A DNA stretch of 64,000 nt from Candidatus Tayloriibacteriota bacterium. GTDB taxonomy: Bacteria; Patescibacteriota; Minisyncoccia; Phycocordibacterales; UBA6065. The stretch lies in NCBI GenBank assembly GCA_016215405.1, contig JACRJQ010000002.1, positions 59,597-123,596 on the forward strand, in the 5' to 3' direction. A program made the translations under genes and the position numbers. Shown here piece after piece: positions 1 through 64,000 of this stretch. The number at the start of each line of letters is the position of its first letter. Positions within the stretch are counted from its first letter, which is position 1. The notes beneath the pieces were generated by a model. The model saw nothing but the letters and a program-made list of their open reading frames with translations. It searched no databases and had not been told where the DNA came from.

Positions 1-649
1 TGTCGAATCCAGGCTTTATCCAACCGTTCCGAAAACCGAGGAATAAAAAGAAATCCAAGGCGGTCGCAGACGAGGGCGGCTCGGCCGTCGCAGGCAAACT
101 GATCTTTTGATTGTTTGCTACGAGAGCGCCGCCGTGCGGTATTCCAAGAGCCTTTTTCAGGCTAAATACAGAGATATCGCCATAAGAGCCCAAAGGCGTC
201 CCTTCGGGCGACCCGCCGCAGCAATGCGCGCAATCCTCTATGAAATAGATCTTTTCCTTCTTGCACAGCGCAGCGATCTCGCCGATGCGCTTCAGGGGAA
301 ATCCGAGATAGTGCGTCGCCAAGACAGCCGCAGTCGCTTCGGTCACAAGGACCTCGATCTCCTTTGGATCAACTTCCATCATGAAGTTGACTCTGTAAAA
401 ACGAGGTATGAAGCCGGCTTCTATCGCCGCTTGAATCTCCTCGCCGCATGAGTAGCTCGGGAGCAATATCTCCCTTTTCGGGGTAATCAAAGATATCGAT
501 TTCATTCCAAGATAAAGGGCGTTGCGGCCGTACATTGTGAACACTGTCCGATCATCACTTAAAGGCTCCCACAATCCTCTAATAAAGCGGATCGGGTCTG
601 CGGCTCCGAGCGACCCCTCGATATCGTAGTTTGAGCTAAATCTCTCCAT
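1..649 (-). CDS. DegT/DnrJ/EryC1/StrS-family PLP-dependent sugar aminotransferase, N-terminal ~216 aa (C-terminus runs past window start)
   Basis: Manual minus-strand translation from ATG at 649-647: MERFSSNYDIEGSLGAADPIRFIRGLWEPLSDDRTVFTMYGRNALYLGMKSISLITPKREILLPSYSCGEEIQAAIEAGFIPRFYRV...KEKIYFIEDCAHCCGGSPEGTPLGSYGDISVFSLKKALGIPHGGALVANN. The frame stays open to nt 1, so it is absent from the ORF track (no stop in window). The motif layout and the Lys-containing GDxxxFSxxK region fit the DegT family. Confidence 0.65.
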   Translation of the reverse strand, partial: MERFSSNYDIEGSLGAADPIRFIRGLWEPLSDDRTVFTMYGRNALYLGMKSISLITPKREILLPSYSCGEEIQAAIEAGFIPRFYRVNFMMEVDPKEIEVLVTEATAAVLATHYLGFPLKRIGEIAALCKKEKIYFIEDCAHCCGGSPEGTPLGSYGDISVFSLKKALGIPHGGALVANNQKISLPATAEPPSSATALDFFLFLGFRNGWIKPGFD

Positions 650-653
650 AAAA

Positions 654-2522
654 TCATATTTTAATATCGTAGGACTTTAGAAACCTGACTGGAAGAAACT
701 GCAGTTTGTGGGACCTGGTTCCCTCCTCGGGGCCCAATTCTCCATCGTTGATAAATTTTACCCCGTGTTTTTGGGCCTTTTCAATGCAGTGGATATAGGT
801 CGCATCTGAAACGCCTTTTGCTCCGCCCTTATCGGGGTCGTTGATCCCTTTTGTGGAGTAGAGCACTGCCCATCCAGGAAAATTCGGACAGAAGTGTAAA
901 ATGAAAGCGCTCACAGGCCTTCCCTCCATATAGCCAATTTCAGCGCAAATGTGGTCCGGAGCTTTGGCGAGCCGCGCGGTCTTCTGGTAGACGTATTTTT
1001 CCTTTTCAGCCTTATACTTTTTATACTTGCTTCCTTGCGTTGCTTGCCAGCGATCAAGGACAGAAAAGGCGTCGCCGAGGCTCTCTTCCGTAAGTCTTTT
1101 GAAAATCAGGCGCCCTTTCGCAAGGAGCCTATTCCTCGTGTTCCTCAGATTCGAAAAGTGCGCACCGGAAAGCTCCGCAAGCTTTGATGCATCATATATC
1201 GCCTCTTCTCTAGATCGCGGAACTATTCGCCAATCTTTGGCTAACGCGCTCTGATGCGATTTGACCCAATGCTCGCTGACGTTCTGTATTCTCACCTCGA
1301 TATCTGGATTCTCTCTTTTTAATAGGCGAACGGTTTCGATGAGATCGTCGGGCGCGCCGATGACCCTTGGCGTAAAAAGAATGAGATCCTTGACTCCTAT
1401 CCCGATAACCGCTTGCCACCGTTCCGTCGAGGCAAAAAATATCTCATAGTCAAAGGCGAGATATGCCATGATGTGGTAGGCATTATGCTCGAAAATCGGG
1501 TCAGGTTCCCCGACATACAGTCCATCGAGAACTGCCCGAGCTTCCTCGATCGAGACGGGTATCTCTCGCAGATTCGCGCCCTTGCTCCTTAAAGATTCTT
1601 TTATTCTTCCAGATCGATCCTTGGGATACATCACGGGTACAGAATGTTCTGGGTCGAGACGATAGATCAAGCCTCGTTCGTACATGCCCTCTGTCCAATA
1701 CAGTAATCCGTTTCTGTGGCGTTTCGAGAAGATCCGTGCGAGCTTCTGATATGAGCCGAAAATAACAGAGACTCTTGCGTCTATCTCTTTTTCTTTCCAC
1801 CCGAGGACGGTCTTATAGAATAACGAATCCCTCTTATACACCTGTTTGTAGACGGAATTGTCTTTGAAAGAAGGGTCCATAGCGACTCCGGATTCACCAA
1901 TTTCAGCAACGCACTCAGGCACAGAAGACAGCAGCTGGGCAACGACTGCTCCACGGCCTTTATTCTCGATCTCATCGCGAAAAGAGGCGTAGTTTTTTGC
2001 GAGGTCGTCTTTGTATCCTGTGTTCTTAAGATGCTGCAGGTTCTCTATCAAGAGGTCGCTGAAATACGCGATCCCAGTCGCGTCGATGCCCATCTCCCGC
2101 GCGGCCAGCACCATGTCTGTAAAAGCGGCCGCTGCTCTGTGGGTATGAGGGCCGATGCATGAATTGAATCCGTACTGCCCGGCGCCCGTCCTGTAAGACG
2201 GGCAAAATATCGCAAAAAAAATAAGTGGCTCACCGGTAAGAACCGAATGCGCCACTTTCTCTTGAATCTGCCTGCTCGATGCCCCATCCCTGAATTCGGC
2301 ATTGGTGGAGAGATTCATGAATGACCACCATCGTATAAGCACGGAGAGGACTTTGAGGTCGTCAGGTCCATACGCCGTCTTTTGGAACGTAACGGCCTTC
2401 CCGATCCCGCTCTGCCGCGCAAAGGTGACAAGAGAGCCGAGGTCTTTTGGAAAAACGCGAAGCTCGGGCGCGCATTCTTCCACGGCCTCCCTCCACGTCA
2501 TGATTTTCTCGGGTGATAGCAT
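654..2522 (-). CDS. large hypothetical protein (~620 aa); C-terminal region loosely reminiscent of FemAB/GNAT-like aminoacyl-transferase folds (weak)
   Basis: ORF track lists 654..2630, but its first 34 codons overlap the tRNA-Thr at 2527..2599. The start was trimmed to the in-frame ATG at 2522 (or 2501). The stop lies 5 nt from the start of the DegT-like gene, so the two are probably co-transcribed. Confidence 0.55.
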   Translation of the reverse strand: MLSPEKIMTWREAVEECAPELRVFPKDLGSLVTFARQSGIGKAVTFQKTAYGPDDLKVLSVLIRWWSFMNLSTNAEFRDGASSRQIQEKVAHSVLTGEPLIFFAIFCPSYRTGAGQYGFNSCIGPHTHRAAAAFTDMVLAAREMGIDATGIAYFSDLLIENLQHLKNTGYKDDLAKNYASFRDEIENKGRGAVVAQLLSSVPECVAEIGESGVAMDPSFKDNSVYKQVYKRDSLFYKTVLGWKEKEIDARVSVIFGSYQKLARIFSKRHRNGLLYWTEGMYERGLIYRLDPEHSVPVMYPKDRSGRIKESLRSKGANLREIPVSIEEARAVLDGLYVGEPDPIFEHNAYHIMAYLAFDYEIFFASTERWQAVIGIGVKDLILFTPRVIGAPDDLIETVRLLKRENPDIEVRIQNVSEHWVKSHQSALAKDWRIVPRSREEAIYDASKLAELSGAHFSNLRNTRNRLLAKGRLIFKRLTEESLGDAFSVLDRWQATQGSKYKKYKAEKEKYVYQKTARLAKAPDHICAEIGYMEGRPVSAFILHFCPNFPGWAVLYSTKGINDPDKGGAKGVSDATYIHCIEKAQKHGVKFINDGELGPEEGTRSHKLQFLPVRFLKSYDIKI

Positions 2523-2526
2523 AGTG

Positions 2527-2599
2527 AGCCCAGGGATGGACTTGAACCACCGGCCTCCCGCATACGATGCAGGCGCTCTCTCTGCTGAGCTACCTGGGC
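2527..2599 (-). tRNA. tRNA-Thr (anticodon CGT)
   Basis: Minus-strand sequence GCCCAGG-TA-GCTC-AGCAGAGA-GAGC-G-CCTGC-ATCGTAT-GCGGG-AGGCC-GGTGG-TTCAAGT-CCATC-CCTGGGC-T folds as a 73-nt cloverleaf. U33 precedes the anticodon CGU. No CCA is encoded. Confidence 0.8.
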
Positions 2600-2605
2600 A
2601 TTCCT

Positions 2606-3250
2606 TTAGACTAGCGCATTCACGACACATTGCAAGACATCTTCCGGTTTCTGTCCAGCATCAATGTCTGCTCTCGTCCTAGATGCGTCGCCAAGCGCGT
2701 CCAGCGTCTCTCTTAGCGATAGCGAGTGGTCGCGGTATCGCCTCTCGAGATTTTTGGGCTGATCGTCGTCCCGGACCTTCATCTCGCCTCCGCACGCAGG
2801 ACATCTACCGCCGACCGCTTCAGATGCCATAAACTGCGTAAGGCACTCGCCGCATATCCTTCTCAGAGATGCTCTGCGGAGGGCTTCTTTGAGGCCAAGG
2901 TCGAGAACGATGACCTTGTCAATTCGGATCGAAAGCGAATCGCAGAGCGTCAGAAATAGGCCAACTTCCCCTTTGTATTTCGGAAAGCCGTCAAGAATGA
3001 CGCCTTTTGCCGCCGTGTCGCGAAGGCTGCGTAGCCTCGACTCGACCACTCTCGCTATGAGCTCAGGAGGATATTCGACGACGGCGTCCAAACAAGCCTT
3101 CAGAAGAATTCCGTCAGCTGTGCCCTTCGATATTTCGGATCTCGTTATGTTGCCTACGGAAAGATAGGAATATCCAGTTCGCGCGGACAGCTCGAGCGCG
3201 GTCTTCGTCTTGCCGCTCGTTGGCGGGCCATACATGATCACACAGTTCAT
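2606..3250 (-). CDS. adk: adenylate kinase with zinc-binding lid
   Basis: 214 aa; P-loop GPPTSGKTK and a Cys4 lid (CGEC...CPACGG). Confidence 0.9.
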   Translation of the reverse strand: MNCVIMYGPPTSGKTKTALELSARTGYSYLSVGNITRSEISKGTADGILLKACLDAVVEYPPELIARVVESRLRSLRDTAAKGVILDGFPKYKGEVGLFLTLCDSLSIRIDKVIVLDLGLKEALRRASLRRICGECLTQFMASEAVGGRCPACGGEMKVRDDDQPKNLERRYRDHSLSLRETLDALGDASRTRADIDAGQKPEDVLQCVVNALV

Positions 3251-3366
3251 AAAGAAAAAAGCTTAAGGTTCACGTTCGTACTCCGCAGCAATATAACCAC
3301 ACAATCTGTAAATTGAACAGGTGCAGCGGCCTGGCGGAATGTCGGTGCTGCGGCAAGCGCAGACGC

Positions 3367-5061
3367 TTACTTTACTTCCGGGAGCTCTATATAGAACTGA
3401 CTTCCCTTTCCTTCGCCTTCGGATTCCGCCCAGATGCGGCCGCCATGAGCCTCCATGATCTGCTTCGCTATAAAGAGGCCGAGGCCGGTGCCGTGGATGT
3501 TCGCCTCGTTCGCGGAAGGCGCCCTCGAGAACTTCTGGAAGAGTTTCGGCATGACGTCTGGCCTGATGCCGACGCCCGTGTCTGCGATTTTAAGGCGTAC
3601 CGTTCCCTTCTTCGCGTCTTTCTCGAGAGAGACCGCAAGAGAACCTTCTTTCGTATATTTGACGGAGTTATCGATCGTGTTCATGACCACTTGCTTGAAC
3701 TTGTCGGGGTCTGCCTTGATCTTGTATGTCTGACCGTCGTCGATCGAGACGACGAACTTGAGGCCCTTCGCGTCGATATTAGGTTTCTGCTCGTTAACCA
3801 CCTCTTTGACCATGTCTTTGAAGTCGATCTCCCTGAGATCGTATTTCATCGTGCCGAGCTCAATGCGGGAGATGTTGAGATAGTCCTCGACGACATTCGC
3901 GAGCGTCTTTACCGACGTGAGTATCGTCTGCACGCCTTCTTTCACGCCTCCTTCTACCTTGCCATAGTCGCCCTCGAGTATGAGAGACGCGTTGCCCCTC
4001 ATCGCGGCGAGAGGGCTTCGAAGCTGATGCGTAGCGAACGATACGAATTCCGTCTTCTGTATATCGAGCTCCTTGAGCCTCGCGTTCGCCTTTTCGAGCT
4101 GCTCTTTCTGGGTCTGTATGAGCTCTCGGGCCTCGACCTCTCTCTTGACGCTCTTTACAAGAAGATATCCGAACCCGAGCGAGAGAGCGAGCGTGACTCC
4201 GTTAAGCACTCGGTTAATCGGATTTCTAATGAAGAAAAATTGCGAACCAATGAGTATCACAAGACCGACGACAAGGGCCTGTGCGGCGATAAGTTTTATA
4301 TTGAAAGCTTTATATCTTACGATTATATAGGTAAGAAATGCGATAAATATCGTCATTCCGAAGTATCCGTACTGCTCGATAGCGAAAGTATCAGGCTCTG
4401 CATCGAATAAATTGGCGATGCTCGCAATATAGGTCGCCACTGAGAAACATAAAAGGAAAAGAGAGATACCTACGGTAGAGAGGAGTATCTGCTTTTTCTT
4501 GGATTCCTCCTTCGCCCTCAAATACTCTCTCGCCCCGAATACAACGCACCAGGCGAAAATCATCCCAGCGAGGATGTAGCTCGCATTGATGATGAAGGGG
4601 TTTTCGACAGCGCTACAATTCGGAACATCGAAGCCTTCGAGTGTGAATGTGGTCGCCGACGCGAGCAAGATTGGAGTAAGTAGCAGCCCGAAGACGACCT
4701 TCCACGCAGCTGAGGCGTCCTTACCCTTTATGAAGGTATATAGAAAATAGAGACTCAGCGCGAAAATACTCGTGAAAAAGATGAACCAATAGGACCATAT
4801 GAACATGAGCACCCTGCTGTCTATCTGTGTCCACAGCAGGATATCGCCTATGCTCCAAAGGGAGAACATGATCGATATCGTGGCGATGACTTTGGCCGCG
4901 ATAGAACCCCTGTTGTGGTAAATAAGGAAAAAGCTCAACAGAAGCGAGACAATAATGGCAGTAAGATGCGAATAGTAGACAAGTACCGGCACCTCACCGG
5001 AAAAAAGGGCGAACTTCAGTGTGCTGTAGATGCTTAGCGAAAGTGCGTCTGCGCAATACAT
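3367..5061 (-). CDS. sensor histidine kinase with multi-pass N-terminal membrane domain
   Basis: About 8 predicted TM helices, a coiled coil, an H-box (FATHQLRSPLAAM) and a HATPase_c region (GTGLGLFIAKQIMEAHGG). The ORF track begins at 5130, but a strong hairpin+T-run terminator (5088-5120) sits inside that extension, so the start was placed at the ATG at 5061, preceded by TATAAT at 5068-5073 on the minus strand. Confidence 0.8.
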   Translation of the reverse strand: MYCADALSLSIYSTLKFALFSGEVPVLVYYSHLTAIIVSLLLSFFLIYHNRGSIAAKVIATISIMFSLWSIGDILLWTQIDSRVLMFIWSYWFIFFTSIFALSLYFLYTFIKGKDASAAWKVVFGLLLTPILLASATTFTLEGFDVPNCSAVENPFIINASYILAGMIFAWCVVFGAREYLRAKEESKKKQILLSTVGISLFLLCFSVATYIASIANLFDAEPDTFAIEQYGYFGMTIFIAFLTYIIVRYKAFNIKLIAAQALVVGLVILIGSQFFFIRNPINRVLNGVTLALSLGFGYLLVKSVKREVEARELIQTQKEQLEKANARLKELDIQKTEFVSFATHQLRSPLAAMRGNASLILEGDYGKVEGGVKEGVQTILTSVKTLANVVEDYLNISRIELGTMKYDLREIDFKDMVKEVVNEQKPNIDAKGLKFVVSIDDGQTYKIKADPDKFKQVVMNTIDNSVKYTKEGSLAVSLEKDAKKGTVRLKIADTGVGIRPDVMPKLFQKFSRAPSANEANIHGTGLGLFIAKQIMEAHGGRIWAESEGEGKGSQFYIELPEVK

Positions 5062-5087
5062 ATGGTCATTATACACATAAGACACGC

Positions 5088-5120
5088 AAAAAAAGCGCCG
5101 CCTGTGTGGACAGGCGGCGC
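5088..5120 (-). terminator. intrinsic terminator of upstream membrane-protein gene
   Basis: GCGCCGCCTGT-GTGGA-CAGGCGGCGC hairpin followed by TTTTTTT on the minus strand. Confidence 0.6.
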
Positions 5121-5130
5121 GAGGGAACAT

Positions 5131-5688
5131 TCAGATTCTTTCGGCGAGCCACTGTGCCCATTCCGTGTGCTTGAACGGCTGATAAATCAGCCAGTAGAGC
5201 GTGCTCCAGAAGAGCATACTCAGGAGCACAGACGGAACGGTTATCTTGATCGTTGTCTTCATCAGACCGTCCTCTTTTCTGCGAAGAAGCAGGGTCACAT
5301 AGTCCGGGTCGAGGTAGTAGATGCTACCGACCCAGAAGATGAGAAGCCGCCTCTTCGTGAACCAGCGGACGAATCTTGCCGTGAACTGATTGTGAGTCAG
5401 ATTCTCGTCAGAGAGCGCTCTCGCCTCCTCGATACCAGTGATGTCGACCCCATTTTTCAGGAAGAAATCGCTGATAAGGACGATTGCGATGCACACCATG
5501 ACGTAGAGCGGCGTGACAAAGACTATCGCTTTGAGCCATCCGAATTCCGGATCGCCCACGATGAACGCCAGCATTGGCACATCCGTAAAAATCCGAGTTG
5601 CCACCGTGATAATTCTCTCGGTGACAAAAAATTTCCCTGCTTTGCCGGTTCCCTTGGCAAAAACAAGGAGCTTATCTTTAAGTTGCAA
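5131..5688 (-). CDS. hypothetical integral membrane protein
   Basis: 185 aa with several hydrophobic helices; the stop directly abuts the terminator at 5088-5120. Confidence 0.55.
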   Translation of the reverse strand: MQLKDKLLVFAKGTGKAGKFFVTERIITVATRIFTDVPMLAFIVGDPEFGWLKAIVFVTPLYVMVCIAIVLISDFFLKNGVDITGIEEARALSDENLTHNQFTARFVRWFTKRRLLIFWVGSIYYLDPDYVTLLLRRKEDGLMKTTIKITVPSVLLSMLFWSTLYWLIYQPFKHTEWAQWLAERI

Positions 5689-5751
5689 GGATCAGTCCCC
5701 CGTATCTGAGTTGTTCTCGGGACACCGCGGAATGCGGCAGCCTCAAGTTTA

Positions 5752-5779
5752 ATTATAGCATAATTTGTAGTATTGTCAA
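5752..5779 (-). promoter_or_regulatory. sigma-70-like promoter (TTGACA-N16-TATAAT) for the membrane protein / HK genes
   Basis: Minus strand reads TTGACAatactacaaattatgcTATAAT. Confidence 0.45.
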
Positions 5780-5784
5780 ATACA

Positions 5785-5807
5785 AAAGCCGCTTATTCAG
5801 CGGCTTT
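5785..5807 (-). terminator. bidirectional hairpin terminator after the speH-speE fusion gene
   Basis: AAAGCCGCT-TATTC-AGCGGCTTT, 8 nt downstream of the stop at 5819; on the minus strand the stem is followed by TTTTGTATTTG. Confidence 0.6.
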
Positions 5808-5818
5808 ACGCAGCCATT

Positions 5819-6916
5819 CTAGGAACCCTCCTTCGTTGAGTAGAGAAAAGCGTTCTTTTCGCTGAAACTAGGAATCAATACGTCCCTCCTCTCTACGTTG
5901 CCGAACTCCTCTTCTGCGAGAGTCGTGAGGATCTTTGCCGAGTCGACATACTTTCTCACGACCTTAGACGCTCCTGCCTGCGCGCTGAACCAGCCGCCCT
6001 CCTTAAGAAGCGTTTTCGAGAGCGAAAAGATCTTGGAATAGAATTTCTTCATTTCCTTTTTCGTATCTCCCCTACCTATCGGGTTATCTGTAAGGTCACT
6101 TACGATGCCGTCGAATTTCTCTCCTCCACGCGCCAAGAGAGTCTCCATGTAGGAAACCGCATCGCCGATGTTGAGATTCACGTTCGGATGAGAGAATATC
6201 CTCTGTCCTAAGTGTTTCTTTGCATAATTTACGACCTCAGGATCAAGATCTACGACGGTTATCTTCGCACCAGGATTCATCTTTAACGCCGTCTCTGCCA
6301 CATATCCATCGCCTCCACCAAGCACGAGAATGTTCCTGTCCTTTGGTAGCATCTTGGCGAGGATCGCTCTGTCGTATGTCTCATGATCGAGGTCAGAAGT
6401 CTGCACGAGTCCGTCTATCACCATACATCGCCCGTACTTCGTGGTATCAACGATCTGAATGTGCTGAAAAGCTGAATGAATATCTGCGAGCTTTGCAACC
6501 ACCGGGATATTCTCATTCTTTCCTGTCGCGTATACCGGCGAAGTGAGGTAGTCCATGGTCACGTACCCCCTCTTTATCTTGTGCGTCTCTGATCGAGAGT
6601 GAGAGAGCGCCTTCTTGAGATAATCGACGGCCTTCTTCGTATCATCTCCGCGACTGCAGCTAAAGACATCGCAAGCGACGTAGTTGTATTCCGGCCAAGT
6701 ATGGAAAGACATATGCGACGTCGAGAGGAGGAGGAACCCTGTGATGCCTTGCGGCTCGAACTGATGATAGTAGCTGTGAAGCACCTCCATGTTCGCCTCC
6801 TTCGCGGCCTCGAGCAGCGACTTCTGCCAGAATTCGAGCGAATCGAGCTGGTGCGGATCGCAACCAAAGAAATCGACAGTGTAATGAGCTCCCTTTACTC
6901 GCTGCTTTTTCTTCAT
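5819..6916 (-). CDS. bifunctional S-adenosylmethionine decarboxylase (pyruvoyl, SpeH-type) / spermidine synthase fusion
   Basis: N-terminus YTVDFFGCD...LSTSHMSFHTWPE matches the AdoMetDC proenzyme processing region. The C-terminal half carries the aminopropyltransferase motifs VLVLGGGDGYVAETALK and VVDLDPEVV. Confidence 0.8.
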   Translation of the reverse strand: MKKKQRVKGAHYTVDFFGCDPHQLDSLEFWQKSLLEAAKEANMEVLHSYYHQFEPQGITGFLLLSTSHMSFHTWPEYNYVACDVFSCSRGDDTKKAVDYLKKALSHSRSETHKIKRGYVTMDYLTSPVYATGKNENIPVVAKLADIHSAFQHIQIVDTTKYGRCMVIDGLVQTSDLDHETYDRAILAKMLPKDRNILVLGGGDGYVAETALKMNPGAKITVVDLDPEVVNYAKKHLGQRIFSHPNVNLNIGDAVSYMETLLARGGEKFDGIVSDLTDNPIGRGDTKKEMKKFYSKIFSLSKTLLKEGGWFSAQAGASKVVRKYVDSAKILTTLAEEEFGNVERRDVLIPSFSEKNAFLYSTKEGS

Positions 6917-6923
6917 TTGAAAT

Positions 6924-7334
6924 CTATTTTAATTCCCCCGTTAGCTCGTCATCAGTCGTAGTCGCGGCCTCATTCATCGGCTGAGCCTCCACAGTGATGC
7001 ACACCTCTCCCTCTTCAAGGGACTCCTCGGAACATGAGGTCATATAGCAACCCTCTTCTTCCTGCGAGCATGTCAGCTCGTCACACTCCTCTAGCGGCCC
7101 ACACCTCGGCACATTGTAAGCCATCTTTTCTATTTTCTTGTACGGAGTCAGATCGCATTCCGGGTCAGATTCGCTGCAATCCATAGCGAAGCATGATTCA
7201 TTGAACAGGTCGCAGGAACTCGTACCGTAGATAGTAAAGTCGCGATCGACTATAAAGACTTTGTATTTCCAGACCGAGACACCTATCAATAACAGCACAA
7301 ATAGAGCCGTTATAATTTTGGACTTTATATCCAT
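6924..7334 (-). CDS. small cysteine-rich protein with N-terminal signal anchor (hypothetical)
   Basis: 136 aa; N-terminal hydrophobic helix, then 13 Cys and an acidic tail; lower GC than its surroundings. Confidence 0.45.
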   Translation of the reverse strand: MDIKSKIITALFVLLLIGVSVWKYKVFIVDRDFTIYGTSSCDLFNESCFAMDCSESDPECDLTPYKKIEKMAYNVPRCGPLEECDELTCSQEEEGCYMTSCSEESLEEGEVCITVEAQPMNEAATTTDDELTGELK

Positions 7335-7518
7335 ATTGATAGGGATTATAACCCATTTACATTAAGAGCGCGACGTGATGTGTAAAATCCGCACCACAGT
7401 CCTAAAGGGCCGCAAAAGGACATCACCCCTTTTAAATTGTCAAAAAAAGGGGGGGTAGCAAATCTCGATATAGCGCGCTTTTGTGCTCGATCGCTCGTCG
7501 GCCAGCATAAAAAGAAGG

Positions 7519-7548
7519 GTCGCCTGCGCGACCCTTCTGCGTTTTGTC
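7519..7548 (-). terminator. intrinsic terminator after the ABC transporter gene
   Basis: GAAGGGTCGC-CTGC-GCGACCCTTC; on the minus strand it is followed by TTTTTATGC. Confidence 0.55.
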
Positions 7549-7562
7549 CGATCCTACCCTTT

Positions 7563-9317
7563 TCAGCTCCTCGCCTCCCCTTGCGAGAGCATCTCGCTAA
7601 AGAACAGCGCTTCGTATTGCGGGACCTTGTTCATGAGGTCCCAGTGCTTGCCCACCGCTACGACCTTTCCATCCTTCACGAAGGCGACTTGGTCAGAGAG
7701 GAGCGCCGTCGTATACCGATGCGCGATAGCGAGCACCGTTATACCCCGCTCTTTGGCGATCTTGCGAATCGCTTCGAGGACCTTGGCCTCGTTCTCGTTG
7801 TCGAGCGCGCTCGTCGCCTCGTCGAGGACGAGAAGCTTCGGGTTCGACATGAGGGCACGCGCTATCGCGATCCTCTGACGCTCTCCCCCCGACACCCTGT
7901 CTATGGGCTCGCCGAGGCGATGGCTGTCGCAGAGGTCCCCGAGCCTGATATCCCGCAAGAGCCTCTCTTTCGCTTCGAACGGGACATCCTTTGCGTGACC
8001 GTTAAGCGCATAGTCGATGTTCTCTTCGATGGTCATACTAGAGAAGAACAGAGGCTTTTGCTCAACGAGTCCCACGAACCTCCAGAACGACCTCATGTCG
8101 AGCGTCCTCATGTCTCTGCCGCTTACGAGCACCCGTCCATCCCGAGGCCGGAACGCTCCGATCGCCATGTTGGCGATCGTCGTCTTTCCCGACCCTGACG
8201 GCCCCACGAGCGCCGTGATGCTCCCTGGAGACATCTCCAGGGACACGTTGTCGATCGCGGCCCTTCTCTGAAACGACGAGCCGAGATGCCGGTATGAGGC
8301 GCTTTCGATCTTCAGTCCCTCGAAGGAGTCGATTTTTATCGAGCTCTCCGGAGCCGTCTCGAGGGACGGCGTCTCGAAGAACTCGATGAGGGCCATGATG
8401 CGGGACCATTCTTCCATAAGCGACCTTTGCAGAGCGCCCATCGAGAACATGGAATCGAACGCGGCATACGACCACCCCATCACGACGATGAAGTAGCTCG
8501 GCTCGATCTCCCCCTTTGCCATGAGGCGAAGGGAGATGAAGAGCACGAGCGTCATGCAGGCGAAGCAGAACATGTCGCGCTGCACCAGGGTCCTGGTTAT
8601 ATGGCCGAGCCACAGCTCCTCGCCCTTCCTGGCGTACTTACCGTATTCCGACCTATAGTCGTCGACGGCCCGTTTGCCTTGATTGGTGAGGATGATGAGC
8701 CGCATATTCGCCGCCTTCTCCCAGAATTCTGCGCCGATGCGGTTCTCTTCCCTATCGTATTCCTTTACCCTCTCGAATATGTCCCAGTCTATCTTGATGC
8801 CCACCGCGATGAAGCAGAGGAGGCACAAGAGGACTATGGACGCCACGAGCCAGTGGATGAAGAAGAGGCCGACGGCGGTCACGAAGAGCAAGGAGGCGAT
8901 AGGCAAGATATCCGTGAATATCTTGCTTATCGTCCCTCTTACCGCGAGCTCGCCTTTCTCGATGACCTCCCTGCGCCTCTCGCTGCCTTCGGTCACCTGT
9001 TCGAGCGACAGTCCGCAGAGCTTCTTCAAAACGGCGACGTCGAGCCTCTCAAGGAGGCCGTAGCCGATCCTCTTGAAGTTCTCTTTGGTTTGGACGGACC
9101 TCAAGACGATCGCGAAGAGCGTCGCCGCCGTCGCCATCGCCGCGAGGGCGTAGTCGACCATGCCGGTCTTTGTGAACTCATCGGCGATCCGTCCGTAAAG
9201 ATACGGCGCGGCGATCACCATGAGGGGCATGAGAAGCGTCGCCGCCCCTAATACCAAGAATTGCGGTAGAAACGGCAGGCATATCCTGACGATCTTTCTG
9301 ACGGTGTGTGGCTTCAC
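7563..9317 (-). CDS. ABC transporter, fused permease/ATP-binding (exporter type)
   Basis: Six-TM N-terminal domain, Walker A GPSGSGKTT, signature LSGGERQRIAIARAL, Walker B LLVLDEATSALD. Confidence 0.9.
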   Translation of the reverse strand: MKPHTVRKIVRICLPFLPQFLVLGAATLLMPLMVIAAPYLYGRIADEFTKTGMVDYALAAMATAATLFAIVLRSVQTKENFKRIGYGLLERLDVAVLKKLCGLSLEQVTEGSERRREVIEKGELAVRGTISKIFTDILPIASLLFVTAVGLFFIHWLVASIVLLCLLCFIAVGIKIDWDIFERVKEYDREENRIGAEFWEKAANMRLIILTNQGKRAVDDYRSEYGKYARKGEELWLGHITRTLVQRDMFCFACMTLVLFISLRLMAKGEIEPSYFIVVMGWSYAAFDSMFSMGALQRSLMEEWSRIMALIEFFETPSLETAPESSIKIDSFEGLKIESASYRHLGSSFQRRAAIDNVSLEMSPGSITALVGPSGSGKTTIANMAIGAFRPRDGRVLVSGRDMRTLDMRSFWRFVGLVEQKPLFFSSMTIEENIDYALNGHAKDVPFEAKERLLRDIRLGDLCDSHRLGEPIDRVSGGERQRIAIARALMSNPKLLVLDEATSALDNENEAKVLEAIRKIAKERGITVLAIAHRYTTALLSDQVAFVKDGKVVAVGKHWDLMNKVPQYEALFFSEMLSQGEARS

Positions 9318-9361
9318 TCTGGTTCCTTTCGTTGTGCTGGTTGCTGAGCTGAAATGGATTC

Positions 9362-9390
9362 AAAGAACAAAACTGGCCGTGATCGGCCAG
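9362..9390 (-). terminator. intrinsic terminator after dnaJ
   Basis: CTGGCCG-TGAT-CGGCCAG hairpin; on the minus strand it is followed by TTTTGTTCTTTG. Confidence 0.5.
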
Positions 9391-9460
9391 GTCTTGTCGG
9401 AAATTTTTCAATTTCTAATTTCCAGAGGTACTACGCGGGAAAGATGGTCTTTGTTTCCCT

Positions 9461-10543
9461 CTACAACCCCTCTTTCCTGAGCTCCTCGATCTTCTTCCTC
9501 GCCTCCTTGGAGAGCTTGCGCGGCATATCGATATGGACGACGACGAGTATGTCGCCGCGATGAGACTTCGACGCTGGGACGCCTCTGCCTTTGACCCGCA
9601 GCACCTCGCCCTCGCTCGTGCCCTCGGGGATCTTGAGAGATATGTCTCCGTCGAGGGTTTTGAGCGCGTATTCGGTGCCGAGGAGAGCATCGGTGAGCTT
9701 TACCGAGACCTCAGTCACGAGGTTGTGCCCCTCCTTGCGCCAGATCGCGTGCTTTTTGACGTGCACCCTTATATAGAGGTCGCCCGCCTCTCCGCCCGAG
9801 ATCGCCTCGCCGGCGCCAGTAAGCCGCACCATCTCGCCTTGATCTATGCCCGGCGGGACCTTGACCTTTATCTCCTGATTTTTCTTGTGTATGCCCGAGC
9901 CGCGACAGACAGGACACTTCTCCTCAGGCTCTTTACCCGAGCCGCGACAGGTCGAGCAGGTACGGGTCGTCTGGAACGCGCCGAGGATCGAGCGCTTTAT
10001 CTCGGTCACCCTGCCCTGACCGTTGCAGGTCGAGCAGGTCTTCATCTTGGCACCCTTCTTCGCTCCCGAGCCGGAGCATTCCGAGCATGTCGAGGCTTTG
10101 TTGAGCGTGAGGGTCTTCTCGACGCCGAAGATCGATTCCTCGAATGTCAGGTCGATGTCAACCTGTATGTCAGAGCCGCGCGCCGGCCTGCGCGAGCGTC
10201 CGCCGCCGAAGATATCTCCGAACACGTCACCGAGGTCGAACTCAACGCCGCCTTGCCCGAAGCCTCCTTGCTGGAACCCAGAAAAGTCAAAGCCGCCGAA
10301 ATCGTTCGGATTGAATCCTGCTCCTCCCATGCCAGGGCCGGCAGAGCCGAATTGGTCGTACTGAGCGCGCTTCTTCTCGTCGCCGAGGACGGAGTACGCT
10401 TCGTTCGCCTCCTTAAATTTCGCGTCGTTGCCCCCTTGCTTGTCCGGATGATGCTCGTGGGCGAGCTTTCGGAACGCCTTCTTTATCTCGTCTTGCGACG
10501 CGCCTTTATCGACTCCGAGTATCTTGTAATAGTCTTTTCCCAT
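9461..10543 (-). CDS. dnaJ: chaperone DnaJ
   Basis: J-domain with HPD (YYKILGV...HEHHPDK), a G/F-rich region, and four CxxCxGxG zinc-finger repeats. Confidence 0.95.
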
Positions 10544-10545
10544 AC

Positions 10546-10573
10546 TTGACTTTTGCTATTATTATGCTATACT
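10546..10573 (+). promoter_or_regulatory. sigma-70-like promoter TTGACT-N16-TATACT
   Basis: cTTGACTtttgctattattatgcTATACT sits just upstream of the small plus-strand ORF. Confidence 0.4.
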
Positions 10574-10649
10574 ATACATAGGACTTTAACAAGGGATTGG
10601 CTCCAAAGGAAGCCGCGGTGTTCCCTAACAACTACACCTGACAATCAGC

Positions 10650-10868
10650 ATGAACCTTAAAAAACGTTTCGAATCCCTTAAAGGGAAGCTCGTCTCTGTC
10701 TCCTACGGTAAGGGGGACTACGTCGAGGCTCGCGTAAACGAGATCGGCGATGACCACGTCGTCATCGGCCGACGCATCGTGACGTTCACATCTATCGAAT
10801 CGGTTGTCGATATCTCTCCGGAGAATCAACCATCGTTCTGGACGTGGCTCCGACGCATGTTCGCGTAA
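10650..10868 (+). CDS. small hypothetical protein (72 aa), independently transcribed between dnaK and dnaJ
   Basis: Codon usage matches the host; it has its own promoter (10546-10573) and a strong nested terminator (10885-10946); the sequence suggests a small beta-rich fold. Confidence 0.45.
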   Translation: MNLKKRFESLKGKLVSVSYGKGDYVEARVNEIGDDHVVIGRRIVTFTSIESVVDISPENQPSFWTWLRRMFA

Positions 10869-10884
10869 GCGAGCACTCGACCAA

Positions 10885-10946
10885 GCAGACACCCTACTCT
10901 TCACGATCCTCCTGGATCATGAAGAGGCTGGCTGTCTGCTTTTTTC
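10885..10946 (+). terminator. long nested hairpin terminator
   Basis: GCAGACA...CTCTTCA-cGATCCtcctGGATCa-TGAAGAG...TGTCTGC followed by TTTTTT. Confidence 0.55.
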
Positions 10947-11041
10947 GTATCCAAGCTCTCTCTTTTACGTCTTTCCGGCCCGCGAGCCGGAATCCAAGAT
11001 CATTTGGTTCCCGGATCGAGTCTGGGAAGACAGAGAGGATA

Positions 11042-12928
11042 TTACTTCTTCTCCGTGTATTCCGCGTCTTTGACGTTGCCGTCCTTGCCGTCGTCCTTCT
11101 TTCCTTCTTCCTTAGGCGCTTCCTGTTGGGCCTTCATCATCGCCTCGCCTATCTTCTGCATAGACGACGAAAGGGCTTCGGAGGCCTTCTTTATAGCTTC
11201 GACGTCAGAGCCGTCTTTGACCTTCCTGAGGTCGGCGACCTTCGCCTCTACATCCGATTTCACATCGGCTGGAACCTTGTCGCCGGCGTCCTTAACCGAC
11301 TTCTCGGCAGTATAGATCATCTGCTCGGCGATATTCTTCGCCTCTGCCTCGGCGCGCTTCTTCTCGTCCTCGGCCGCGTTCATCTCTGCATCCTTCTTCA
11401 TGCGCTCGATGTCCTCTTTCGTGAGGCCAGACGAGCCTTGGATCTTTATCGACTGCTCTTTACCGGTCGACTTCTCCTTCGCCTTTACGTGGAGTATCCC
11501 GTTCGCGTCGATGTCGAAGGTGACCTCGACCTGCGGGACGCCGCGAGGGGCCGGCGGAATGCCGTCGAGGATGAACCTGCCGAGCGATTTGTTGTCGCGG
11601 GCCATCGCTCGATCGCCTTGGACGACATGGATCTCTACCGATGTCTGATTATCTGCCGCGGTCGAGAATATCTGGGACTTCGACGCAGGGATGGTCGTGT
11701 TCTTCTCGATGAGCTTGGTCGCGACGCCGCCCATGGTCTCGATGCCGAACGAGAGCGGGATGACGTCGAGGAGGAGCACGTCTTTGACATCGCCTTTGAG
11801 TACGCCGCCCTGGATGGCCGCGCCGATAGCGACGACCTCGTCAGGGTTAACGCCCATGTGAGGCTTCTTCTTAAAGAAGTCTTCTACGGCCTTCTGCATC
11901 GCGGGCATACGGGTCTGTCCGCCGACGAGGACGACCTCGTTGATGTCGCCCACCTTGAACGGAGAGGCCTCCATGGCGCGCCTGGTTATCTCCATAGCGC
12001 GATCGATGAACTCGCGAGTGAGCTCCTCGAGCTTGGCGCGAGTCATCTTCTTTACGAGGTGAAGCGGGCCGTCGGAGCCGACCGAGATGAACGGGATGTT
12101 TATCTCCGTCTCTACCGCTGTCGAAAGCTCGATCTTCGCCTTCTCGGCCGCATCGTCGAGGCGCTGCTTCGCGAGCGCGTCCTTCCTGAGGTCTACGCCA
12201 TTCTCCTTCTGGAATTCCTCGGCAAGCCAGTTGATGATCTTTTGGTCGATGTCCTTGCCGCCGAGATGGGCGTCGCCGTCCGTCGAACGGACCTCGACGA
12301 CCCCCTCGCCTACTTCGAGGACAGAGATGTCGAACGTTCCGCCTCCGAAGTCGAAGACGGCTATCTTTTCGTCCTTCTGTTTGTTAAAGCCGTACGCGAG
12401 AGCTGCCGCGGTCGGCTCGTTGATTATCCTTTTGACGTCGAGGCCGGCGATCTTGCCCGCATCCTTGGTGGCCTGTCGCTGCGAGTCGTTAAAGTACGCA
12501 GGCACGGTGATGACCGCCTCCGTGACAGGCTCTCCGAGGCGCGCCTCAGCGTCGGCCTTTATCTTGGCGAGTATCATGGCCGAGACCTCCTCCGGTCTGT
12601 ACCACTTATCTCCCATCTTTACCTCGACGCCGCCGTTCTCCGACTTCCTGGTCTCGAACGGAACGGCCTTCGCGTCTTTTTGAACCGAAGATTCTTCGAA
12701 ATTGTGGCCGATGAATCGCTTGATCTGGAATATGGTATTCCTCGGATTTGTTACCGACTGCCTCTTTGCGACGACGCCCACGACGCGCTCCTTCGTCTTT
12801 GTCTCTGCGACGATGGACGGAGTGGTGCGCATCCCTTCGGCGTTCTCGAGTATCTTCGGCTCGCCGCCTTCCATAACGGCGACGGCCGAGTTGGTGGTAC
12901 CGAGATCGATACCTATTATCTTTGACAT
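11042..12928 (-). CDS. dnaK: chaperone DnaK (Hsp70)
   Basis: 628 aa; [18 protein letters not shown] and other Hsp70 signatures. Confidence 0.97.
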
Positions 12929-12963
12929 GTAGTTAGAACGTTAGCTAAAGCTTGTAAAAGGCT

Positions 12964-13266
12964 TTAGGCGACGTTCGGGGCGCGAGCAGGTTGGCTTACG
13001 AGAAAGCACAGAGTAGATATGTAGGGCGCCACGTAGGCCAAAAATACGGCCTGGAGAGTCAAAAGAGGTTCGGCCCTGAATGCCTCTGGAAGGGCCAAAA
13101 CGGCCTCTTCGGGCGCTGTTCGAGCCTCTATCGGCCTCGTACCGAGGAACTTAACCTCGACGGCGCCCTCGATATTGATGAGCGCGAAGAACGCCAAAGC
13201 AGCCTCTCCGTTCCAGAGGGCGACCTTTCTAGTCGCTATGCGTATCTGAGGCTGCTTTATGAGCAT
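12964..13266 (-). CDS. hypothetical protein (100 aa) between grpE and dnaK
   Basis: The ORF exactly fills the 353-bp grpE-dnaK spacer; there is no similarity I can name, and it could be a spurious GC-rich ORF. Confidence 0.3.
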   Translation of the reverse strand: MLIKQPQIRIATRKVALWNGEAALAFFALINIEGAVEVKFLGTRPIEARTAPEEAVLALPEAFRAEPLLTLQAVFLAYVAPYISTLCFLVSQPARAPNVA

Positions 13267-13281
13267 ATCGGTAATACGATT

Positions 13282-13923
13282 CTACTTCGATTTTATTTCC
13301 GCGACAACCACCTTAGCGGGCTTTACGAGCTTTCCGCCGAGGGTATAGCCCTTCTCGACGACGGAAAGAACGACATGGTCCTTCGAGGCGTCTTCTACAG
13401 GCTCATATCTGACGGCTTCGTGGAGGTTCGGATCGAATTTCTTGCCCGTCGGATCGACCTCTGCGAGACCATTCTGCTCGAGCGTGCCCTTAAGCTGGCC
13501 GTAGATATATTCGACGCCGGCGCGCCAGTTCTTGTCAGCCTTCTCCCACGCCTCCTTGTTCGAGAACGCCATCTGGAAGCTCTGGAGCACGGGCAAGAGC
13601 TCTTCGATGAGGCCCTCGTTCGCGATCTTTCGATACTCGGAGATGGATTCCTCCCAGCGCTTTTTCGCGTTCGCGAAATCCGCCTTCATCCTCTGCCAGC
13701 CGTCGAGGTACTCTTGCTTTTCCTTTAATGCGACGTCGAGCCTCTCGCGCAGCCTCTTAAAGGCCTCCGGCGATAGGTCACGCGTCTCTTCGGTCCCGTC
13801 GGCGATGACGTCAGAGGCCTCTTCTGCTTCCGCTTTTATCTTCTTCTTGGGTTCGAATTCTGACGAGTCTATCGTCACATCGTCCTTGTTCTCCTCGTGT
13901 TTTCTAGTCATATCGGTTTTCAT
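13282..13923 (-). CDS. grpE: nucleotide exchange factor GrpE
   Basis: 213 aa; an acidic N-terminus, a long paired helix and a C-terminal beta domain, as in GrpE. Confidence 0.9.
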   Translation of the reverse strand: MKTDMTRKHEENKDDVTIDSSEFEPKKKIKAEAEEASDVIADGTEETRDLSPEAFKRLRERLDVALKEKQEYLDGWQRMKADFANAKKRWEESISEYRKIANEGLIEELLPVLQSFQMAFSNKEAWEKADKNWRAGVEYIYGQLKGTLEQNGLAEVDPTGKKFDPNLHEAVRYEPVEDASKDHVVLSVVEKGYTLGGKLVKPAKVVVAEIKSK

Positions 13924-13957
13924 ATCTTAGCACCCATAACGGCTTTAAACGTTTGAC

Positions 13958-13986
13958 ATTTTAAGAAAAGAAGGTTTTGGTGTCAA
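13958..13986 (-). promoter_or_regulatory. consensus sigma-70 promoter TTGACA-N17-TAAAAT upstream of grpE
   Basis: Minus strand reads ATTGACAccaaaaccttcttttctTAAAATgtc, about 35 nt before the grpE ATG; on the top strand the -35 is part of an inverted repeat TTGACA...TGTCAA. Confidence 0.5.
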
Positions 13987-14217
13987 TATTATTTAGTCCT
14001 TTCCTTTGTCGGGCACTTTCTGAGAAACTATCGCTTGCTCCAAGGTCTTCGACCACTTCCAACGCTCCGCTCTTTGGAAACTTCGGATTTTTCGCTTGGT
14101 CACAACTCTCACCTCGCCGTCGCTCGGTTCGGTCGCGACCCCGCCTCGCAATTGCTCGAAGCTCGCAATATAGCTCCGGCCGTCAAAACGATAAGCGCCC
14201 TGTTCGGGCGCTTTTGA

Positions 14218-14625
14218 TTATCGTTTTGACCACTGTGGCGACTTCCTTGCCTTCTTGAGACCGAACTTTCGGCGCTCCTTTGCTCGAGGGTCTCGCTTGA
14301 GCATCCCTGCCTTCTTGAGCTTCTTCCTGAGCTCCTTATCGTAGTCGAGGAGAGATCGGGAAATGCCGTGGCGGAGAGCCTCTGCCTGAGAATGGATGCC
14401 GCCTCCAGTAAGGATCGCGGTGACCTTGAACTTCTGGGCGAGCTTTGTCTCGGCGAATGGCGATTCGACGATAGTCTGCATCTCCTGGGTGACGAAATAC
14501 GAGGCGAGATCCTTCTCGTTTATCTCGAAGGACTGCTTTGCGGCAGGCGTGATGCGCACGCGAGCGATAGCGGTCTTGCGTCGGCCGACGGCTTCGAAGT
14601 ATCTGGTTTTCTCTACGGTAGTCAT
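14218..14625 (-). CDS. rpsI: 30S ribosomal protein S9
   Basis: GRRKTAIARVRI...PQWSKR. Confidence 0.95.
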   Translation of the reverse strand: MTTVEKTRYFEAVGRRKTAIARVRITPAAKQSFEINEKDLASYFVTQEMQTIVESPFAETKLAQKFKVTAILTGGGIHSQAEALRHGISRSLLDYDKELRKKLKKAGMLKRDPRAKERRKFGLKKARKSPQWSKR

Positions 14626-14635
14626 ATATTAAAGC

Positions 14636-14986
14636 TTATTCTGTTACGACCAAGTTCTTGAGCATCTTCGCCTGAAGCTTGTTCTTCGGGAGCATGCCCT
14701 TTACCGCGATCTTGAACGCCTCGCCATAGCCCTTCTTCTCGATCATGCGCTTGAGGGTCGTGTCGATGAGGCCGCCTGGATATCCGGTATAGCGTCTGTA
14801 TACCTTCTCGTCCTTCTTTTTTTCCGAGACGTCAGCTTTGGAAGCGTTTATGATGCGCACCTCGACGTCGGCGACGACGTTAGGCTGGTATGCAGGGGTG
14901 TTCTTGCCCATGAGGACCTTCGCCGCCTCAGTGGCGACTCGTCCTATCTTCTTTGCCTGCGCGTCTATGGTGTGGGTGGTTCTCAT
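14636..14986 (-). CDS. rplM: 50S ribosomal protein L13
   Basis: 116 aa with L13 signatures. Confidence 0.93.
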   Translation of the reverse strand: MRTTHTIDAQAKKIGRVATEAAKVLMGKNTPAYQPNVVADVEVRIINASKADVSEKKKDEKVYRRYTGYPGGLIDTTLKRMIEKKGYGEAFKIAVKGMLPKNKLQAKMLKNLVVTE

Positions 14987-14997
14987 GGCGATGATTC

Positions 14998-15351
14998 TTA
15001 TTTGACGAACTGGATATGAGCCATCTTGGCGCCATCGGACTTCCTGAGAGGAAGCTTTATGACGCGGGTATAGCCGCCCTTTCGGTCCTTGTGGAGGGGC
15101 GCGATGACCTCGACGAGCTTCTTTACCGCCTTAGCGTCGCCGATCTCCGAAGAGAGGATCCTGCGAGCCGCGAGAGTGCCCGACTTCGCCTTCGTCACCA
15201 TAGGCTCGACGAACATCCGAAGCTCTTTTGCCTTCGCTTCGGTGGTGGTGATGCCCTCGTGGAGGACAAGCGAGCGCACCAAAGATCGGACGAGCGCGCT
15301 GCGCTGGCCCTTCTCCCTGCCGAATACCCTGAATTTCTCGTGCTTTCTCAT
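14998..15351 (-). CDS. rplQ: 50S ribosomal protein L17
   Basis: 117 aa, lies immediately downstream of rpoA. Confidence 0.93.
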   Translation of the reverse strand: MRKHEKFRVFGREKGQRSALVRSLVRSLVLHEGITTTEAKAKELRMFVEPMVTKAKSGTLAARRILSSEIGDAKAVKKLVEVIAPLHKDRKGGYTRVIKLPLRKSDGAKMAHIQFVK

Positions 15352-15400
15352 TGTAGCGTTGGATGCCTAGATTAACTTTTTCGAAACGAAATGTAAAGAC

Positions 15401-16363
15401 TTACTTGAGCGTTATGCCGAATTCCGAGAGGGCCTTCTTTATCTCCTGGATGCCTTTCGGTCCGAGGCCCTCGATGTTCTCGATGTCCATCTCCTTCTTT
15501 CGGACGAGCCCGCCGACGGTTCGGATGTTCGCGTTCGCGAGAGCGTTAGTGGTCCTCTGGGACATGCCGAGGGTCTCGATCCTCGTCTTGAGGAACTCGG
15601 TGTCGAGCTCCTTCTTTGGAGCCGACGACGCCTCTGCGCGCACCTCTTCCTTAGCAGGGATGATCTCCTCTTCCTTGAATCCTACGATCGCCTTGAGCTG
15701 GTTGATCATGATAGAGATCGACCTCTCGAGGGCCTCGTGCGGGGTGACGGTGCCGTCGGTCTCTATAGAGATCTTGAGGCGGTTGAAGTCCGTCCTGTCG
15801 CCCACTCGCATGTTCTCTACCTCGTAATTCACTCGGCGGATAGGAGTGAACGTCGCGTCGAGAGAGATGGTGCCGATGTCGACGCGGTCCTTCTGGAGGA
15901 CATCCTTCGAAACGTATCCAAGGCCGCGAGCGACCGTGATCTCCATGTCGAGCTCTGCGTTCTTGTCGGTAAGGGAGGCGATATGGAGGTCCGAGTTGAG
16001 GATCTCGATCTGGCCCGGAGCCTTTATGTCGGCGGCGGTGATATCCTTTACGCCCTTTACCTTTACAGAAAGGACCTGAGGCTCGTCGGTCGACATCTTG
16101 ATCCTGAGGCGCTTGAGGTTAAGAAGGATCGTGATGACGTCCTCCTTTACGCCGGAGATGGTCGAGAACTCGTGCGACACGCCTGCGATCTTCACGTGGG
16201 TGACCGCAGTGCCGGGAAGCGACGAGAGGATGATGCGTCGGAGCGAGTTTCCGAGGGTGTGGCCGTAGCCCGGATAGAGGCCATCTATCTCGTATACGCC
16301 TGAAGAATCCTTCTCGAGGACGATCTTCGGCTTGGACGGGAGTACTACGTTGATATCGCTCAT
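15401..16363 (-). CDS. rpoA: DNA-directed RNA polymerase subunit alpha
   Basis: 320 aa with an N-terminal dimerisation domain and a C-terminal HhH domain. Confidence 0.95.
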   Translation of the reverse strand: MSDINVVLPSKPKIVLEKDSSGVYEIDGLYPGYGHTLGNSLRRIILSSLPGTAVTHVKIAGVSHEFSTISGVKEDVITILLNLKRLRIKMSTDEPQVLSVKVKGVKDITAADIKAPGQIEILNSDLHIASLTDKNAELDMEITVARGLGYVSKDVLQKDRVDIGTISLDATFTPIRRVNYEVENMRVGDRTDFNRLKISIETDGTVTPHEALERSISIMINQLKAIVGFKEEEIIPAKEEVRAEASSAPKKELDTEFLKTRIETLGMSQRTTNALANANIRTVGGLVRKKEMDIENIEGLGPKGIQEIKKALSEFGITLK

Positions 16364-16410
16364 GTTTTTTATCTTAAAATTCTTAACCCTCTTAAACCCC
16401 TAATAATCGA

Positions 16411-17016
16411 TTATCGGCTGTAGAACTCGATCACCTGGCCAAGATTGAAAAGATGCTCTGTAGGATTATGCTTCGGCATGCCCTGGACCCCTGCGACCTT
16501 CTTGTCCGCGTCGTAGGAGAGCCACGAAGGAAGCGCGACTTTCTTCGCCTTCTCGTCGAACTCCTTGAAGAGAGGCTTCTTCTGGCTCGCGTTGCGGACG
16601 GTTATCTTGTCGCCCATAGATACGGTGAGAGAAGGAACGTTCGTCCTCTTTCCGTTCACGAGGATATGGCCGTGGGACACCATCTGTCGAGCGGCCTGGC
16701 GGGTCGGAGCCCAGCCGAGGCGGTACACGACGTTGTCGAGCCTCGTTTCGAGCCTCTCGAAGAGGGCCTGGACGGTGTTCACGCCCTTCTTCTCTACGGA
16801 TTCCTTTACGTACTTCTTGAACTGCCTCTCGAGGATGCCGTAGGTGTATCGGACCTTCTGCTTCTCGAGCACGGCCAAGGCGTAGTCGCCTTTAGGGCGA
16901 TAGGATCCCTTGACTCCCTTTCGCTCCTGCCTGAGGGCGAACTTCTGGGTCTGAGTCTTCTCGAAGATGTTCGCGCCGAGGCGGCGGGCTATCTTATATT
17001 TTGGTCCGATTTTCAT
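16411..17016 (-). CDS. rpsD: 30S ribosomal protein S4
   Basis: 201 aa with S4 signatures. Confidence 0.95.
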   Translation of the reverse strand: MKIGPKYKIARRLGANIFEKTQTQKFALRQERKGVKGSYRPKGDYALAVLEKQKVRYTYGILERQFKKYVKESVEKKGVNTVQALFERLETRLDNVVYRLGWAPTRQAARQMVSHGHILVNGKRTNVPSLTVSMGDKITVRNASQKKPLFKEFDEKAKKVALPSWLSYDADKKVAGVQGMPKHNPTEHLFNLGQVIEFYSR

Positions 17017-17040
17017 GATAAAAGAATGATATTAAATGCC

Positions 17041-17472
17041 TTATACGCGTCGAGGCTTCTTCGCTCGAGGGCCGTTGAACGGCACCGGAGTGACGTCCTT
17101 GACGGAAGAAAGGCTGATGCCCTTCGTGATGAAGCTCCTTACCGCTGACTCGCGGCCCGAACCCACTCCCTTGATGACGGCCGCTACCTCCTTTACCCCC
17201 ATAAGCTTCGCCTTTTCCGCGAGAACCTCGCCGACCTTGGCAGCTGCGAAAGGAGTCCCCTTTTTCGCGCCCTTGAAGCCGAGAGCGCCTGCGGATGAAG
17301 CCGCGAGAGCGTTCCCCTTCGTATCGGTAAGGAGGCACATGGTGTTGTTGTACGTCGACTGTACGTAGAGGATGCCTGCGTCGACCTTCCTCTTTGGCGC
17401 CTTCGCTACGGCCTCCTTCTTGGGAGCGTCCGCGACTTTCTTATCCTCTACTTTCTTCTTTGCTTCTGCCAT
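17041..17472 (-). CDS. rpsK: 30S ribosomal protein S11
   Basis: 143 aa; the highly conserved S11 core is present. Confidence 0.95.
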   Translation of the reverse strand: MAEAKKKVEDKKVADAPKKEAVAKAPKRKVDAGILYVQSTYNNTMCLLTDTKGNALAASSAGALGFKGAKKGTPFAAAKVGEVLAEKAKLMGVKEVAAVIKGVGSGRESAVRSFITKGISLSSVKDVTPVPFNGPRAKKPRRV

Positions 17473-17498
17473 GTGAATGTGGGGTTTCTGTTAAGTGA

Positions 17499-17879
17499 TT
17501 ATTTCTTGTCGGCAACCTTTCGTCCGGTGCCCATGGTCTTTCGGACGTTTCCTCGGCGAGTTCGAGAGTTGGTCTTCGTCCTCTGGCCGTTCACGGGAAG
17601 GCTTCGGGCATGGCGCACACCGCGATATGCCTTTATGTCTTTGAGGCGCTTCACGTTAGAAGCGACCTCTCGCTTGAGGTCTCCTTCGATCTTGAGGCCT
17701 TCCATCGCCTTCTTGATAGCGTTCTCCTCGTCCGCGGTGACCTCTTTCGCCTTCTTATTGAAATCTACCTTCGCCTCGGCGAGAAGCGCCTTTGCGCGGG
17801 ATCGTCCGATACCATAGAGAGCCGTGAGGGCGATCTCTATGCGCTTTTCGTCTGGAAGGGTGATACCGAGGATTCGCAT
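17499..17879 (-). CDS. rpsM: 30S ribosomal protein S13
   Basis: MRILGITLPDEKRIEIALTALYGIG; the ORF-track start at 17909 adds 10 non-conserved residues and was trimmed. Confidence 0.9.
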   Translation of the reverse strand: MRILGITLPDEKRIEIALTALYGIGRSRAKALLAEAKVDFNKKAKEVTADEENAIKKAMEGLKIEGDLKREVASNVKRLKDIKAYRGVRHARSLPVNGQRTKTNSRTRRGNVRKTMGTGRKVADKK

Positions 17880-17980
17880 GATGAAGGGTTGGTTAAAAAT
17901 GAAAAACAAAACACGAAGGGTTTCGTGTAAGAGTCGTGGATTGCTACTCTAGCATACGTCTAATAATAAGTAAAGCCGAA

Positions 17981-18097
17981 TTAGCCCTGCCTTTGCTTAT
18001 GGCGGGGATTGCCCTTGCAGACGATATACACATAGCCCTTCCTTCGGACCACGATGCACTTCGCGCACTTCTTCTTTACGGATGACTTTACTCTCAT
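17981..18097 (-). CDS. rpmJ: 50S ribosomal protein L36
   Basis: Manual translation gives [38 protein letters not shown] (38 aa) with the C-x2-C...C...H zinc ribbon; it is below the ORF-track size cut-off. Confidence 0.85.
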
Positions 18098-18184
18098 TGT
18101 ATTAAGGCTCTAAGCGTTAGGCCCTAGGCGCTTTGCTCATTTCCCTCTCAAAGCCGAGCGCCTAAGGACTATCTTGCTAATCTT

Positions 18185-18397
18185 CTACATTCTCTGGATG
18201 ATCCTCGCCTTGCCCCCGTAGGGCTCAGGCTCGAGGCGTACCTTGTCGCCGACGAGGACTCGGATGCGATTCATCCTCATCTTCCCTGCGAGGTACGATA
18301 GTATCTCGGTGCCATCCTCGAGCTTTACCCTAAAGAACGTGTTGGGCAATGCTTCCGTGACGACGCCGAGAACGCTAATTTTATTTTGATCTGCCAT
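18185..18397 (-). CDS. infA: translation initiation factor IF-1
   Basis: 70 aa with an S1-like fold (GVVTEALPNTFFRVKLEDG). Confidence 0.9.
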   Translation of the reverse strand: MADQNKISVLGVVTEALPNTFFRVKLEDGTEILSYLAGKMRMNRIRVLVGDKVRLEPEPYGGKARIIQRM

Positions 18398-18435
18398 TAG
18401 AACGAGGAAGTCAGTATAAACCGAAGAAGGAGCGA

Positions 18436-18463
18436 AGTCAAACAGGCTCCGAGCGGAGCCTGT
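18436..18463 (-). terminator. hairpin between the 465-aa gene and infA
   Basis: ACAGGCTCC-GAGC-GGAGCCTGT with flanking A- and T-runs. Confidence 0.35.
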
Positions 18464-18469
18464 TTTTCC

Positions 18470-19867
18470 CTATTCGGATCTCTCGATGCTTATCCTGTCC
18501 ACCGATTCCGGGAAGGAGCGCGACCAGAACGGCCTTATGGATATGTCGGCCTTCTCTATCATAGGGAAACCCTGGAGAGCCGCCGGGATATCGGAGCGGG
18601 AAAGTCCTGCGAGAGCGGCCTTAAGCGACGCCTCTTCATAGAGCCACTCGAACTTAGCGTCGCCCGATAGGCTGAAAGAGACGGAATCGGACGAGCCGGG
18701 GTCGAACTCTCCTTTGGGCGCGAAGGCCAGGGCTTCCAGCTCTTTTACCATGATCGGCTCTCCCTCGTATCCCTGGACCCTCGCCTGCGCGAGAGCCTTG
18801 CTTATCTCTCCTTTATCGAAGAGCGCGAACGAGAGTGTGCCTTCCTTTTTGATGAGCACCTCGTTTCCTGAAGCCTCCTCGGGAAGCGTGACGAACGATA
18901 TCGAATAGGCCTTATCGAAGAAGATCTTGTCGGCAGGGACCTCGGAAGCGGCCTTCTTGAGGAGATTCGCCGATACCTCTGCCTCGATGACGCTCTCAGC
19001 CTTCTTGCGGTCCGCCTCGGAGACGATCTTCCGAGTCCCTACGAACCCGCCCGCGAGAGGGGTCTTCGACCTCGCGTAGAAAGAGGAATAGCGCGGATCG
19101 CCTTTGAATCCAGGGATAGTGAAATCCTTGAGCCCGACGTTGTATTTCTCTCCCGCCTCGTCTGCGACGACGGTCGCCTCGACGCTTCCCGGAGTCGTGC
19201 CTTTCTTTCCTGGGACCGTGACTGAATCAGAGATCCTAAAGATGAGCCCTTCGGTCGTCTCGAAGCGGGTGTTCTTTATGAGGCGCTGCGCCGAGGCGTT
19301 GTAGTCGTTATAGATGATGATGGTTCCGGTAGCTTTCTTGCTGACAGCCTCCTCTCCCGTCGCCTTTACGGGAAGCGAGCCTATCTCCTTGAGAGATACG
19401 GATTCGTATGCGAGGCCCGCACCCGATTTTCGCGCGGTAAGGTCGCCAGAGACGCTCGCGGACACGACTCGCGGCGTAAGGGATAGGACGGCGCTGTGGA
19501 AGAGGTTCGAAACGAAGACCGCGAGGATTAGGACCGCCAAGACGCCGAGGGCGATAAGGCCAGCCTTTATCTGTTTCTTTCGCTTGCTCCGCGACGTTCG
19601 GGAGACCTCGAATTCCTCCCTCACGCTTTTGAGGGTCTCGACGCGGGGATCCGCCTCTTCGACGGGCTCAGGCTCCCTTCTGGCCCGGCTGAGGTCCGGG
19701 AGCGGCGAAGATATCCTGACAGGCACGTCGATCTTCTCCTCGGGCTCCTCCTTTACGACGAGATGCTCCTTCTTCGGGAGCGTTCGCTGCCTGCTCTCGG
19801 GCACGGGGACCTTCCTTATGGAGCGGGATCCCTTGGGCACAATGTCTTGCATCGGGTTTCGTGGCAT
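18470..19867 (-). CDS. hypothetical membrane-anchored protein (single TM, large extracytoplasmic domain)
   Basis: 465 aa; a charged N-terminus, a TM helix around residues 100-120, then a long domain with no recognisable motifs. Confidence 0.55.
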   Translation of the reverse strand: MPRNPMQDIVPKGSRSIRKVPVPESRQRTLPKKEHLVVKEEPEEKIDVPVRISSPLPDLSRARREPEPVEEADPRVETLKSVREEFEVSRTSRSKRKKQIKAGLIALGVLAVLILAVFVSNLFHSAVLSLTPRVVSASVSGDLTARKSGAGLAYESVSLKEIGSLPVKATGEEAVSKKATGTIIIYNDYNASAQRLIKNTRFETTEGLIFRISDSVTVPGKKGTTPGSVEATVVADEAGEKYNVGLKDFTIPGFKGDPRYSSFYARSKTPLAGGFVGTRKIVSEADRKKAESVIEAEVSANLLKKAASEVPADKIFFDKAYSISFVTLPEEASGNEVLIKKEGTLSFALFDKGEISKALAQARVQGYEGEPIMVKELEALAFAPKGEFDPGSSDSVSFSLSGDAKFEWLYEEASLKAALAGLSRSDIPAALQGFPMIEKADISIRPFWSRSFPESVDRISIERSE

Positions 19868-19917
19868 ATGTTTCTAAGATTATAGCGCGCAGAGGCGGAG
19901 TAAACAAATTCGCTCCC

Positions 19918-21138
19918 TTATTCCGACGAATAGAGCTTGCCGGCGAAAGCGGATAGGAGCGCGAGGAAGGGATCCTTATCCGAATGCTTGCCGAAAGCGA
20001 CGACCGGTTTGAGCTTGTCGTGATTAAGGAGCGTAACGGAGAGCGGGACATCGATGACTCCGAACTCGGCGACCTTCTCGTCTTTAAGGGCCTTCATGAA
20101 GAACGGAACGAAATCGTTATATATGACGGCGAAGAGCTTCGTGGGCACGGAAGTCCGAGTCGATACGCCCTGCAAGACGTAATGGAACGCGTCCATCCAT
20201 TCTTTACGCGCCTCTGCCATGATAGGAGCGAGCCTTTCGAGGACGTCCGGCGTGGCTTGATTCTCTTCCGCAAGGCGGATAAGCGACGCCGCCTCTTCAG
20301 GGCTCGCCCCGAGGGCCTTCGAGACCTTCCTCACCACGAAATGCCTTCCGAAAGGAAAGCTCGCCGTCTCGAGCATGAGGCCGTCTTTGACGACGGAGAT
20401 CTCCGAGAGCTCGCCTCCGATATCGAGGAATATGAAATCTTTCTCGCCCTTAAACGCGGAACGGACGGTCGAGAACGCGGCGAGCGGCAGAGAGAACGAC
20501 TGGACCGATTTAGGATGGTACGCCATGTAGGCAGCCTCAGAGACCTTCTCCACGACCGCCTTCGGCACGAAGCTCATAAAGATCGAGATCTCTGCCTTTT
20601 CCGCGCGCTTCCCATACGGCTCGGCGATCTCGTAGCCGTTGAGCTTTATCTGCACGACCCTCTCTTCGATGGTGTCGAGCGCGTTCGCGAGCCCGGGCGA
20701 GCCCTCGGCCATCTCGCGCTCGAATATCTTCTCTTGTTCGCGAAGGACCCTCTCCGCCATCTCTTTGGTGAAGACGAACCCTTCCTTCTTCTCGATGGTC
20801 GCGATCTTCGTCTGCGTGACAGACCACGGCGAAGCGAAAGCGCAAAAGACCCTTTTGACAGAAAGGCTGCCGAACTCGGTGAATTTGAGATGAGCGAGGC
20901 CTTCCTTGGCGAGCCTTAGGTTCGTCCTTTTTACGGCCTCGACCATGTCGGCGAGGAATCTCTGGGCATCGAGCTCGTCGCGGTAAGGCAGAGGCTCTCT
21001 GAGAGCGAAGACGACATGAGGGATCTCTCCCCGCTTGAGCCTCACGAGGCCGGCGCCCACGGACGAGGAGCCGATATGGAATACCACGCCGAGCTCTGAT
21101 TTAGGCGAGAAAAGAGACATGCGCATATTGTAGCGCAC
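19918..21138 (-). CDS. actin/Hsp70-fold ATPase (FtsA/PilM-like or Ppx/GppA-like)
   Basis: N-terminal phosphate-1 motif VVFHIGSSSVGAGLV and phosphate-2 FIFLDIGGELSEISVV; the exact start (21138, 21123 or 21117) is uncertain. Confidence 0.55.
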   Translation of the reverse strand: MRYNMRMSLFSPKSELGVVFHIGSSSVGAGLVRLKRGEIPHVVFALREPLPYRDELDAQRFLADMVEAVKRTNLRLAKEGLAHLKFTEFGSLSVKRVFCAFASPWSVTQTKIATIEKKEGFVFTKEMAERVLREQEKIFEREMAEGSPGLANALDTIEERVVQIKLNGYEIAEPYGKRAEKAEISIFMSFVPKAVVEKVSEAAYMAYHPKSVQSFSLPLAAFSTVRSAFKGEKDFIFLDIGGELSEISVVKDGLMLETASFPFGRHFVVRKVSKALGASPEEAASLIRLAEENQATPDVLERLAPIMAEARKEWMDAFHYVLQGVSTRTSVPTKLFAVIYNDFVPFFMKALKDEKVAEFGVIDVPLSVTLLNHDKLKPVVAFGKHSDKDPFLALLSAFAGKLYSSE

Positions 21139-21164
21139 TAATCGAGAGAGAAATTCACAGCGAG

Positions 21165-23015
21165 CTACGAGAGCACCGCCTTTATGCGCCTCACTCCCGC
21201 AGAGACGGCCTCTTCCTTTTGGATCTTGAAGCTTCCGAGAGCGCTGGTGTTCTCCACGTGCGGGCCGCCGCAGAACTCCTTCGAATAGGCGGAGTCGATA
21301 GAGTCGCCGATGTAATAGACGGAAACGACGTCGCCGTACTTATCGCCAAAGAAGTGGTAGGCGCCGGTCTTTAGGGCCTCGTCTTTCGGGAGCTCTACGC
21401 GATGGACCGGGAGGGCGGCTTTGATCTTGGCGTTCACTATGTCCTCTACCCTCTTTTTCTCTTCATCGGTCATCTTTGCGCCGTGGGTGAAGTCGAAGCG
21501 AAGCCTCTCGGGCGTTATATTCGATCCTTTCTGCGATACATGGTCTCCGAGGACTTCATGGAGCGCCTTGTGGAGGAGGTGGGTGGCGGTGTGGTATTTG
21601 AGCGACATCTCCGATGTGTCGCCGAGTCCGCCTTTGAACTTCGCCTCCGCGCCGGCGCGCGAGAGGTCCTGGTGCTTTTTGAATTCTTCGTCAAATTGAG
21701 TTTTCAATTCGCCAATTTTTTCACTTGAGAGAACAAAAGGTGTCTGCACCCTTTCACTTTGAATAATTTCAATCGCTAATTCAAATGGAAACCCATATGT
21801 TGTAAATAGATCTAGGAAAAAACGCCCGTCTAATTTAATCTTCTTTTCGGGTCCTGCGTCTCCGAAAGATGTAAGACTAGGGAAAGTCTTTTTGAGTTCC
21901 TTGAGCCCTTGATCTAAGGTTGCCTTAAACCTCACTTCTTCTTTTCGAAGAACAGTCTTTACTGTTTCTCCATTAAGATTCGGATAATGCGTTTGATAAG
22001 CGTTAACGTACTTCTCCACAATTTCAAGCCCAATATCAGCAGGAAGCATTAAATGTCCCATCTTAAATACAGCTCTTCGGAGAATTCGCCTCAAGACGTA
22101 ACCTTGATCTTTATTTGAGGGAACAACTCCATCTGATATAAGAAAGGTAGCGGTTCTAAGATGATCTGCAACTATTCGAGCTGACCTTTCATCATAATTC
22201 TTTGAATTCTTCCTAATTAAATCAATTATAGGAAGAAATACATCCGTTTCAAAAACATTCGTCTTTTTTTGTAAGACTGTGGCGAGACGTTCAAGGCCTG
22301 CGCCGGTATCGACGTTCCTCTTGGCGAGCTTCGACACGATCTTGCCGTCTTTTTTCTCGAATTCCATGAAGACGTCGTTCCAGATCTCGATGACCCTGCC
22401 CTCATCGTCCGCCTTATCGTATTCGGCCGGAGTCATATCGCCGAGACCGCTTTTGGTGATGTCATAGAACATCTCCGAGCACGGCCCGGTCGGACCTGTC
22501 CACGCGTCCTTACCCTTTACTGCCGGCCACCAGTTAGCGGAAGCATCTTTAAAATAGATTCTATTTTCGGGCACTCCTGCCGACACCCAGGCTTTTTTCG
22601 CCTCTTCGTCTCGAGGCGCATTCTCGTCGCCGGCGAACACAGTGACGTAGAGCCTTTTCGGGTCGAGCCCGAATCCTTCAGTCTTCGACGTCAAAAGCTC
22701 GTAGCTCCATTTGATCGCCTCCTCTTTGAAGTAGCTGCCGAGCGACCAGTTGCCGAGCATCTCGAAGAACGTCAGGTGCCGGTTGTCTCCGATATCGTCG
22801 ATGTCGCCGGTTCGGACGCATTTTTGGACGTCGGCGAGCCTGTCGCCCTGAGGATGCGGACGGCCCATGAGGTACGGGACCAAGGGCTGCATGCCCGCCG
22901 TGTTAAAGAGAACCGTTGGATCGTTCTCGGGCACGAGAGGAGCCGAAGGGATGATGGCGTGTCCCCTCTTTTCGAAAAATGCGAGGAACCTCCTGCGTAC
23001 TTCTGCGGATGTCAT
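21165..23015 (-). CDS. alaS: alanine--tRNA ligase, truncated form (catalytic + tRNA-binding + editing domains, no C-Ala domain)
   Basis: 616 aa; N-terminal FEKRGHAIIPSAPLVPENDPTVLFNTAGM; editing-domain HxxxH (HTATHLLHKALHEV) and CGGPHV motifs near the C-terminus. Confidence 0.9.
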   Translation of the reverse strand: MTSAEVRRRFLAFFEKRGHAIIPSAPLVPENDPTVLFNTAGMQPLVPYLMGRPHPQGDRLADVQKCVRTGDIDDIGDNRHLTFFEMLGNWSLGSYFKEEAIKWSYELLTSKTEGFGLDPKRLYVTVFAGDENAPRDEEAKKAWVSAGVPENRIYFKDASANWWPAVKGKDAWTGPTGPCSEMFYDITKSGLGDMTPAEYDKADDEGRVIEIWNDVFMEFEKKDGKIVSKLAKRNVDTGAGLERLATVLQKKTNVFETDVFLPIIDLIRKNSKNYDERSARIVADHLRTATFLISDGVVPSNKDQGYVLRRILRRAVFKMGHLMLPADIGLEIVEKYVNAYQTHYPNLNGETVKTVLRKEEVRFKATLDQGLKELKKTFPSLTSFGDAGPEKKIKLDGRFFLDLFTTYGFPFELAIEIIQSERVQTPFVLSSEKIGELKTQFDEEFKKHQDLSRAGAEAKFKGGLGDTSEMSLKYHTATHLLHKALHEVLGDHVSQKGSNITPERLRFDFTHGAKMTDEEKKRVEDIVNAKIKAALPVHRVELPKDEALKTGAYHFFGDKYGDVVSVYYIGDSIDSAYSKEFCGGPHVENTSALGSFKIQKEEAVSAGVRRIKAVLS

Positions 23016-23026
23016 AGATGCTTAAT

Positions 23027-24784
23027 CTACCTGTTTTTCGTCAGCTTTTCCAGCCTCTCTATATCCTTCTCTATAGACCGCAGCCCTTTCTTCCAGAAAT
23101 CCGGCTTCGTGACGTCTATGCCGATGGATTTGAATATATTCTCCGGCGAATCCGTCCCCCCCGCGGAAAGGAATCGGTTTATCTTGCCGAGGAAGCCCTT
23201 GTCCTTCTTGTACTCGGCGTAGAGCGCCTTCGATATGAGCTGTCCGAACGCGTAGGAGTAGACATAGAAGAATCGGCGGATATGGCTCCACTGGACGAAG
23301 AAGTTCCCGTCGATGTCCTTCATTCGGACCGCGGGCCCGAGGTATGCGGACATGTGCTCGTTCATGAGGGATCGGATCTCGTCTTTGGATATCTCCCCCT
23401 TCTCTCGTATCGCCCTATGGAGATCGGCCTCGAAGTTGAAGCAGGCGATCTGGCGGAAGATCGTCTGTATGTCGTCGTTTATCCTCTTGTGCAGGGCGAC
23501 GACCTTCTCCTCGTCGGAGAGGGTCTCGAACACCGATTCGAACACGAACGACTCGAAAAGGGTGGACGCGACCTCGGCCGTAGAGGTCGAATAGTGCTGA
23601 TACAGGGGCATAAGGGGCTTCGACATCTCCGTATGTATCGCGTGGCCCATCTCGTGAGCGAAGGTCATAACCTGATCGAACGCCTTCGTGTAGTTGAGGA
23701 GGACATAGGTAGGCATGCCGATATTTCCTGAGCAGTAGGCGCCCCCCGTCTTTCCCACCCTTGGATACACGTCTATCTGGCCCTTCTCGAGATAGCCGTC
23801 GAGGATCGAAAGGTATCGTTCGTCGACCGAGCCGAAGACCCGCCTGAGGGTCGCGACCGCCTCTTCGAAAGGCACTTCTCGCAGGTTCTCTCCGATGCCC
23901 ACCGCCCTGTCGGAATACTCGAGCGACGGAAGCTTGAGGAGCTTCGCTTTGAGCTCGTAGAACCTATGGCTTATGCCGAAACTGTCGGTCACGGCGTCGA
24001 CGAGCGCGAGCACGCTCTTCCTGTCGTTCTGATAGCCGAGTATGGTCTGGTCGTACGGCTCCTTGAACCCCCGCAGCTCGTCCCCTATCTTCTTGTCGCC
24101 TACGATGGCGTTGATCTCGCTCTCCGCGACCTCGCTTATGGATTCGAGCGCTTTCATGCACTTCTCGTGGAGCTCTCGGCGCTCCTTGAGGGGCGAGTCG
24201 TGGACCTTCGAGAGCGCTTCGAAGATCGGGAGCTTCTTGTCTCCGAGATCTATCGTGAGCCTGTTGAGGAGCTTCTCGGTGCCCACGACCCACTGCTCGT
24301 ATGCAGGGATCCTCTTGAGACCCAGGATCTTCTCTTCGGGCTCGGAGAGGTCGTGCTTCGCGCGCTCGAAGACGTTCTTGAGGAAATACCTGAAGGGAGC
24401 GAGCCTCTTGCTCTTGAGGAGCTTCTTTTGCGCTGCGGCGGGGATCTTCGCCAGAGCGAGCTCGAAGAATACGGTCCGGTTATCGTTCTTCTGGAGCCTT
24501 TCGAGTATCTGTGTCCTTTTCGCGCGCGCGACGGAGTCGCTCGCATCGAGGTCCTGGATGAAGCTGAAATACATATACCCTTTTGCCGGCGCAGGGTCGT
24601 TAAAGAGAGACTCATAATCGCGAAGCGCCTCGACGAGCTTCGTCTCGCTTTTGAGATAGCCGCGGTCAGTGCGATATTTCTTTTCGAACGCCGCATAGGC
24701 GCGCTCGACGGCCTTCATGTCTTTCTCGATCTGAGGGTCGTCATGGCTCTTATAGAGCAAACCGAGATTCCAAGTCGTTTTCAT
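23027..24784 (-). CDS. pepF: oligoendopeptidase F (M3B metallopeptidase)
   Basis: 585 aa with the zinc-binding HEMGH motif. Confidence 0.88.
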   Translation of the reverse strand: MKTTWNLGLLYKSHDDPQIEKDMKAVERAYAAFEKKYRTDRGYLKSETKLVEALRDYESLFNDPAPAKGYMYFSFIQDLDASDSVARAKRTQILERLQKNDNRTVFFELALAKIPAAAQKKLLKSKRLAPFRYFLKNVFERAKHDLSEPEEKILGLKRIPAYEQWVVGTEKLLNRLTIDLGDKKLPIFEALSKVHDSPLKERRELHEKCMKALESISEVAESEINAIVGDKKIGDELRGFKEPYDQTILGYQNDRKSVLALVDAVTDSFGISHRFYELKAKLLKLPSLEYSDRAVGIGENLREVPFEEAVATLRRVFGSVDERYLSILDGYLEKGQIDVYPRVGKTGGAYCSGNIGMPTYVLLNYTKAFDQVMTFAHEMGHAIHTEMSKPLMPLYQHYSTSTAEVASTLFESFVFESVFETLSDEEKVVALHKRINDDIQTIFRQIACFNFEADLHRAIREKGEISKDEIRSLMNEHMSAYLGPAVRMKDIDGNFFVQWSHIRRFFYVYSYAFGQLISKALYAEYKKDKGFLGKINRFLSAGGTDSPENIFKSIGIDVTKPDFWKKGLRSIEKDIERLEKLTKNR

Positions 24785-25381
24785 CTAGATGTATTTCTTT
24801 AATATCTGAAAATCTTCCTTCATCTGCCCTTTCATCCCTCCATTATAGAGGGCGACGGCAGGATGGTAGAGGGCGACCACCGTCACGTCGCCGTAGGGAG
24901 CAGAACCCTTGAATTCCTTCCCGTGTATCTTGGAGACGATCTGAAGCTCAGAGGCGAGCCCATACCTCTCGAATACGTATCTCATCGAATGCCTGCCGAG
25001 GGTAGCGATGACGCGTGGCTTCATGACGGCGATCTGTCGGTCGAGGAACGGCCCATAGAGCTCGATCTCGGCCTGCTCGGGATCCCTATTTCCCGGCGGC
25101 CTGTCTTTGACGAGATTCGTCACGTACACCGACTTGCGATCCATTCCGATAGAAGCGAGGAGCTCGTCGAGGACCCTTCCCGCCCTGCCGCAAAAAGGCT
25201 TGCCCGTCTTCGCCTCTGTCTCTCCCGGAGCCTCTCCTACGAACATGACGCTCGCTTCGTGATCCCCGTCGCCAATCACGGGAACATAGCCGTTCTCGGT
25301 CCTGTAGGCGTATAGGGGCGATAGGGCGAGAGCGGTCACCTCTTCCTTTATTTTCGCAAGCTCTTCGGCATTCGAAACCAT
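24785..25381 (-). CDS. uracil-DNA glycosylase, family 4
   Basis: GEAPGETEAKTGKPFCGRAGRVL motif; the stop directly abuts the pepF start. Confidence 0.85.
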   Translation of the reverse strand: MVSNAEELAKIKEEVTALALSPLYAYRTENGYVPVIGDGDHEASVMFVGEAPGETEAKTGKPFCGRAGRVLDELLASIGMDRKSVYVTNLVKDRPPGNRDPEQAEIELYGPFLDRQIAVMKPRVIATLGRHSMRYVFERYGLASELQIVSKIHGKEFKGSAPYGDVTVVALYHPAVALYNGGMKGQMKEDFQILKKYI

Positions 25382-25403
25382 ACCTGAGAGTATATAGCAA
25401 AAC

Positions 25404-25691
25404 TCACCCGCAAGGGTGAGTCTGGTCGAAGCATTGCTTCCCGCCGTTCATCACGAAATGGTCGAAGGCCTCGTTGTCCGTGGCCGACCTTCCGAGATGA
25501 AGCGAAGCGTAGTAGCGATTTATATCGCCGAGCGCCATTGCGAGCTGCTCGAGAAGCCTGTTGCGGGCGCGGAGATTGCGTATCTCCTGCATGAGCGCTT
25601 CTTCGGTGGCGAGAGGTTTGGGGCTCTCGAAGGGGACGATCTGAGCCGTCCCCGATCCTAAAGGTGGGTCTTGAAGAGCTGTCGAGGTCAT
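25404..25691 (-). CDS. hypothetical small coiled-coil protein
   Basis: The ORF-track 25404..25874 overlaps the MGMT gene in another frame; it was trimmed to the internal ATG at 25691, so the start is very uncertain. Confidence 0.3.
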   Translation of the reverse strand: MTSTALQDPPLGSGTAQIVPFESPKPLATEEALMQEIRNLRARNRLLEQLAMALGDINRYYASLHLGRSATDNEAFDHFVMNGGKQCFDQTHPCG

Positions 25692-25756
25692 GGGGTAAAG
25701 GTGGTTTACCCTATTCTCCTCCTCTGCCTCTTCGCGCGCCAGCGAGTTATGCACAC

Positions 25757-26053
25757 TTACGAGATCGCACCCTCCTTTCGCAAGAGCGCTTCTTTTGCCT
25801 TCGAGCCTTCTTTGCCTCCGCGGACCCCGTTGTATCCGCCGATCTTTCCGTCGGACCTCACCACGCGATGGCACGGTACGGACAGGTCCGAATTATTCGC
25901 CATGATCATGCCAACGGCGCGCGCGCCGCCCAAAGACCCCGCGCGCAGGGCGACCTCCGCATAGGAAAGCGTCTTTCCTTTCGGGATATCCCTCACGACC
26001 TGTAGCACCCGCTCCTTAAAAGAGCTTATCCGTCTTGTGGTTAGGTTCTTCAT
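25757..26053 (-). CDS. ogt: methylated-DNA--protein-cysteine methyltransferase, DNA-binding/active-site domain only
   Basis: 98 aa containing the PCHRVV active-site motif and a helix-turn-helix; it overlaps the stop of the upstream nuclease gene by 38 nt. Confidence 0.8.
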   Translation of the reverse strand: MKNLTTRRISSFKERVLQVVRDIPKGKTLSYAEVALRAGSLGGARAVGMIMANNSDLSVPCHRVVRSDGKIGGYNGVRGGKEGSKAKEALLRKEGAIS

Positions 26054-26915
26054 CTTTCTTAGTACGCTTCGGTTTAGGCTTCTCTTTCTTTTCAGCTCCT
26101 GTATCCCCCTCTTCGAGATCCTTCACGGACCTCTTCGAGAACTTCGACTCCACCTGTATGGCGAGCTTCCTGAAATTGCAGTAATCGCACGTCGGATCTG
26201 CCTTAGGGAGCTCGTCTTTGTCGAGGCACGCCTTCGCCCTTACGATAGCGGCGTCGACCCATGAGTCGTTTCCCTTGTACGGAATGAGGGTCACCTCGAA
26301 TTCGAGCTTGGCGTCGAAGGCCTTGCGGTCGCGGAGGCCGTTCGCATACACGAAATAGCCGGTGTCGGAGACCGTAAAGCCCTTCCGCCTCAAAAGCCAC
26401 TGATAGACCTCCATCTGCCTCTTGTAGCCGTCTTGCCACTCGGCGTCGAGATTCACCTTCTCGTCTTTCGACGTCGATTTGTAATCCACGACGATAAGCT
26501 CGCCCGCAGGATTGACCCAGACGTCGTCCACGGCGCCGCTGATGAGAAGACCGGTCTCCTTGTGGACGCACTGTATGCCTTCGAAGTTCTCGCGCCAGGT
26601 GTTCATCTCGGAATGAGCGAACGGGATCGCGTCTACTCCGTAGGTCTGCATAAGTGGATGGGCGGTCTTGGCCGCGCGATGCGCGTCGAACTCCTTCTTG
26701 AGGAGGTGGTCGACGGCTGAGTTGAGGTTGAAAGGAAACCCGCGAGGCCGCGCCACGCCGAGCTTGTTATCGAGGTAGAAGCACCTCTCGCATTCCATAA
26801 AGAGATCGAGCTTCGATCGGGAGAGCTTCCATTTCTTTCCAGGATAGTTCCAATCGGCAGAACGGATCGGTTTCGGCATGAAGTTGTTCATAGCTCTGGT
26901 TTCGCTTAGGCGCAA
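26016..26915 (-). CDS. Cas4-like / RecB-family PD-(D/E)xK exonuclease with Cys cluster (DUF83-like)
   Basis: VVDYKST...(E)..K nuclease motif, an N-terminal CxxC (ECERCFY) and a C-terminal C-x12-C-x2-C (CLDKDELPKADPTCDYC), the arrangement of the Cas4 Fe-S ligands. Confidence 0.7.
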   Translation of the reverse strand: MRLSETRAMNNFMPKPIRSADWNYPGKKWKLSRSKLDLFMECERCFYLDNKLGVARPRGFPFNLNSAVDHLLKKEFDAHRAAKTAHPLMQTYGVDAIPFAHSEMNTWRENFEGIQCVHKETGLLISGAVDDVWVNPAGELIVVDYKSTSKDEKVNLDAEWQDGYKRQMEVYQWLLRRKGFTVSDTGYFVYANGLRDRKAFDAKLEFEVTLIPYKGNDSWVDAAIVRAKACLDKDELPKADPTCDYCNFRKLAIQVESKFSKRSVKDLEEGDTGAEKKEKPKPKRTKKDEEPNHKTDKLF

Positions 26916-27739
26916 AGGTGGTCGATCTCGGCTAATACCTGTTTTATCTTGTTCGAAGGGATGCCGTAGCTTTCGAGTGAGTCTCTCCTATTGGCGACCT
27001 GCTTGCAGAGGACGAGCCCTGCGTCGAGAAGCGTCCTCTTCTCTGTATGGGTGAGGGTCGTAAGCGAGGTGAGCGGATGGAGGCCGGTATCGGAGACGAG
27101 GTCCTCGAGGCTTCCCTTTCGGGGATAGTTCCAGCCAACAAGCGAGAGCCCCTGGCACGAGGCGTAGCGGATGGCCGTATCGGTGAATTTGGTGTTGGTG
27201 AAGAGCTGGAAGAGCGTGATCTTGCGCTTCTTTCCGCCGTATTCGAACGTCTGCGTCTTGAGGTCGTCGTAGCGCGCCTTCACATAGAGAGCGACCTTGA
27301 GGTCGGATTTGAGGCCCGGCTCGTTATGGAACTTGGCTTCGACCATGACGAGCTCGGAGCCTTTCCACGCGACCACGTCGACCTCGTGCTCGACGCATCC
27401 GCCCTGCACTATCTGGCCGGTGAGCGCCTCGTAGCCGTGAGCCTTGAATATCTCCGCTATGAATTTCTCGAACGGAAAGCCGTTAGGACCCAAGTCCGCG
27501 ATAGCGCGCTTCATTGAATAGCGCGCGGCGACCGGCTGGGCCGAGTGCCTGAGAAAGGAGAAGGCGTGGCGATATATCTCCGTCGTCGTCATGCCGGATA
27601 CAAGTTCCCTCTCTATGTGACGCAGTATGTCTTCGGCCTGCTCTTTCGCGGCTCCGGCCTTTCTCAGCGAATTGACGAGCTTTTGGGGATCGAACGCTTC
27701 CTGCTCTCCGGTCGATTTGGTGACGAAAATAGGCGACAT
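26906..27739 (-). CDS. ATP-cone domain fused to Mrr-type (PD-(D/E)xK) restriction endonuclease catalytic domain
   Basis: N-terminal ~85 aa ATP-cone (VTKSTGEQEAFDPQKLVNSLRKAG...VAARY), then an Mrr_cat-like region (FEKFIAEIFKAHGYE...VDVVAWKGSELVMVEAKFH...GLSLV). The Arg-rich 67-aa extension in the ORF track was removed because a terminator hairpin lies inside it. It overlaps the Cas4-like gene by 10 nt. Confidence 0.72.
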   Translation of the reverse strand: MSPIFVTKSTGEQEAFDPQKLVNSLRKAGAAKEQAEDILRHIERELVSGMTTTEIYRHAFSFLRHSAQPVAARYSMKRAIADLGPNGFPFEKFIAEIFKAHGYEALTGQIVQGGCVEHEVDVVAWKGSELVMVEAKFHNEPGLKSDLKVALYVKARYDDLKTQTFEYGGKKRKITLFQLFTNTKFTDTAIRYASCQGLSLVGWNYPRKGSLEDLVSDTGLHPLTSLTTLTHTEKRTLLDAGLVLCKQVANRRDSLESYGIPSNKIKQVLAEIDHLCA

Positions 27740-27760
27740 GCGGATAGTATAGCAAAGAAA

Positions 27761-27800
27761 AGCGGCGGTCCGAATCAGGACCGCCGCCCGCGTTTTTTTT
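27761..27800. terminator. bidirectional hairpin terminator between mnmA and the ATP-cone gene
   Basis: GCGGCGGTCC-GAATCA-GGACCGCCGC, flanked by T8 on the top strand and TTTTCTTTG on the minus strand. Confidence 0.6.
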
Positions 27801-27813
27801 AGGTCTCGGATCC

Positions 27814-27948
27814 TTATCGCGAGATCGGCGCCGAGGCCATCTTCACGAATGTCGCAGCGGTCGCTCCCAAAGCGACGAGAAGCGAGACGCCCGCAGAGAC
27901 GGCGTCGCCGAGCCCGACCGCGCGATAGAGCGTCGCGCACGTAAGCAT
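27814..27948 (-). CDS. possible 44-aa two-helix hydrophobic peptide
   Basis: Manual translation gives MLTCATLYRAVGLGDAVSAGVSLLVALGATAATFVKMASAPISR; it lies between the mnmA stop and the terminator, with a TATAAT-like box upstream; it may be spurious. Confidence 0.2.
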   Translation of the reverse strand: MLTCATLYRAVGLGDAVSAGVSLLVALGATAATFVKMASAPISR

Positions 27949-28000
27949 GTAGCTTACGACGAAGACGAGGAGCAGCACCACATAGGGTTTCACCTCTAAA

Positions 28001-29095
28001 TTATACCACTATTCCGCCTCCAAGACAAGTCTCTCCGTCGTAGACGACGAGCGACTGCCCGGAAGCGGCCATGATCGGCCTGTCGAACTTGAACACGGCT
28101 TCGCCTTCGCCTGTGACCTGAACGCGGCAAGGCACAAGCTCGCCGAGGTGGCGTATGCGAGCGAGGAGCGCTGTCGATCCGTTAGGATCTCCCGATATCC
28201 AGTTGCAGGAAGAGACGCGATAAGCCGTCTTCTCCGTTGAGAGTGCGCCGTCGGAAGACCTATGGGACACGACCACCTCGTTTCTCGAAAGGTTCCTCGA
28301 TACCACATAGTAGGGACGGCCGTCCGCAGTCTTGTTCGCGACCGTGAATCCGTGCCGCTCCCCTACGGTCAAAAACGCGGCGCCGTCATGCTCTCCTATG
28401 ACCGTCCCCTCCTCGTCGAGCACCTTGCCCTTTTTCAGCTCTATGTAATGGGAGAGGAATTCCTTGATGTCGACTTTCCCTATGAAGCAGAGGCCCTGGC
28501 TGTCTCTCTTCTCTGCGACCGGAAGGCGAAATCTCGCGGCGAGCCCCCTCGTCTCGCTCTTCGCCATGCCGCCCACCGGAAAAAGAATCCTGACGAGCTC
28601 TCGCTGTGAGAGCGTCCAAAGGAAGTAGGATTGGTCTTTCGACCTATCGGCGCCCATCCCCAACTCTACCGAGGCGAAACCTCGGTAATCGTTACCGAGG
28701 TTTCGCCTCGGTAAGACCTGCGCGTAATGCCCTGTCGCGATATAGTCGGCGCCACGAGCCATCGCCCAATCGAAGAAGCCGCCGAACTTGACGTACCGGT
28801 TGCACATGACGTCGGGGTTCGGCGTCCGTCCGGCCTTGTATTCTGAGACCATGTAATCGACGACCTCTTTCTTGTATTCCTTCTCCAGGTCTAGTGTGAG
28901 GAACGGTATGCCGAGGTGCACGCAGACGCGCATGGCGTCGAGCCTGTCCTCTCTCCACGTGCACTCCATCCAATCGGGCTGCCAGACCCTTATAAAGACT
29001 CCAGTCACATCGAAGCCTTGCTCTTTGAGAAGAGCAGCAGAGACGGAGGAATCGACTCCCCCCGACATGCCGACATAGACTTTCTTTCCGTTCAT
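28001..29095 (-). CDS. mnmA: tRNA-specific 2-thiouridylase MnmA
   Basis: PP-loop SGGVDSS and catalytic Cys residues. Confidence 0.9.
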   Translation of the reverse strand: MNGKKVYVGMSGGVDSSVSAALLKEQGFDVTGVFIRVWQPDWMECTWREDRLDAMRVCVHLGIPFLTLDLEKEYKKEVVDYMVSEYKAGRTPNPDVMCNRYVKFGGFFDWAMARGADYIATGHYAQVLPRRNLGNDYRGFASVELGMGADRSKDQSYFLWTLSQRELVRILFPVGGMAKSETRGLAARFRLPVAEKRDSQGLCFIGKVDIKEFLSHYIELKKGKVLDEEGTVIGEHDGAAFLTVGERHGFTVANKTADGRPYYVVSRNLSRNEVVVSHRSSDGALSTEKTAYRVSSCNWISGDPNGSTALLARIRHLGELVPCRVQVTGEGEAVFKFDRPIMAASGQSLVVYDGETCLGGGIVV

Positions 29096-29121
29096 GGAGC
29101 TAACCTATCAGAGGCGGTGCC

Positions 29122-30150
29122 TTATCTCAAATACCTATTCTTGTTGACGAGGTGCCCGTCATGGGTCTCAGCATAATGCATCTCGCCCTTGTCGTCCGAA
29201 AGATAGAAGTAGTAAGGAGTCTTTAAGGGGTGGATGGTCGCCTTTATGGATGCGAGGCCGGGATTCGAGATCGGGGTCGGCGGGAGGCCTTTGTAGACAT
29301 ATGTGTTATACGGCGAATCTATCTTGAGGTCGTCGAGAGTGAGGAGCGCGCTGTTCCCCTTCCCGTTCACGAAGGAGAACGCCGCATCGACTTGCAAAGG
29401 CATCCCCTCGTCGAGCCGTTTCCAAAGGATCCCTGCGATGATCTGGCGAGACAGGTCGGTGCGAGCCTCCTCCTCTATGATCGAAGCCATCTTTATAACG
29501 TCGCTTCGCGATTTTCCGAAGGCCGCTATCTCCGGCGCGAGGGCCTCTATGCGCCGGTCGAAATTCTCGAGCATCGCAAGGACGACTTCCTGCGCCCGAA
29601 CGTTGGGCAAGAAGAGATATGTATCAGGGAAAAGATACCCTTCCTTCGGGCCGGCGAGCCTTCGGAATTCGAGAGGGTCGAACCTCGTGAACGAGCCGGA
29701 CTTCTCGAAGAGGGCCGCTATCTCGGCCGAGGACGTGCCCTCAGGTATGGTGATACGCACCCCTTCGAGGCCGTACGAACCGTGGGAGAATCTCCAGGCG
29801 AGGGCGATCGCGCTCTCTTTCCTTTCGAGAAGGTAGTCTCCCGCGACGAGACCGCGCGAACCGCCGAAAAGGACGACGAGAGACTTGAATATGAAGGGAG
29901 AGCGCACTGCGTCCGTAAGCGCTAGCCTCTTTGCCATGCCCGAGAGCGTCTCTCCATCTTCGACTGTCACGAGCTCGCCCTTTGGAAACCCTGAAGGGGC
30001 CGAGAACAGGAGGGATACGAGAGCGATGAATACGATCGTCGTCGCGATAGCCGGAATGAAAATCGCCTTTTTGAAAGGGCGAGAGGGCTTTTGGTCCTGG
30101 TTCACGGACGAATACTCAGGCTGGGATATGTAACGTAAAGGACCAGACAT
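29122..30150 (-). CDS. mltG: endolytic murein transglycosylase MltG (YceG-like)
   Basis: An N-terminal TM helix followed by a YceG domain. Confidence 0.8.
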   Translation of the reverse strand: MSGPLRYISQPEYSSVNQDQKPSRPFKKAIFIPAIATTIVFIALVSLLFSAPSGFPKGELVTVEDGETLSGMAKRLALTDAVRSPFIFKSLVVLFGGSRGLVAGDYLLERKESAIALAWRFSHGSYGLEGVRITIPEGTSSAEIAALFEKSGSFTRFDPLEFRRLAGPKEGYLFPDTYLFLPNVRAQEVVLAMLENFDRRIEALAPEIAAFGKSRSDVIKMASIIEEEARTDLSRQIIAGILWKRLDEGMPLQVDAAFSFVNGKGNSALLTLDDLKIDSPYNTYVYKGLPPTPISNPGLASIKATIHPLKTPYYFYLSDDKGEMHYAETHDGHLVNKNRYLR

Positions 30151-30153
30151 ATC

Positions 30154-31407
30154 CTATGTAGGGAGATTGAACGGAGCGTCCGCGCGCTTCGACGGGATAC
30201 GCTTGAGGCCCGGGGTCTTTACGGCGCTGCCTGGGAAATGATAGAGCGTCGCAAGCTCTTCCGTGTTGAGTATCATGATAGGCCTACGCGGTATGTCAGT
30301 GAAAGTGTACGGCGGATGGAAATACGATCGGGCTCGATAGTATTCGAAGAGCTTCGACTTCCAGTACGCAAGCTTTTTGCCGCTCTTGTCCTGCCACGGA
30401 TACTCGAATTCCGCCGCGGCGGGTGCGATGCTGTTGAAATTGTTCGCTCCGAACGGACGAAACGAGCCCTTTATGATACCCACCGAGAAGCCGCCACGGC
30501 CCTTTGGGATCACGTTTATACCGCGGATGCCGACGTCGAGGCCGTATTTTCCGATAGACCTCTCGATGACCTCGATAGACTCCTTCTGCCCGGGCGTGAG
30601 CCTCTCCATATGGAACGTCTCGGTGCCGTCCTCTTTCTTCTCCATGACGCCTTTCGCGATCTTCTTTATCTCTGCCTTCGCCGCCTCGACCCACGGATCC
30701 TCCTGCCTCTTGTTGAAGTGGTTCTTCTCCGCCGTATGGGCGCGAGCGATGAACTGGAACCAGATCTGATCCTCTTTCTTCACCGAACCCATTACCTCGA
30801 TAAGCGACGCCAAAGGATCGACCTTGAGCTCTTCGTCCGGATCGTCGGAGAGGCCGTAGTCGACATAAGTCTTTATCGGATACGGGTCGGGCTTTATGAA
30901 CCTGTATTCCGCCGCGTAGATATCGTACTTGTCCATGTTCTTCGCGACCTTCTCTGTATAGTCCTCGACCTCGTGTATGGCGACGTCAGGATACGAGCCG
31001 TAGATGTTCGCCATGAGGAAGTTCTTTTGGCTCTCGAAGCACCAGATGAAGAATCTGATCTCGCCGTCTATGGAGCAAAGCTCGAGGGAGCACCACGGGC
31101 GAGCCTTGCCGTCCCAATAGCGCTCGATCGGGGTTCCCTCACCACCCGTCTGAATAAGGGCGTTCAAGACGAGCTCCATGGCGGCCGGCGACTTAAAGGT
31201 CTCTGCGGGGAGCTTTACCTCGAGGACGGCCTTCTTTTGCCTCATGATCCAATCGGTGCGGGTATACCTCACCCAAACGGTCCAAGCGTATTCGAGTATC
31301 ACGATAGGCACCCAGATGACCGCGGTGTAGACGATCCAACGAAAGGTCTCTGGCAAGACTACGTTGAGGGTGAAAGCGGAGAAGCCTGTGAGGAGATTGG
31401 AAAGCAT
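30154..31407 (-). CDS. hypothetical membrane protein
   Basis: The ORF-track start at 31674 would overlap the upstream gene and its terminator; it was trimmed to the ATG at 31407. Two N-terminal TM helices precede a large domain with no recognisable motifs. Confidence 0.5.
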   Translation of the reverse strand: MLSNLLTGFSAFTLNVVLPETFRWIVYTAVIWVPIVILEYAWTVWVRYTRTDWIMRQKKAVLEVKLPAETFKSPAAMELVLNALIQTGGEGTPIERYWDGKARPWCSLELCSIDGEIRFFIWCFESQKNFLMANIYGSYPDVAIHEVEDYTEKVAKNMDKYDIYAAEYRFIKPDPYPIKTYVDYGLSDDPDEELKVDPLASLIEVMGSVKKEDQIWFQFIARAHTAEKNHFNKRQEDPWVEAAKAEIKKIAKGVMEKKEDGTETFHMERLTPGQKESIEVIERSIGKYGLDVGIRGINVIPKGRGGFSVGIIKGSFRPFGANNFNSIAPAAAEFEYPWQDKSGKKLAYWKSKLFEYYRARSYFHPPYTFTDIPRRPIMILNTEELATLYHFPGSAVKTPGLKRIPSKRADAPFNLPT

Positions 31408-31450
31408 AATACCCGCTAATGATACAAGATAGGCCGCTCTCCCGCAAAGC

Positions 31451-31476
31451 AAAAGCCGCGCTTTCGCGCGGCTTTT
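31451..31476. terminator. bidirectional hairpin terminator
   Basis: AAAAGCCGCGC-TTTC-GCGCGGCTTTT. Confidence 0.6.
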
Positions 31477-31478
31477 CG

Positions 31479-32510
31479 CTAGGACGCCATCGAGTACTTC
31501 CCTTCTTTGTCTTTCTTGAAATATTTCGGATTCTGGAGATTTACGAGTATGGTGTTCTCCTTTACGTATCGCTCCTTGAGCACCTTGTCTATCACTTCCT
31601 TCTTTGTGAGAGGGCCGTGCTTCTCGAGGACCTTCTTTATGACGTCTTTGACGACTCCCGACATATAACCCCATTCGGAGAGTGCGTAGAGCCCGCGGCC
31701 GACCAGGACGAATCGAGGGTCCTTTATGAGCTCGTTATGAGTCGTCGCGACGTGAGCCTTCTTGTTGAACATCTTCTCGATCTGCTTTGCGACTTCGCGG
31801 AAATGTATAGGCGAGCCGTGCTTTCGGATGACGAGGAACGCGTAATCGCGCATGCCCTTCGCCTTTATGTTCGGAGAGTGGGAGACGCCCCATTCGCCGA
31901 GAGGGTTCTTGCCTACCTTCTTCGAGAGCGAGAGCCATCGCTTCAATATCTCGTCGTTGCGGTACTGGTCGTTGAGGCCTTCGATGTGGTTGAGGAAAGT
32001 ATCGATCATCTCCGACTCCGGGATGATATCGTCGTCCTTGAGGTTCTTGTAGAGCTTCTTGAGGGCATCCTCTACCTTCTTGGAGGTGCCTTCGTCTACA
32101 TGCCAGCGATGCTTGAAATGATCGTCTTCTTTCTGCCACTTGAACGTCCTTCCGAGAACGAGGAGGAAGTAGACGTGATTCTGTATCGACAGGTCTTTCG
32201 AGACCGAGTCGAGGAGGTCCTCTTCGGCGAGGACGCCTCCCATGGATTTCATCATCTCCTCAAGCTCCTTGAAAGCGTGGATCTGCGACTCGTATTCCTT
32301 CGATTTCTGTATGTTCGCTATGGCGTAGTTCTCGATCTGGCGGACGCGCTCACGGGTTATACCGTAGGTCTTGCCGATAGCCTCGAGGGTCATCTTCTCA
32401 GGATCCTTTCCGAGGCCGTAACGCTTGGTTATCACTTCCTGCGCGCGCTCAGGGAGGCTTTTGAGGAGGGCCTTTACGACCTGTTTAGGCTTGATCGTGA
32501 GATTCGTCAT
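31479..32510 (-). CDS. sigma-70 region-4 HTH domain protein with C-terminal HARE-HTH-like domain
   Basis: N-terminus LPERAQEVITKRYGLGKDPEKMTLEAIGKTYGITRERVRQIENYAI is a region-4 HTH with no regions 1-3. The C-terminus HGSPIHFREVAKQIEKMF...VLVGRGLYALSEWG resembles a HARE-HTH. Confidence 0.6.
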   Translation of the reverse strand: MTNLTIKPKQVVKALLKSLPERAQEVITKRYGLGKDPEKMTLEAIGKTYGITRERVRQIENYAIANIQKSKEYESQIHAFKELEEMMKSMGGVLAEEDLLDSVSKDLSIQNHVYFLLVLGRTFKWQKEDDHFKHRWHVDEGTSKKVEDALKKLYKNLKDDDIIPESEMIDTFLNHIEGLNDQYRNDEILKRWLSLSKKVGKNPLGEWGVSHSPNIKAKGMRDYAFLVIRKHGSPIHFREVAKQIEKMFNKKAHVATTHNELIKDPRFVLVGRGLYALSEWGYMSGVVKDVIKKVLEKHGPLTKKEVIDKVLKERYVKENTILVNLQNPKYFKKDKEGKYSMAS

Positions 32511-32726
32511 AATAATGCGTGCGCGTTCCTTAAATTAATAATTACCTTTTATCATTCGTTTGATACTAAGTCAAGTCTATCGTGGTGTCAAGACCCCTGT
32601 CAAGAGCTCCGCAAGGAGCTCTCCGCCGAGCGCGGATATTTTTCTGCTGAAAAATTCCTCGTGCTCGCGCCGCCACGCTCCCAAGGCTCGGACGAACCCC
32701 TCCTTGCTACGCGACGGTAAAGCCAA

Positions 32727-35594
32727 CTACCCCCTGACGACGATGGAGACCAGTTTTCCTGGGACGACGATGACTTTTTCCGGTTTCTTGTCCCCTATCC
32801 ATTTTTTCACCTCGTCGAGGGACATCGCCGTCCTTTCTAGATCCCCCTTCTCGGCGTTTCTATCCGCCGCGAAGCTCGCACGGACCTTGCCGTTCACCTG
32901 CACCACGATGGTCGCGCCCCCCTCGGTCAATTTTGATTCATCTGCCACGGGCCACTGGGCCATATGGATGGAATCTTCGTTCCCCAGGGAATGCCATAGG
33001 TCTTCCGTCACGTGAGGTGCAAATGGAGCGAGAAGTTTAAGAAAAACTTCATAAGTCGCACGTGTTACAGCGGCCTCTTTTTCAAGTGCATTCGAGAGGA
33101 TCATGAGCGATGATACTGCAGTATTGAATCCCATGGACTCTATATCTCCGGTTACTTTTCCGATTGTCTTATGAAGCAAAGATTCGAGTTCTTTATTCGG
33201 TCTTAACTCTCCGCTGCTCATGACCGCCCGCGCATCAACAACTTTGTTTGATAATGCATAGATTCGCTCAATAAACCTGCGAGGGCCTATGAGGCTCTTC
33301 GTGTCCCACGATATCGCCTGGTCGAATGGTCCCATGAACATCTCATAGACGCGCAGGGTATCGGCGCCGTAATTGGTCACGAGCTCATCGGGATTTATGA
33401 CGTTGCCCTTCGATTTGGACATCTTCTCCCCTCCCTCGGCGAGGATCATGCCGTGAGACGTCCTCTTTTTATAAGGCTCGCTCGTAGGGACGATTCCGAT
33501 GTCGAAGAGGAACTTGTGCCAGAAGCGAGAGTAAAGGAGATGCAGCGTCGTGTGCTCCATACCCCCGTTGTACCAGTCGACGGGCGACCACAGAGCGAGC
33601 CTCTCTTTGCTCGCGAGCTCTTTGTTATTCTTAGGATCGGCGTAGCGCAGGTAATACCACGAAGAGCCCGCCCAATTAGGCATCGTATCGGTCTCCCTCT
33701 CTGCTTCGCCCTTGCATTTCGGGCACTTCGTCTCGACCCACGACCTTATCTCGGCCAAAGGAGACTCTCCGGTATCAGTAGGCTCGTACCTCTCCACCTT
33801 CGGCAAAGCGACAGGAAGTTCCTTCTCGGGCACAGGGACCCATCCGCACTTTCCGCATTTGACCATCGGTATAGGCTCGCCCCAGTATCTCTGGCGAGAG
33901 AACACCCAGTCGCGCAGCTTGAACTTCTTCACCCAAGCGCCGCCGACCTCCTCGGCGATCTCCCTCTTCGCTTCTTCGGAATCCATGCCGGAGAACTTTC
34001 CGGAATCGGCGAGGATGCCGTGGTCGGTATAGATATAGTCGTCACTGTCGAGGATGTTGAGGATGAAGCTGCCCTCATAGACGGTAAAGAAATCCTTGAG
34101 CTCTCCCCTCTCCTTCCACACGATCTCGTGGATCGCGGCCTCTTTGTCGTCGACTTCCTGCCTCTCTTCGTTCACAAGGTCGAAGAAGACGAATCTGAAA
34201 TGGGCGTGCCGGTTCTGCTTCTTCACCCGATGATAGAAGAAGGTGTTTATCGCGACCGAGGAGGTGCGGACGTGCTTTAAGTTCTTGTAGCCCGTCTCCT
34301 CGAGCATCTCTCGCTTCGCTGCCTCTACGATGTCCTCGCCTTTCTCGATCCCGCCGGTAAAGAGGCCGTGCATCTTGAAGCTTTTCCAGCTGTTGCAAAG
34401 ATACTTCCCATCCTTAGGATTTCTGACCACTATCGCGACCGCGTCCCGATACTCGAAGGGCATATCGGCCCTAGGGGCGCCTTCGCCGCTTATTCCGACG
34501 AATTTCGGCTCGACGACGTGCTTTACGGGAAGCCCGTACTTCTTCGCGAACGCGAAGTCGCGCTCGTCGTGAGCGGGCACGGCCATGACCGCCCCCGTGC
34601 CATATTCGCTCAAGACGTAATCGGCAACGAACACCGGCACCTCTTCGCCGTTCGCCGGATTTATCGCGAAGATCCCGTCGAGCTTAACTCCGGTCTTCTC
34701 TTTCTTGGCGTCGGTGCGCTCTATCTCGTCTTTTTTCTTTGCAGAAGCGATATATTTTTCGACTTCGGCCCTATTTTTGAAAGAGAGCTTTGAGACGAGG
34801 CCGTGCTCGGGCGCGAGGACGACGTACGTGACGCCGAAGAGCGTGTCGGGACGGGTCGTGAAGGCCCTTATCTTCTCGCTCGAGCCCTTGATCGCAAACT
34901 CGAGCTCAGCACCCTCGCTCCTGCCTATCCAATTGCGCTGCTGTATCTTTATCCTCTCGAGATAATCGACCGAATCGAGGTCGTCATAGAGCTTGTCGGC
35001 GTATTTCGTGATGGCGAGCATCCACTGCTCCTTCTCTCGCTCTTCTACCGCCGTTCCGCAGCGCTCGCAGCGGCCGTCGACGACCTCCTCGTTCGCGAGA
35101 CCGATCTTGTCTTTTGGACACCAATTGATCGCGATCTTCGCCTTGTAGGCGAGGCCTTTCTCGTACATCTTGAGGAATATCCACTGTGTCCAGCGGAAAT
35201 ATTCCGGGTCGGTCGTGTTTACCTCGCGCGACCAATCGAACGAGAGTCCGAGAGATTTGAGCTGTCTGCGGAAATTGTCCGTGTTCTCCTTGGTCACGTC
35301 CTCAGGTTGCCTGCCCGTCTTTATGGCGTAGTTCTCCGTAGGCAAGCCGAAAGCGTCCCAGCCGATGGGATAGAGGACGTTCTCGCCCTGCATACGGCGC
35401 TTTCGGGCGACGATGTCCATCGCCGTATAGCTCCTGATGTGGCCGGTATGAAGCCCTGCGCCCGAAGGGAACGGAAATTCGACCAAGGGATAGAACCTCT
35501 TCTTATCGCTCTTGTCGTCTGCCGCGTAGATGCCAGACTTCTCCCATTCTTTCTGCCACTTCTTCTCTAGCTTAGAGTGGTCGTACTTTTTCAT
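32727..35594 (-). CDS. leuS: leucine--tRNA ligase with inserted NUDIX hydrolase domain
   Basis: 955 aa; HTGH (HIGH) at aa 49-52, TTRPDT editing motif at 246-251, GTGAVMAVPAHDERDFAFAKKYGL at 333-356, RQRYWGEPIP at 567, KMSKS at 724. Residues ~365-525 form a complete NUDIX fold with box GGIEKGEDIVEAAKREMLEETGY. Confidence 0.9.
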   Translation of the reverse strand: MKKYDHSKLEKKWQKEWEKSGIYAADDKSDKKRFYPLVEFPFPSGAGLHTGHIRSYTAMDIVARKRRMQGENVLYPIGWDAFGLPTENYAIKTGRQPEDVTKENTDNFRRQLKSLGLSFDWSREVNTTDPEYFRWTQWIFLKMYEKGLAYKAKIAINWCPKDKIGLANEEVVDGRCERCGTAVEEREKEQWMLAITKYADKLYDDLDSVDYLERIKIQQRNWIGRSEGAELEFAIKGSSEKIRAFTTRPDTLFGVTYVVLAPEHGLVSKLSFKNRAEVEKYIASAKKKDEIERTDAKKEKTGVKLDGIFAINPANGEEVPVFVADYVLSEYGTGAVMAVPAHDERDFAFAKKYGLPVKHVVEPKFVGISGEGAPRADMPFEYRDAVAIVVRNPKDGKYLCNSWKSFKMHGLFTGGIEKGEDIVEAAKREMLEETGYKNLKHVRTSSVAINTFFYHRVKKQNRHAHFRFVFFDLVNEERQEVDDKEAAIHEIVWKERGELKDFFTVYEGSFILNILDSDDYIYTDHGILADSGKFSGMDSEEAKREIAEEVGGAWVKKFKLRDWVFSRQRYWGEPIPMVKCGKCGWVPVPEKELPVALPKVERYEPTDTGESPLAEIRSWVETKCPKCKGEAERETDTMPNWAGSSWYYLRYADPKNNKELASKERLALWSPVDWYNGGMEHTTLHLLYSRFWHKFLFDIGIVPTSEPYKKRTSHGMILAEGGEKMSKSKGNVINPDELVTNYGADTLRVYEMFMGPFDQAISWDTKSLIGPRRFIERIYALSNKVVDARAVMSSGELRPNKELESLLHKTIGKVTGDIESMGFNTAVSSLMILSNALEKEAAVTRATYEVFLKLLAPFAPHVTEDLWHSLGNEDSIHMAQWPVADESKLTEGGATIVVQVNGKVRASFAADRNAEKGDLERTAMSLDEVKKWIGDKKPEKVIVVPGKLVSIVVRG

Positions 35595-35600
35595 CTCTCG

Positions 35601-36590
35601 TTAGTAGCCGCGCACGGTCACGCCTTTTTCGCGGACAGGATAGAGGTCTTGGTCGATATCCCGGTCGAAGCAGTGCTCTCCCGCGCCGTGCTTCCAGTTC
35701 TCGCCGTCAGGCATCATATAGGAGCGGGTCACGTCTCGAGGCTGGCTTTCGCGATCCTGCGAAGCGAGGCTGAAATCGGCGCAGACCTGGAAAGACAGGT
35801 CGCTTAGCGCTTTGTAGCCGTAGACCTCTCCCGTCTCAGGGTCCCGAGGGATCGAATAGCCGGAAATAGGGTCCACGAGGTCGTCGATCGAAGCAGGAAG
35901 GGTTCCCTTCTGCTGCCAGTAGTTTATGATCTGCCACTGCATCGATGAGAGGTCGTTTATGCGCCTCTCGTCGAAACGCTCCGCGCGAGCCTTCATCGGA
36001 GAGCCGAGGAGGGCGAACCCGAGGACGAGAGAGAGGAGGACCGCGCCGCTCGCTATCGAAACGAGAAGCTTTGACCTCGCCGGCATATCCGGTGCGAAGC
36101 TCTTCTTGAGGTCATAGAGGTAGTACCAAAAGACCGCTCCCGCGACGAGGATGACGGCAAGGACTTTGAGGACGAACCTGACCGTTATCTCTCCTCCGAG
36201 GAACGTATTGACGAGGACGATGAGGTCGACCGCGACCGCGACGCACGTCACGAAAAGCGTGAGATACGTGAGCCACTTCCTCACAGCGACGTCCTTTTTC
36301 TCCGGATTCGCCCGGAGATACTTGTTAAGATGGGTCGCTATGATGAGGTAGAGCGGGAAGACGATTATGAGGGACGCGATAGCGAGGCGCAGGCCGCCGG
36401 AATACGGATCGGACCCGTAATAGTAATAGTTATTGAGGCTGTCAGGAAAGGCCTTGTTCACGACGGCGAATAGGAGGCTGATGAGCGATATCGCGGAGAC
36501 GTAAAGGGTCGCGAATCCCGCGAGATAGAAGAAGAAATCCTTCGCCGTAGTCTTTGGTTGCATAGCTGGTTCGTTAGCTTGTAAGCCCAC
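35601..36590 (-). CDS. hypothetical polytopic membrane protein with C-terminal soluble domain
   Basis: 329 aa, about 5 TM helices. Confidence 0.55.
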   Translation of the reverse strand: MGLQANEPAMQPKTTAKDFFFYLAGFATLYVSAISLISLLFAVVNKAFPDSLNNYYYYGSDPYSGGLRLAIASLIIVFPLYLIIATHLNKYLRANPEKKDVAVRKWLTYLTLFVTCVAVAVDLIVLVNTFLGGEITVRFVLKVLAVILVAGAVFWYYLYDLKKSFAPDMPARSKLLVSIASGAVLLSLVLGFALLGSPMKARAERFDERRINDLSSMQWQIINYWQQKGTLPASIDDLVDPISGYSIPRDPETGEVYGYKALSDLSFQVCADFSLASQDRESQPRDVTRSYMMPDGENWKHGAGEHCFDRDIDQDLYPVREKGVTVRGY

Positions 36591-36676
36591 TCATAATACT
36601 CGATACGGCCGCAGTTTCAAAGATAGTACGCAAAAGCCCGCCAAAGGCGGGCTTTTGAAGGCCGCAGGGCCTTACA

Positions 36677-36904
36677 CTACATCGCAGGAGCCTCCGCCTT
36701 CGTCTCGCAATGCTTGCACTCCTTTCGGTGAGTGAAGATGAGAACCAGGCCGGAAAGACCTACGAGGACGTATACGAGCCTCTCGAGCCACGCCATCGAG
36801 CCGAGGAGCATCTCTACGACATTCCATCCTCCTGCGCCTACGAGACCCCAGTTAAGGGCGCCGACGACCGCGAGGATGAAAGCTATCACGTGAAGTGCCT
36901 TCAT
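36677..36904 (-). CDS. DUF378-family small membrane protein
   Basis: ALNWGLVG...ERLVYVLVGLSGL is typical of DUF378. Confidence 0.65.
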   Translation of the reverse strand: MKALHVIAFILAVVGALNWGLVGAGGWNVVEMLLGSMAWLERLVYVLVGLSGLVLIFTHRKECKHCETKAEAPAM

Positions 36905-37029
36905 TTTTCAAAAATATTATCTTTATAAAACCGCTGCGACTTTTACCCATGAATTATAGCAACGTGGCAAGTTTTTGCCGTCGATGGTTATGCACAGCCG
37001 ACCTTTCGATCCACGACCCTGGCTCTGGG

Positions 37030-37075
37030 ATGAGCGACTAAAAACAGTATCATATATGATACTGTTTTTAGTCGC
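37030..37075. repeat. perfect palindrome, copy 1 (gagcgac-TAAAAACAGTATCATATATGATACTGTTTTTA-gtcgctc)
   Basis: The 32-bp core 37037-37068 is identical to the copies at 45360-45391 and 57552-57583; it lies 45 bp downstream of the ychF stop. Confidence 0.9.
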
Positions 37076-37116
37076 TCCAGCGACGCGCCCCTCTAATCAA
37101 AACCCGGGAGAGGAGA

Positions 37117-38214
37117 TTAGATCATGAATTCCATCACGTCTCCGTCTTTGACTATGTATTCCTTGCCTTCGGTGCGCACCCACCCTTTCTCTCGAGCCGC
37201 TCCGTACGAGCCCGCTTCGAGGAGCTTGTCCCACTCGATCACCTGAGCCCGGACGAACTTGTCCTTGAAGTCCGTATGGATAGCGGTGCCTGCGAGAGGC
37301 GCCGTCCAGCCCCTCTGTATCGTCCAGCCTCGGGTCTCTTTTTCGCCCGTCGTAAAGTATGTGATGAGCCCTAACATCTCGTAGCTTTTCCGTATGAGGG
37401 CGTCTATGCCGCTCTTGTCCGCTCCGAGGCCGGCGCGCATCTCGACCTTCTCCTCTTCACTCATCTCTTTAAGCTCGTTCTCGATACCCGCGTCTACCAC
37501 CACATAGGTGGAGCCGGTCTCCTTGAAGAACGCGAGGAGCTTCTGATACCTCTCGTCGTTCGTCTCGTCGAGGTTTCGGCCTCCGGATTTCTTATTGAGG
37601 ACGTAGAGGATCTTCTTCGAGGTCAGGAGGTGGATGTTATGGAGGAGAGGCGCCTCGTATTCGTCGGGCGTAACGGAAGAAGCGAGCTTTCCCGCCTCGA
37701 GGGCCGCCTGCAGCCTCTCGAGGAGGCCCATCTCTATAATGGCCTCCTTCTTGCCCGCCTTCACCTCCTTGCCGAGGTTCTGCGCCCGCTTCGTCACGGT
37801 CTGGAGGTCTGCCATGATGAGCTCGAGGTTTATCACCTCTATATCGCCCATAGGATCTATCTTGTTCGACACGTGGATGATGTCGGGATCCTCGAATATC
37901 CTGACTACCTCCGCTATAGCGTCGGTCTCGCGGATGTTCGTGAGGAACTTGTTGCCGAGGCCTTCTCCTGCGGATGCGCCCTTGACGAGCCCGGCGATAT
38001 CGACGAACTCGACGGCCGCAGAGACTGTCTTTTGCGTCTTGGAGAACTCGGCGAGCTTATAGAGCCTCTCGTCAGGCACGGCGACCACGCCCACGGACGG
38101 ATCTATGGTCGCGAACGGATAGTTAGCGATGAGAACGCCTTTTTTCGTGAGAGCCGAGAAAAGCGTCGATTTGCCGACGTTCGGGAGTCCGACGATGCCT
38201 ATAGAGAGGGCCAT
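37117..38214 (-). CDS. ychF: ribosome-binding ATPase YchF
   Basis: GIVGLPNVGKSTLF P-loop and a TGS domain. Confidence 0.9.
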   Translation of the reverse strand: MALSIGIVGLPNVGKSTLFSALTKKGVLIANYPFATIDPSVGVVAVPDERLYKLAEFSKTQKTVSAAVEFVDIAGLVKGASAGEGLGNKFLTNIRETDAIAEVVRIFEDPDIIHVSNKIDPMGDIEVINLELIMADLQTVTKRAQNLGKEVKAGKKEAIIEMGLLERLQAALEAGKLASSVTPDEYEAPLLHNIHLLTSKKILYVLNKKSGGRNLDETNDERYQKLLAFFKETGSTYVVVDAGIENELKEMSEEEKVEMRAGLGADKSGIDALIRKSYEMLGLITYFTTGEKETRGWTIQRGWTAPLAGTAIHTDFKDKFVRAQVIEWDKLLEAGSYGAAREKGWVRTEGKEYIVKDGDVMEFMI

Positions 38215-38335
38215 TCGGTGTTGGATTTAGTGATAGACGGTAATACTAGCTCAGAAGGCCCCCTTTTTCAATTTTCTCCATCGATGCTATTGACTTTTCA
38301 GTATTTTATTATATTATTAATACTGAAATACCACC

Positions 38336-38782
38336 ATGAATACCGTTCCCACCGTCCTCATCCTCGAAAACAGTCCTCCTTGGGCAGAACTTTTCTCAAA
38401 AGTCATGCCCGAGGGCGTATCATCCGTCGTCGCGAGCCAAGCCGCGGCTTCGTCCGGAAAGTTCCGGTTCTTCAAGCACTCCCCCGTCCCCGAGGGAAAG
38501 CCCGAAGAAGTCGAAGTCGACATCGCGAAAATCGACGTCGTCATCATGAGCTACAAGACGTCGATCGCCGCGCCGAAAAGCGCCATCGACCTCATCGTCC
38601 ACTGGCGCCGAGCCGGCTTTGAAAAGCCGATCTTCATCGTCACGAGCCGCGGCGAAGAATGCATCGCCGAGCTCATGAAGAACGGAGTCTACAGCTCGAA
38701 CACCCCCGTGTTCAGCCGAGACTTCGACATGGCCACGGTCATGACCGCGGCGGTGACCCACGCCCTCAGCAAGAAGGACTGA
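38336..38782 (+). CDS. degenerate (pseudo-)receiver domain protein
   Basis: CheY-like alpha/beta pattern, but the acidic pair is EN and the phospho-acceptor position reads IMS (D replaced by S). Confidence 0.5.
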   Translation: MNTVPTVLILENSPPWAELFSKVMPEGVSSVVASQAAASSGKFRFFKHSPVPEGKPEEVEVDIAKIDVVIMSYKTSIAAPKSAIDLIVHWRRAGFEKPIFIVTSRGEECIAELMKNGVYSSNTPVFSRDFDMATVMTAAVTHALSKKD

Positions 38783-38804
38783 GAAATCACGCGAAAACGC
38801 GCAC

Positions 38805-38835
38805 GGCCCGCTTCTCTCGAAGCGGGCCGTTTTTT
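38805..38835 (+). terminator. intrinsic terminator
   Basis: GGCCCGCTTC-TCTC-GAAGCGGGCC followed by TTTTTT. Confidence 0.65.
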
Positions 38836-39418
38836 ATCTTCCCTTCCTGCCGAGCCTCTCGATTTTGGCGAGGAGCCTCTGCGCGCGCTCTGGAGGGATA
38901 TTCCTCATCCCCGAGAACCAAGTCTTCCTCACGGGAGCGAAGCCGGAGAATCTCAAGACGCCGCGAACCCAGCTGTTGATGTTTCCTCCGAAGAGCACCC
39001 AGAGCAAAAAAGGATGCGAGTCCGACGTCACGATGACGCGAGCCGAACGGCCCTTGAGCCTGCGGATCCAGCCGGGAATGGGGCCCTTTCTGAAATTAAA
39101 CGCAAACCCGGGCATCCACACGCGGTCGACGAGGCCCTTCATGAGAGCCGGCGTGTCCGACCACCATATCGGGAATACCGAGACGAAATGCTCGCACCAC
39201 TTCACGTCCTCCTGGAATTTTACGAGGTCAGGCTCGTATGGTTGTATGACCTTGTAGCCTCTGTGGAGGATGGGATCGAACTTCATGTCGGATATGCGGG
39301 TCAGGCGCACCTCGTGACCGGCGCTCTCCGCGCCTTTCCTGTAAGCATCCGCGAGAGAGCTCGAGAGCGAATCGCTATCGGGATTGCCGACGAATATGAA
39401 TATCTTCTTGCTCTTCAT
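38834..39418 (-). CDS. flavodoxin-like fold NAD(P)H-dependent oxidoreductase (KefF/MdaB/NQO1-like)
   Basis: 194 aa, KIFIFVGNPDSDSLSSSLADAY. Confidence 0.7.
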   Translation of the reverse strand: MKSKKIFIFVGNPDSDSLSSSLADAYRKGAESAGHEVRLTRISDMKFDPILHRGYKVIQPYEPDLVKFQEDVKWCEHFVSVFPIWWSDTPALMKGLVDRVWMPGFAFNFRKGPIPGWIRRLKGRSARVIVTSDSHPFLLWVLFGGNINSWVRGVLRFSGFAPVRKTWFSGMRNIPPERAQRLLAKIERLGRKGR

Positions 39419-39419
39419 G

Positions 39420-39650
39420 CTATTTGCCCTGCATAAGCCTTGCGAGCTCTTCGCGATGCTTCGTCATTATCTCCATGGTCACCTGCTGCTGGTCCTTGCC
39501 CGATTTAAGCCCCTCTTGGAGCTCTTTCGCGAGGTTCTCGAAGAACGCCGGATTGCGCTCGACGAGGTCGAGGAGCGCCTCCTGCTCATTTTCCGGGACA
39601 TCTTTGAGCTGAGACTTCATGGCCTGCTTCATCAAAAATCTTTTGAGCAT
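39420..39650 (-). CDS. small hypothetical helical protein
   Basis: 76 aa; its stop lies 2 nt from the start of the downstream gene. Confidence 0.4.
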   Translation of the reverse strand: MLKRFLMKQAMKSQLKDVPENEQEALLDLVERNPAFFENLAKELQEGLKSGKDQQQVTMEIMTKHREELARLMQGK

Positions 39651-39674
39651 TTCTTTGTTGTCTTAACGGTGGAG

Positions 39675-40961
39675 CTACTTTATCAAAAAAGGCTTTCGGT
39701 CGCTATAGACCTCCAAAGGGACCCTGTCCCAGCAGGCGACGACATGATCCGCGTAGCCCCAGAGAGCCTCGATCTCTTCGGGACCGACGAACTCTCTCTC
39801 CGACCCATAGAGCGCGGCGAGGATGATGTTGCCGTAAGCGTCGTAGGATCGAGGGACTTCGAACACCTCCTTTGAGCCGTCTCGATTCTCTATCACTATC
39901 TCTTGCTTCGGCTGTATAGAGAACCTCATCCTCTTCGGAAGGCCAGAGATATCCTTGAAGCATATCTCCGCGAACGCCTCCGCGACCTGCATCTTCTTGC
40001 CGGATTCGAGGACAAGAGGTACGCTCTTAAGCTTCCCCGACCTCAAGGAGGTCTCGACATGAAAAGAGGTTTCCGTCTGCGAACCGACCCTCACCCCTCT
40101 CTCGGCCTCATAGCCCTCATACTGCCCCCGCCGCGAGAGGTCGCAGGTGTTCGCGGGAGGGACGAGCCTTTTTATGAAGTCCGCGCGTGCCTCCTGCCAA
40201 GAGCCGGCCGTAGAAAGGTCCGCCCCGAGGGCGGCGAGCGTCTCGAGCATGTGGTTCTGGCCCACGTCCCTAAAGGCGCCGACTCCTTCATACGACGCCC
40301 CCCTGCCGTCTATGCCCTTGGTCTCGAAGAGCCGCACTCGGATCGAGGAAACAGCCTCCGACGACACGAGGTCGCTCATATGAGTCGCTCTCTCGTGGAG
40401 ATCCATGATGGCTCGGACAGTATCTTTGCCTAGATAATGGTCCACTCGCAGTATCTGGTCCGGATCGAGCTTGGAGGCGAGGAGCCTGTCGAGGGCGCAG
40501 GCGCTCTTTTGGTCGGTCCCGAACGGCTTCTCTATCATGATCTTCCCTCTCTTGCCCCGTTCGAGGACGCGCGACCTTACGAGGTCCTTGAACGCCGGCG
40601 AGTAGAGATCGGGAGCCAGAGAGAAATACACCAAAAGCTCAGCGCTCGGGTCTTCGGCGAGCATGCGGTCGAGCCGCGCCTTAAGCTCCTTATAGCCCAC
40701 TCCCGCAGCGATATCCACCTTCGAATAGGAGATCGCCGCTGCGAACGACGGTTCGGCCGGGCGGCCCCTTTGTCCCTCGAAAAAAGACAAAAAGCCCGCG
40801 TCGTCCCACTCTCGCCTCGAGACGGCGACGACCTTCGACGAGGCCCCGATCTCGCCAGCCGAGACCAAGGACTCTATAGCAGGCAATATCTTCTTCGCCG
40901 CGAGGTCTCCCGTCGCGCCGAATAGCACGAATATCATGTCTTTCTTCGAAACGCCTTTCAT
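39675..40961 (-). CDS. zwf: glucose-6-phosphate 1-dehydrogenase
   Basis: FGATGDLAAKKILPA, EKPFG and RVDHYLGK motifs. Confidence 0.85.
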   Translation of the reverse strand: MKGVSKKDMIFVLFGATGDLAAKKILPAIESLVSAGEIGASSKVVAVSRREWDDAGFLSFFEGQRGRPAEPSFAAAISYSKVDIAAGVGYKELKARLDRMLAEDPSAELLVYFSLAPDLYSPAFKDLVRSRVLERGKRGKIMIEKPFGTDQKSACALDRLLASKLDPDQILRVDHYLGKDTVRAIMDLHERATHMSDLVSSEAVSSIRVRLFETKGIDGRGASYEGVGAFRDVGQNHMLETLAALGADLSTAGSWQEARADFIKRLVPPANTCDLSRRGQYEGYEAERGVRVGSQTETSFHVETSLRSGKLKSVPLVLESGKKMQVAEAFAEICFKDISGLPKRMRFSIQPKQEIVIENRDGSKEVFEVPRSYDAYGNIILAALYGSEREFVGPEEIEALWGYADHVVACWDRVPLEVYSDRKPFLIK

Positions 40962-40987
40962 GATGCTCCAGTATAAACGAAACCGAA

Positions 40988-41013
40988 CTAAAAGCCCCGC
41001 GCGGACGCGGGGC
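40988..41013 (-). terminator. intrinsic terminator after the secreted-protein gene
   Basis: GCCCCGCG-CGGA-CGCGGGGC; on the minus strand it is followed by TTTTAGTTCGGTTTCG. Confidence 0.55.
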
Positions 41014-41037
41014 TCGGATAGAAGGACAGGCGGGCCG

Positions 41038-41496
41038 TCAGAAGCTTAAGGTCTTCATCACGACCATCCGTATCGGCAAGATGAACATCTTGTCGAAAAC
41101 GACGAAGGGGTCGTTCGGGAGCTGACGCGGGCTGTAGGTATACGACACCTTCGACCTCAGGCGGATCGAGCTGTCGTCGTCGTGGCGCAGATAGAGCCCT
41201 TTGGTCAGAAAGTCCGGAGAATCGAAGTTGCCCTCGATAGACCGGATGCCTTTGGAGAGGAAGTCTTGCGGCTCGCTCTCCTTCGCTTTGGCGAGATGGA
41301 GCTCGAGGCTCCGTATCGCAGTAGAGAGCTCCAGATCGGCTCTCTTCACGAACGTTCCGCCAGGGATCTGCTCTGAGCCGTAGCGGAACCGGGGATCCGA
41401 CCTGAGGGCATCGCGCCATCCGGACGACTGTCCGAAGGCCGAGGAACCGGCGAGCGTGAACAAAGCGCACGCGAGCGCTGCATGGAGAGCATTCAT
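41038..41496 (-). CDS. small secreted hypothetical protein
   Basis: The start was chosen at MNALHAALACALFTLAGSSAFGQ (a signal peptide); the longer track ORFs are N-terminal extensions or alternate frames. Confidence 0.45.
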   Translation of the reverse strand: MNALHAALACALFTLAGSSAFGQSSGWRDALRSDPRFRYGSEQIPGGTFVKRADLELSTAIRSLELHLAKAKESEPQDFLSKGIRSIEGNFDSPDFLTKGLYLRHDDDSSIRLRSKVSYTYSPRQLPNDPFVVFDKMFILPIRMVVMKTLSF

Positions 41497-41606
41497 GGGG
41501 TGAAAAGGGGTTTGGGATAAGTATAGGCGCGGACCACAGGAAGTCCATGGAGTTATGCACAAATCAAAATGCCCGCGCGGAAGGTCGCGGGCATTCGTTT
41601 CCTGGC

Positions 41607-41912
41607 TCAGGCGAAGCGCGGAGGGTCCGCACAGTCGTAGGGAGAGCGAACGAGCGGCAACTCACGCCCGTCGCGCCGTTGGAACGAGGGGTGAATAACC
41701 GGAAGCTTTTGGAGGGCTTCCGTCGGCAGCCTCGCGCTTTCGAGCGAGGCTAAGTCGATCCTCGCTAAGGTGCGAGTATCGCTCGGTATGGCTGCTTTCG
41801 AGCCAGGAAAATGGTCTTGCGAGGATGTTTGCCTCGCAGACGGATTCTGATTTGAGGAAAGGACGAGGGACGCGGTGAGAAGCGCCCCAGACAAGAGGAG
41901 CTTCTTTAGCAT
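41607..41912 (-). CDS. small secreted hypothetical protein
   Basis: Signal peptide MLKKLLLSGALLTASLVLSS. Confidence 0.4.
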   Translation of the reverse strand: MLKKLLLSGALLTASLVLSSNQNPSARQTSSQDHFPGSKAAIPSDTRTLARIDLASLESARLPTEALQKLPVIHPSFQRRDGRELPLVRSPYDCADPPRFA

Positions 41913-41988
41913 GCGTGAAAGGGGTTTCTGGAGCCGGTCTTGAGTCTAGGCGATGACATCCGTCTTGTAAAGCGCTCCTTGTGGAGAC

Positions 41989-43248
41989 CTACCTCGCTTC
42001 GCCCAAATACGGCACAGAAAGGCGTTTCGACGATCCCCTCGGCATAAAAAGAGCTTTCTTCTCCCTTCTCCTCTCGCGATGGAGGGAGCGGGAGCTCGAA
42101 GCCATATGGACGAGGCTCTTCCCGTACTTCTTGTTGATCCTATCGACCGCTTCGAGCACCTTGCCTCCCTTCTCCGCCGCCCGCGCTCCCCCGAAGAGAT
42201 CCTCCTGAACGGCCTCTTCCGGGACCAGGCCGCAGAGGATCGCTCCCGTCGCGCGATAGAGGCGGCCCCGTTCGAATATCTCGTCGAAAGCTTTTTTCGC
42301 CTCCCTTACGATCTGGAACGAGCCGTTCGAGGGCAGAGAGAGCTTTCGCGAAGCGTTCGCATACGAGAGATCCTTGGTCTTGAGATAGACGGAGACGTCC
42401 TTGGCATAGAGGCCGAGCTCGCGGGCCCTCCGGCACGCGCCCTCGAGGTTCTTCGACAGCTCGGAAAATACGTACGAAGAATCGTCGCTCGCCGGAAAGA
42501 ACGTCCTTGTCTTCATGATAGACCTTTGAGGCTCGCTCCCCGTCGCGACTGGATGGACCGACACCCCGTTAAGCTCGAGATGCATCTCTTCTAGAGGCTT
42601 CGAGAAGCTCTCGCTCACCCATGCCGCAGGCTTTGAAGCGAGGTCGAGGGCCGTCGTTATCCCCTTCTTTCGCAGAGATATCGCCGTCGCAGAACCTATG
42701 CCCCAGACCTTATCTACGGGAGTCTTGCCAAGCAAAGAGGTCACATCTTCAGGACATACGATCGTGAGGCCGTCCGGCTTCTTCGATTTAGAAGCCATCT
42801 TCGCGAGGGATTTCGTCGAGGCGAGGCCGAGCGACACGGATATCCCAAGCTCTTTCCCGATCTCGCCCTTTAGGCGCGAGAGCACGGGCAAGGGATCCTT
42901 CTTAAATCCCGGCACGTCCGTGAAATCGGCGAAGCACTCGTCGATGGAATACTCCTCGACGACGTCGGTGTAGCGCCTCACGATATCCATCATCCGCTTC
43001 GAGAACACGGCATACGATTCATAGTCTGAGTCCACCACCGCGACCTGCGGGAACTGTCGGCGTATCTGGAATATGGGCATGGCGCGAGTGATGCCGAGCG
43101 CTTTCGCCTCGTAGGACATCGCCGAGGCGATGCCGCGCTCCTGGCCCGTTACGACCGGACGCCCGCGAAGCCTCGGGTCCTTCGCCGCCTCCACGGAGAC
43201 GAAGAACGCGTCGCCGTCGAGATGCATGATGTATCTTCGTCCCTTCAT
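41989..43248 (-). CDS. dinB: DNA polymerase IV (Y-family translesion polymerase)
   Basis: MHLDGDAFFVSVE and the catalytic SIDECFAD motif. Confidence 0.85.
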   Translation of the reverse strand: MKGRRYIMHLDGDAFFVSVEAAKDPRLRGRPVVTGQERGIASAMSYEAKALGITRAMPIFQIRRQFPQVAVVDSDYESYAVFSKRMMDIVRRYTDVVEEYSIDECFADFTDVPGFKKDPLPVLSRLKGEIGKELGISVSLGLASTKSLAKMASKSKKPDGLTIVCPEDVTSLLGKTPVDKVWGIGSATAISLRKKGITTALDLASKPAAWVSESFSKPLEEMHLELNGVSVHPVATGSEPQRSIMKTRTFFPASDDSSYVFSELSKNLEGACRRARELGLYAKDVSVYLKTKDLSYANASRKLSLPSNGSFQIVREAKKAFDEIFERGRLYRATGAILCGLVPEEAVQEDLFGGARAAEKGGKVLEAVDRINKKYGKSLVHMASSSRSLHRERRREKKALFMPRGSSKRLSVPYLGEAR

Positions 43249-43541
43249 GTATATTTGCGTATGACTGCGATCACTACCGCCTCGACTTTCGCGCCCTGCT
43301 TTGAGAGAGAGTCGAAACGGACCATCTTAAACTCTCCGTCGTCTACGGCGATCACTATATCCATCTCCTTCGGCGTCTTTGACCTATCGACGATGACGAG
43401 GTCGCCTTCGAGTATCCCGGCATCGCGCATCGAATCGGTCGCGGCGCGAAGCATAAAGGAAGCCTCCTTGTTCTCAACAAGATAATCGTCTAGAGACATG
43501 GTATCGAGAGCGCCGTCTTCGTCGTGTGTGCGAAAACCCAT
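43245..43541 (-). CDS. UmuD/LexA-like S24 peptidase domain protein
   Basis: 98 aa with the Ser (AATDSMRDAGI) / Lys (FKMVRF) dyad; there is a 4-nt ATGA overlap with dinB. Confidence 0.72.
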   Translation of the reverse strand: MGFRTHDEDGALDTMSLDDYLVENKEASFMLRAATDSMRDAGILEGDLVIVDRSKTPKEMDIVIAVDDGEFKMVRFDSLSKQGAKVEAVVIAVIRKYT

Positions 43542-43597
43542 GCGTGAAGTATAAGTGAACCAGAGTTCACTTACAAGGATGGGCTCGCTGCTCAGGG

Positions 43598-43668
43598 TGG
43601 ACCTAGGGGGAATCGAACCCCCGCCTCGTCAATGCGAATGACGCGTCGTACCACTAGACTATAGGCCC
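43598..43668 (-). tRNA. tRNA-Ala (anticodon CGC)
   Basis: Cloverleaf with acceptor GGGCCUA/UAGGUCC containing a G3:U70 pair; anticodon loop UUCGCAU. Confidence 0.75.
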
Positions 43669-43689
43669 GTTAAGGGACAGTATCCCTTG

Positions 43690-43763
43690 TGCGCCCTGGA
43701 AGATTCGGACTTCCGGCCTCTCGCGTGTGAAGCGAGCGCTCTGACCGACTGAGCTAAGGACGC
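43690..43763 (-). tRNA. tRNA-Val (anticodon CAC)
   Basis: Acceptor GCGUCCU/AGGGCGC; anticodon loop UUCACAC. Confidence 0.75.
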
Positions 43764-43769
43764 TCTAAG

Positions 43770-43840
43770 TGGACCTACCGGGAATCGAACCCGGCACTCA
43801 TCCATGCCATGGATGCGTATTACCGATATACTATAGGCCC
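43770..43840 (-). tRNA. tRNA-Ala (anticodon GGC)
   Basis: The acceptor again has G3:U70; anticodon loop AUGGCAU. Confidence 0.75.
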
Positions 43841-43912
43841 TCGCGGGATATATCTTACTACAAAGTTTGATAATTTGAAGCTTTTAAGCTATATTATCGC
43901 AGTCAGAAAAGC

Positions 43913-43985
43913 GGGCCCTTAGCTCATCTGGTAGAGCACCTCATTTGCAATGAGGGGGTGGCAGGTTCGAGTCCTGTAGGGTCCA
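43913..43985 (+). tRNA. tRNA-Ala (anticodon TGC)
   Basis: GGGCCCU acceptor with G3:U70; anticodon loop UUUGCAA; T-loop TTCGAGT. Confidence 0.8.
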
Positions 43986-43993
43986 CAAAACAA

Positions 43994-44016
43994 GTCCGCC
44001 TCTCGGCGGACTTTTT
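43994..44016 (+). terminator. intrinsic terminator after tRNA-Ala(TGC)
   Basis: GTCCGCC-TCTC-GGCGGAC followed by TTTTT. Confidence 0.6.
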
Positions 44017-44026
44017 GATGGACCCT

Positions 44027-44049
44027 AAAAAAAGCGCCGGGGCGCTTTT
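44027..44049. terminator. bidirectional hairpin terminator
   Basis: AAAAAAA-GCGCC-GGGG-GGCGC-TTTT. Confidence 0.5.
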
Positions 44050-44165
44050 GTCAGGACTCGAACGGCGGAGCGGGACCCAGATTAGCAAATCTGGGAGCGA
44101 GCCGGTGCCTAGACAAATCTGAGCGACGGCGAGGATTTAGTCGAGGGAGAGATCCTCATAGCCCC

Positions 44166-44651
44166 CTACTCGCATGCGACTTCGTTCGCCTCGAGGTTCG
44201 CTGTGACTATCCTGGCCGCACCGCCCGAATCTATGCACCACATAAGGGGCGCTCCCGAGGAGGTGCCCTTAAGAGGCGTCTCTGCGGCATAATTCGAGCC
44301 GTTTTCGTGGCATGTCACGATATCGAACGCCCCTGCGGTCGAGAGGGATATGTTGAGAGGCTGCGTCGTCGTGCCCCACGCCTCCTGAGCCTTGAGGAGA
44401 TTATATTCAAGGGTCTTCCCGCCGTTAGGCGAGGGTATCGATCCGCAGACGCCGGCATAGGAATTCCCGTTGTCTCCGTAATAGAGCTCGGCCGCCGTGC
44501 GTGCGTCATGCATATTGGACTTTATGAGGGCGTCCGTCCCCTTCTGCTTGCTCGAAGCTATGTTGCCGAGGACGATCGAAGATATGATGCCTATGATCGC
44601 GATCGATATGAGGAGCTCGACAAGGGTAAATCCTTTCCTAGAGTAGGTCAT
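44166..44651 (-). CDS. type IV pilin / pseudopilin (prepilin with class III signal)
   Basis: The ORF-track 44166..45188 extends antisense into the cupin gene; it was trimmed to MTYSRKG|FTLVELLISIAIIGIISS (a prepilin peptidase site). A C-terminal Cys pair (WCIDSGG...VACE) is present. Confidence 0.75.
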   Translation of the reverse strand: MTYSRKGFTLVELLISIAIIGIISSIVLGNIASSKQKGTDALIKSNMHDARTAAELYYGDNGNSYAGVCGSIPSPNGGKTLEYNLLKAQEAWGTTTQPLNISLSTAGAFDIVTCHENGSNYAAETPLKGTSSGAPLMWCIDSGGAARIVTANLEANEVACE

Positions 44652-44741
44652 TTCACAATCGTACCAGCTCTCTCGATATTCGCGAAAGCCGTTATCCCCG
44701 CAGCCACGCGACCGGAACGCGGAAAATGCTAGAATACAGCC

Positions 44742-45311
44742 ATGATAAAGCCATTCGCAGAGAGAGCGCACGACAAGATGCGGGAGGTCCTCATGGATCC
44801 CGACGCCCAAGGCCCCGAGACCCACTACTACATGATCCGAGGCGGCAAAGACAAAAGGAACATAACCGTCTGGGAGCCCGGCACTGTCGCCGGAGAGTAC
44901 ATAAAATCCTACGGCCACTATCATGTAGGCAAGCTCGACGAGACGTATACGATACTCGCAGGCGAAGGATACGTCCTCATGCAGACGAGGAAGGCCGGAA
45001 GCGACGGGTCCCCTATCGACGACGAGATCGACTCTTTCAAGGCGGTAAAGGTAAAGGCCGGAGACTCTGTATTCATCCCGTCGGGGGCGGGGCATCTCGC
45101 CGTAAATACCGGAAACACCTGGCTCGTCACCTCGGACGACAGTCCTGTCGATTTCGGAGAGAAAAACGCGGCGTCCCTGCCCGGACATGCCGATTACGAG
45201 CCTTTCAAGAGGCTCCGCGGAGCGGCATATTACGTCATCGACAGAGATGGCAAACCGGAGTTCGTAAAGAACCCTCAGTATAGGAACATCCCTCCCGTAG
45301 AGCTCTCTTAG
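44742..45311 (+). CDS. cupin-type glucose-6-phosphate isomerase (archaeal-type cPGI)
   Basis: 189 aa; TVWEPG...GHYHV...GE...GAGHLAVNTG matches the metal-binding cupin PGI of Thermococcales; an extended -10 (TGcTAGAAT) lies 11 nt before the ATG. Confidence 0.65.
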   Translation: MIKPFAERAHDKMREVLMDPDAQGPETHYYMIRGGKDKRNITVWEPGTVAGEYIKSYGHYHVGKLDETYTILAGEGYVLMQTRKAGSDGSPIDDEIDSFKAVKVKAGDSVFIPSGAGHLAVNTGNTWLVTSDDSPVDFGEKNAASLPGHADYEPFKRLRGAAYYVIDRDGKPEFVKNPQYRNIPPVELS

Positions 45312-45355
45312 AGATCTCTAAGAACCTGAAATAAATTCAGAACGACCTTTTTCTG

Positions 45356-45395
45356 CAGCTAAAAACAGTATCATATATGATACTGTTTTTAGCTG
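45356..45395. repeat. perfect palindrome, copy 2 (cagc-TAAAAACAGTATCATATATGATACTGTTTTTA-gctg)
   Basis: The core 45360-45391 is identical to copy 1; it lies between the convergent cPGI and GH57 genes. Confidence 0.9.
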
Positions 45396-45444
45396 TTTCT
45401 GAACGGACCTTGCGTCGAACCTTATCTGGAACCGCACAGAGCGA

Positions 45445-46833
45445 TTAGAACATCAGGTCTGAACCCGGCTTTACGTGCCCTGTATCGTTCCTTTCCATCT
45501 CCTCTTCGAGCTCCCGTATCCTGTCTTTTATCATCGAAGCGCGGTGGTATTCCTGAGACTCGGCCGCTAGAGTCATCTGCTCGCGGAGATTCTTGATCAT
45601 ATCCTCGAACTCTTCCTTGGTGACGAAGAGCTTTTCCTTCTCTTCGAGGCGCTCTCGTACCTCTTCGTTCTCTTGGCGCGAGAGCTCGTCTACGACGCCG
45701 GTGCGCTGCCATTCAAATCCCGTATAGAGGATGTCCTTATAGAGGTCGTCCGCCCTCTTGAGCTCCTCGGGCTTCGCGGTCCTCGATTCATGGATCGTCT
45801 TTTTCAGGTCGAAAGCCCCCCTCTCTATCATCTCGAGGCTCCACCACGGCCGCGCGGAGGCCCACCAATACTGGTCGGAATGGAGCGAGTAGTCGAGCGT
45901 CTCGCGGGACTTCTGCGTCTCATCGCGGCGAACCACGTCGATCGCGAGGTTCGTAAGCTCCCATTGCGCGACCTGCACCTTGTTCTTCGGATTCTTCCAG
46001 CGCAAGAACGGCTCGCCTATCGAGAAATCGCGAGGGACGGAGGCCCACGTCGAAGGGCGCGGGTCTATCTTCTCTACCGGAAGCCCGAGCTCGAGCACGT
46101 CGCCTAGCGAGAGCGACTCGATCTTGGTATCGGAAAGGAGGTCGAAGAGGAGCTTCTCGAGGCCCGGCCTGTGGTGACCGAATGTCTCGCCGTCCATGCC
46201 TGTGACCGTGTACTCGTTCTTGCCGAACCGCGGCTCGAGGAAGCGCATGATGGCAGGCAGGGTCGAGAGCTGCGAGGCGGAGAGTATCTTGAAGGAGAAA
46301 TTCCTCTCGCGGAAGAATACATAAAAGCCTTCGACCCCTTCGATCTCATAGACCTTCTCTCTCGAAGGGTGGCCTTCGCCGGGAAAAGCGAGCTCGTCGA
46401 TGATGATCCACTTATACCCCATCTTCTTCGCGACCTGGACCACCTTTTTCGAATAGGCCATCTCAGGCGAGAAGAATCCCCCTTTCTTCCATTTGGTGCC
46501 GAAATATCGATTGAGCCCTTCTTCGTTGAGACGTATCTGCCTCTCGATCTCCTCTTCCGGGAGCAATGGCAGGAACGCATGGTATTTCGCGCTTCCGGTG
46601 ATCTCAACCCCTCCCGATTCGATGAGAGCGCGGATGTTGTCGATAACGTCGGTCGCTCCGTTCTGCTCGAGGAGCTCGCAGAGGACGCTGTTTATGTTAA
46701 GCGTGACCCGAGCGCGAGGGATTCCTCGCAGGCCGGAGAAGAGCTTTCGGTAGCATTCGTCGGCGATACGCCTCACCCAGATCGGCTTTTGAGTCGGTGG
46801 CTGATATACGTGGAGGAAATTGGCCCATCTCAT
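45445..46833 (-). CDS. glycoside hydrolase family 57 protein (alpha-glucan branching/amylase-like)
   Basis: Catalytic-region motif TGMDGETFGHHRPG; N-terminus FLHVYQP. Confidence 0.65.
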   Translation of the reverse strand: MRWANFLHVYQPPTQKPIWVRRIADECYRKLFSGLRGIPRARVTLNINSVLCELLEQNGATDVIDNIRALIESGGVEITGSAKYHAFLPLLPEEEIERQIRLNEEGLNRYFGTKWKKGGFFSPEMAYSKKVVQVAKKMGYKWIIIDELAFPGEGHPSREKVYEIEGVEGFYVFFRERNFSFKILSASQLSTLPAIMRFLEPRFGKNEYTVTGMDGETFGHHRPGLEKLLFDLLSDTKIESLSLGDVLELGLPVEKIDPRPSTWASVPRDFSIGEPFLRWKNPKNKVQVAQWELTNLAIDVVRRDETQKSRETLDYSLHSDQYWWASARPWWSLEMIERGAFDLKKTIHESRTAKPEELKRADDLYKDILYTGFEWQRTGVVDELSRQENEEVRERLEEKEKLFVTKEEFEDMIKNLREQMTLAAESQEYHRASMIKDRIRELEEEMERNDTGHVKPGSDLMF

Positions 46834-46864
46834 ATCGTTTTATGTGGTTACGGGATAATACGCC

Positions 46865-48385
46865 TTACTCCTCCTTTTTGAGCTCGCGCTCGCGGAGCTT
46901 TGCGGCTCTGTCGAACACCTCGAGATACCTCACCGCCGATTTCTCCCAAGAGAAGTCCTCCGACATCCCTCTCTTTATGAGCTTGTTCCATTCCTTTTTA
47001 TTCCTGAAATTCTCGAAGGCGCGGATAAGGGCGATCATGACCGACGAAGAATCGAACTTGTCGAACACGAATCCGGTGCCCGCGCCTTTGTCTGGATCGT
47101 AGTCTTTGACGCTGTCGGCGAGGCCTCCGGTCCTCCTCACGACAGGGACCGCGCCCATCCTCATGGCTTCCATCTGGACGAGCCCGCACGGTTCGAACTG
47201 AGAAGGCACCAGAGCGACGTCCGCTCCGGCGAATACGACATGCGGCAAGACTGCGTCGAACGAGAGGTGCGCGGCGACGCGGCCTGGGTATTTGGTCTCC
47301 AATCCGTGGAAGAAGCCCATAAGGTCAGCGTCTCCGGAACCTACGACGACGAGCTGCATCGGAAGCTCTTGCATGAGGATATCCGCGATCGGATAGAGGA
47401 GCTCGAACCCTTTCTGCTTTGAAAGCCTGGAAACGATCCCTACGACGAACGCGTTCCTGTTACGCTCAAGCCCGAAGCGCTCCTGGAGCACCGTCTTGTT
47501 CCTGGCCCTATCGCCAAGACTCTCCTTGTCGTACTTGTACGAGATGTAAGGGTCTTTCTTCGGATCCCACATCGAGTAATCGATGCCGTTTAGGATACCG
47601 ACGAGCGCGTTACGCCTCTCGCGCAAAAGGCCGTCCAGGAGCTCGCCGTAATCTGCGGTGAGGATCTCCTTCGCATAGTTCGGCGATACCGTCGTCACCA
47701 TATCGGCGTGCATGATACCGCGGCGCATGCAGTTTATCTTGGTGAGGCGAGGATTCTCGAACGCGGGCACGGGAGAATGTCCGTCGTCATAATCCATCTC
47801 TTGGACGAAGCGATGGTCGAACATCCCCTGATAGTAGAGGTTGTGGATCGCGAAGACCGTCGCGATACCATTCACCTGAGGATTCTTCTTGTACTCGATC
47901 CGAAGGTAGTTAAGGACGAGGGCCGCCTGCCAATCGCACGCAACGATGACGTCCGGCTTCCATTCCTTGTGAGCCCGTATGAACTCGATCACGCCGCGGG
48001 CGAGGAGCGCCCAGCGGATAGCGTCGTCGGCGTATCCGTACACGTTCGACCTCTTCTCGTAATATTCCTGGTTCTCGAGGAAATAGGTCGTGACCGGATC
48101 GCCTGCTTTCTTAGGAGTGAATCTCTTCACGTTGCAGACGAGATGGGTCTCGCCCGACTCGTTCCCCGTAGGCACGCTCACGCCCTTCTGAACGAGGTCG
48201 AGCTTCCATTTCTCCTCTATGGAGAGGTATTTTGGTATCATCACCCTGGCGTCGCATCCCTTCTCCCGAAGCGCTCGAGACAGGGAATCCATGACCGAAC
48301 CCAAGCCTCCCACCCTGGCGAACGGAGCCGCCTCCGCGCCGACGAACAACACCCGCGAACCGCCGTTGAATTTAAAAAGCTTCAT
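46865..48385 (-). CDS. glgA: glycogen synthase (ADP-glucose type, GT5)
   Basis: RVLFVGAEAAPFARVGGLGSV. Confidence 0.85.
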   Translation of the reverse strand: MKLFKFNGGSRVLFVGAEAAPFARVGGLGSVMDSLSRALREKGCDARVMIPKYLSIEEKWKLDLVQKGVSVPTGNESGETHLVCNVKRFTPKKAGDPVTTYFLENQEYYEKRSNVYGYADDAIRWALLARGVIEFIRAHKEWKPDVIVACDWQAALVLNYLRIEYKKNPQVNGIATVFAIHNLYYQGMFDHRFVQEMDYDDGHSPVPAFENPRLTKINCMRRGIMHADMVTTVSPNYAKEILTADYGELLDGLLRERRNALVGILNGIDYSMWDPKKDPYISYKYDKESLGDRARNKTVLQERFGLERNRNAFVVGIVSRLSKQKGFELLYPIADILMQELPMQLVVVGSGDADLMGFFHGLETKYPGRVAAHLSFDAVLPHVVFAGADVALVPSQFEPCGLVQMEAMRMGAVPVVRRTGGLADSVKDYDPDKGAGTGFVFDKFDSSSVMIALIRAFENFRNKKEWNKLIKRGMSEDFSWEKSAVRYLEVFDRAAKLRERELKKEE

Positions 48386-48430
48386 GAGTTCCTATTATAC
48401 AACACCCTACTCAGGGAGCCTGGAAAAGGG

Positions 48431-50740
48431 CTATGGCCTATAGAGCCTCTTTCTGTATCCGTCGAGCATTGTAGCCGCAGTATAGCCGTTTTCTACGACT
48501 TTGATGCTTTTGCGCATCATACGGACCCACTTTTCAGGGATGCCTTCTACCTTCCTCTCGTAATACGCGGGAAGGGCCTCGTTTTCGAGCGAATCGTAGA
48601 TGGACCGCGAGACATCGTCGTTAGAGAGGGTCCATCCAAAGCCCTTCCAATCGACCTCCCCCACCCAGCCATCGGGAACGCTCATCTGCAGAGCGCCGTT
48701 AAGCCCGGCTTTCATGCCGCTCGTACCGCACGCCTCGACTCCGAGGAGGGGGGTGTTGAGCCATATGTCGGCGCCTTGAACGAGCTTCTTCGAGAGCTCG
48801 ACCGAATAGCCGGGGATATACGCGACCTTGCCTTTAAAAGCCGGATCAGAGGCGATCGCCCGCACCTTTTCCTCGATCGCCTTGCTCTCCGGGGACTCCG
48901 CGTAGACCTTTCCCGAGATGACGATCTGAAGAGGGCGGAGAGGGTCGTTAAGGAGCTTCAAGAGCCTTTGCGGGTCGTCGAAGAGCGCGAAGGGCCTCTT
49001 GTAAGGGACGAATCTCCTCGCCCAGACCAAGGTGCAAGCCTTCGGATCGAGAGAGGCCCCCGCCTTCGCGGCCTCGGCGACAAGTTCCTTCCTCAAAGAA
49101 GACTTCGCCGTCCACACGTCGACATCCGAGAGGTCCTTTGCGCGGAAACCAGGCGCCTGCCATCGACCCTGATGCACTCCGTTCGTTATGGGCATGAGCC
49201 TGCTCGAAGGGAATTTCTCCTTCTCGAACCTCGCGTGGAGCGCCGAGACGGCGCTCGCCTTGCCAGAGAGAGAAAGGAGGAACTTTGTCGCCGTGAACAT
49301 GCTCTGATCGGCGTCGTAGGCTCCAAGGAACATGAGAAGGTCCTTGCCTATGCCGAACTCCTGGCAGTATCCTCCCACGTACCGCCAGATGTCCTCTATC
49401 GAAGCGAGGGCTCCAGCGGGCAGGATCGTGTGCTTAGTCGCGACCACCCTATTGCGAACCGCCTCGAGAGCGGCGGCCTTCGATCCTTTCCCGGCCGGCG
49501 TACCCTCCGCGAGGAGCGCCAGAGCGGCGAACGCCATATTGCCTTCGTTTATATGATACGTCTTCGGCTCGATGCCGAGGGCCTTAAGGAGCCTATATCC
49601 GCCGATCCCTATGAGGATCTGCTGCCGCAAGCGCCTGTCGAAGTCCCTGTCATAGAGGTTACCGCGCGCCCGGTCCCTCGGGTCGTTCTCTTCTACGTCT
49701 GGATCGACGAGGTACAAGAGAGCGGAACCGAACCTCTTCTCCCACGCGCGCACAGAGACCTTCCTTCCCTCTATAGGGACCTCTACCGAAGCAGGCGAAC
49801 CTGAAGCAAGGGACGCCGCCTTAAAGCCGAGAGTCGACGGGTCCATCCCGTCATACGCCATTCCCAAAGCGACGAAGGAGGCGCCTTCTTCTCCTGCCTC
49901 GAAGAGAAGGTCGGCGGCCAAGACTCCGAGGCCCCCCGCATACATGCGGCCGTCGCCCCCGAGAGCGTATTCCGCGCAGAAGTAAGCGACCTCGAACTCT
50001 CGCTTGCTCCCTGAAGCGCCTTTTATGAGCCCCTCGATTATCTTTTCCGTGGCTTTTGGCCCGGAAGTCGAAACCGTCGCGACGCCTGTAGTCTTTACGC
50101 ACTCGTCATTTCCGCCGCCGTCGAGGGCATCGCCGACGAATACGGCGTCCGAAGGAGATATTTTCAAATATTCCAAGAGCTTGTTGACTCCGTAGGCCTT
50201 GTCGATTCCTTCTTCGGTGAAATCGATCGATGTCGATCCGCCTATCGACATAGAGACCCCGGGGAGGAGGGTCTTTAGATGGTCGACGAGAGCCCTCCTC
50301 TTCTCGCGGGTCGGGTCGAACGCGTACTTCTCTTCGAGCGGCGCGTCCTTGCCCAAAGCGGCATAGGTCATGAGGGTGCCCCTATCTTCGATATGCCTGC
50401 CAAGGTCTAGAGGCGACGCGCCGATCGCTTTCGCGAGCCTTTCAAGGATAGCGCGCCTCTTCTCGTCGCCAAGCTTTCGGGAATATACCCTCCTCCAGGC
50501 GCCGTCCTCGTAGACCCTGAGCTCCGCGCCTCCCGTAGGCAGGCAATACAGATTGCCCTTCTTCGAATGCGAGAGGCTCGAGACGACCTGATGATCGAAA
50601 CCCTCCATGGACTCGCCGGAGACGATCGCTACAGGCATCAGGTCGACGAGCTCGGACAAAAGAGCCGCCGCTCTCGGGGATATGCGGGAGCGGCTCTCAG
50701 TGAGCGTATTGTCTATATCGAATATGGCTATCTTTGGCAT
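48431..50740 (-). CDS. HAD-IIB phosphatase domain fused to alpha-glucan phosphorylase (GT35)
   Basis: N-terminal ~230 aa with HAD motif I IFDIDNTLT and motif IV GDALDGGGND, then EYALGGDGRMYAGGLGVLAAD and a phosphorylase core. Confidence 0.78.
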   Translation of the reverse strand: MPKIAIFDIDNTLTESRSRISPRAAALLSELVDLMPVAIVSGESMEGFDHQVVSSLSHSKKGNLYCLPTGGAELRVYEDGAWRRVYSRKLGDEKRRAILERLAKAIGASPLDLGRHIEDRGTLMTYAALGKDAPLEEKYAFDPTREKRRALVDHLKTLLPGVSMSIGGSTSIDFTEEGIDKAYGVNKLLEYLKISPSDAVFVGDALDGGGNDECVKTTGVATVSTSGPKATEKIIEGLIKGASGSKREFEVAYFCAEYALGGDGRMYAGGLGVLAADLLFEAGEEGASFVALGMAYDGMDPSTLGFKAASLASGSPASVEVPIEGRKVSVRAWEKRFGSALLYLVDPDVEENDPRDRARGNLYDRDFDRRLRQQILIGIGGYRLLKALGIEPKTYHINEGNMAFAALALLAEGTPAGKGSKAAALEAVRNRVVATKHTILPAGALASIEDIWRYVGGYCQEFGIGKDLLMFLGAYDADQSMFTATKFLLSLSGKASAVSALHARFEKEKFPSSRLMPITNGVHQGRWQAPGFRAKDLSDVDVWTAKSSLRKELVAEAAKAGASLDPKACTLVWARRFVPYKRPFALFDDPQRLLKLLNDPLRPLQIVISGKVYAESPESKAIEEKVRAIASDPAFKGKVAYIPGYSVELSKKLVQGADIWLNTPLLGVEACGTSGMKAGLNGALQMSVPDGWVGEVDWKGFGWTLSNDDVSRSIYDSLENEALPAYYERKVEGIPEKWVRMMRKSIKVVENGYTAATMLDGYRKRLYRP

Positions 50741-50749
50741 GGATGCTCG

Positions 50750-51100
50750 TTACCCCTCGTGCCCGAAAAGACCGTCTATCTTCGCCGCCAGTATGAAATC
50801 GTTCTCGGAAAGGCCTCCGATCGCATGGGTCGATAGGTCGAACCGCACCTTATTATACGAGATATGGATGTCAGGATGATGGCCTTCGGCTTGAGCCAAA
50901 GACGCCACCTTCGAAACGAACCCCATCGCCTCCTCGAAATCCGCGAATCGAAAGCCGCGCGATATCGTCTTGCCGTCCTCTGCCATCCGCCACTGCGGCG
51001 TCTGGACGAGCAGGGCTGCGGCCGCCTCCCGCGCGAGAGAAGGCACGCCGCCTTCGCAGGCGACGCATTTCTTATCCTTAAGGTCGATTATCTTTCCCAT
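50750..51100 (-). CDS. pterin-4a-carbinolamine dehydratase
   Basis: 116 aa with the EGHHPD motif. Confidence 0.8.
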   Translation of the reverse strand: MGKIIDLKDKKCVACEGGVPSLAREAAAALLVQTPQWRMAEDGKTISRGFRFADFEEAMGFVSKVASLAQAEGHHPDIHISYNKVRFDLSTHAIGGLSENDFILAAKIDGLFGHEG

Positions 51101-51128
51101 AGTACTTATACGAGCGAGAGGCTCCCGT

Positions 51129-52130
51129 TCATCTCTTCTTCAAGGAGAGCGAGATCACGTGATCGAGGAATTCGGGCAACGACGAGCCGACGGCCCTTAG
51201 CGATTTAGGAAGGAGGGATTCCGGCGTGAGTCCCGGCAACGAGTTCACCTCGAGGAAGAATACACCCCTCTTCGGATGGATCATGAAGTCGGAACGGGAA
51301 TAGTGGCGCAGGCCGAGCTCTTTGTGGACCGCCTTAGCAGCCTCTTCGATCTCGCACTTGACCTTCTCGTCGAAATTGCCCGGACAGACCTCTTCGCTCT
51401 TGCCGCTGTATTTGGCTATGTAGTCGAAGAAGGGCGAGAGCTTGCGCGGGATGATCTCGATCGAAGGCAGCGCGTAATGAGCCTCGCCGCGGAACCCGTC
51501 GAGCACCCCGCAGGTGGCTTCGCGACCTTCGATGAGCTCTTCGATAATGACCGTATCCGAATGCTCGAGGGCCTTCTCGAGAGCGAATTCCAGGTCGAAG
51601 AAATTGCGCACTATATTGACCCCCAGGGACGATCCGGCGGAATTCGGCTTTACGATCGAAGGATGCGGTATCTCGCGGAATATGGCGTGAGCGCCTCTCG
51701 CAAGGATGTCTTCGCGAGAGAATGCTTTGTGCGCGGCGAGCCTCACCTTCCCCTTGAGGCCTTTGAGTGCCGTCTTCGCGTGATGCTTGTTCATGGCGAT
51801 GGCCGCAGCGAAGGCCTTCGAGCCGGTGAACGGGATCCCCAGATGCTCGAGGATCCTCTGCACCTTACCGTCTTCGCCGAATTGGCCGTGGAGCGCGACA
51901 AAAGCGACGTCGGCGTGCTTGAGGGCGTCGGCAGGCGACTTTTCGATCCCGTGCACGTGCCATATCCCCTCTTTCGATATGAATACGTCGATGCCCTGAT
52001 ATTTCTCTGGGAGGCTCTTGAGCACGGTATCGCCCGACTGGAGCGAGACCTCGTACTCCGACGAAGGGCCGCCTCGCAGAACCGCGACCCGGGTCTTGTG
52101 AGCGAATGACATGGGCCCATTATAACTCAA
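51129..52130 (-). CDS. ddl: D-alanine--D-alanine ligase
   Basis: ATP-grasp fold; RVAVLRGGPSSEYEVSLQSG. Confidence 0.9.
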   Translation of the reverse strand: MSYNGPMSFAHKTRVAVLRGGPSSEYEVSLQSGDTVLKSLPEKYQGIDVFISKEGIWHVHGIEKSPADALKHADVAFVALHGQFGEDGKVQRILEHLGIPFTGSKAFAAAIAMNKHHAKTALKGLKGKVRLAAHKAFSREDILARGAHAIFREIPHPSIVKPNSAGSSLGVNIVRNFFDLEFALEKALEHSDTVIIEELIEGREATCGVLDGFRGEAHYALPSIEIIPRKLSPFFDYIAKYSGKSEEVCPGNFDEKVKCEIEEAAKAVHKELGLRHYSRSDFMIHPKRGVFFLEVNSLPGLTPESLLPKSLRAVGSSLPEFLDHVISLSLKKR

Positions 52131-52169
52131 AAATCCGCGGCGGCGTTATCCGTATGCTAGACTTGAGCC

Positions 52170-52367
52170 ATGAGACTCAAGGCGGAATATTTCGACTGGC
52201 TCGGCCTCCTGTCGTTTCCCTTTATCCTCGGCTGCGGCGCCTATATCCTCTACGCAGGAGCGCTCTCGACCTGGGCGGCGTGGCTCCTCGTCGCGATCGG
52301 CGCGGGCGGCGTGCTCGTAGACGGCTTCATCGTCTACAGCTATTTCATAAAGAAAGGCAAAAGCTAG
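52170..52367 (+). CDS. possible small two-TM membrane protein
   Basis: 65 aa hydrophobic ORF in the ddl/uvrC divergent spacer; it overlaps the uvrC stop by 4 nt on the opposite strand. Confidence 0.3.
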   Translation: MRLKAEYFDWLGLLSFPFILGCGAYILYAGALSTWAAWLLVAIGAGGVLVDGFIVYSYFIKKGKS

Positions 52368-53617
52368 AGCCGTCCCTTTCTCCGATCCCTCATCCTTCGC
52401 AGCTTCCTGTGGTATGCGAGCGCGAACCGATGCGCCTCCGCGTTCGCGAGAAGGATCGCCTTTTTGTGCTCCGCTACGATCGCTTCGTCGCCCGCTATTC
52501 CCTTCGGCCTGTGCTTCTCGTCTTTGACCACAGCGACGACAGGGATAGCCAGCCCTCCTTCTCTGAGGACTTTCTCTGCGAGATTGCGCTGCCCCTCGCC
52601 ACCGTCTATGACCATGAGGTCGGGACGCCTCCATTCTTTATGCTTGAGGCGGCGCTCCAGTATCTCGCGAAGAGACGCCACGTCGTTATTGCCTATCTCC
52701 GGCGAGAGCTTGAATTTGCGGTACTCCCCCTTGGCGGCTTCGCCGTCGCAGACGACCGTCATGACGCCCGCAGACTCCTTGCCCGACATGTGGGCGGTAT
52801 CATACGCCTCTACGCGAAAGGCTTCGGCGCGCGGCTCTTCTTCCGTACGGCTGAAGCCGTCTACGTCCTCCTTTATGAGAGCGATATCCTGGATATGGTC
52901 GAGGGCGAAAAGCTTCCTCTTCGCCTCCGCCGCCTTCTCGAACTCGCGCTTCTTCGCGTATGAGTCCATCTCCGCTTCGAGGACCTTGCAAAGCTTCTTC
53001 TTTTTTCCTTCAAAGAAGAGGATTATGCGGTCGACGTTCTTCTTGTACTCCGCGACCGCCTCATCGGACGCAGTGTCAGGCGCGAGCCCGATCTGCCTAT
53101 AGAACGTGGCGGTGTATTTCGAAGACGAGTGCCTGTCGATATAGGGGAACATCCTCCTTATTATCTTGAGGGCTTCCCTCAGGGCCGAGCCTGACGTAAA
53201 AGGGCCAAACACCTTGCGCACCCTGAGAAGCTTCTTCTGCCTCTCTACATCGAGCGTCCTGCCGCGGATGGTAAGGATGCGAGGGAACCTCTCGCGGGTA
53301 ACGACCACATAATTCCAGCTCTTGTCGTCCTTTTCCTTCACGTTGTAGTCGGGCCAATGCCTCTTTATGAGATTGGCTTCTGCTATGAGCGCTTCGAGTA
53401 TGGAATCGGTCTCTTGCCACTCTATGGCGTCAGACTTGTAGACCATATCGACCATGCGGGGCCCTCTGGTCGATATCAGGTCCGCCGAAAAATAGCTCCG
53501 TACGCGGTCATAGAGAGACGTGGCTTTGCCTATATAGAGGATCTTCCCTTTCTCTTTCCAGAAATATACGCCTGGCGTATCGGGAAGACCGAGCTTTTCG
53601 AACTCTTGGATAGTCAC
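52364..53617 (-). CDS. uvrC: excinuclease ABC subunit C, short form (GIY-YIG + UvrBC-interaction + RNase H-like endonuclease, no HhH tail)
   Basis: GVYFWKEKGKILYIGKATSLYDRV GIY-YIG motif and a C-terminal MVIDGGEGQ endonuclease motif; 417 aa. Confidence 0.85.
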   Translation of the reverse strand: MTIQEFEKLGLPDTPGVYFWKEKGKILYIGKATSLYDRVRSYFSADLISTRGPRMVDMVYKSDAIEWQETDSILEALIAEANLIKRHWPDYNVKEKDDKSWNYVVVTRERFPRILTIRGRTLDVERQKKLLRVRKVFGPFTSGSALREALKIIRRMFPYIDRHSSSKYTATFYRQIGLAPDTASDEAVAEYKKNVDRIILFFEGKKKKLCKVLEAEMDSYAKKREFEKAAEAKRKLFALDHIQDIALIKEDVDGFSRTEEEPRAEAFRVEAYDTAHMSGKESAGVMTVVCDGEAAKGEYRKFKLSPEIGNNDVASLREILERRLKHKEWRRPDLMVIDGGEGQRNLAEKVLREGGLAIPVVAVVKDEKHRPKGIAGDEAIVAEHKKAILLANAEAHRFALAYHRKLRRMRDRRKGRL

Positions 53618-53714
53618 AGGGGATATATTGTACTTTCCCTAGCTTGGTGTAAAGTAAATCCGAAACCCGGCTCTCTCGCAGATCCGGACAACAAAAACCA
53701 AAGATCCAGCACAG

Positions 53715-54062
53715 ATGAACAACGTCACCTATCCCGGTTATGTCCTGTTGTCAGACGGCGGCAAGCTTACCTTCAAGGCAGCGAGCCACAAGATGGCGGT
53801 CGCGGCGGCGCAGAAAGTCCTCAACCTGCGCACCATGACCATGAAGGCGTTTCGCAAAGCGAAAGCCATCGCCATCTACTTCGGCATCCAGGCGCGCCAG
53901 ATCTTCCCCTTCCGCCAGCAGCGCTCGAAAGACGCGCATGCCGACCGGATGCGGAATCGCCAACGGCTGCCCGTGATCGACCACAAGGACGGCATCGACG
54001 TCGGCCGACGGCGGCATTATGTCGCGCCGCAACGCTTCACGGCGATGCTCGCGGCAGCCTAA
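53715..54062 (+). CDS. hypothetical protein (codon usage atypical for the window)
   Basis: 115 aa; uses CGC/CGG/ATC where host genes use AGG/AGA/ATA. Confidence 0.25.
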   Translation: MNNVTYPGYVLLSDGGKLTFKAASHKMAVAAAQKVLNLRTMTMKAFRKAKAIAIYFGIQARQIFPFRQQRSKDAHADRMRNRQRLPVIDHKDGIDVGRRRHYVAPQRFTAMLAAA

Positions 54063-54130
54063 CGTCAGCTCATCTCATCCTTTCGAAGCCCCAGCGTACG
54101 CTGGGGCTTTCAAATCGCCCGAAGATATGG

Positions 54131-54159
54131 CTTGATATATGATATAAAACGTGCTATAA
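54131..54159 (+). promoter_or_regulatory. consensus sigma-70 promoter TTGATA-N17-TATAAT
   Basis: cTTGATAtatgatataaaacgtgcTATAATcatg. Confidence 0.5.
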
Positions 54160-54165
54160 TCATGA

Positions 54166-54345
54166 TTGAATGAAAGTTCGACGAAGGACAGTCATAAGAC
54201 ATGCTTCGACTCTCCTTCCCCGCATCAGACCCGCGGGTAAGAAGATTCTAAGCATGCGTTCCGTGAAAAAGCCGAGAGGCCTTTCCGCGGGATCGTGAGA
54301 ACGGACGGGCCGCGCTTCGCGCGGCCCGTCCTTGCCCTTTATATT
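54166..54345 (+). ncRNA. candidate small RNA (promoter-to-terminator unit, ~175 nt)
   Basis: Starts just after the -10 at 54154-54159 and ends at a 13-bp GC hairpin (54303-54331) plus T-rich tail; an internal SacII-site stem (CCGCGG...CCGCGG) is present; it contains only a 42-codon, very basic ORF. Confidence 0.35.
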
Positions 54346-54408
54346 CTCTTTATCTGCTTCCGATAAGATAGAGACGAGCTTTCACAACCCTTAAACCCGC
54401 TCTTTAAC

Positions 54409-54669
54409 ATGGTCTATCCTGACTCTGGCATGGAATACATGGAGAGGAAGCCTCTCCTTTTGCGCACTGTCGCTTGGTTCTCGACGGGAGCCGTCCTGTT
54501 CGCAGGCGGCCTCGCTTCGCTCTGCGAGGGATGGTTCGGAAACGAAACTTCCCTCGCGTCGCTTCTCGCAGGCATCCTCACCGGCCTGGTGGGCGCATAT
54601 TACCTGAACCGCTACAGCCAGCGGAAATTCCAAGACGGAGGAGGCCGCATCAGGCGCAAGAAGCGCTGA
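54409..54669 (+). CDS. small two-TM membrane protein (hypothetical)
   Basis: 86 aa, followed by the terminator at 54690-54720. Confidence 0.4.
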   Translation: MVYPDSGMEYMERKPLLLRTVAWFSTGAVLFAGGLASLCEGWFGNETSLASLLAGILTGLVGAYYLNRYSQRKFQDGGGRIRRKKR

Positions 54670-54689
54670 CCCCGGCCCCCCCCGGATCG

Positions 54690-54720
54690 AAGCGAGCTTT
54701 CGAAAGGACGCTCGCTTTTT
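54690..54720 (+). terminator. intrinsic terminator
   Basis: AGCGAGC-TTTCGAAAGGAC-GCTCGCT followed by TTTTTT; convergent with the uvrA stop. Confidence 0.6.
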
Positions 54721-54727
54721 TATTGGC

Positions 54728-57346
54728 CTAGCCCTTCTTCAAGATCTTCTTGAGGTACTTTCCCGTATGGCTCTTCTCGTTCCTGGCGACGTCTTCCGGC
54801 GTCCCTTTCGCGACTATCTGTCCGCCTCCCTCCCCGCCTTCAGGACCCATGTCGATCACGTAATCGGCGCACTTGATGAGGTCGAGGTTGTGCTCGATCA
54901 CGATCACAGTGTTGCCGTGGTCTACGAGCTTTTGGAGTATCTCTATGAGCTTTCTCACATCTTCGTAGTGAAGGCCGACCGTAGGCTCGTCGAGGAGATA
55001 GACGGTGCGGTGGGTGTCGGGCCTGTAAAGCTCCGAAGATATCTTTACTCGCTGAGCCTCGCCTCCCGAAAGGGTCGTCGCCGACTGCCCGAGCTCGAGA
55101 TATCCGAGACCCACATCAGAGAGAGTCCTCATTCGGTCGTATATCGCCGGAATGTCTTCGAAGAACCTGAGGCTCTCTTCGACCGTCATCTGGAGCACCT
55201 CGTAGACGTTCTTTCCTTTGTACTCGATCTCGAGGGTCTCCTTTTGGAACCTCTTCCCCTGGCAGACCTCGCAGGGCACGTAGACCGTAGGGAGAAAATG
55301 CATCTCGACGGCTATCTCTCCGTTTCCTTGGCATGCCTCGCAACGGCCGCCTTTGACGTTGAAGGAGAATCGGTTCGACTTCCAGCCTCGAGCTCGGGCC
55401 TCTGTAGTCTCCGCGAAGAGGTCGCGCACGAACGTCCAGGCGCCGGTATAAGTCATCGGATTGGATCGCGGCGTCCTGCCTATGGGCGATTGGTCTATGA
55501 GTATGGTGCGAGAGACGTATTCGGTCCCGGTGAAAGACGCGGCGTTGAAGACCTCGTTCGTCCTGTGCCTCTTCTCGAGCCTGCCCTGGAGGTTCTTATG
55601 GATTATCTCGTAGAGGAACGAGGACTTTCCCGACCCCGAGACGCCCGTCACGCAGACGAGCTTGGCGAGAGGGATATCGGCATTGAGGTTCTTTATATTG
55701 AAGATATTGCCTCCGCGTACGGATAACTTTCCCTTGTCGTGGTTTCGGCGGGCGTCGGGAAGGTCGACCTTCATCTCGCCTCGCAGGTACGCGAGCGTAA
55801 GCGATTCCGACTTATTGTCTTTGGCCGTGAGCAAAGGCTCGAGATAGTCAGCGACGACGACGTTGCCGCCATGGATGCCCGCGCCTGGCCCGATATCGAC
55901 GATGTAGTCGGACGCGAAGATGGTGTCCTCGTCATGCTCGACCACGAGGATGGTGTTGCCGAGGTCGCGGAGGTTTAGAAGCGTCTTTATGAGACGGTCG
56001 TTATCGCGCTGATGCAGGCCGATGGTCGGCTCGTCGAGGACATAGAGCGCTCCGACGAGTCCCGATCCCAGCTGGGACGCGAGCCTGATGCGCTGGGCCT
56101 CGCCTCCGGAGAGCGTATGGGCGCGGCGGTCGAGCGTGAGGTAGTCGATCCCTACGTCGAGCATGAACTTGAGGCGAGACTCTATCTCGCGCAAGACCAC
56201 TTTCGCTATGCTCTTCTCCTTTTCGGAGAGCTCGATGTCGGCGAAATATCCGAAAGCGTCCGATATAGACATCCTTACCACGTCTACGATCGACCTCCCT
56301 CCGATAAGGACGTGAAGCGCCTCCTCGCGCAGCCTCGCCCCTTTGCATGCGTCGCAGGGCTCGTCGCCGAAGATGTATTTGGTCCCAAGGCCGTTACAGG
56401 TCGGACAAGCGCCGTAGGGCGAGTTGAACGAGAAGAGGCGCGGTTCGACCTCTGGATACGCGTATCCGTCGTACGGACACATGAATTTTACCGACATGAG
56501 GCGCTCGCCCTTAGGCTCGTCTATCTTGATGAGCCCTCCCGACTCGTGTATGGAGCGTTCGACCGCCTCGGAGAGCCTCTCGCGCACGCCCTTCGGATCG
56601 TTCTTGAATTCGCTTATGTAGAACTCGTCGACGAGGAGGTCGATGTCGTGCTTCTTGTTCTTGTCGAGCTCGATCCTCTCACGGAGCTTCTTTACCTGGC
56701 CGTCGACCTTCACGGTCTCGTAGCCTTTGCCGAGATAGTCGTAGAGCATCTGGTAGTATTCCCCCTTTCGCCCGACCACGAGCGGCGCGAATATTCGGAC
56801 CTTATCCTTGTCGACAGGGACCCCCATGACCTTCACCCCTTTATCGCCGGCTCTGTCCGCCTTGGCATGGGTAACGCTCTCGATTATGGTCTCGAGTATC
56901 TCTTCGTTAGAGAGCCTCTTTATCTCGCGGTCGCAGATGAGGCAGTGCGGCCTCCCGACGCGGGCGAAGAGAACTCGGAGATAGTCGTATATCTCGGTGA
57001 TAGTGGCGACCGTCGAGCGCGGATTGTTCGAGCGGGATTTCTGGTCTATGGATATGGCCGGAGAAAGCCCCGCTATCTCGTCGACGTCGGGCTTTTGCAT
57101 CTGGCGAAGGAACTGTCGAGCATACGAGGAGAGCGATTCGACGTAGCGGCGCTGCCCTTCGGCGAAGATGGTATCGAAGGCGAGAGACGACTTTCCCGAC
57201 CCAGAAAGGCCTGTGAACACGACCATCTTGTTGCGAGGCATCTCGACCGTTATGTTCTTGAGGTTGTGGGTGCGCGCTCCCTTTACGACGAGCTTGTCGG
57301 CTCCCGGATTAAAGTCGGCTTTCGAGGTCTTTTTGGCGGCAGACAT
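54728..57346 (-). CDS. uvrA: excinuclease ABC subunit A
   Basis: 872 aa with two ABC ATPase modules (GLSGSGKSS, GVSGSGKSS) and zinc-finger CxxC pairs. Confidence 0.92.
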   Translation of the reverse strand: MSAAKKTSKADFNPGADKLVVKGARTHNLKNITVEMPRNKMVVFTGLSGSGKSSLAFDTIFAEGQRRYVESLSSYARQFLRQMQKPDVDEIAGLSPAISIDQKSRSNNPRSTVATITEIYDYLRVLFARVGRPHCLICDREIKRLSNEEILETIIESVTHAKADRAGDKGVKVMGVPVDKDKVRIFAPLVVGRKGEYYQMLYDYLGKGYETVKVDGQVKKLRERIELDKNKKHDIDLLVDEFYISEFKNDPKGVRERLSEAVERSIHESGGLIKIDEPKGERLMSVKFMCPYDGYAYPEVEPRLFSFNSPYGACPTCNGLGTKYIFGDEPCDACKGARLREEALHVLIGGRSIVDVVRMSISDAFGYFADIELSEKEKSIAKVVLREIESRLKFMLDVGIDYLTLDRRAHTLSGGEAQRIRLASQLGSGLVGALYVLDEPTIGLHQRDNDRLIKTLLNLRDLGNTILVVEHDEDTIFASDYIVDIGPGAGIHGGNVVVADYLEPLLTAKDNKSESLTLAYLRGEMKVDLPDARRNHDKGKLSVRGGNIFNIKNLNADIPLAKLVCVTGVSGSGKSSFLYEIIHKNLQGRLEKRHRTNEVFNAASFTGTEYVSRTILIDQSPIGRTPRSNPMTYTGAWTFVRDLFAETTEARARGWKSNRFSFNVKGGRCEACQGNGEIAVEMHFLPTVYVPCEVCQGKRFQKETLEIEYKGKNVYEVLQMTVEESLRFFEDIPAIYDRMRTLSDVGLGYLELGQSATTLSGGEAQRVKISSELYRPDTHRTVYLLDEPTVGLHYEDVRKLIEILQKLVDHGNTVIVIEHNLDLIKCADYVIDMGPEGGEGGGQIVAKGTPEDVARNEKSHTGKYLKKILKKG

Positions 57347-57465
57347 GGCAGATATATAGGTTTCTCCCCCAGGATGGGTACCTGGGGTTAGTACGGAGAG
57401 TCTAGCAGATTAAGGTCTCGATTTCCATACTGCTCGCCGTTCTAGACCCCAAACAAAGATTCAGA

Positions 57466-57537
57466 CACTTTCTCTCCCCACTCCCTCTTCCACCACCCCA
57501 CCACCCCCTTTTTCCTCTCACTTTCTCTTCTCCTCCC
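57466..57537. repeat. ~70-bp polypyrimidine (top) / polypurine (minus) low-complexity tract upstream of uvrA
   Basis: TCTCTCCCCACTCCCTCTTCCACCACCCCACCACCCCCTTTTTCCTCTCACTTTCTCTTCTCCTCCC. Confidence 0.8.
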
Positions 57538-57549
57538 AAAAAGATCCGC

Positions 57550-57585
57550 GCTAAAAACAGTATCATATATGATACTGTTTTTAGC
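57550..57585. repeat. perfect palindrome, copy 3 (gc-TAAAAACAGTATCATATATGATACTGTTTTTA-gc)
   Basis: The core 57552-57583 is identical to copies 1 and 2; it lies 40 bp downstream of the esterase gene and upstream of uvrA. Confidence 0.9.
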
Positions 57586-57623
57586 CCTCTATTCGACGAC
57601 CCCCCAGGCGGATCAGGTTCAAG

Positions 57624-58241
57624 CTAGACGAGCGATTTGATGTCGCGGACAAGCTCGGGGAAATGCTCCTGCCTGAAATGTCCTCCCTCTTTGAATATGA
57701 CAAGCTTTGCCTTAGGAAGCAGCTTCGCATATCTTCTCGCGTGAGAAAGCGGAACCACCTTATCATCCTCGCTTTGATAGATAGATACCTTAGGAACTTG
57801 ATTTTCGAGCCTTCGAAGAGATTTCGGTAGGACCCAACCTGAAATCGCATCGGCCCCCTTATCTTTTTGAGAAAAATAAGGCGCGACAAGATAAAGAGCC
57901 CTCGCGCGCACGGGCAATGCGTTCTCGCTAAGATAACGAGCGAGAAATATGCCTCCAAGGGAATGCCCCACGAGCGTAACGCCGTCTTCAGCGAACTTTA
58001 ACGCCTTATCGAACCACACTTTCCATTCCTCATACCTCGCATGGATCGCCAGCGGCATTTTGGGAGCGAGCACTTCAAATCCTTCTCCGAGATCGGACTG
58101 AAGATTATCCTTCCATCTCTTCGTACCGACAGGTAGAAGATCCTCTTTTTCGATGCCTTCCTTTTTGAGAGCCGCGAAAAATTTTTGCCGCGACTCATAA
58201 AAGTCGCCGCCGTGTATGACGATGAGCTGGCGCTTCTTCAT
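57624..58241 (-). CDS. alpha/beta-fold serine hydrolase (RBBP9/YdeN-like esterase)
   Basis: 205 aa with the nucleophile elbow VGHSLGG. Confidence 0.7.
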   Translation of the reverse strand: MKKRQLIVIHGGDFYESRQKFFAALKKEGIEKEDLLPVGTKRWKDNLQSDLGEGFEVLAPKMPLAIHARYEEWKVWFDKALKFAEDGVTLVGHSLGGIFLARYLSENALPVRARALYLVAPYFSQKDKGADAISGWVLPKSLRRLENQVPKVSIYQSEDDKVVPLSHARRYAKLLPKAKLVIFKEGGHFRQEHFPELVRDIKSLV

Positions 58242-58242
58242 C

Positions 58243-58632
58243 TTACTTAGCCGCTATCTTCTCTATCTCAGGGACGATCTCGTCGAGGCCGACCGCAGCC
58301 TTTACGATGAACTTCGCGGCTCCGAGCTCCTTGGCTCTCTGTATCTCTTTCTCCTGGCCCAAGTTCGAGAGCACGAGGACAGGGATGTGCCTGGTCTCTG
58401 CGTTCTCCTTGAGCCTCTTCAATATCTCGAGCCCGTCGAGATTCGGCATGAGGAGGTCGAGTATGACGATGTCGGGCTTCTCCGCCTTCACGGCGTCGAC
58501 CGCCTTTGCCCCATCGGTGACCTGCACGAGCTTGGCGCCCGTCTCGCTCATGCGCTTCTCGATAAGCGATACGAGGAATTTATCGTCCTCGACCCAGACT
58601 ATCTTGGCTCCGTTCAGATTGTTCTCTTTCAT
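58243..58632 (-). CDS. single-domain response regulator (CheY-like receiver)
   Basis: VEDD acidic pocket, phospho-acceptor D in IVILDLLMP, conserved S (VLSN) and K (FIVKA). Confidence 0.8.
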   Translation of the reverse strand: MKENNLNGAKIVWVEDDKFLVSLIEKRMSETGAKLVQVTDGAKAVDAVKAEKPDIVILDLLMPNLDGLEILKRLKENAETRHIPVLVLSNLGQEKEIQRAKELGAAKFIVKAAVGLDEIVPEIEKIAAK

Positions 58633-58647
58633 GGCGTTAAGTATAAC

Positions 58648-60729
58648 CTATTCCGAATCCCGTTTTTTCCCCGACAGCCTCTTCGACTTGTCGACCTTCG
58701 GCTTTACCGGCTCAAGGCCCGCGAGCTTGTCATAGAGGGCTGAGATCTCGTCTCGCAGTATTGCGGCGGTCTCGAAGTCGAGCACCTTTACGGCCTCGTT
58801 CATCGCAGCCTCCTTCTTCTGTATGACCGCCTTAGGATCTTTCGCGAATTCGACCTCGTCTATGCGCAGCTCCTCCGCCACGGCCTTCTTGTGCTCCGTC
58901 TGAAGCTGGTCGGTGATGTCTTTGATAGCCTTCATGATCGTCTTCGGCGTGATGCCGTGCTTCTCGTTGTGCGCCTCCTGTATCGCGCGGCGACGGTTCG
59001 TCTCTTTGACCGCGCGCTCTACGGATCCAGTCATGACGTCGGCATATATGAGGACCCGGCCCTCGACGTTTCGCGCGGCGCGACCGATGATCTGGATAAG
59101 AGACGTCTCTGAGCGCAAAAAACCCTCCTTGTCGGCGTCGAGGATGCCGATGAGCGCGACCTCGGGCAGGTCGAGGCCTTCTCGCAATAGGTTTACTCCC
59201 ACGAGCACGTCGAACTTCCCGCGGCGGAATTCCGTGAGTATGTTTATGCGGTCGATCGTCTTTATGTCGCTGTGGAGATATTCGGACTTGATCTTCCTCT
59301 CTTTGAGGTAATCGACGAGATCCTCGGCCATCTTCTTCGTGAGAGTCGTGAGGATGACGCGGAAGCCCGCTTTGATGGTCTTCTCCGCCTCCGCGATGGA
59401 GTCGGCGATCTGGCCCTTGAAAGCGCCCTTCTCGGTGACGGGGCGTATCTCGACTACCGGATCGAGGAGGCCTGTCGGACGGATGACCTGCTCGACGACC
59501 TGGGTGCTATTCTCCTTCTCGAAAGCGCCCGGCGTCGCCGATGTGTAGATGGCCTGACCGACCCTCTCTTCGAACTCTTCGAATCGCAACGGCCTATTAT
59601 CCTGCGCCGAAGGGAGCCTGAATCCGTGCTCCACCAAGGTCTTTTTGCGCGATTGGTCGCCCGCGAACATGCCTCCGAGCTGGGGTATCGTGACGTGCGA
59701 TTCGTCTATCACCGTAAGAAAATCAGGAGAGCCGTCAGGCTTTCGCGGGAAATACGAGAGGAGCGTGTCAGGCGGCTCTCCCGGAAGCTTTCCCGAAAAA
59801 TGCCTCGAATAGTTCTCGATTCCCGAGCAATATCCGACCTCTCGGATCATGGCGAGGTCGTAATTCGTGCGGCGCTTTAGGCGCTCCGCTTCGAGAAGCT
59901 TACCTTCGGCTTGGAGCTCTTTGAGCCTTGCCTCGAGCTCGGCCTTTATGGTCTTAAATGCCCTCTCCGCTTCCTCTTTTTCGGTGATGAAGTGCTTGGC
60001 CGGGAAAAGGAAAAAAGCGTCGAGCTCCTTTTGTAGCGCGCGGGTGACCGGATCGATCTGATCGATGCGGCCTATGGAATCGCCTTCGAACGATATCCTG
60101 TAGACGACCTTGTCGTTCACCGGCATCACTTCGATCATGTTCCCCACCGCTCGAAGCGTCCCCGGCTCGAGATCGGCGTTCGTCCTCTCGAAATGGATCC
60201 CTATCATGCGGCGGATCATCTCCGCCCTGTCGGCCTTCATCCCCTTTTTCACTTTGAGATTCACCTTCTCGTAGTTCTCCGGTGAGCCGAGACCGTAGAT
60301 ACAAGAGACGGAGGCGACGATTATCACGTCCTTGCGCGTGAGGAGCGCCTGAGTCGAGGCGTGTCGCAGCCTCTCTATCTCCTCGTTTATCATCGACTCT
60401 TTCTCGATATAGGTGTCGGTCACCGGCATATAGGCTTCCGGCTGATAGTAGTCGTAATACGATACGAAATAATGGACGGCGTTCTCCGGAAAGAACTCCC
60501 TGTACTCCTGCGCGAGCTGGGCGGCCAAGGTCTTGTTGTGGGCGATGACGAGGGTAGGCTTTCCTATCTGAGCGATGACGTTCGCGGCGGTGAACGTCTT
60601 TCCCGAGCCCGTCACGCCCAAGAGGGTCTGATGGCGCGCGCCCGACCTAAGCCCCTTTACGAGAGACTCTATCGCTTTGGGCTGGTCGCCCGCTGGCCGA
60701 AACTGCGTATTTATCTTGAACGCTTGCAT
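58648..60729 (-). CDS. uvrB: excinuclease ABC subunit B
   Basis: Helicase motifs GVTGSGKTFT and DESH, and a C-terminal UVR domain. Confidence 0.92.
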   Translation of the reverse strand: MQAFKINTQFRPAGDQPKAIESLVKGLRSGARHQTLLGVTGSGKTFTAANVIAQIGKPTLVIAHNKTLAAQLAQEYREFFPENAVHYFVSYYDYYQPEAYMPVTDTYIEKESMINEEIERLRHASTQALLTRKDVIIVASVSCIYGLGSPENYEKVNLKVKKGMKADRAEMIRRMIGIHFERTNADLEPGTLRAVGNMIEVMPVNDKVVYRISFEGDSIGRIDQIDPVTRALQKELDAFFLFPAKHFITEKEEAERAFKTIKAELEARLKELQAEGKLLEAERLKRRTNYDLAMIREVGYCSGIENYSRHFSGKLPGEPPDTLLSYFPRKPDGSPDFLTVIDESHVTIPQLGGMFAGDQSRKKTLVEHGFRLPSAQDNRPLRFEEFEERVGQAIYTSATPGAFEKENSTQVVEQVIRPTGLLDPVVEIRPVTEKGAFKGQIADSIAEAEKTIKAGFRVILTTLTKKMAEDLVDYLKERKIKSEYLHSDIKTIDRINILTEFRRGKFDVLVGVNLLREGLDLPEVALIGILDADKEGFLRSETSLIQIIGRAARNVEGRVLIYADVMTGSVERAVKETNRRRAIQEAHNEKHGITPKTIMKAIKDITDQLQTEHKKAVAEELRIDEVEFAKDPKAVIQKKEAAMNEAVKVLDFETAAILRDEISALYDKLAGLEPVKPKVDKSKRLSGKKRDSE

Positions 60730-60833
60730 GTGAGGATACTACGAGACATCCACTATATCGCGGCCTCATCAAATACAAAAGCCCGGCCACAGCCCTGTCC
60801 CACAGGCCCTATTTTCCATATTTACACACATCT

Positions 60834-60862
60834 TTGACTAAGTATCAAATATGTGCTATTAT
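60834..60862 (+). promoter_or_regulatory. sigma-70-like promoter TTGACT-N17-TATTAT
   Basis: It lies upstream of the plus-strand ORF at 60923. Confidence 0.45.
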
Positions 60863-60922
60863 TAAATAGATTCCCTCGGATTTTCTTGAACCTTAAACCC
60901 CAACCACCATTCCCCTACTCTT

Positions 60923-61930
60923 ATGAGCCCTGTCAGAAAAACCGCCCCGACCGGCGCTACGGTCGAAATCACGCGAGGCATGCCTGAACAGCACGTCGCT
61001 CGCTTTCTCGAAAAGATGCTCGACCATCTCAAGCTCACGGGGAGCTTCCAGCTCCACGTGCAGCAAAAGATCAAGGGCAGCGAACACCACCGCGGCGCGG
61101 AATGCGAAGGTATCGTCCAATACAACGCAGTCCGCCTAAAGGTCCAGACCAGCGACAACGGTTCCCGCTACCTCTGCTACCTCCGTTCGGAGGAGATGAA
61201 GCCGCGAGACCTAAGCAGCCGGATCATGAGCATCCTCCCTGGAGGCTGCTTCGATGAGAGCATGCTCAAGCCCAAGGAACGCCCCGCGGACGCCGCCGAC
61301 GCGCAAGCGCCGGCAGCAGAAGCGGCGCCGAGCGCTCCGAAAGAGAAGGTGTCTCTCTCGGGCGTCGCGGACGACCCAATCCAAGTCGCGATGTTCCTGA
61401 TCTCGATCAGGCTCAAGCACGGCATGGATTCGTTCGACACGAAGTCCTTCATGGGCATCGCGCGCGAATACGCCCCGACGGCCAACAAGGCGACGACGAG
61501 CCAGCTGTTGCGGCGGATCGTCGCGAACGGCTACCTCTCGACGGAAGGCGACGGCCTGAAAAAGCGCTATCGCTTCTCGCCCGAAGGCGTGCGTCTCCTC
61601 GCGGAACATGACAAGTTCGTAGCGGAGAGCGCCCGGACGGCTCTCAACGTCACGGACACGAACGCTCTCTCAGAGCAGTTCGTGGCGCTCGAGGCCCGGG
61701 CCCGCCAGCATGCAGAGGCGGCCCAGCGGCTGGTGGACCTCAACTCCGAGATCGGAAGCGAGACCTGTCGCATCGAGGAGATCGAGCGCCAGCTCGAAGC
61801 GGCGAAGGCCCGCCGCGAGGATCTGCGAAAGCAGGCTTCCGCGGAGCAAAAGATCATCGAAGACCCGGCCCTCACGGCGGCGCTCGCGAACTATCAGGCG
61901 GTCCAAAAGATCCTGAAGTCCACGAGCTGA
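60923..61930 (+). CDS. hypothetical protein with Ala/Pro-rich linker and C-terminal coiled coil
   Basis: 335 aa; GC-richer codon usage than neighbouring genes; it has its own promoter and the terminator at 61951-61987. Confidence 0.5.
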   Translation: MSPVRKTAPTGATVEITRGMPEQHVARFLEKMLDHLKLTGSFQLHVQQKIKGSEHHRGAECEGIVQYNAVRLKVQTSDNGSRYLCYLRSEEMKPRDLSSRIMSILPGGCFDESMLKPKERPADAADAQAPAAEAAPSAPKEKVSLSGVADDPIQVAMFLISIRLKHGMDSFDTKSFMGIAREYAPTANKATTSQLLRRIVANGYLSTEGDGLKKRYRFSPEGVRLLAEHDKFVAESARTALNVTDTNALSEQFVALEARARQHAEAAQRLVDLNSEIGSETCRIEEIERQLEAAKARREDLRKQASAEQKIIEDPALTAALANYQAVQKILKSTS

Positions 61931-61950
61931 CCGAAGACGAGCCGGCTGCA

Positions 61951-61987
61951 AGCCCGCGACCACTACACGTAGTCGCGGGCTTTTTTA
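61951..61987 (+). terminator. intrinsic terminator
   Basis: AGCCCGCGAC-(11-nt loop)-GTCGCGGGCT followed by TTTTTT. Confidence 0.65.
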
Positions 61988-61990
61988 TCC

Positions 61991-62021
61991 AAAACAAAAC
62001 AGGCGCGAGGGGTCGCGCCTG
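61991..62021 (-). terminator. intrinsic terminator for the convergent minus-strand gene
   Basis: CAGGCGCGA-GGGG-TCGCGCCTG; on the minus strand it is followed by TTTTGTTTTGG. Confidence 0.6.
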
Positions 62022-62052
62022 TCGTAAATTCGTTTCAGGGTTTCCGAGATGA

Positions 62053-62550
62053 TCAGGACGGCCAGGGGGCGGGCATGGGCGGAAGGCACATGACCGTCTG
62101 GTCTTTGCGGTGCCGCGGCGCCTCAGTCCTGGCGCTCTGCGGCGGCCGATATCCCCGGGAGAGAAGGCGCGGAGCTTCGACGTCGGAGTCTTTCTCGCGC
62201 GCCGCCTTCTGGAGCATCTGCTTTGCCTTCTTCCAAGAGACGTCTTCGGGCTTGCGGCCGCCGAAGAATTCGAAGACGGCCCGCTTGATCCCGGCCCAAG
62301 AGCGCCGCTCCTTGTGCCGGCGCGACTCGCTCTTGGCGAAATCCTCCAAAAGAAGGAGGATGTCCTCCGTCTTCGAGAATCGGACTTCCGTGCGGACGGT
62401 CTGGCCTTCGACTTCTGCCCAAAAGGCTTGGCCGTGCGCGAAACCTTCGGTCGGAACATGGAAGCCATGCTCCGCGCACCAGATCTTGACGTCGGCGATG
62501 CCTTTGCGTTTCGGATTCTTCCTGCGATATACGGCGATAACTGTGTCCAT
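62053..62550 (-). CDS. hypothetical protein
   Basis: 165 aa; the stop lies immediately upstream of the minus-strand terminator; several overlapping alternate-frame ORFs exist in this GC-rich stretch. Confidence 0.4.
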   Translation of the reverse strand: MDTVIAVYRRKNPKRKGIADVKIWCAEHGFHVPTEGFAHGQAFWAEVEGQTVRTEVRFSKTEDILLLLEDFAKSESRRHKERRSWAGIKRAVFEFFGGRKPEDVSWKKAKQMLQKAAREKDSDVEAPRLLSRGYRPPQSARTEAPRHRKDQTVMCLPPMPAPWPS

Positions 62551-62664
62551 GAGGTAATGATGTTCGTTGTTGGTTTTGAAGCCGAACTCTCGCTCGAGAG
62601 CTCGCCAAGAGGCCCTTACAGGCTCCTAGGCGAGCCCTCGAGGCTTGAAGAAGCATCGAGGGGG

Positions 62665-62907
62665 TCAGTCATTCGCATTTCGGGCGCTTCCGGAGCGGAA
62701 CACTCGGTCGAGAAGATTCACGGGGGTCGGGATGCCGGCGAGCGTGTTCGCGACGACGACTCCGTCCCCTCTCTTCCAGACTTGCCTTCCCCAGACTACA
62801 GGGTAAGCGGCTCTCAACTGCCTTACGGCGCCGAGGGTGCGGGATACTGGCCTTTTTGACTCAGGATTCATGGTTACCTCCTTTCCTGAACGTGCATGTG
62901 CGGACAA
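62665..62907 (-). CDS. hypothetical small protein
   Basis: 80 aa; weak support. Confidence 0.2.
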   Translation of the reverse strand: MSAHARSGKEVTMNPESKRPVSRTLGAVRQLRAAYPVVWGRQVWKRGDGVVVANTLAGIPTPVNLLDRVFRSGSARNAND

Positions 62908-63121
62908 AGAACGAACCGAGCCCTCGTTCGAGGGCTCGGTTCTGATTTCGTGGGGATAGTTTTGAGATTATCGCACAAAGTCACAACTGAGGCCTCGAAC
63001 TCGCGTCCTAAGGACCTTCGTAATGTGATTAAACTTTGCGCAATAATTCTTCATTGCCCCATAACGATACGCCAGAAAGGGGTTTCCCGCAAGGGCCGGC
63101 TGTTGATATCTGCGCGAAAGA

Positions 63122-63155
63122 AAAAGGCCCCGAGCGTTCTCAGGGCCCTCGAATC
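63122..63155 (-). terminator. intrinsic terminator
   Basis: Imperfect GGCCCCGAG/CTCAGGGCC hairpin; on the minus strand it is followed by TTTTTCTTTCG, just after the stop of the 63169..63459 gene. Confidence 0.45.
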
Positions 63156-63168
63156 GGCGCTACCGATC

Positions 63169-63459
63169 TCAAAAGCTGGCGATCCCTCTCGATTCGAGGA
63201 CCCGCCTGTAGGGCCCGAGGTCGAGCCCTATCGGGTGCCACACCTGGTATACGCCGTTGTAGACGAGAGTCACATCTTGGCCGTTCTGACCTATGACGTA
63301 TCCGTATTGGCCAGCGACGGGATTCTCGTATGGTTTAGCGTATGTTCTGTCCTTGAACACCGTCTTCTGCGAGAGCTCTCCTCCGAATAAGATCCATTGA
63401 TTCATCATCTCGGTCCCCTTTTTGGTTGTTTCTATGCTGGGATTTCTGCTCGCGGGCAT
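63169..63459 (-). CDS. hypothetical small protein
   Basis: 96 aa (or 79 aa from MMNQWILFGG at 63408), followed by the terminator. Confidence 0.4.
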   Translation of the reverse strand: MPASRNPSIETTKKGTEMMNQWILFGGELSQKTVFKDRTYAKPYENPVAGQYGYVIGQNGQDVTLVYNGVYQVWHPIGLDLGPYRRVLESRGIASF

Positions 63460-64000
63460 ATGCCTGCGAACCCTTGTACTACGAGCCCTGCCGTCCTCCT
63501 TGTTGCCTTAAGCAACAAAAAGCCCGGAAGCGCGCGTAGACGCGCCCCCGGGCTGACCAAAAACATGGAATGAAAGGTCTACGAGACCCTACCTGATTTA
63601 GACCTTTAAGATCCCCGCCAGAAATTGGGACCTCGGCTTGAAGCGGTCAGTTAGACTTCGCGCGCGAGCGCTCCGTCAAGTAGACCAGCATTTGGCCGGA
63701 CGAACTATCGGTTAGACGCAGCTGCTATTGCCTCTGCGAATCTCCGACAACCGGACTGTCTCGTGGTGACCCGACCCGCGCTTTACCGGCGCGGGCGGAT
63801 AGGGCCAATGCCTTGCAGCAAGGGCAACCTGATCATTCCACTTCCATTTCCATGTTTTTTCATGTCGTTTCTTTGTTTTTTGTTGCGGACATGCGCCGAA
63901 GCGCATGCCAAATTGGTGATAAACAAAAGAAACAAGAACGGCCTCGATCAATTCTAATCCCTTAAACCGATTTGTAAAGATATGAAAGGGCCGTGCTCGG

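Follow-up and report, generated by a model that had tools for sequence, protein, structure and literature searches.

Does a nuclease that carries an ATP-cone, and that stands at the head of a row of DNA-repair-type genes, serve phage defense, DNA repair or the nucleotide economy of the cell? The question is raised by a locus within a 64-kb stretch of DNA (hereinafter the window), whose first gene, A, encodes such a fusion. Nearly all work on ATP-cones concerns ribonucleotide reductases and NrdR, and the family of A joins the cone to an intact nuclease. An earlier note on this DNA had proposed that A and the adjacent nuclease gene B form a nucleotide-pool-sensing module for either anti-phage defense or regulated DNA-damage processing.

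Organization of the locus

Gene A (26906..27739, minus strand; 277 aa) combines an ATP-cone, an AF1548-type PD-(D/E)xK nuclease domain and a C-terminal (HhH)2-like domain. On the same strand it is followed by gene B (26016..26891; 291 aa), coding for a RecB-family PD-(D/E)xK nuclease of the Cas4/Dna2/Exo5 fold, a gene for a single-domain MGMT/Ogt-type alkyltransferase (25757..26053; 98 aa), the small ORF D (25404..25691; 95 aa from ATG 25691) and a gene for a family-4 uracil-DNA glycosylase (UDG; 24785..25381; 198 aa). All five open reading frames of the earlier note are present where it placed them. Its description of them as tightly packed is correct for the 38-nt overlap between the end of B and the start of the MGMT gene, but not for the 10-nt overlap of A and B: in the NCBI record and in homologues B starts at ATG 26891 rather than TTG 26915, leaving a 14-nt gap, and the MGMT gene and ORF D are 65 nt apart if the latter starts at ATG 25691. 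Nor does close packing single these genes out as an operon. The minus strand carries 49 of the 62 genes called by a crude ORF-based procedure across the window, neighbors on one strand stand a median of about 30 nt apart, and 40% of the gaps measure 25 nt or less; hence the spacing of the five genes is the background of a largely one-stranded region.

The co-directional run that contains the genes from A to UDG ends downstream with a gene for a pepF-like M3 peptidase (23027-24784, minus strand), which follows the UDG gene with a 0-nt gap, and, 11 nt further, with alaS (21165-23015, minus strand), both recognized by Pfam. Upstream of A lies mnmA, the gene for the tRNA 2-thiouridylase (28001..29095, minus strand; Pfam tRNA_Me_trans, E=3e-72), beyond a gap of 261 nt. 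A terminator scan detected in this gap a GC-rich, terminator-like hairpin (27760..27789, annotated on the minus strand) whose A-tract and T-tract flanks would allow it to act bidirectionally. The scan gave it a 12-bp stem with nine GC pairs, and the sequence was also read directly; its predicted RNA fold has an energy of -25 kcal/mol (z=-3.2), and it lies 21 nt upstream of the ATG of A. The hexamer TATACT (27746-27751) stands 6 nt ahead of the same ATG, and might be part of a promoter giving A a leaderless start. A transcript probably begins at A, right after the hairpin, and proceeds through B, MGMT, ORF D and UDG; it probably also reaches further into pepF and alaS. At the Rfam gathering threshold the window yielded five tRNAs only, none of them inside the 261-nt gap, where neither a riboswitch nor any other RNA element was found. 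A 59-aa hydrophobic ORF in the gap is probably not a gene, having relatives in 0 of 135 related loci and no family match.

Domain architecture of gene A

The fusion of an ATP-cone to a Mrr_cat nuclease claimed in the earlier note is borne out, as both Pfam profiles score above their cutoffs: the cone at residues 5-79 (27503..27727, minus strand; PF03477, 34.5 bits against 25.8) and the PD-(D/E)xK core at residues 88-201 (27137..27478, minus strand; PF04471, 27 bits against 21). The helical (HhH)2-like C-terminal domain (residues ~207-277; 26909..27121, minus strand) is a probable nucleic-acid binder that probably acts without sequence specificity; within it the Pfam profile AF1548-like_C scores just under its cutoff on residues 236-273. 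The assignment of A to the AF1548-like/Mrr_cat nucleases rests on the profile match, on homology to a solved member (PDB 1Y88, AF1548, which aligns to residues 92-273 with E=5e-34) and on the catalytic residues. From CPR to Bacteroidota, E119, D121, E134 and K136 do not vary in any of the 11 cross-phylum and 59 Paceibacteria sequences compared, which argues that catalysis is retained. Their AF1548 counterparts, D38/E51/K53, were predicted to be catalytic in the 2007 GOS paper (PMC1821046), the one source located that gives AF1548 a predicted identity, namely a restriction-type nuclease.

The N-terminal region of A has the β-hairpin plus four-helix fold of the cones of NrdR and NrdA. Its closest matches are NrdR cones, and a PHROG for the N-terminus of the ribonucleotide reductase large subunit also matches A (E=1e-4); a PDB search with the cone alone as a single sequence gave nothing significant (NrdR, E=0.65), and the assignment rests on profile and fold. 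Conserved cone positions in A include K8, G11, F16, K20, T52 and I55. The canonical 'KR' motif, by contrast, does not keep its arginine, A having K-S; the NrdR of E. coli probably lacks this arginine as well.

One might ask if A acts chiefly as a nucleotide-responsive regulator that binds DNA, an analogue of NrdR whose nuclease fold has a scaffolding function. The likeness of its cone to those of NrdR, the HhH-like, probably DNA-binding tail and the position of A at the head of operons in several phyla all agree with such a role, but the strict invariance of the four catalytic residues in every sequence compared makes it very unlikely. That A is a nucleotide-gated nuclease is plausible; whereas its domains, fold and catalytic residues are shown, ligand binding, gating, substrate and physiological role are inferred.

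A is 100% identical to a Candidatus Taylorbacteria protein encoded on a 186-kb contig. The family to which it belongs was counted at 5,432 and at 7,522 clusters of 90% identity; at E<=1e-30 it contains 580 clusters at 50% identity, nearly all with proteins of 270-290 aa. The family is catalogued, large and stable in length, and A is an unremarkable member of it; a search of the library at hand on AF1548 and on ATP-cone nucleases recovered no functional or biochemical study of the family.

Gene B and the repair-type genes

The placement of B among Cas4/RecB-like PD-(D/E)xK nucleases holds at the level of the RecB family, with its Cas4/Dna2/Exo5 fold, but is not supported for Cas4 proper. B has the family fold together with the D..(D/E)xK and QxxxY motifs, and matches the Pfam profile PDDEXK_1 (E=2e-13). 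Its Cas4 matches are weak: TIGR00372 gives 29 bits (cutoff 65), PF01930 has no match to this protein at E<=0.01, and PADLOC Cas4 models reach E=1.5e-8 at best, although some homologues of B carry a precomputed PF01930 match. Canonical Cas4 and AddB proteins bind their Fe-S cluster through a C-x(n)-C-x2-C-x5-C pattern. B differs in spacing: instead of the four-Cys Cas4 pattern previously ascribed to it, it has five invariant cysteines, arranged as C34-x2-C37 ... C222-x12-C235-x2-C238. The protein ends in a Lys-rich disordered tail. The absence of a CRISPR array was confirmed, in that TRF and direct-repeat searches of the 64-kb window detected no CRISPR-like repeats; this result, along with neighbors that are A, MGMT and UDG, led us to reject a CRISPR association of B.

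For the MGMT gene the active-site domain proposed earlier is well supported by PF01035 (DNA_binding_1; E=9e-27), by TIGR00589 (73.1 bits against 46.4) and by the PCHR acceptor-cysteine motif, which reads 'VPCHRVV' in the translation; at 98 aa the protein lacks the N-terminal domain of the two-domain Ogt proteins. The MGMT gene also overlaps or abuts B in two further loci, L138 and L142, with a true overlap in L138. More generally, MGMT is present in 23 of the 40 loci with B versus 2 of the 49 without it (Fisher p=2e-8, uncorrected for phylogeny). B and the one-domain MGMT are a tightly coupled pair.

ORF D has no Pfam, NCBIfam, PADLOC or PHROG match, and tblastn recovered it from no more than 4 of the 135 loci; it is lineage-specific. 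The identification of the last gene as a family-4 UDG is upheld by TIGR00758 (185.7 bits against 125.3) and PF03167 (E=3e-31), while the archaeal equivalog NF040953 scores 199, under its cutoff of 250. Classical family-4 enzymes use four cysteines as ligands of a [4Fe-4S] cluster; this 198-aa protein holds a single one, in 'KPFCGRAG', and hence lacks the four-Cys cluster pattern.

Conservation and synteny

We compared 135 related loci; the Paceibacteria loci in this sample are phylogenetically related, and the counts are accordingly not independent events. The best 80 loci kept from a metagenome scan with a cross-phylum alignment, which was meant to reach distant relatives, were all close Paceibacteria relatives; they served the statistics but added no breadth. 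Throughout the 135 loci the gene order is fixed as mnmA-A-(B)-(MGMT)-(UDG)-(pepF)-alaS. The most constant neighbors are mnmA, upstream of A in 87/97 loci, and alaS, downstream in 70/89; yceG accompanies A in 76/97, UDG in 50/89, B, downstream, in 40/89 and MGMT in 25/89. B, MGMT, UDG, pepF and alaS occur all together in 9 of the 89 loci, and only alaS or none of these genes was found downstream of A in 3 to 8 loci per set. Median identity over 56 shared loci is 52.6% for A, 54.6% for MnmA, 53.5% for AlaRS and 62.4% for B; A diverges at the rate of MnmA and AlaRS.

The pairing of A with B did not prove to be a conserved one. B directly adjoins A in 25 of the 89 loci and is absent from 55% of A loci, the interval between them often holds unrelated genes, and B was never found beside A outside Paceibacteria-type genomes. 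Given the frequency of B set against those of mnmA and alaS, the A-B pair is a facultative synteny within one class. Whether the B-MGMT-UDG repair cassette occurs between A and alaS varies among Paceibacteria.

These patterns bear on the possibility that A, B, MGMT and UDG constitute a dedicated DNA-damage-processing operon, in which UDG and MGMT would recognize damaged bases, A and/or B would incise or resect the DNA, and the cone would tie incision to the dNTP supply for repair synthesis. The immediate neighbors of A in this lineage are DNA-repair genes, which favors such a role: four repair-type genes stand in a row behind the terminator, the set recurs in the same order in many Paceibacteria (as the counts for the complete set and for B show), B and MGMT are strongly coupled, and a gene for a DinB-type polymerase converges on A in Saccharimonadia-type loci (L047-L049). 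(HhH)2 domains, too, are common in repair proteins. Against this, many loci keep A while lacking B, MGMT or UDG, in L138 and L142 unrelated genes (for DUF7282, MgtC and an uncharacterized 239-aa protein) stand between A and B, and Nomurabacteria have B with no A in its vicinity. Essentially a single clade supplies the evidence, and plain synteny may explain it. The alternative of regulated DNA-damage processing put forward in the earlier note may hold but is confined to one lineage; a dedicated repair operon we consider doubtful, though by no means negligible.

Assessment of a role in phage defense

The anti-phage reading holds that A and B together sense a change in the nucleotide pool, for instance dNTP depletion or a shift in ATP upon infection, and then cleave DNA. 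The Cas4 fold of B and the 14 nt between the two genes in the window are in its favor. However, the neighbors are mnmA, yceG, pepF, alaS and leuS rather than a defense island, and the conservation of A and B equals that of aminoacyl-tRNA synthetase genes, with a fixed position across the 135 loci, which is the opposite of the patchy, fast-evolving character of defense genes. Relatives of A were absent from 50,697 phage records searched by tblastn and from 2.9 million viral contigs covered by a profile-guided scan, while a plasmid search gave two matches, both inside metabolic operons. Comparison with PADLOC produced no real system-model match for A, its best hits being domain-level only (ZorD nuclease domain, E=6e-4; CARF_PDDEXK, E=1.7e-3), and only weak Cas4 models for B (E>=1.5e-8). 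The frequent absence of B from A loci, and its restriction to Paceibacteria when beside A, are also at odds with a two-gene system. We further rejected A as a Mrr-type (type IV) restriction endonuclease, since it has no Mrr_N match, its N-terminus is an ATP-cone and its neighbors are housekeeping or metabolic genes. Neither a defense role nor an obligate A+B module is supported, and we regard the anti-phage reading as extremely improbable.

Gene neighborhoods in other phyla

A cross-phylum set of 12 Bacteroidota and Chlamydiota loci, which is small and includes two of near-identical layout, places A directly upstream of or near a different group of partners: a P-type ATPase (8/12), a beta-CASP MBL protein (7/12), a TP-family enzyme together with PRPP synthetase (5/12) and PPK2 (3/12). 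B, MGMT or UDG adjoined A in 0 of these 12 loci, nor was any other repair gene its neighbor there, which again tells against a repair operon. The phosphorylases near A are of the archaeal type, with TIGR02645 above its cutoff and AMP_phos just under. In another bacterial lineage (L053-L055) the homologue of A follows genes for R15P isomerase, RuBisCO and an AMP-phosphorylase-like enzyme, a small YbaB-like gene separating it from these genes of the RuBisCO-III AMP pathway. In Bradyrhizobium the trio of MBL, PRPP synthetase and TP genes is induced by microoxia (PMC6515984).

The association of the family outside this class with beta-CASP RNase, AMP/thymidine phosphorylase, PRPP-synthetase-like enzyme, PPK2 and P-type ATPase, or with the RuBisCO-III AMP pathway, argues for a role of A in turnover rather than restriction. 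The link to salvage is borrowed from these phyla, as the 64-kb window contains no AMP phosphorylase, RuBisCO or beta-CASP partner, and a salvage model leaves unexplained the P-type cation ATPase, the commonest partner of A in Bacteroidota.

The same metabolic context weighs against A being a structure-specific nuclease, either a Holliday-junction resolvase or a NucS/EndoMS-like enzyme, that acts in recombination or replication restart with the ATP-cone as accessory regulator. Housekeeping-like conservation at a single locus would suit such an enzyme, and JGI labels three relatives (P0072, P0269, P0323) 'Holliday junction resolvase'. We assume that this label is automatic; A resembles Hjc less closely than it does many restriction-type and CARF-nuclease cores, and conserved recombination neighbors such as ruvAB or recA were absent from the lineages examined. 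We hence deem a structure-specific role unlikely.

Proposed function and its implications

Taken as a whole, the explanation that we favor, and to which we attach moderate confidence, is that A is a core-like, adenine-nucleotide-gated nuclease for nucleic-acid turnover and not for restriction of foreign DNA, lying in an ordinary, vertically inherited stretch of the chromosome of a member of Candidatus Taylorbacteria (Patescibacteria/Paceibacteria). NrdR ATP-cones work via nucleotide-dependent changes of oligomeric state (PMC12051234; bioRxiv 10.1101/2025.03.28.645925). By analogy with NrdR and ribonucleotide reductase, adenine nucleotides (ATP versus dATP, or ATP versus ADP/AMP) would bind the cone of A and shift its oligomeric state, and this shift would switch the non-specific nuclease on or off. 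The physiological task of A may then be nucleic-acid turnover tied to the adenylate or deoxynucleotide economy, i.e. salvage or recycling, perhaps overlapping with repair. B and MGMT, with UDG, could form a cassette for the repair of base damage and for end processing.

A more specific version, which we put forward tentatively, is that nucleases of the A family open a route recycling nucleic acid to pentose bisphosphate or adenylate, with the beta-CASP RNase, the archaeal-type AMP phosphorylase, the PRPP-synthetase-like enzyme and PPK2 as partners. The family would be near-core in salvage-dependent CPR bacteria, and would stand beside or near genes of hypoxia or energy-stress islands in Bacteroidota and Chlamydiota. 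If true, no ATP-cone would have been known before to control a nuclease, and nucleotide salvage would have an unrecognized entry step.

A new nucleotide-sensing defense module would have mattered to the phage-defense field, and the evidence points away from it. The present interest of A lies in a family of hundreds to thousands of clusters that is conserved in Paceibacteria like aminoacyl-tRNA synthetases. CPR bacteria depend on salvaged nucleotides, and a nuclease tied to ATP/dATP could help them to balance the breakdown of DNA and RNA against repair and the supply of nucleotides. Its association with AMP-phosphorylase-type operons in other phyla turns this into a hypothesis that is concrete and open to testing. 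A second, small lead, for DNA repair in CPR bacteria, is the tight coupling between a one-domain MGMT and a nuclease of the Cas4 fold.

Comparison with known systems

Among the Cas4/Dna2/Exo5/MGME1/AddB nucleases, B is set apart from Cas4 by its score under the equivalog cutoff, by the CxxC...C-x12-CxxC spacing of its five invariant cysteines and by the lack of cas genes or a CRISPR array nearby; its tail is rich in Lys, and its coupled partner is a one-domain MGMT, not Cas1/Cas2. A shares the Pfam Mrr_cat catalytic family with Mrr, but is without the Mrr_N winged helix, evidence of modification dependence or a restriction-modification or defense context, and has a very different distribution. 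Can2/Card1 of type III CRISPR systems likewise join a sensor to a PD-(D/E)xK nuclease; in these the sensor is CARF, whereas A has an ATP-cone, no cyclic-oligoadenylate synthase or CRISPR context, and genes that are housekeeping-like in synteny and conservation and absent from mobile elements. The archaeal AF1548 (Archaeoglobus fulgidus; PDB 1Y88; Pfam Mrr_cat + AF1548-like_C), a structural-genomics target whose function was never determined, has only ~20 residues before its nuclease domain and hence, unlike A, no ATP-cone. What A has in common with NrdR and ribonucleotide reductase is the ATP-cone, which HMM and fold both place in its first 80 residues, and the expected logic would be the same, a nucleotide inducing a change of oligomer that switches the output domain; in A, however, that output is a nuclease with an HhH domain rather than a Zn-ribbon repressor or a reductase.

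Domain architecture and transcriptional arrangement

All five minus-strand genes listed in the earlier note are present. The first encodes A, a 277-aa protein (26906-27739, minus strand) that is 100% identical to a protein from a Candidatus Taylorbacteria (Patescibacteria) MAG. Pfam profiles recover the proposed fusion of an ATP-cone (residues 5-79, 34.5 bits against a cutoff of 25.8) to an Mrr_cat domain (residues 88-201, 27 bits against 21), followed by an AF1548-like_C match slightly under its cutoff (residues 236-273); residues 92-273 also resemble AF1548, for which a crystal structure exists (PDB 1Y88, E=5e-34). E119, D121, E134 and K136 are invariant across 59 Paceibacteria sequences and 11 sequences from several phyla, and correspond to the D/E/K residues predicted to be catalytic in AF1548 (PMC1821046). 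A combines an NrdR-type ATP-cone, an intact PD-(D/E)xK site and an HhH-like tail, with a near-invariant 'GPxGFPFE' linker joining cone and nuclease.

The following gene encodes B, a 291-aa RecB-family nuclease (26016-26891, minus strand; PDDEXK_1, E=2e-13). Its assignment as a nuclease is borne out, but its resemblance to Cas4 itself is weak (PADLOC, 1.5e-8; TIGR00372, 29 bits against a cutoff of 65). As B starts at the ATG at 26891 in both the NCBI record and its homologues, A and B are separated by 14 nt and do not share the 10-nt overlap claimed earlier. Further downstream on the same strand are a one-domain, 98-aa MGMT with a PCHR acceptor motif (25757-26053; PF01035, E=9e-27), a small ORF (ORF D) that has no family match in profile searches and whose ATG lies 65 nt from MGMT, and a family-4 UDG (24785-25381; TIGR00758, 185.7 bits against 125.3); both enzyme identifications hold. 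With a single cysteine, the UDG lacks the four that ligate the [4Fe-4S] cluster of classical family-4 enzymes, and may be one of a cluster-free subgroup. No CRISPR-like repeats were found across the whole 64-kb window, in line with the earlier note, which saw no CRISPR array.

The close packing of these genes is real, but its reading as a dedicated operon is not sustained. Same-strand gaps have a median of ~30 nt throughout the window, with 40% of them at or below 25 nt, so the packing reflects the genome background; the minus strand carries 49 of the 62 crude ORF-based gene calls. The co-directional run continues unbroken past the UDG into a pepF-like peptidase gene (gap 0) and alaS (gap 11), and the sole large gap of the block (261 nt) is upstream of A. 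A strong GC-rich hairpin with A-tract and T-tract flanks (27760-27789, minus strand; -25 kcal/mol, z=-3.2) resembles a bidirectional terminator; it ends 21 nt before the ATG of A, and is followed by a TATACT located 6 nt ahead of that ATG (whole stretch 27745-27812, minus strand). We infer from these elements that mnmA transcription probably stops at the hairpin and that A opens a new transcript, which may be leaderless. The mnmA-A gap also contains a very hydrophobic, GTG-start ORF of 59 aa (27814-27993, minus strand), which is probably not a gene, since none of the 135 related loci contains a relative and it matches no family.

Conserved gene neighborhoods in Paceibacteria

To analyze gene neighborhoods, loci with an A homologue were gathered from GTDB species representatives (55) and metagenomes (80), homologues of the window's neighboring genes were located in them by tblastn, and counts were made over loci with enough flank. 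Upstream of A, mnmA is found in 87 and yceG in 76 of 97 loci; downstream, of 89 loci, 70 have alaS, 50 the UDG, 25 MGMT and only 40 B, which is directly adjacent to A in 25. Gene order is invariably mnmA-A-(B)-(MGMT)-(UDG)-(pepF)-alaS. This constant order with variable presence indicates that A is part of a fixed housekeeping block, in which B, MGMT and the UDG are facultative members of the A-alaS interval. Reverse sampling from B homologues yielded three loci, two of which show the same block with one to three unrelated genes separating A and B (a 239-aa protein in one; DUF7282, an unannotated 119-aa ORF and MgtC in the other). In the third, from Nomurabacteria, B lies elsewhere, its neighbors being a 5'-nucleotidase and an RNase-H-fold exonuclease, and A is not close by.

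What is tightly coupled here is B-MGMT, a unit gained and lost together: of the 40 loci that have B, 23 also have MGMT, versus 2 of the 49 that lack B (Fisher p=2e-8, uncorrected for phylogeny), and the two genes overlap or abut (window, 26016-26053; L138:6818-6849; L142:6825-6827). In CPR bacteria the nuclease and the alkyltransferase may function as a pair. The placement of this repair cassette, B-MGMT and the UDG, downstream of A in the window's genome would accord with a contribution of A to damage processing, a role that we consider rather unlikely.

An anti-phage defence function for A together with B was also proposed earlier. Across 56 loci with A, MnmA and AlaRS, identity to the window proteins has medians of 52.6% (A), 54.6% (MnmA) and 53.5% (AlaRS), with 62.4% for B; such levels are those of core genes under purifying selection, unlike genes in an arms race. 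Relatives of A are absent from 50,697 phage records and 2.9 million viral contigs, plasmid matches number only two, the PADLOC match to A does not go beyond domain-level similarity, and the surrounding genes encode tRNA-modification, cell-wall, peptidase and aminoacyl-tRNA synthetase functions. Taken together, these observations make a defence role highly improbable, and we reject it.

Several other features of the region were noted. A 506-aa protein without a Pfam match (30154-31674, minus strand) adjoins yceG in at least 39 of 55 loci; its homologues, in the same synteny block, carry a precomputed DUF8128 match. The AlaRS proteins (tRNA-synt_2c and tRNA_SAD domains) are 616-624 aa long (window, 21165-23015, minus strand; L138:10806-12665; L142:10379-12253), well under the ~870 aa typical of bacteria, and thus seem to lack the C-terminal C-Ala domain in these CPR genomes. 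The block with mltG(yceG), mnmA and alaS (21165-31674) may resemble the Bacillus subtilis region mnmA...alaS-ruvX-mltG; if this likeness is right, A occupies an ancient synteny position held elsewhere by another small nuclease, RuvX/YqgF. The window also encodes, in a region covering 41989-43541 and 43598-43985, a DinB-type Y-family polymerase (tblastn E=2e-34 to the polymerase of locus L047); an ORF of 98 aa, which by eye resembles UmuD/LexA, precedes the polymerase gene and overlaps it by 4 nt, and a cluster of four tRNA genes adjoins it.

Gene neighborhoods of the wider A family

The A family comprises 5,432 and 7,522 90%-identity clusters with two queries, and 580 50%-identity clusters at E<=1e-30 or 1,652 at E<=1e-3, with almost all members 270-290 aa long. 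Outside Paceibacteria its surroundings are entirely different. In two plasmid-borne copies, one on a Pontibacter megaplasmid and one on a Criblamydia plasmid, the genes that come directly after A, in the same orientation, encode an MBL-fold/beta-CASP hydrolase, a thymidine-phosphorylase-family protein and a ribose-phosphate pyrophosphokinase. Of 12 loci from Bacteroidota and Chlamydiota, seven have the beta-CASP gene after A and five the phosphorylase/PRPP-synthetase pair; a P-type cation ATPase is nearby in eight (overlapping the A stop codon in three) and PPK2 in three, with Sporocytophaga alone lacking all these partners. A Cas4-like, MGMT or UDG neighbor occurs in none of the 12, which, with the patchy presence of B in Paceibacteria, speaks against an obligate module of A and a Cas4-like nuclease.

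A heads or adjoins a recurrent gene set in L148:6001-12855, L150:6001-12855, L136:1972-6597 and L137:8995-13602, which comprises an aCPSF1-like beta-CASP MBL hydrolase, an archaeal-type thymidine/AMP phosphorylase, a PRPP-synthetase-like protein, a ~229-aa protein, PPK2 and the P-type ATPase. The set is often accompanied in its vicinity by phosphoketolase, acetate kinase, glgP, 2-hydroxyacid dehydrogenase or PFK. The A-linked set in Bacteroidota and Chlamydiota looks like an energy- or hypoxia-stress island; in Bradyrhizobium diazoefficiens, microoxia induces both the transcripts and the proteins of the MBL/PRPP-synthetase/TP-family trio (bll3115-3117; PMC6515984).

Three loci from an unclassified bacterial lineage (L053:158-3550, L054:3083-7850, L055:3445-8197) place A a short way downstream of an AMP-phosphorylase-like gene, with a small YbaB-like gene between the two and an inositol-monophosphatase-family gene after A. 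In L054 and L055 the run begins further upstream, with R15P isomerase (IF-2B family) and RuBisCO large subunit ahead of the phosphorylase gene; these three genes correspond to the AMP (pentose-bisphosphate) pathway of archaeal type. The phosphorylases of these and the Bacteroidota/Chlamydiota contexts are 37% identical, and both pass the archaeal-type TIGR02645 profile while falling slightly under the AMP_phos equivalog cutoff. Saccharimonadia-type loci have A in convergent orientation with a DinB-type polymerase gene. In independent phyla A is recurrently associated with adenylate and nucleotide recycling enzymes.

Functional implications

A is an ordinary member of a family already catalogued in databases, by a Pfam architecture, by two NCBI names ('ATP cone domain-containing protein', 'restriction endonuclease') and by a solved structure of the nuclease part; literature searches found no functional study of it. 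Of the earlier interpretation, the nucleotide-sensing nuclease remains plausible, while a defence system and an obligate A-B module find no support. RNR ATP-cones undergo nucleotide-driven changes of oligomeric state, and by analogy adenine nucleotides bound to the cone of A would change its oligomeric state. A comparable mode of action is described for NrdR ATP-cones in two reports (PMC12051234; bioRxiv 10.1101/2025.03.28.645925). In A, such a change would probably switch a sequence-nonspecific nuclease, with a role in nucleic-acid turnover tied to the nucleotide or energy economy. This role would fit the dependence of CPR bacteria on salvaged nucleotides. A tentative proposal, in which we have low confidence, is that nucleotide salvage starts with an ATP-cone-gated nuclease that is conserved from CPR bacteria to Bacteroidota.

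A resembles Can2 and Card1 in its possible mode of action, that of a ligand-gated PD-(D/E)xK nuclease. This likeness is no evidence of membership; they differ from A in sensor domain, genomic context and evolutionary pattern.

Follow-up and report, generated by a model that had tools for sequence, protein, structure and literature searches.

The window, that is, the whole 64-kb stretch of DNA that was analyzed, carries one and the same perfect palindrome in three places, each of them a gap just past the 3' end of a gene. The DNA belongs to a Candidatus Taylorbacteria MAG (Parcubacteria, CPR); the YchF and esterase proteins of the window are 100% identical to proteins encoded on a 186-kb contig under that name. 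The exact 32-mer TAAAAACAGTATCATATATGATACTGTTTTTA occurs three times with zero mismatches, against an expectation of 0 from 100 shuffles. The three copies, which have no strand of their own, and the genes that border them are listed here in order along the window.

36677-36904, minus strand: DUF378 gene (Pfam), the downstream neighbor of copy 1
37032-37077, no strand: copy 1, GAGCGAC + core 37039-37070 + GTCGCTC, between the ychF stop (37117) and the DUF378 start (36904)
37117-38214, minus strand: ychF (Pfam YchF-GTPase_C/MMR_HSR1), whose 3' end precedes copy 1
44742-45311, plus strand: cupin-type GPI gene (Pfam), convergent with the GH57 gene across copy 2
45356-45395, no strand: copy 2, CAGC + core 45360-45391 + GCTG, between the convergent GPI and GH57 genes
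45445-46833, minus strand: GH57 gene (Pfam), whose 3' end faces copy 2
54728-57346, minus strand: uvrA, after copy 3, with its start 203 nt from copy 3
57550-57585, no strand: copy 3, GC + core 57552-57583 + GC, between the alpha/beta-hydrolase gene and uvrA
57624-58241, minus strand: alpha/beta-hydrolase (esterase) gene (Pfam), whose 3' end precedes copy 3

The unit common to all three copies is 34 bp long, begins with C and ends with G (CTAAAAAC...GTTTTTAG); in copies 2 and 3 the identical stretch reaches 36 bp. Its center is TCATATATGA, its inner 18 bp are AGTATCATATATGATACT, and the core has a GC content of 19%, compared with 55% in the window and the genome. Past the 34-bp unit the palindromy continues into GC-rich shells that differ in each copy and add 6, 3, and 1 extra pairs in copies 1, 2, and 3, respectively. 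A previous sequence-only reading of this DNA had reported three mismatch-free 32-bp palindromes within copy-specific inverted-repeat shells, and both observations were reproduced: total perfect palindromy is 46, 40, and 36 bp, and only the position of the core of copy 1 had to be shifted by 2 bp (37039-37070, not 37037-37068). For copy 1 alone, the chance probability of the shell pairing is ~2e-4, which suggests that formation of a hairpin or cruciform itself matters. Degenerate or half copies are absent from the window, as a 16-nt half-site allowing up to 3 mismatches is found solely inside the three palindromes. The copies all fall between 37 and 58 kb of the window. Their 150-bp flanks have no mutual homology past the shared core, and a segmental duplication is therefore ruled out.

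Copy 1 begins 39 nt past the ychF stop and copy 3 begins 38 nt past the alpha/beta-hydrolase stop, in the gene order response regulator, alpha/beta hydrolase, palindrome, uvrA; copy 2 is flanked by convergent genes, with the GPI stop 44 nt away on one side and the GH57 stop 49 nt away on the other. It had been noted before that each copy sits 3' of a minus-strand gene (ychF, GH57, esterase) and that one lies between convergent genes; this holds, at distances of 38-49 nt. Coding sequence makes up 90% of the window, and the intergenic zone within 100 nt 3' of a gene amounts to 5.2%, so that the presence of all three copies in this zone has a probability of ~1e-4. Copies 1 and 3 are also located ~80-140 nt upstream of conserved promoter regions, not over them.

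Both of these upstream regions have features of their own. The region upstream of the DUF378 gene (36925-37000, minus strand; CTGTGCATAACCATCGA...CTTGCCACGTTGCTATAAT...GTAAAAGTCG) is conserved in L002, L003, and L093 despite variable inserts toward ychF, and probably comprises the promoter and leader of that gene. A purine-rich tract of ~95 nt (GGGAGGAGAAGAGAAAGTGAGAGGAAAAAGGGGGTGGTGGGGTGGTGGAAGAGGGAGTGGGGAGAGAAAG, 57445-57537, minus strand) separates copy 3 from the uvrA promoter and is absent in L007 and L008. The uvrA leader itself contains a hairpin (57350-57400, minus strand), CCCCAGG-TACCCAT-CCTGGGG, located 11-53 nt before the start codon. A corresponding hairpin is found in L007:1775-1810 (CCCCTAGG-TACCCAT-CCTAGGGG), in L008:9925-9950, and in L014, L017, L043, L055, L071, and L080. 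Its stems are fully covarying among the other genomes, the loop often ends in CAT, and there is no Rfam match; judging from this conservation, the hairpin could be a leader RNA or an operator.

Some library linkers are perfect palindromes of ~32-44 bp, and the composition of the core is foreign to the genome, as might be seen if adapter or linker DNA had entered the assembly or fragments had been joined into a chimera. However, when run SRR12113407 is assembled independently (Logan, k=31), all three copies are recovered, each with its own flank, on contigs L005 (copy 3, with the esterase gene), L096 (copy 2, with GPI), and L097 (copy 1, with DUF378). Relatives share the gene order on both sides of copies 1 and 3, all three copies are outside coding sequence, and a related variant of the palindrome is present in a different sample and genome (L003/L004). 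Given the independent contigs and the conserved synteny, we conclude that the palindromes are not an assembly or library artefact; this explanation is refuted for practical purposes, and we assign it a negligible probability. All three Logan contigs end within a copy, which shows that palindromes of this kind break k-mer assemblies, a minor practical consequence.

The anatomy of the palindrome resembles that of a bidirectional intrinsic (Rho-independent) terminator, in which an A-tract, a hairpin, and a T-tract lie just past stop codons and also between convergent genes. As RNA, its inner hairpin (ACAGUAUCA-UAUA-UGAUACUGU) has a predicted energy of -9.5 kcal/mol and A5/U5 flanks on both strands. 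The sequence-only reading had described a 13-bp hairpin flanked by A5 and U5; the flanks are as described, while the inner stem is shorter, at 9-11 bp. The full hairpins fold at -27 to -38.5 kcal/mol with z-scores of -5 to -9 (copy 1 at -38.5 kcal/mol, z -7.9; copy 2 at -27 to -30 kcal/mol). The other long hairpins in the window are GC-rich, lie 3-24 nt past stops, and typically consist of an A-tract, a stem, and a T-tract, for example CAAAAGCCCGCCAAAGGCGGGCTTTTG (after DUF378) and AAAAGCCGCGCTTTCGCGCGGCTTTT. As was also stated earlier, no two of them have a sequence in common. Since the A5-stem-T5 anatomy is that of the genome's own GC-rich bidirectional terminators, the palindrome most likely serves as a weak two-way terminator, and the proposal of a bidirectional-terminator shape is upheld. 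However, there are differences. Ordinary terminators have no common sequence, whereas the three palindromes are identical over 34 bp. Their inner stem, rich in A and U, is less stable than the other terminators of the genome, which fold at -13.7 to -24.4 kcal/mol. Finally, the palindromy runs past the U-tract into the GC-rich shells, an extension for which a canonical terminator has no need.

Copy 3 has an additional pair of outer arms:

57538-57549, minus strand: outer 3' arm of copy 3, GCGGATC (57549-57543) followed by T5 (57542-57538), abutting copy 3 and pairing with GATCCGC at 57614-57608
57608-57614, minus strand: outer 5' arm of copy 3, GATCCGC, separated from the palindrome by a 22-nt bulge

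In the minimum free energy fold the GATCCGC and GCGGATC arms pair around copy 3, and copy 3 with its outer arms and U5 is, as modelled, of the canonical stem-then-U5 terminator shape for the hydrolase transcript. Copies 1 and 2 have no U-tract after the full stem and outer shell, and termination there would therefore rely on the internal U5. The possibility that the palindrome was inserted into the loops of pre-existing terminators was discarded: the outer stem and U5 of copy 3 fit it loosely, and copies 1 and 2 are without flanking T-tracts. A search for a known RNA family gave no Rfam match of note, the best being a plant miRNA model with an E-value of 2.4.

One check put forward with the sequence-only reading was to see whether the copies are missing at orthologous loci of relatives. 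They are: the palindrome is absent at these loci in L002, L003, L007, L008, L093, and L095, where GC-rich terminators, shorter spacers, or, in L093, another insert are found instead. The spacer between ychF and the DUF378 gene is 212 bp long in the window and 105-112 bp long, without a palindrome, in L002, L003/L004, and L095, whose YchF proteins are 86%, 84%, and 83% identical to that of the window, respectively. The extra ~105 bp of the window lie directly after the ychF stop and hold copy 1, while the promoter region farther downstream is conserved. In L093 the spacer holds an insert of its own, a 66-aa ORF. In the slot before uvrA, L007 (esterase 61% identical) has a 28-bp GC-rich palindromic terminator, ACCCGCAATGCATCGATGCATTGCGGGT, followed by a T-run, and in L008, the closest relative (UvrA 89% identical), which lacks the esterase gene, the slot is taken by a long GC-rich hairpin.

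The palindrome family does occur elsewhere in a sister genome. L003/L004, which stems from SRR25822377/79 and is syntenic with the window (YchF 84% identical), carries GTAAAAGAGTATCATATATGATACTATGTGTA between yceG and mnmA, 57 nt past the yceG stop; it is identical to the window palindrome at 26 of 32 positions, including the whole inner 18-mer. In the window, the yceG-mnmA spacer is 26 bp long and contains no palindrome. A second family member, ATAGTATCATATATGATACTAT, is located at the very start of an L003/L004 contig. In the L003 copy the outer arms and flanks have diverged and the T-tract is lost, while the inner 18 bp are kept, which points to conservation of something beyond termination, for instance recognition by a protein. 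As with MITEs, orthologous sites are filled in some genomes and empty in others, among relatives that are only 84-89% identical in protein, a distance at which ordinary spacer turnover could mimic presence and absence. Logan look-ups for empty sites at the strain level returned only run SRR12113407. Absence from the orthologous sites of relatives, together with presence elsewhere in the sister genome, leads us to conclude that the palindrome is a site-variable, lineage-restricted repeat and not a conserved operator. It is a real, non-chance, lineage-specific dispersed repeat in terminator positions.

Outside this lineage the family was sought at increasing distance. Further members were detected neither in fragments of the closer relatives L002, L008, L092, L093, and L095 nor in ~1.4 Mb from 80 other Parcubacteria loci. 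The 22-bp core has no match in 185,579 species-representative genomes or in IMG/VR, and one match in JGI metagenomes, L001. This sequence (Ga0326597_10452560) contains at L001:257-282 a 26-bp perfect palindrome, CAACAGTATCATATATGATACTGTTG, which has 24 bp in common with the core of the window. This palindrome is part of the reading frame of a CPR-type membrane-anchored orphan protein, in which it specifies the residues NSIIYDTV, and the only homologue of that protein also has the palindrome. Chance or an in-frame insertion could account for the L001 match, which is therefore uninformative. For the inner core of 18 bp, IMG/VR has four matches, all within genes of AT-rich phages and without an extended palindrome, and these were set aside as chance.

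What kind of dispersed repeat this is can be approached by comparison with described families. On the sequence data we give about an even chance to the reading that the palindrome is a miniature repeat of the REP/MITE kind, located in the places of terminators and probably acting as one. REP and REPIN sequences are short extragenic palindromes at gene 3' ends whose RNA hairpins act on termination and 3'-end stability (PMC3337134, PMC3184786). Like the REP, BIME, and REPIN sequences of Enterobacteria and Pseudomonas, which are lineage-specific extragenic palindromes of 20-40 nt at 3' ends and in convergent gaps, the palindrome of the window is short, extragenic, and present in identical form at three unrelated loci. 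Unlike these sequences, which are imperfect, GC-rich, and oriented and have a conserved 5' tetranucleotide (GTAG-like), it is perfect and AT-rich (19% GC) and has neither a spacer nor an orientation. REPs are also present in hundreds of copies per genome, compared with 3 copies in the 64-kb window, and are mobilized by RAYT Y1 transposases, whereas the window has no RAYT gene. Pfam scans of the ORFs in the window revealed no transposase, RAYT (Y1_Tnp), recombinase, integrase, HTH candidate, or parent element.

There is a similar balance of likeness and difference with MITEs that duplicate TA (IS630/Tc1-mariner, Correia, and RUP elements). These are likewise non-coding and intergenic, consist only of inverted termini, and differ in presence and absence between genomes. 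The unit of the window amounts to two abutted 14-16-bp inverted termini with TA at both ends in all copies, and like IS630-type MITEs it starts and ends with TA, in the context C-TA...TA-G. IS630 targets CTAG and duplicates TA. However, at 28-36 bp the palindrome is several-fold smaller than any described MITE (~50-500 bp), no parent IS or transposase is found in the window or related loci, and its flanks are inverted, not direct, repeats. The terminal TA belongs to the conserved core, and a TA duplication therefore cannot be separated from the core. The ends are possibly the product of an IS630-like TA duplication in a CTAG target (C-TA-[28 bp]-TA-G); a REP-like substrate in the form of a single-stranded DNA hairpin, or simple abutted inverted termini, are also possible. 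As the palindrome falls outside the strict definitions of both REPs and MITEs, we claim a likeness in behavior and not membership. Among the explanations that had been offered for three identical AT-rich copies beyond termination, the REP/MITE-like element is the best supported, given the empty sites in relatives and the occurrence of the family elsewhere in the sister genome.

If the palindrome is a REP/MITE-like repeat, a small lineage-restricted extragenic palindrome would spread by copy-and-paste, not by segmental duplication, and would settle in short gaps just past gene ends. There, the A5 and T5 around its AU-rich stem would provide the flanking genes with a rather weak two-way intrinsic terminator and a 3'-end hairpin, which the GC-rich outer pairs of each copy would strengthen. 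From the positions and sequences of the copies we infer that the repeat is mobile and that transcription may actually terminate at it. The outer shells presumably result either from selection for a stable hairpin or from fold-back templated "palindrome perfecting"; fold-back templated correction of quasi-palindromes is an established Ripley-type template-switch model.

The 32 bp can also be divided into 13-bp arms, TAAAAACAGTATC, around ATATAT. The resulting 13+6+13 arrangement matches the core anatomy of tyrosine-recombinase sites such as loxP, FRT, and dif, and three identical sites of the lox/FRT/dif type would permit the 8-kb and 12-kb segments between them to be inverted or deleted. The gene content of the region does differ from that of relatives: L008 lacks the esterase, and both L003 and L008 lack a 9.5-kb block located between ddl and G6PD. 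However, the copies do not lie at the boundaries of the variable blocks, scans of the window gave no recombinase or integrase gene, and the fully symmetric spacer would confer no directionality. Alternative junctions were not seen, the Logan contigs simply breaking at the palindrome, and a recombination site leaves the copy-specific palindromic shells unexplained. We therefore consider it improbable. The copies are likewise unsuited as att sites bounding an island, as they lie away from the edges of the blocks that differ from L003 and L008.

Several other known site types were compared with the palindrome. Paired DUS of Neisseria and USS of Haemophilus are similar in that an identical short sequence is found in inverted pairs downstream of genes and doubles as a terminator. 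However, DUS and USS are mostly abundant single copies, also inside genes, at ~1 per kb, whereas the half-site of the palindrome (up to 3 mismatches) never occurs alone in the window. No parS-like site was found within 3 mismatches, and by eye the ends do not fit the RYYYAAC/GTTRRRY of integron attC sites. A LexA/SOS box was considered because the window has uvrA, uvrB, uvrC, and a umuD-polV pair; it was rejected, as the ACAGTA-N10-TACTGT geometry matches no known LexA box, two of the three copies have no connection with repair genes, and the single S24 protein present is without an HTH.

Protein recognition of the inner core is the main rival to a dispersed repeat, although we think it unlikely. 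On this reading an HTH protein, dimeric or tetrameric and with its gene outside the window (a TrpR/YerC-like protein, for example), would use the palindrome as an operator or roadblock and the inner 18 bp as its recognition core. Several observations speak for it. The window genome and L003/L004 have the same inner 18-mer despite diverged outer arms and flanks. In other Parcubacteria, a TrpR-like HTH gene (143-152 aa, PF01371) is bordered on both sides by AT-rich perfect palindromes. Several palindromes centered on CGATATATCG are located 90-115 bp upstream of uvrA, and copy 3 of the window is likewise upstream of uvrA. Additionally, the window palindrome and a palindrome in L026 both contain AGTAnnATATATnnTACT. 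The retention of the inner 18 bp in L003 without the T-tract, the ATATAT center, and the L026 pattern thus keep protein binding in consideration. On the other hand, an operator at copy 2, which has converging 3' ends on either side, would have no promoter to act on; copies 1 and 3 neither overlap nor adjoin the conserved promoters ~80-140 nt downstream of them; and relatives do not have the sites at orthologous positions. A tblastn search with four Parcubacteria TrpR-like proteins did not find a TrpR-like gene in the window or in L003, and neither the 34-bp identity nor the palindromic extension into unique flanks is needed by an operator. The earlier proposal of a conserved operator is weakened by the non-orthologous sites, the convergent copy 2, the off-promoter positions of copies 1 and 3, and the lack of a regulator in the window.

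The palindromes around the TrpR-like genes are a finding of their own. A 143-aa TrpR/YerC-like HTH gene (PF01371) is encoded between uvrB and uvrA in L049:9052-9527, L052:9400-9885, L061:9010-9492, and L067:8230-8750, and a related 152-aa gene is located elsewhere in L041:3093-3710. In all five loci both the start and the end of the gene are flanked by palindromes centered on CGATATATCG, some of them exactly 32 bp long, with lineage-specific outer arms. In L041, a 70-bp unit with two palindromes is repeated on either side of the gene. The 10-mer CGATATATCG occurs 13 times in 1.4 Mb, compared with ~1.3 expected, and more palindromes of this type are found near uvrA, uvrB, or uvrC as well as in L026:8274-8305 and L054:2720-2790. 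From their sequence and placement, the palindromes at TrpR-like genes are likely operators, and gene and palindromes together may constitute an unrecognised autoregulated DNA-repair regulator of CPR bacteria.

The palindromes associated with TrpR/YerC-like genes and those of the window are alike in being AT-rich, perfect, and up to 32 bp long, with an ATATAT center and lineage-specific arms, and in that some lie upstream of uvrA. They differ in that the former are centered on CGATATATCG and located at the ends of a conserved HTH gene, while the latter are centered on TCATATATGA, have no such gene, and include a copy between convergent 3' ends. A protein-palindrome system specific to Parcubacteria/CPR, in which a dedicated protein (a TrpR/YerC-like HTH protein or an unrecognised transposase) would bind the ATATAT-centered inner 18 bp, appears to us slightly less probable still than an operator or roadblock. 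If such a system existed, its sites would be dispersed to gene ends, and either the protein bound there or an extruded hairpin would enforce termination or insulate neighboring operons; in function the system would correspond to REP/RAYT, but with a different protein as its basis.

Further features were noted elsewhere in the window. The ~9.5-kb block (41600-51100) lies between ddl and the genes for a 190-aa protein and G6PD, which are adjacent or nearly so in L003 and L008; this points to a variable region. It encodes a pterin dehydratase, a 769-aa HAD/phosphorylase-like protein, GlgA, GH57, the cupin GPI, a pilin-like gene, four tRNAs, and a umuD-like/Pol IV-V pair, the last of which is present in L093. 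The UmuD-like protein (43245-43541, minus strand) is 98 aa long, consists of a Peptidase_S24 domain without an HTH, and overlaps the start of the gene for an IMS-family translesion polymerase (41989-43248, minus strand). Within the coding sequence of mnmA (tRNA 2-thiouridylase), a 47-bp perfect hairpin with 22-nt arms and a 3-nt loop (TACCGAGGCGAAACCTCGGTAA TCG TTACCGAGGTTTCGCCTCGGTA, 28667-28713) is unusual for a coding region. The longest ORF at 10844-12925 (plus strand) matches Pfam NAD-GH (PF10712, E 2e-147), a family that represents the spurious antisense ORF of dnaK; the real gene there is probably a minus-strand dnaK adjoining dnaJ (9461-10543). In the composition of the window, CTAG is depleted ~6-fold (42 observed, ~242 expected from base composition) and TCGA is over-represented 3-fold (759).

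The palindrome is a modest curiosity and not a new kind of system, and the side lead provided by the TrpR-like gene and the palindromes at uvrA and uvrB may prove more useful, as it concerns a possible unrecognised DNA-repair regulator. Genomes of CPR/Patescibacteria are ~1 Mb in size and highly streamlined, and they are regarded as having few repeats and little mobile DNA. A REP-like repeat that takes the place of terminators and turns over between sister genomes of this group would, if the dispersed-repeat reading is true, mean that streamlined genomes still host miniature selfish or domesticated repeats. The palindrome family would then be a natural marker of strain-level variation, and would offer a handle on the limits of transcription units in organisms that nobody can yet grow alone.

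Follow-up and report, generated by a model that had tools for sequence, protein, structure and literature searches.

A LexA/UmuD C-terminal-domain protein that starts at the cleavage-site glycine, encoded upstream of a Y-family polymerase in Candidatus Taylorbacteria: a candidate UmuD′-like subunit of local lexA origin

Described systems and the small S24 protein

The origin of UmuD is generally placed in an ancestor resembling LexA, and phage P1 HumD is said to have been described as a UmuD′-like protein by McLenigan et al. in 1999; the SOS network of Patescibacteria was reportedly the subject of work by Sanchez-Osuna et al. in 2017. In Escherichia coli, UmuD comprises an S24 β-barrel behind a 24-aa propeptide and its cleavage site, and its gene immediately precedes that of a Y-family polymerase; in the model of Pol V (UmuD′2C-RecA), the arm of UmuD′ inserts into the polymerase and the C-terminal tail of UmuC binds one UmuD′ (PMC12926913). 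HumD, a 129-aa phage product retaining the hairpin and catalytic Lys of UmuD, is encoded in the ‘processed’ form, beginning MGFPSPAADY at the position of UmuD Gly25; it has no adjacent polymerase and uses host UmuC, and the P1 record places a LexA binding site upstream of it and annotates that it "functionally complements E. coli UmuD'". The Acinetobacter repressor UmuDAb, of the S24 family, dimerises via its last ∼12 residues (PMC11332147), keeps its self-cleavage and needs the corepressor DdrR. In Bacillus subtilis, the small accessory proteins YqjX/YolD are found beside the RecA-NT-bearing polymerases YqjW/UvrX, into which they insert an N-terminal arm with no proteolytic activation (PMC12926913).

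The gene pair considered here lies in a 64-kb stretch of DNA (the window) belonging to a MAG of Candidatus Taylorbacteria, within the Paceibacterota (CPR). A small S24 gene on the minus strand (43245..43541), coding for 98 aa that correspond to the LexA C-terminal domain alone, precedes the gene for a Y-family DNA polymerase of 419 aa that has the catalytic motifs DGD and SIDE (41989..43248, minus strand), with the stop of the former and the start of the latter overlapping in an ATGA (43245..43248, minus strand; TCAT on the plus strand). The overlapping polymerase start is supported by homologues, whose alignments begin at polymerase residue 4–5.

The 98-aa product is an S24-fold (LexA/UmuD) protein without a DNA-binding domain. 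Residues 8–76 match Pfam Peptidase_S24 (PF00717; E 8.7e-11, score 42 bits, cutoff 23.3), the solved UmuD/UmuD′ structures are found by sequence at E 1.6e-10, and the AlphaFold (AF2) model, with a pLDDT of 77.7 overall, 86–90 over residues 31–70 and 81–83 thereafter, has UmuD′ 1ay9 as its best Foldseek match (TM 0.70, E 1e-5), followed by the C-domains of M. tuberculosis and E. coli LexA. The LexA profile TIGR00498 is covered at positions 99–170 of 203 only, against positions 25–201 in full-length neighbours such as that of locus L017; the winged-HTH DNA-binding domain is absent, the protein starting at the cleavage site, and one β-hairpin, equivalent to UmuD residues ∼101–120, is missing. Identity is 42–47% to CPR LexA C-domains (81 bits at 47%) and 34% to P1 HumD, with 55 bits to E. 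coli UmuD. The NCBIfam models for UmuD and HumD are both matched at scores below their cutoffs, UmuD NF007621 at E 4e-20 and 71.9 bits (cutoff 110; residues 2–78 on profile positions 3–79 of 115) and HumD NF051876 at 49.9 bits (cutoff 120; residues 1–79 on positions 1–78).

The protein shares with E. coli UmuD/UmuD′ the S24 β-barrel, the gene position directly upstream of a Y-family polymerase and a free arm from the cleavage-site Gly, but lacks the 24-aa propeptide, the cleavage site, an equivalent of Lys97 and the hairpin; with no propeptide, site or Lys, the window system would have no RecA*-dependent activation step. As in Pol V, a clamp motif, a tentative RecA-NT/DUF4113-like segment and a C-terminal tail are found in the polymerase, although its core is nearer Pol IV models than UmuC. 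The resemblance to HumD is in the encoded ‘processed’ form, the window protein beginning MGFRTHDEDG, likewise at UmuD Gly25, and in a LexA-type site upstream, here a candidate one. Unlike HumD, the window protein is chromosomal, has 98 aa without hairpin or Lys, is encoded together with a polymerase of its own in one operon, and appears to be of local CPR lexA descent. By sequence it is an analogue of HumD in design rather than a family member, since the HumD profile score falls far below cutoff and HumD is less similar to it than are CPR LexA C-domains. CPR LexA (of the Cheo-box class) is its closest sequence relative and shares the locus, C-terminal strand, promoter and palindrome; unlike CPR LexA, the window protein has no winged HTH, Ala–Gly site, Lys or hairpin, and would neither bind DNA nor sense RecA* by cleavage. 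Full-length CPR proteins resemble hybrids of the UmuDAb kind, whereas in the window a repressor-type gene has lost its DNA-binding domain, the opposite direction. YqjX/YolD differ in having no S24 homology by sequence and in being predicted monomeric, the window protein being a true LexA/UmuD homolog.

Operon, operator and relation to lexA loci

In a survey of 80 Patescibacteria loci, 73 have a full-length LexA-like gene in the slot taken here by the small gene, and the orthologous polymerase follows in 77 of the 80 (70 of the 73 full-length loci); a Y-family polymerase lies directly downstream in every short-type locus whose contig runs past the small gene. The two genes overlap or lie ≤2 nt apart at 11 of 13 short-type loci and at 15 of 70 full-length-lexA loci, the latter 15 all having gaps of 1–2 nt and no overlaps (Fisher p 2e-5, for loci that are not phylogenetically independent); tight coupling is thus enriched in the short type, though full-length loci have it too. 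For the small gene and the polymerase of the window, the ATGA predicts translational coupling.

The promoter region is that of a lexA gene. A promoter scan returned TTGTAA-17-TATACT (9/12 matches) on the minus strand, with the −35-like hexamer TTGTAA at 43571..43576 and the −10-like hexamer TATACT at 43548..43553, ending 6 nt before the ATG. In the spacer, an inverted-repeat finder identified a 9+4+9 palindrome of 100% complementarity, TAAGTGAAC-N4-GTTCACTTA (43552..43573), whose core GTGAAC-N4-GTTCAC (43555-43570) is a candidate LexA-type operator. GAAC-N4-GTTC is the ‘Cheo box’ of the Gram-positive-type LexA class, to which the Paceibacterota LexA belongs. The core occurs with zero mismatches at 14/14 short-type loci and at some 45 loci that have a full-length lexA, at a fixed 13–14 nt from the ATG and with a variable N4 spacer, and a TTGACA-like hexamer is present at the matching position in about 50 lexA loci and all short-type loci. 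The position of the operator between −35 and −10 is identical to that in full-length lexA genes, and on these patterns the palindrome is probably a LexA-type operator, autoregulatory in lexA loci. No further GTGAAC-N4-GTTCAC site with ≤2 mismatches was found in the 64-kb window beyond that in the promoter; a possible second SOS box at 40743 (GAAC-N4-GTTC) was set aside, lying inside a gene and having a frequency at chance level. No Shine-Dalgarno sequence is present in the TCACGC upstream of the ATG, and the proximity of the −10 hexamer to the ATG implies that the operon mRNA is probably leaderless or near-leaderless.

The small gene, then, retains the lexA promoter and operator exactly, while its product, compared with LexA, has no HTH domain, lacks one β-hairpin and is without the catalytic Lys. 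This short design is common to ∼34 distinct relatives, and intermediates between it and full-length LexA are seen in L087, which retains the Ala–Gly site and an 11-aa propeptide, and in L164/P0038, which retains the hairpin; in a polymerase tree the polymerases of short-type loci are monophyletic, with that of L087 as sister. Further diverse relatives of ∼95–115 aa without HTH or hairpin occur among 50%-identity representatives, and several of them begin at the Gly of the cleavage site. Between the short family and CPR LexA, the C-terminal strand VEAVVxAVIRKY hardly differs.

The earlier note on this DNA, made from the sequence alone, had described a 98-aa protein with AATDSMRDAG and FKMVRF, an ATGA at 43245-43248 and a LexA/UmuD C-terminal fold without HTH; translation of 43245..43541 on the minus strand reproduces the first, the TCAT of the plus strand and the homologue alignments agree with the second, and Pfam, the PDB sequence match and the AlphaFold model bear out the third. 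Its assignment to a umuD-dinB-type cassette holds for the damage-tolerance category and the tight coupling to a Y-family polymerase, and fails for the origin, which is not canonical umuD because the small gene occupies the lexA slot of the Paceibacterota lexA-polY operon with the lexA promoter and operator kept. It had also reported no full-length LexA in the window, and tblastn with 7 CPR LexAs across the 64 kb indeed recovered the short gene only; a LexA N-domain match at 18809-18958 was discarded (E 0.17, with no real ORF on that strand).

Beyond the window, no full-length LexA-type repressor was found in the 6–10 kb around any of the short-type loci. When 12 CPR LexAs were used as a profile, none of the best 120 of at least 7949 clusters was traceable to this MAG, and a comparison of 7 short-type GTDB assemblies with the 73 lexA loci gave no shared accession prefix among the matches listed. 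The groups P0026 and P0036, the closest full-length relatives by identity and themselves lexA-polY loci, were considered as the missing repressor and rejected, P0036 because its neighbourhood of transposase/DDE genes, a phage-type integrase, oxidoreductases and an MFS transporter is unlike that of other short-type or lexA loci.

A possible polymerase subunit, and alternatives

Taken together, these comparisons make it rather probable, with considerable reserve, that the 98-aa gene is the remainder of a lexA-like gene from the Paceibacterota lexA-polY damage operon and that its product is a LexA-box-controlled, non-cleaving, UmuD′/HumD-like subunit of the co-translated polymerase. Met1 would be removed, as suggested by the Gly, Ala, Ser or Pro that follows it in the short family, leaving a mature N-terminus the same as that of autocleaved LexA or UmuD′; the protein would dimerise via its conserved C-terminal strand and assist or manage the Y-family polymerase as a subunit, with the conserved arm at its N-terminus inserting into the polymerase and the conserved polymerase C-terminal tail docking on the S24 β-barrel, by analogy with the Pol V model. 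A LexA-type repressor encoded elsewhere would bind the operator inside the promoter, and, with no self-cleavage needed, control would be purely transcriptional rather than proteolytic.

The polymerase itself has the Pfam domains IMS (PF00817, 1.9e-42), IMS_C (PF11799, 9.9e-16) and IMS_HHH (PF11798, 1.1e-5). By profile score its core is closest to Pol IV/DinB models (NCBIfam Pol IV ∼220 bits, UmuC 176 bits, all below cutoffs), and the nearest solved structures in the PDB are of DinB type. The layout of the C-terminus resembles that of UmuC: a QxDLF motif is followed by a sub-threshold DUF4113-like segment and then by a conserved tail. The first of these, QEDLF (aa 348–352; 42193..42207, minus strand), is a predicted β-clamp-binding-type motif of the QxxLF consensus (PMC12926913), with Q, L and F ≥90% conserved and D invariant across 21 related polymerases. 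The second, VLEAVDRINKKYGKSLVHMASS (aa 364–385; 42094..42159, minus strand), is tentatively assigned as DUF4113-like, resembling the RecA-NT-like segment of UmuC-type polymerases: Pfam DUF4113 is matched below threshold (E 0.0017; 9/21 relatives at E≤0.01), likeness to RecA IEKQFGKGSIM was judged by eye, and a PDB profile search with the polymerase C-termini gave no RecA match. The tail RLSVPYLGEAR (41992..42024, minus strand) is, from the example of UmuC, a candidate site at which the S24 subunit would dock, its motif R(R/K)LxIPxLGEV being conserved in polymerases beside short and full-length genes alike.

Several observations count against a subunit role. The polymerase core is Pol IV/DinB-like and the DUF4113/RecA-NT-like segment is sub-threshold; the small protein scores below the UmuD and HumD NCBIfam cutoffs; tight gene junctions are also seen at 15 of 70 full-length-lexA loci; with its hairpin deleted and its arm changed from FPSPA to FRTHD, the protein could present another surface to a partner; and the repressor inferred from the operator was found neither in the 64 kb nor in the 6–10 kb around short-type loci.

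A wider proposal, which can be put forward as a tentative possibility, is that the Paceibacterota SOS repressor is itself the pro-form of the polymerase small subunit and that the window lineage represents an end state in which the fragment only is made. In full-length CPR ‘LexA’ a UmuD-type arm, GFPSPA, stands directly after the Ala–Gly site behind a LexA-like N-domain, the C-domain resembles UmuD as much as LexA (identity to E. coli UmuD, 42%), and the polymerase tail is conserved beside either form of the gene. RecA*-induced self-cleavage would then both derepress the operon and release a UmuD′-like fragment that arms the polymerase, and in the window lineage repression would either have been taken over by a second copy of lexA or have disappeared. 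The cleaved C-fragment of LexA in minimal-genome bacteria may, on such a proposal, be a polymerase subunit.

Another function for a headless LexA C-domain is unlikely but deserves weighing, namely that it tunes SOS induction or shut-off, either by forming heterodimers with full-length LexA via the C-terminal strand that both possess, giving repressors with one DNA-binding domain, or by occupying RecA* filaments uncleaved. The near-identity of that strand to CPR LexA, the dimerisation of UmuDAb, an S24-family repressor, by its C-terminal ∼12 residues (PMC11332147), the place of the small gene behind a LexA-type operator, as is usual for feedback modulators, and the dispensability of catalytic residues in such a role would all fit. 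Left unexplained, however, are the constant position of the gene just upstream of a polymerase gene, usually overlapping it, and the strong conservation of the free arm from the cleavage-site Gly; the full-length LexA with which it would pair was not found in the 64-kb window or within 6–10 kb of short-type loci, and HumD, the closest analogue in design, works with a polymerase.

One clade preserves a conversion series from full repressor, through an HTH-less form with the cleavage site, to a form that starts at the cleavage site with decaying catalytic residues, all three with the same operator upstream and the same polymerase downstream. If the polymerase-subunit reading of the small protein is correct, the pre-activated UmuD′ solution known from P1 HumD would also exist in cellular genomes, having arisen independently, and error-prone synthesis would be under transcription alone, without a RecA*-cleavage checkpoint. 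An experimental multisubunit structure is available for none of the Y-family mutasomes (PMC12926913), and at 98 aa the protein may serve as a compact natural mini-UmuD′ for structural work on them.

Selection, cleavage site and catalytic positions

Conservation in the short family bears on whether the gene is functional at all. None of the 34 distinct members has a disrupted reading frame, and purifying selection is indicated by a pS of 0.74, at which synonymous sites are saturated, against a pN of 0.28 (median dN/dS 0.14), with a dN/dS of 0.025 for the pair L085/L086. Invariant columns number 21 and include M1, F3, R4, T5, E8, A11 and D18. Mean top-residue frequency is 0.84 in residues 1–32, which form the N-terminal arm and first helix (43446..43541, minus strand) and are the proposed polymerase insert by analogy with the UmuD′ arm, 0.67 in the former active-site core and 0.88 in the C-terminal strand. 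A decaying, functionless lexA pseudogene fragment, kept for the promoter and translation that drive the polymerase, would account for the loss of HTH, hairpin and catalytic residues and for the poor conservation (0.32) of the linker that replaces the hairpin, but is very improbable given the intact frames and low dN/dS, the invariant columns, the confident AlphaFold core and the existence of diverse ∼95–115-aa relatives of the same design.

Alignment to E. coli UmuD is gapless, residue i of the 98-aa protein corresponding to UmuD residue i+23, and UmuD C24-G25-F26 lines up with the initial MGF. Met1 thus stands at P1 and Gly2, followed by Phe3, at P1′ of the LexA/UmuD cleavage site; no in-frame start was found upstream of the 98-aa ORF. 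The family alignment has starts of the form M[GA]FRT, and of the 34 members 27 have G at P1′ and 6 have A. Where the earlier note had left the self-cleavage site unclear and proposed an alignment, that alignment yields no site: the ORF begins at the P1′ Gly, so the protein would be encoded already in the ‘cleaved’ form, and we infer that it cannot, and need not, cleave itself.

The same alignment places Ser37 (codon 43431..43433, minus strand) on the nucleophile Ser60 of UmuD (LexA S119), as the earlier note had held for the Ser of AATDSMRDAG, and Val74 (codon 43320..43322, minus strand) where active peptidases have their general-base Lys (UmuD K97, LexA K156). The Lys of FKMVRF, which that note had taken for the other half of a Ser–Lys dyad, is K72 and aligns with UmuD Thr95, in a column that is K in 4 of 34 relatives; absence of the dyad on proper alignment had been named there as the finding that would overturn the claim, and the Lys half is absent, so that the protein is not a Ser–Lys peptidase. 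An active UmuD-type autopeptidase, whose RecA-dependent cleavage would activate a umuD-dinB cassette, is scarcely credible in view of the start at the P1′ Gly, the Val at the general-base position and the A, H or G at the Ser column in 14 of 34 members, for all that the protein has S24 homology, a Ser at the nucleophile position and K72 on the same strand, two residues before the canonical Lys. Across the 34 distinct short-family members the Ser column is S in 20, A in 8, H in 4 and G in 2, and the Lys column K in 4, R in 13, D in 6, A in 4 and G in 4, with others in the remainder, against 186/186 for each of Ser and Lys in full-length CPR LexAs; judged from these columns, constraint is relaxed at both catalytic positions in the short family.

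A small S24 protein joined to a Y-family polymerase

The 98-aa small protein (43245..43541, minus strand) matches Pfam Peptidase_S24 (E 8.7e-11), with no other match of note, and the 419-aa ORF that follows it (41989..43248, minus strand) carries the IMS, IMS_HHH and IMS_C domains, bearing out the earlier note in its pairing of an S24 fold with a Y-family polymerase. The ATGA overlap that it described is also present, the TGA stop of the small gene sharing bases with the polymerase ATG at 43245-43248 (TCAT on the plus strand). A stop overlapping the polymerase start or lying within 2 nt of it is found at 11 of 13 short-type loci, those encoding a LexA C-domain only, versus 15 of 70 full-length loci, in which a complete LexA-like gene takes the same slot; overlap occurs at none of these 70, where the median gap is 134 nt. 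The small protein reaches no NCBIfam cutoff; its best score is with the UmuD subfamily (71.9 bits, cutoff 110), ahead of HumD (49.9 bits against 120) and then LexA (48.3 bits). For the polymerase, likewise below every cutoff, Pol IV models score best (~220 bits; UmuC 176 bits), and the nearest solved structures are of DinB type. The AlphaFold model of the small protein (pLDDT 77.7, core 81-90) is structurally closest to UmuD' (1ay9, TM 0.70), followed by LexA C-domains; a 9-residue linker replaces one beta-hairpin of UmuD/LexA (UmuD residues ~101-120).

The phmmer alignment with E. coli UmuD is gapless, residue i of the small protein falling on UmuD residue i+23, with Met1 on Cys24 and Gly2 on Gly25, the two sides of the scissile bond. 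As no in-frame start lies 5' of the ORF, the protein has no cleavage site and its N-terminus is that of UmuD' or of the LexA C-fragment; the self-cleavage site, the position of which had been left unclear in the earlier note, is missing from it, the ORF opening at the scissile-bond position. Residue 2 is Gly, Ala, Ser or Pro across the short family (34 distinct sequences, comprising protein-search relatives and genome and metagenome loci), and methionine aminopeptidase takes off Met1 before such small residues, so Met1 should be removed from the small protein.

The lexA slot and the origin of the small gene

A scan of a single genome for each GTDB species gave, among the matches listed, 80 loci, every one of them in Patescibacteria. 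Seven are short-type (seven of the 185,579 species genomes) and 73 encode a ~188-193-aa protein with an N-domain alignable with the LexA profile, a cleavage site (...VEA/GFPSPAEEE...), GDSM, TMKYL, and a C-terminal strand, IEAVVTAVVRKY, in common with the short type. At 77 of the 80 loci an ortholog of the window polymerase follows in the same orientation, with 58-65% identity to it beside short genes and 40-47% beside full-length genes. The upstream layout of TTGACA-like -35, GTGAAC-N4-GTTCAC, TATACT-like -10 and an ATG 13-14 nt past the palindrome precedes every short gene and about 50 full-length genes; most other full-length loci have TAGAAC-N4-GTTCTA at the equivalent place. In the 60 nt upstream of lexA at the homologous loci L008-L080, these two operator classes (the second sometimes TAGTAC..GTACTA) always lie between -35 and -10, and at most of these loci 6-8 nt separate the -10 hexamer from the ATG, pointing to leaderless lexA mRNAs.

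The window has a perfect 22-bp palindrome (43552-43573) inside a promoter-like TTGTAA-17-TATACT, with no second site like it elsewhere in the 64 kb; its core agrees with GAAC-N4-GTTC, the classical Gram-positive-type LexA box. The -10 hexamer of the small gene stops 6 nt short of the ATG, and a Shine-Dalgarno sequence is absent, which suggests a leaderless mRNA. A four-tRNA cluster (43596-43986; Ala-CGC, Val-CAC and Ala-GGC on the minus strand, Ala-UGC on the plus strand) lies directly upstream of the operon promoter, its nearest member ending 20 nt ahead of the -35 hexamer, and tRNA read-through into the operon is therefore possible. At 44166-45188 (minus strand), a mechanically called ORF of 340 aa has a prepilin-like signal (KGFTLVELLISIAIIG...) in its interior; the true gene is probably far shorter, encoding a type IV pilin-like protein from an internal Met. 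Downstream of the polymerase (38834-40961), small ORFs, glucose-6-phosphate dehydrogenase and a flavodoxin-like FMN reductase are syntenic with L165:12429-14280, the locus of the relative P0018, so the cassette is chromosomal and not carried by a mobile element; upstream, L165 is unlike the window, with DUF4238, DUF2726 and resolvase genes.

Six more short-type loci came from a metagenome scan, together with L087 (5228-5617), which encodes a 108-aa protein starting MAELQLLGIVEA/GFPTS..., with an 11-residue propeptide, Ala-Gly site and Ser kept, and hairpin and Lys lost, behind the common operator and with the polymerase directly after. At L164 (protein P0038, 5966-6348), a 115-aa protein starting MPFRERTEEE keeps hairpin and Lys and has Arg for Ser; its operator is that of the short-type loci, and the polymerase begins 2 nt downstream. 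In a neighbour-joining tree of the polymerases a single clade unites those of the short-type loci, L087 being its sister, and the closest BLASTP match of the small protein is a CPR LexA C-domain (47% identity, 81 bits), with E. coli UmuD at 55 bits, P1 HumD at 53 and E. coli LexA at 45. From slot, operator, intermediates, polymerase tree and BLASTP together it follows that the small gene derives from lexA, being the lexA of a lexA-polY operon reduced to its post-cleavage fragment.

The perfectly conserved operator of the short-type loci implies a repressor; no full-length repressor gene was found in the 64-kb window, in agreement with the earlier note, or in the 6-10 kb around each short-type locus. 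Duplication of lexA does occur in this clade, as lexA-polY-lexA2 at one full-length locus, L035 (5736-8507), where lexA-polY is followed by another perfect palindrome (7688) and then by another complete lexA (7944-8507), a possible template for a duplication-and-specialisation route. Nine full-length loci (L016, L019, L025-L027, L036, L039, L062 and L064) have a gene inserted between lexA and polY, of up to ~480-515 aa with shorter ~200-270-aa ORFs in some, which by eye seems to combine a DnaQ-type exonuclease with a GIY-YIG (Cho/UvrC-like) nuclease in one protein; at eight others a ~130-165-aa ORF with no function assigned sits there. The SOS network of Patescibacteria was reportedly analysed earlier by Sanchez-Osuna, Barbe and Erill in 2017, as cited in PMC8565304.

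A putative partner of the polymerase

An S24 gene adjoining a Y-family polymerase is an ordinary arrangement (umuDC), and phage P1 HumD is already a tested case of the pre-cleaved design. HumD opens with MGFPSPAADY; its annotation places a LexA site upstream of the gene and credits the protein with complementation of UmuD', reportedly following work by McLenigan et al. in 1999. No description was found of a cellular, LexA-derived form of this design that occupies the lexA slot and is hairpin-less and catalytically decayed, or of its intermediates.

The reading favoured here, with somewhat better than even confidence, is that the small protein would serve as a UmuD'/HumD-like subunit without catalytic activity, produced in concert with the polymerase, the operator alone controlling both. 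This draws on the HumD precedent, the tight gene junction, the C-terminal strand, and the Pol V model, in which a UmuD' arm inserts into the polymerase and the UmuC C-terminal tail binds one UmuD' (from a recent survey of bacterial polymerases, PMC12926913). It draws also on C-terminal features of the window polymerase: QEDLF (aa 348-352), a sub-threshold DUF4113-like segment (VDRINKKYGKSLVHMASS; matched in 9 of 21 relatives and by eye resembling the RecA N-terminus), and a conserved tail, RLSVPYLGEAR. The best-conserved parts of the short family are the C-terminal strand (0.88) and the N-terminal arm and helix (0.84), with the former active-site core at 0.67; conservation of the strand fits the dimerisation of UmuDAb, also an S24 protein, through its last ~12 residues (PMC11332147). 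A headless LexA that poisons LexA dimers or caps RecA* would account for a dimer strand common with LexA, but is the unlikelier reading, since it explains neither why the small gene is invariably fused to that of the polymerase nor why the free arm is conserved.

The subunit reading may extend to the full-length Paceibacterota LexAs (L008-L080, e.g. L017:5755-6342), in which GFPSPA, an arm that E. coli UmuD has in identical form, comes right after Ala-Gly, and the C-domain shares 42% identity with the E. coli protein. Scoring just under both NCBIfam cutoffs (UmuD 108.9 versus 110, LexA 105.5 versus 110.95), they resemble hybrids of LexA and UmuD and recall Acinetobacter UmuDAb in this; their hybrid nature leaves room for a further reading, of lower probability, in which a cleaved LexA fragment would be the polymerase's natural small subunit in these bacteria.

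Selection and catalytic residues in the short family

A search of 5.8 billion proteins yielded 23 more proteins of 85-100 aa with 55-75% identity to the small protein, nearly all starting MGFRT. Synonymous sites in the short family are saturated (median pS 0.74; pN 0.28), and the median dN/dS of 0.14 (0.025 in one close pair) contradicts a functionless remnant of lexA, which is highly improbable. An active autopeptidase deserves next to no credence: of the Ser-Lys dyad proposed in the earlier note (S in AATDSMRDAG, K in FKMVRF), the serine holds, Ser37 aligning with the UmuD nucleophile Ser60, but the lysine does not, K72 falling on Thr95 and Val74 on the general base Lys97, which excludes this reading on alignment. 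Ser is present in 20 and Lys in 4 of the 34 short-family sequences, versus 186 of 186 full-length CPR LexAs for each, all 186 also having the Ala-Gly site; by this comparison catalysis is freed from selection in the short family.

The short family is rare, numbering ~24 clusters at 90% identity, whereas the full-length family comprises at least 7949. A search of 1.84 billion representatives clustered at 50% identity turned up at least 14 more proteins, 93-114 aa long, with neither HTH nor hairpin, some beginning at Gly (MGFATP, MGFPIE, MPFRVH) and others retaining a 10-20-aa propeptide and Ala-Gly site. These mini S24 proteins (within P0203-P0349), which lie outside the MGFRT family, are diverse, with catalytic residues variably lost.
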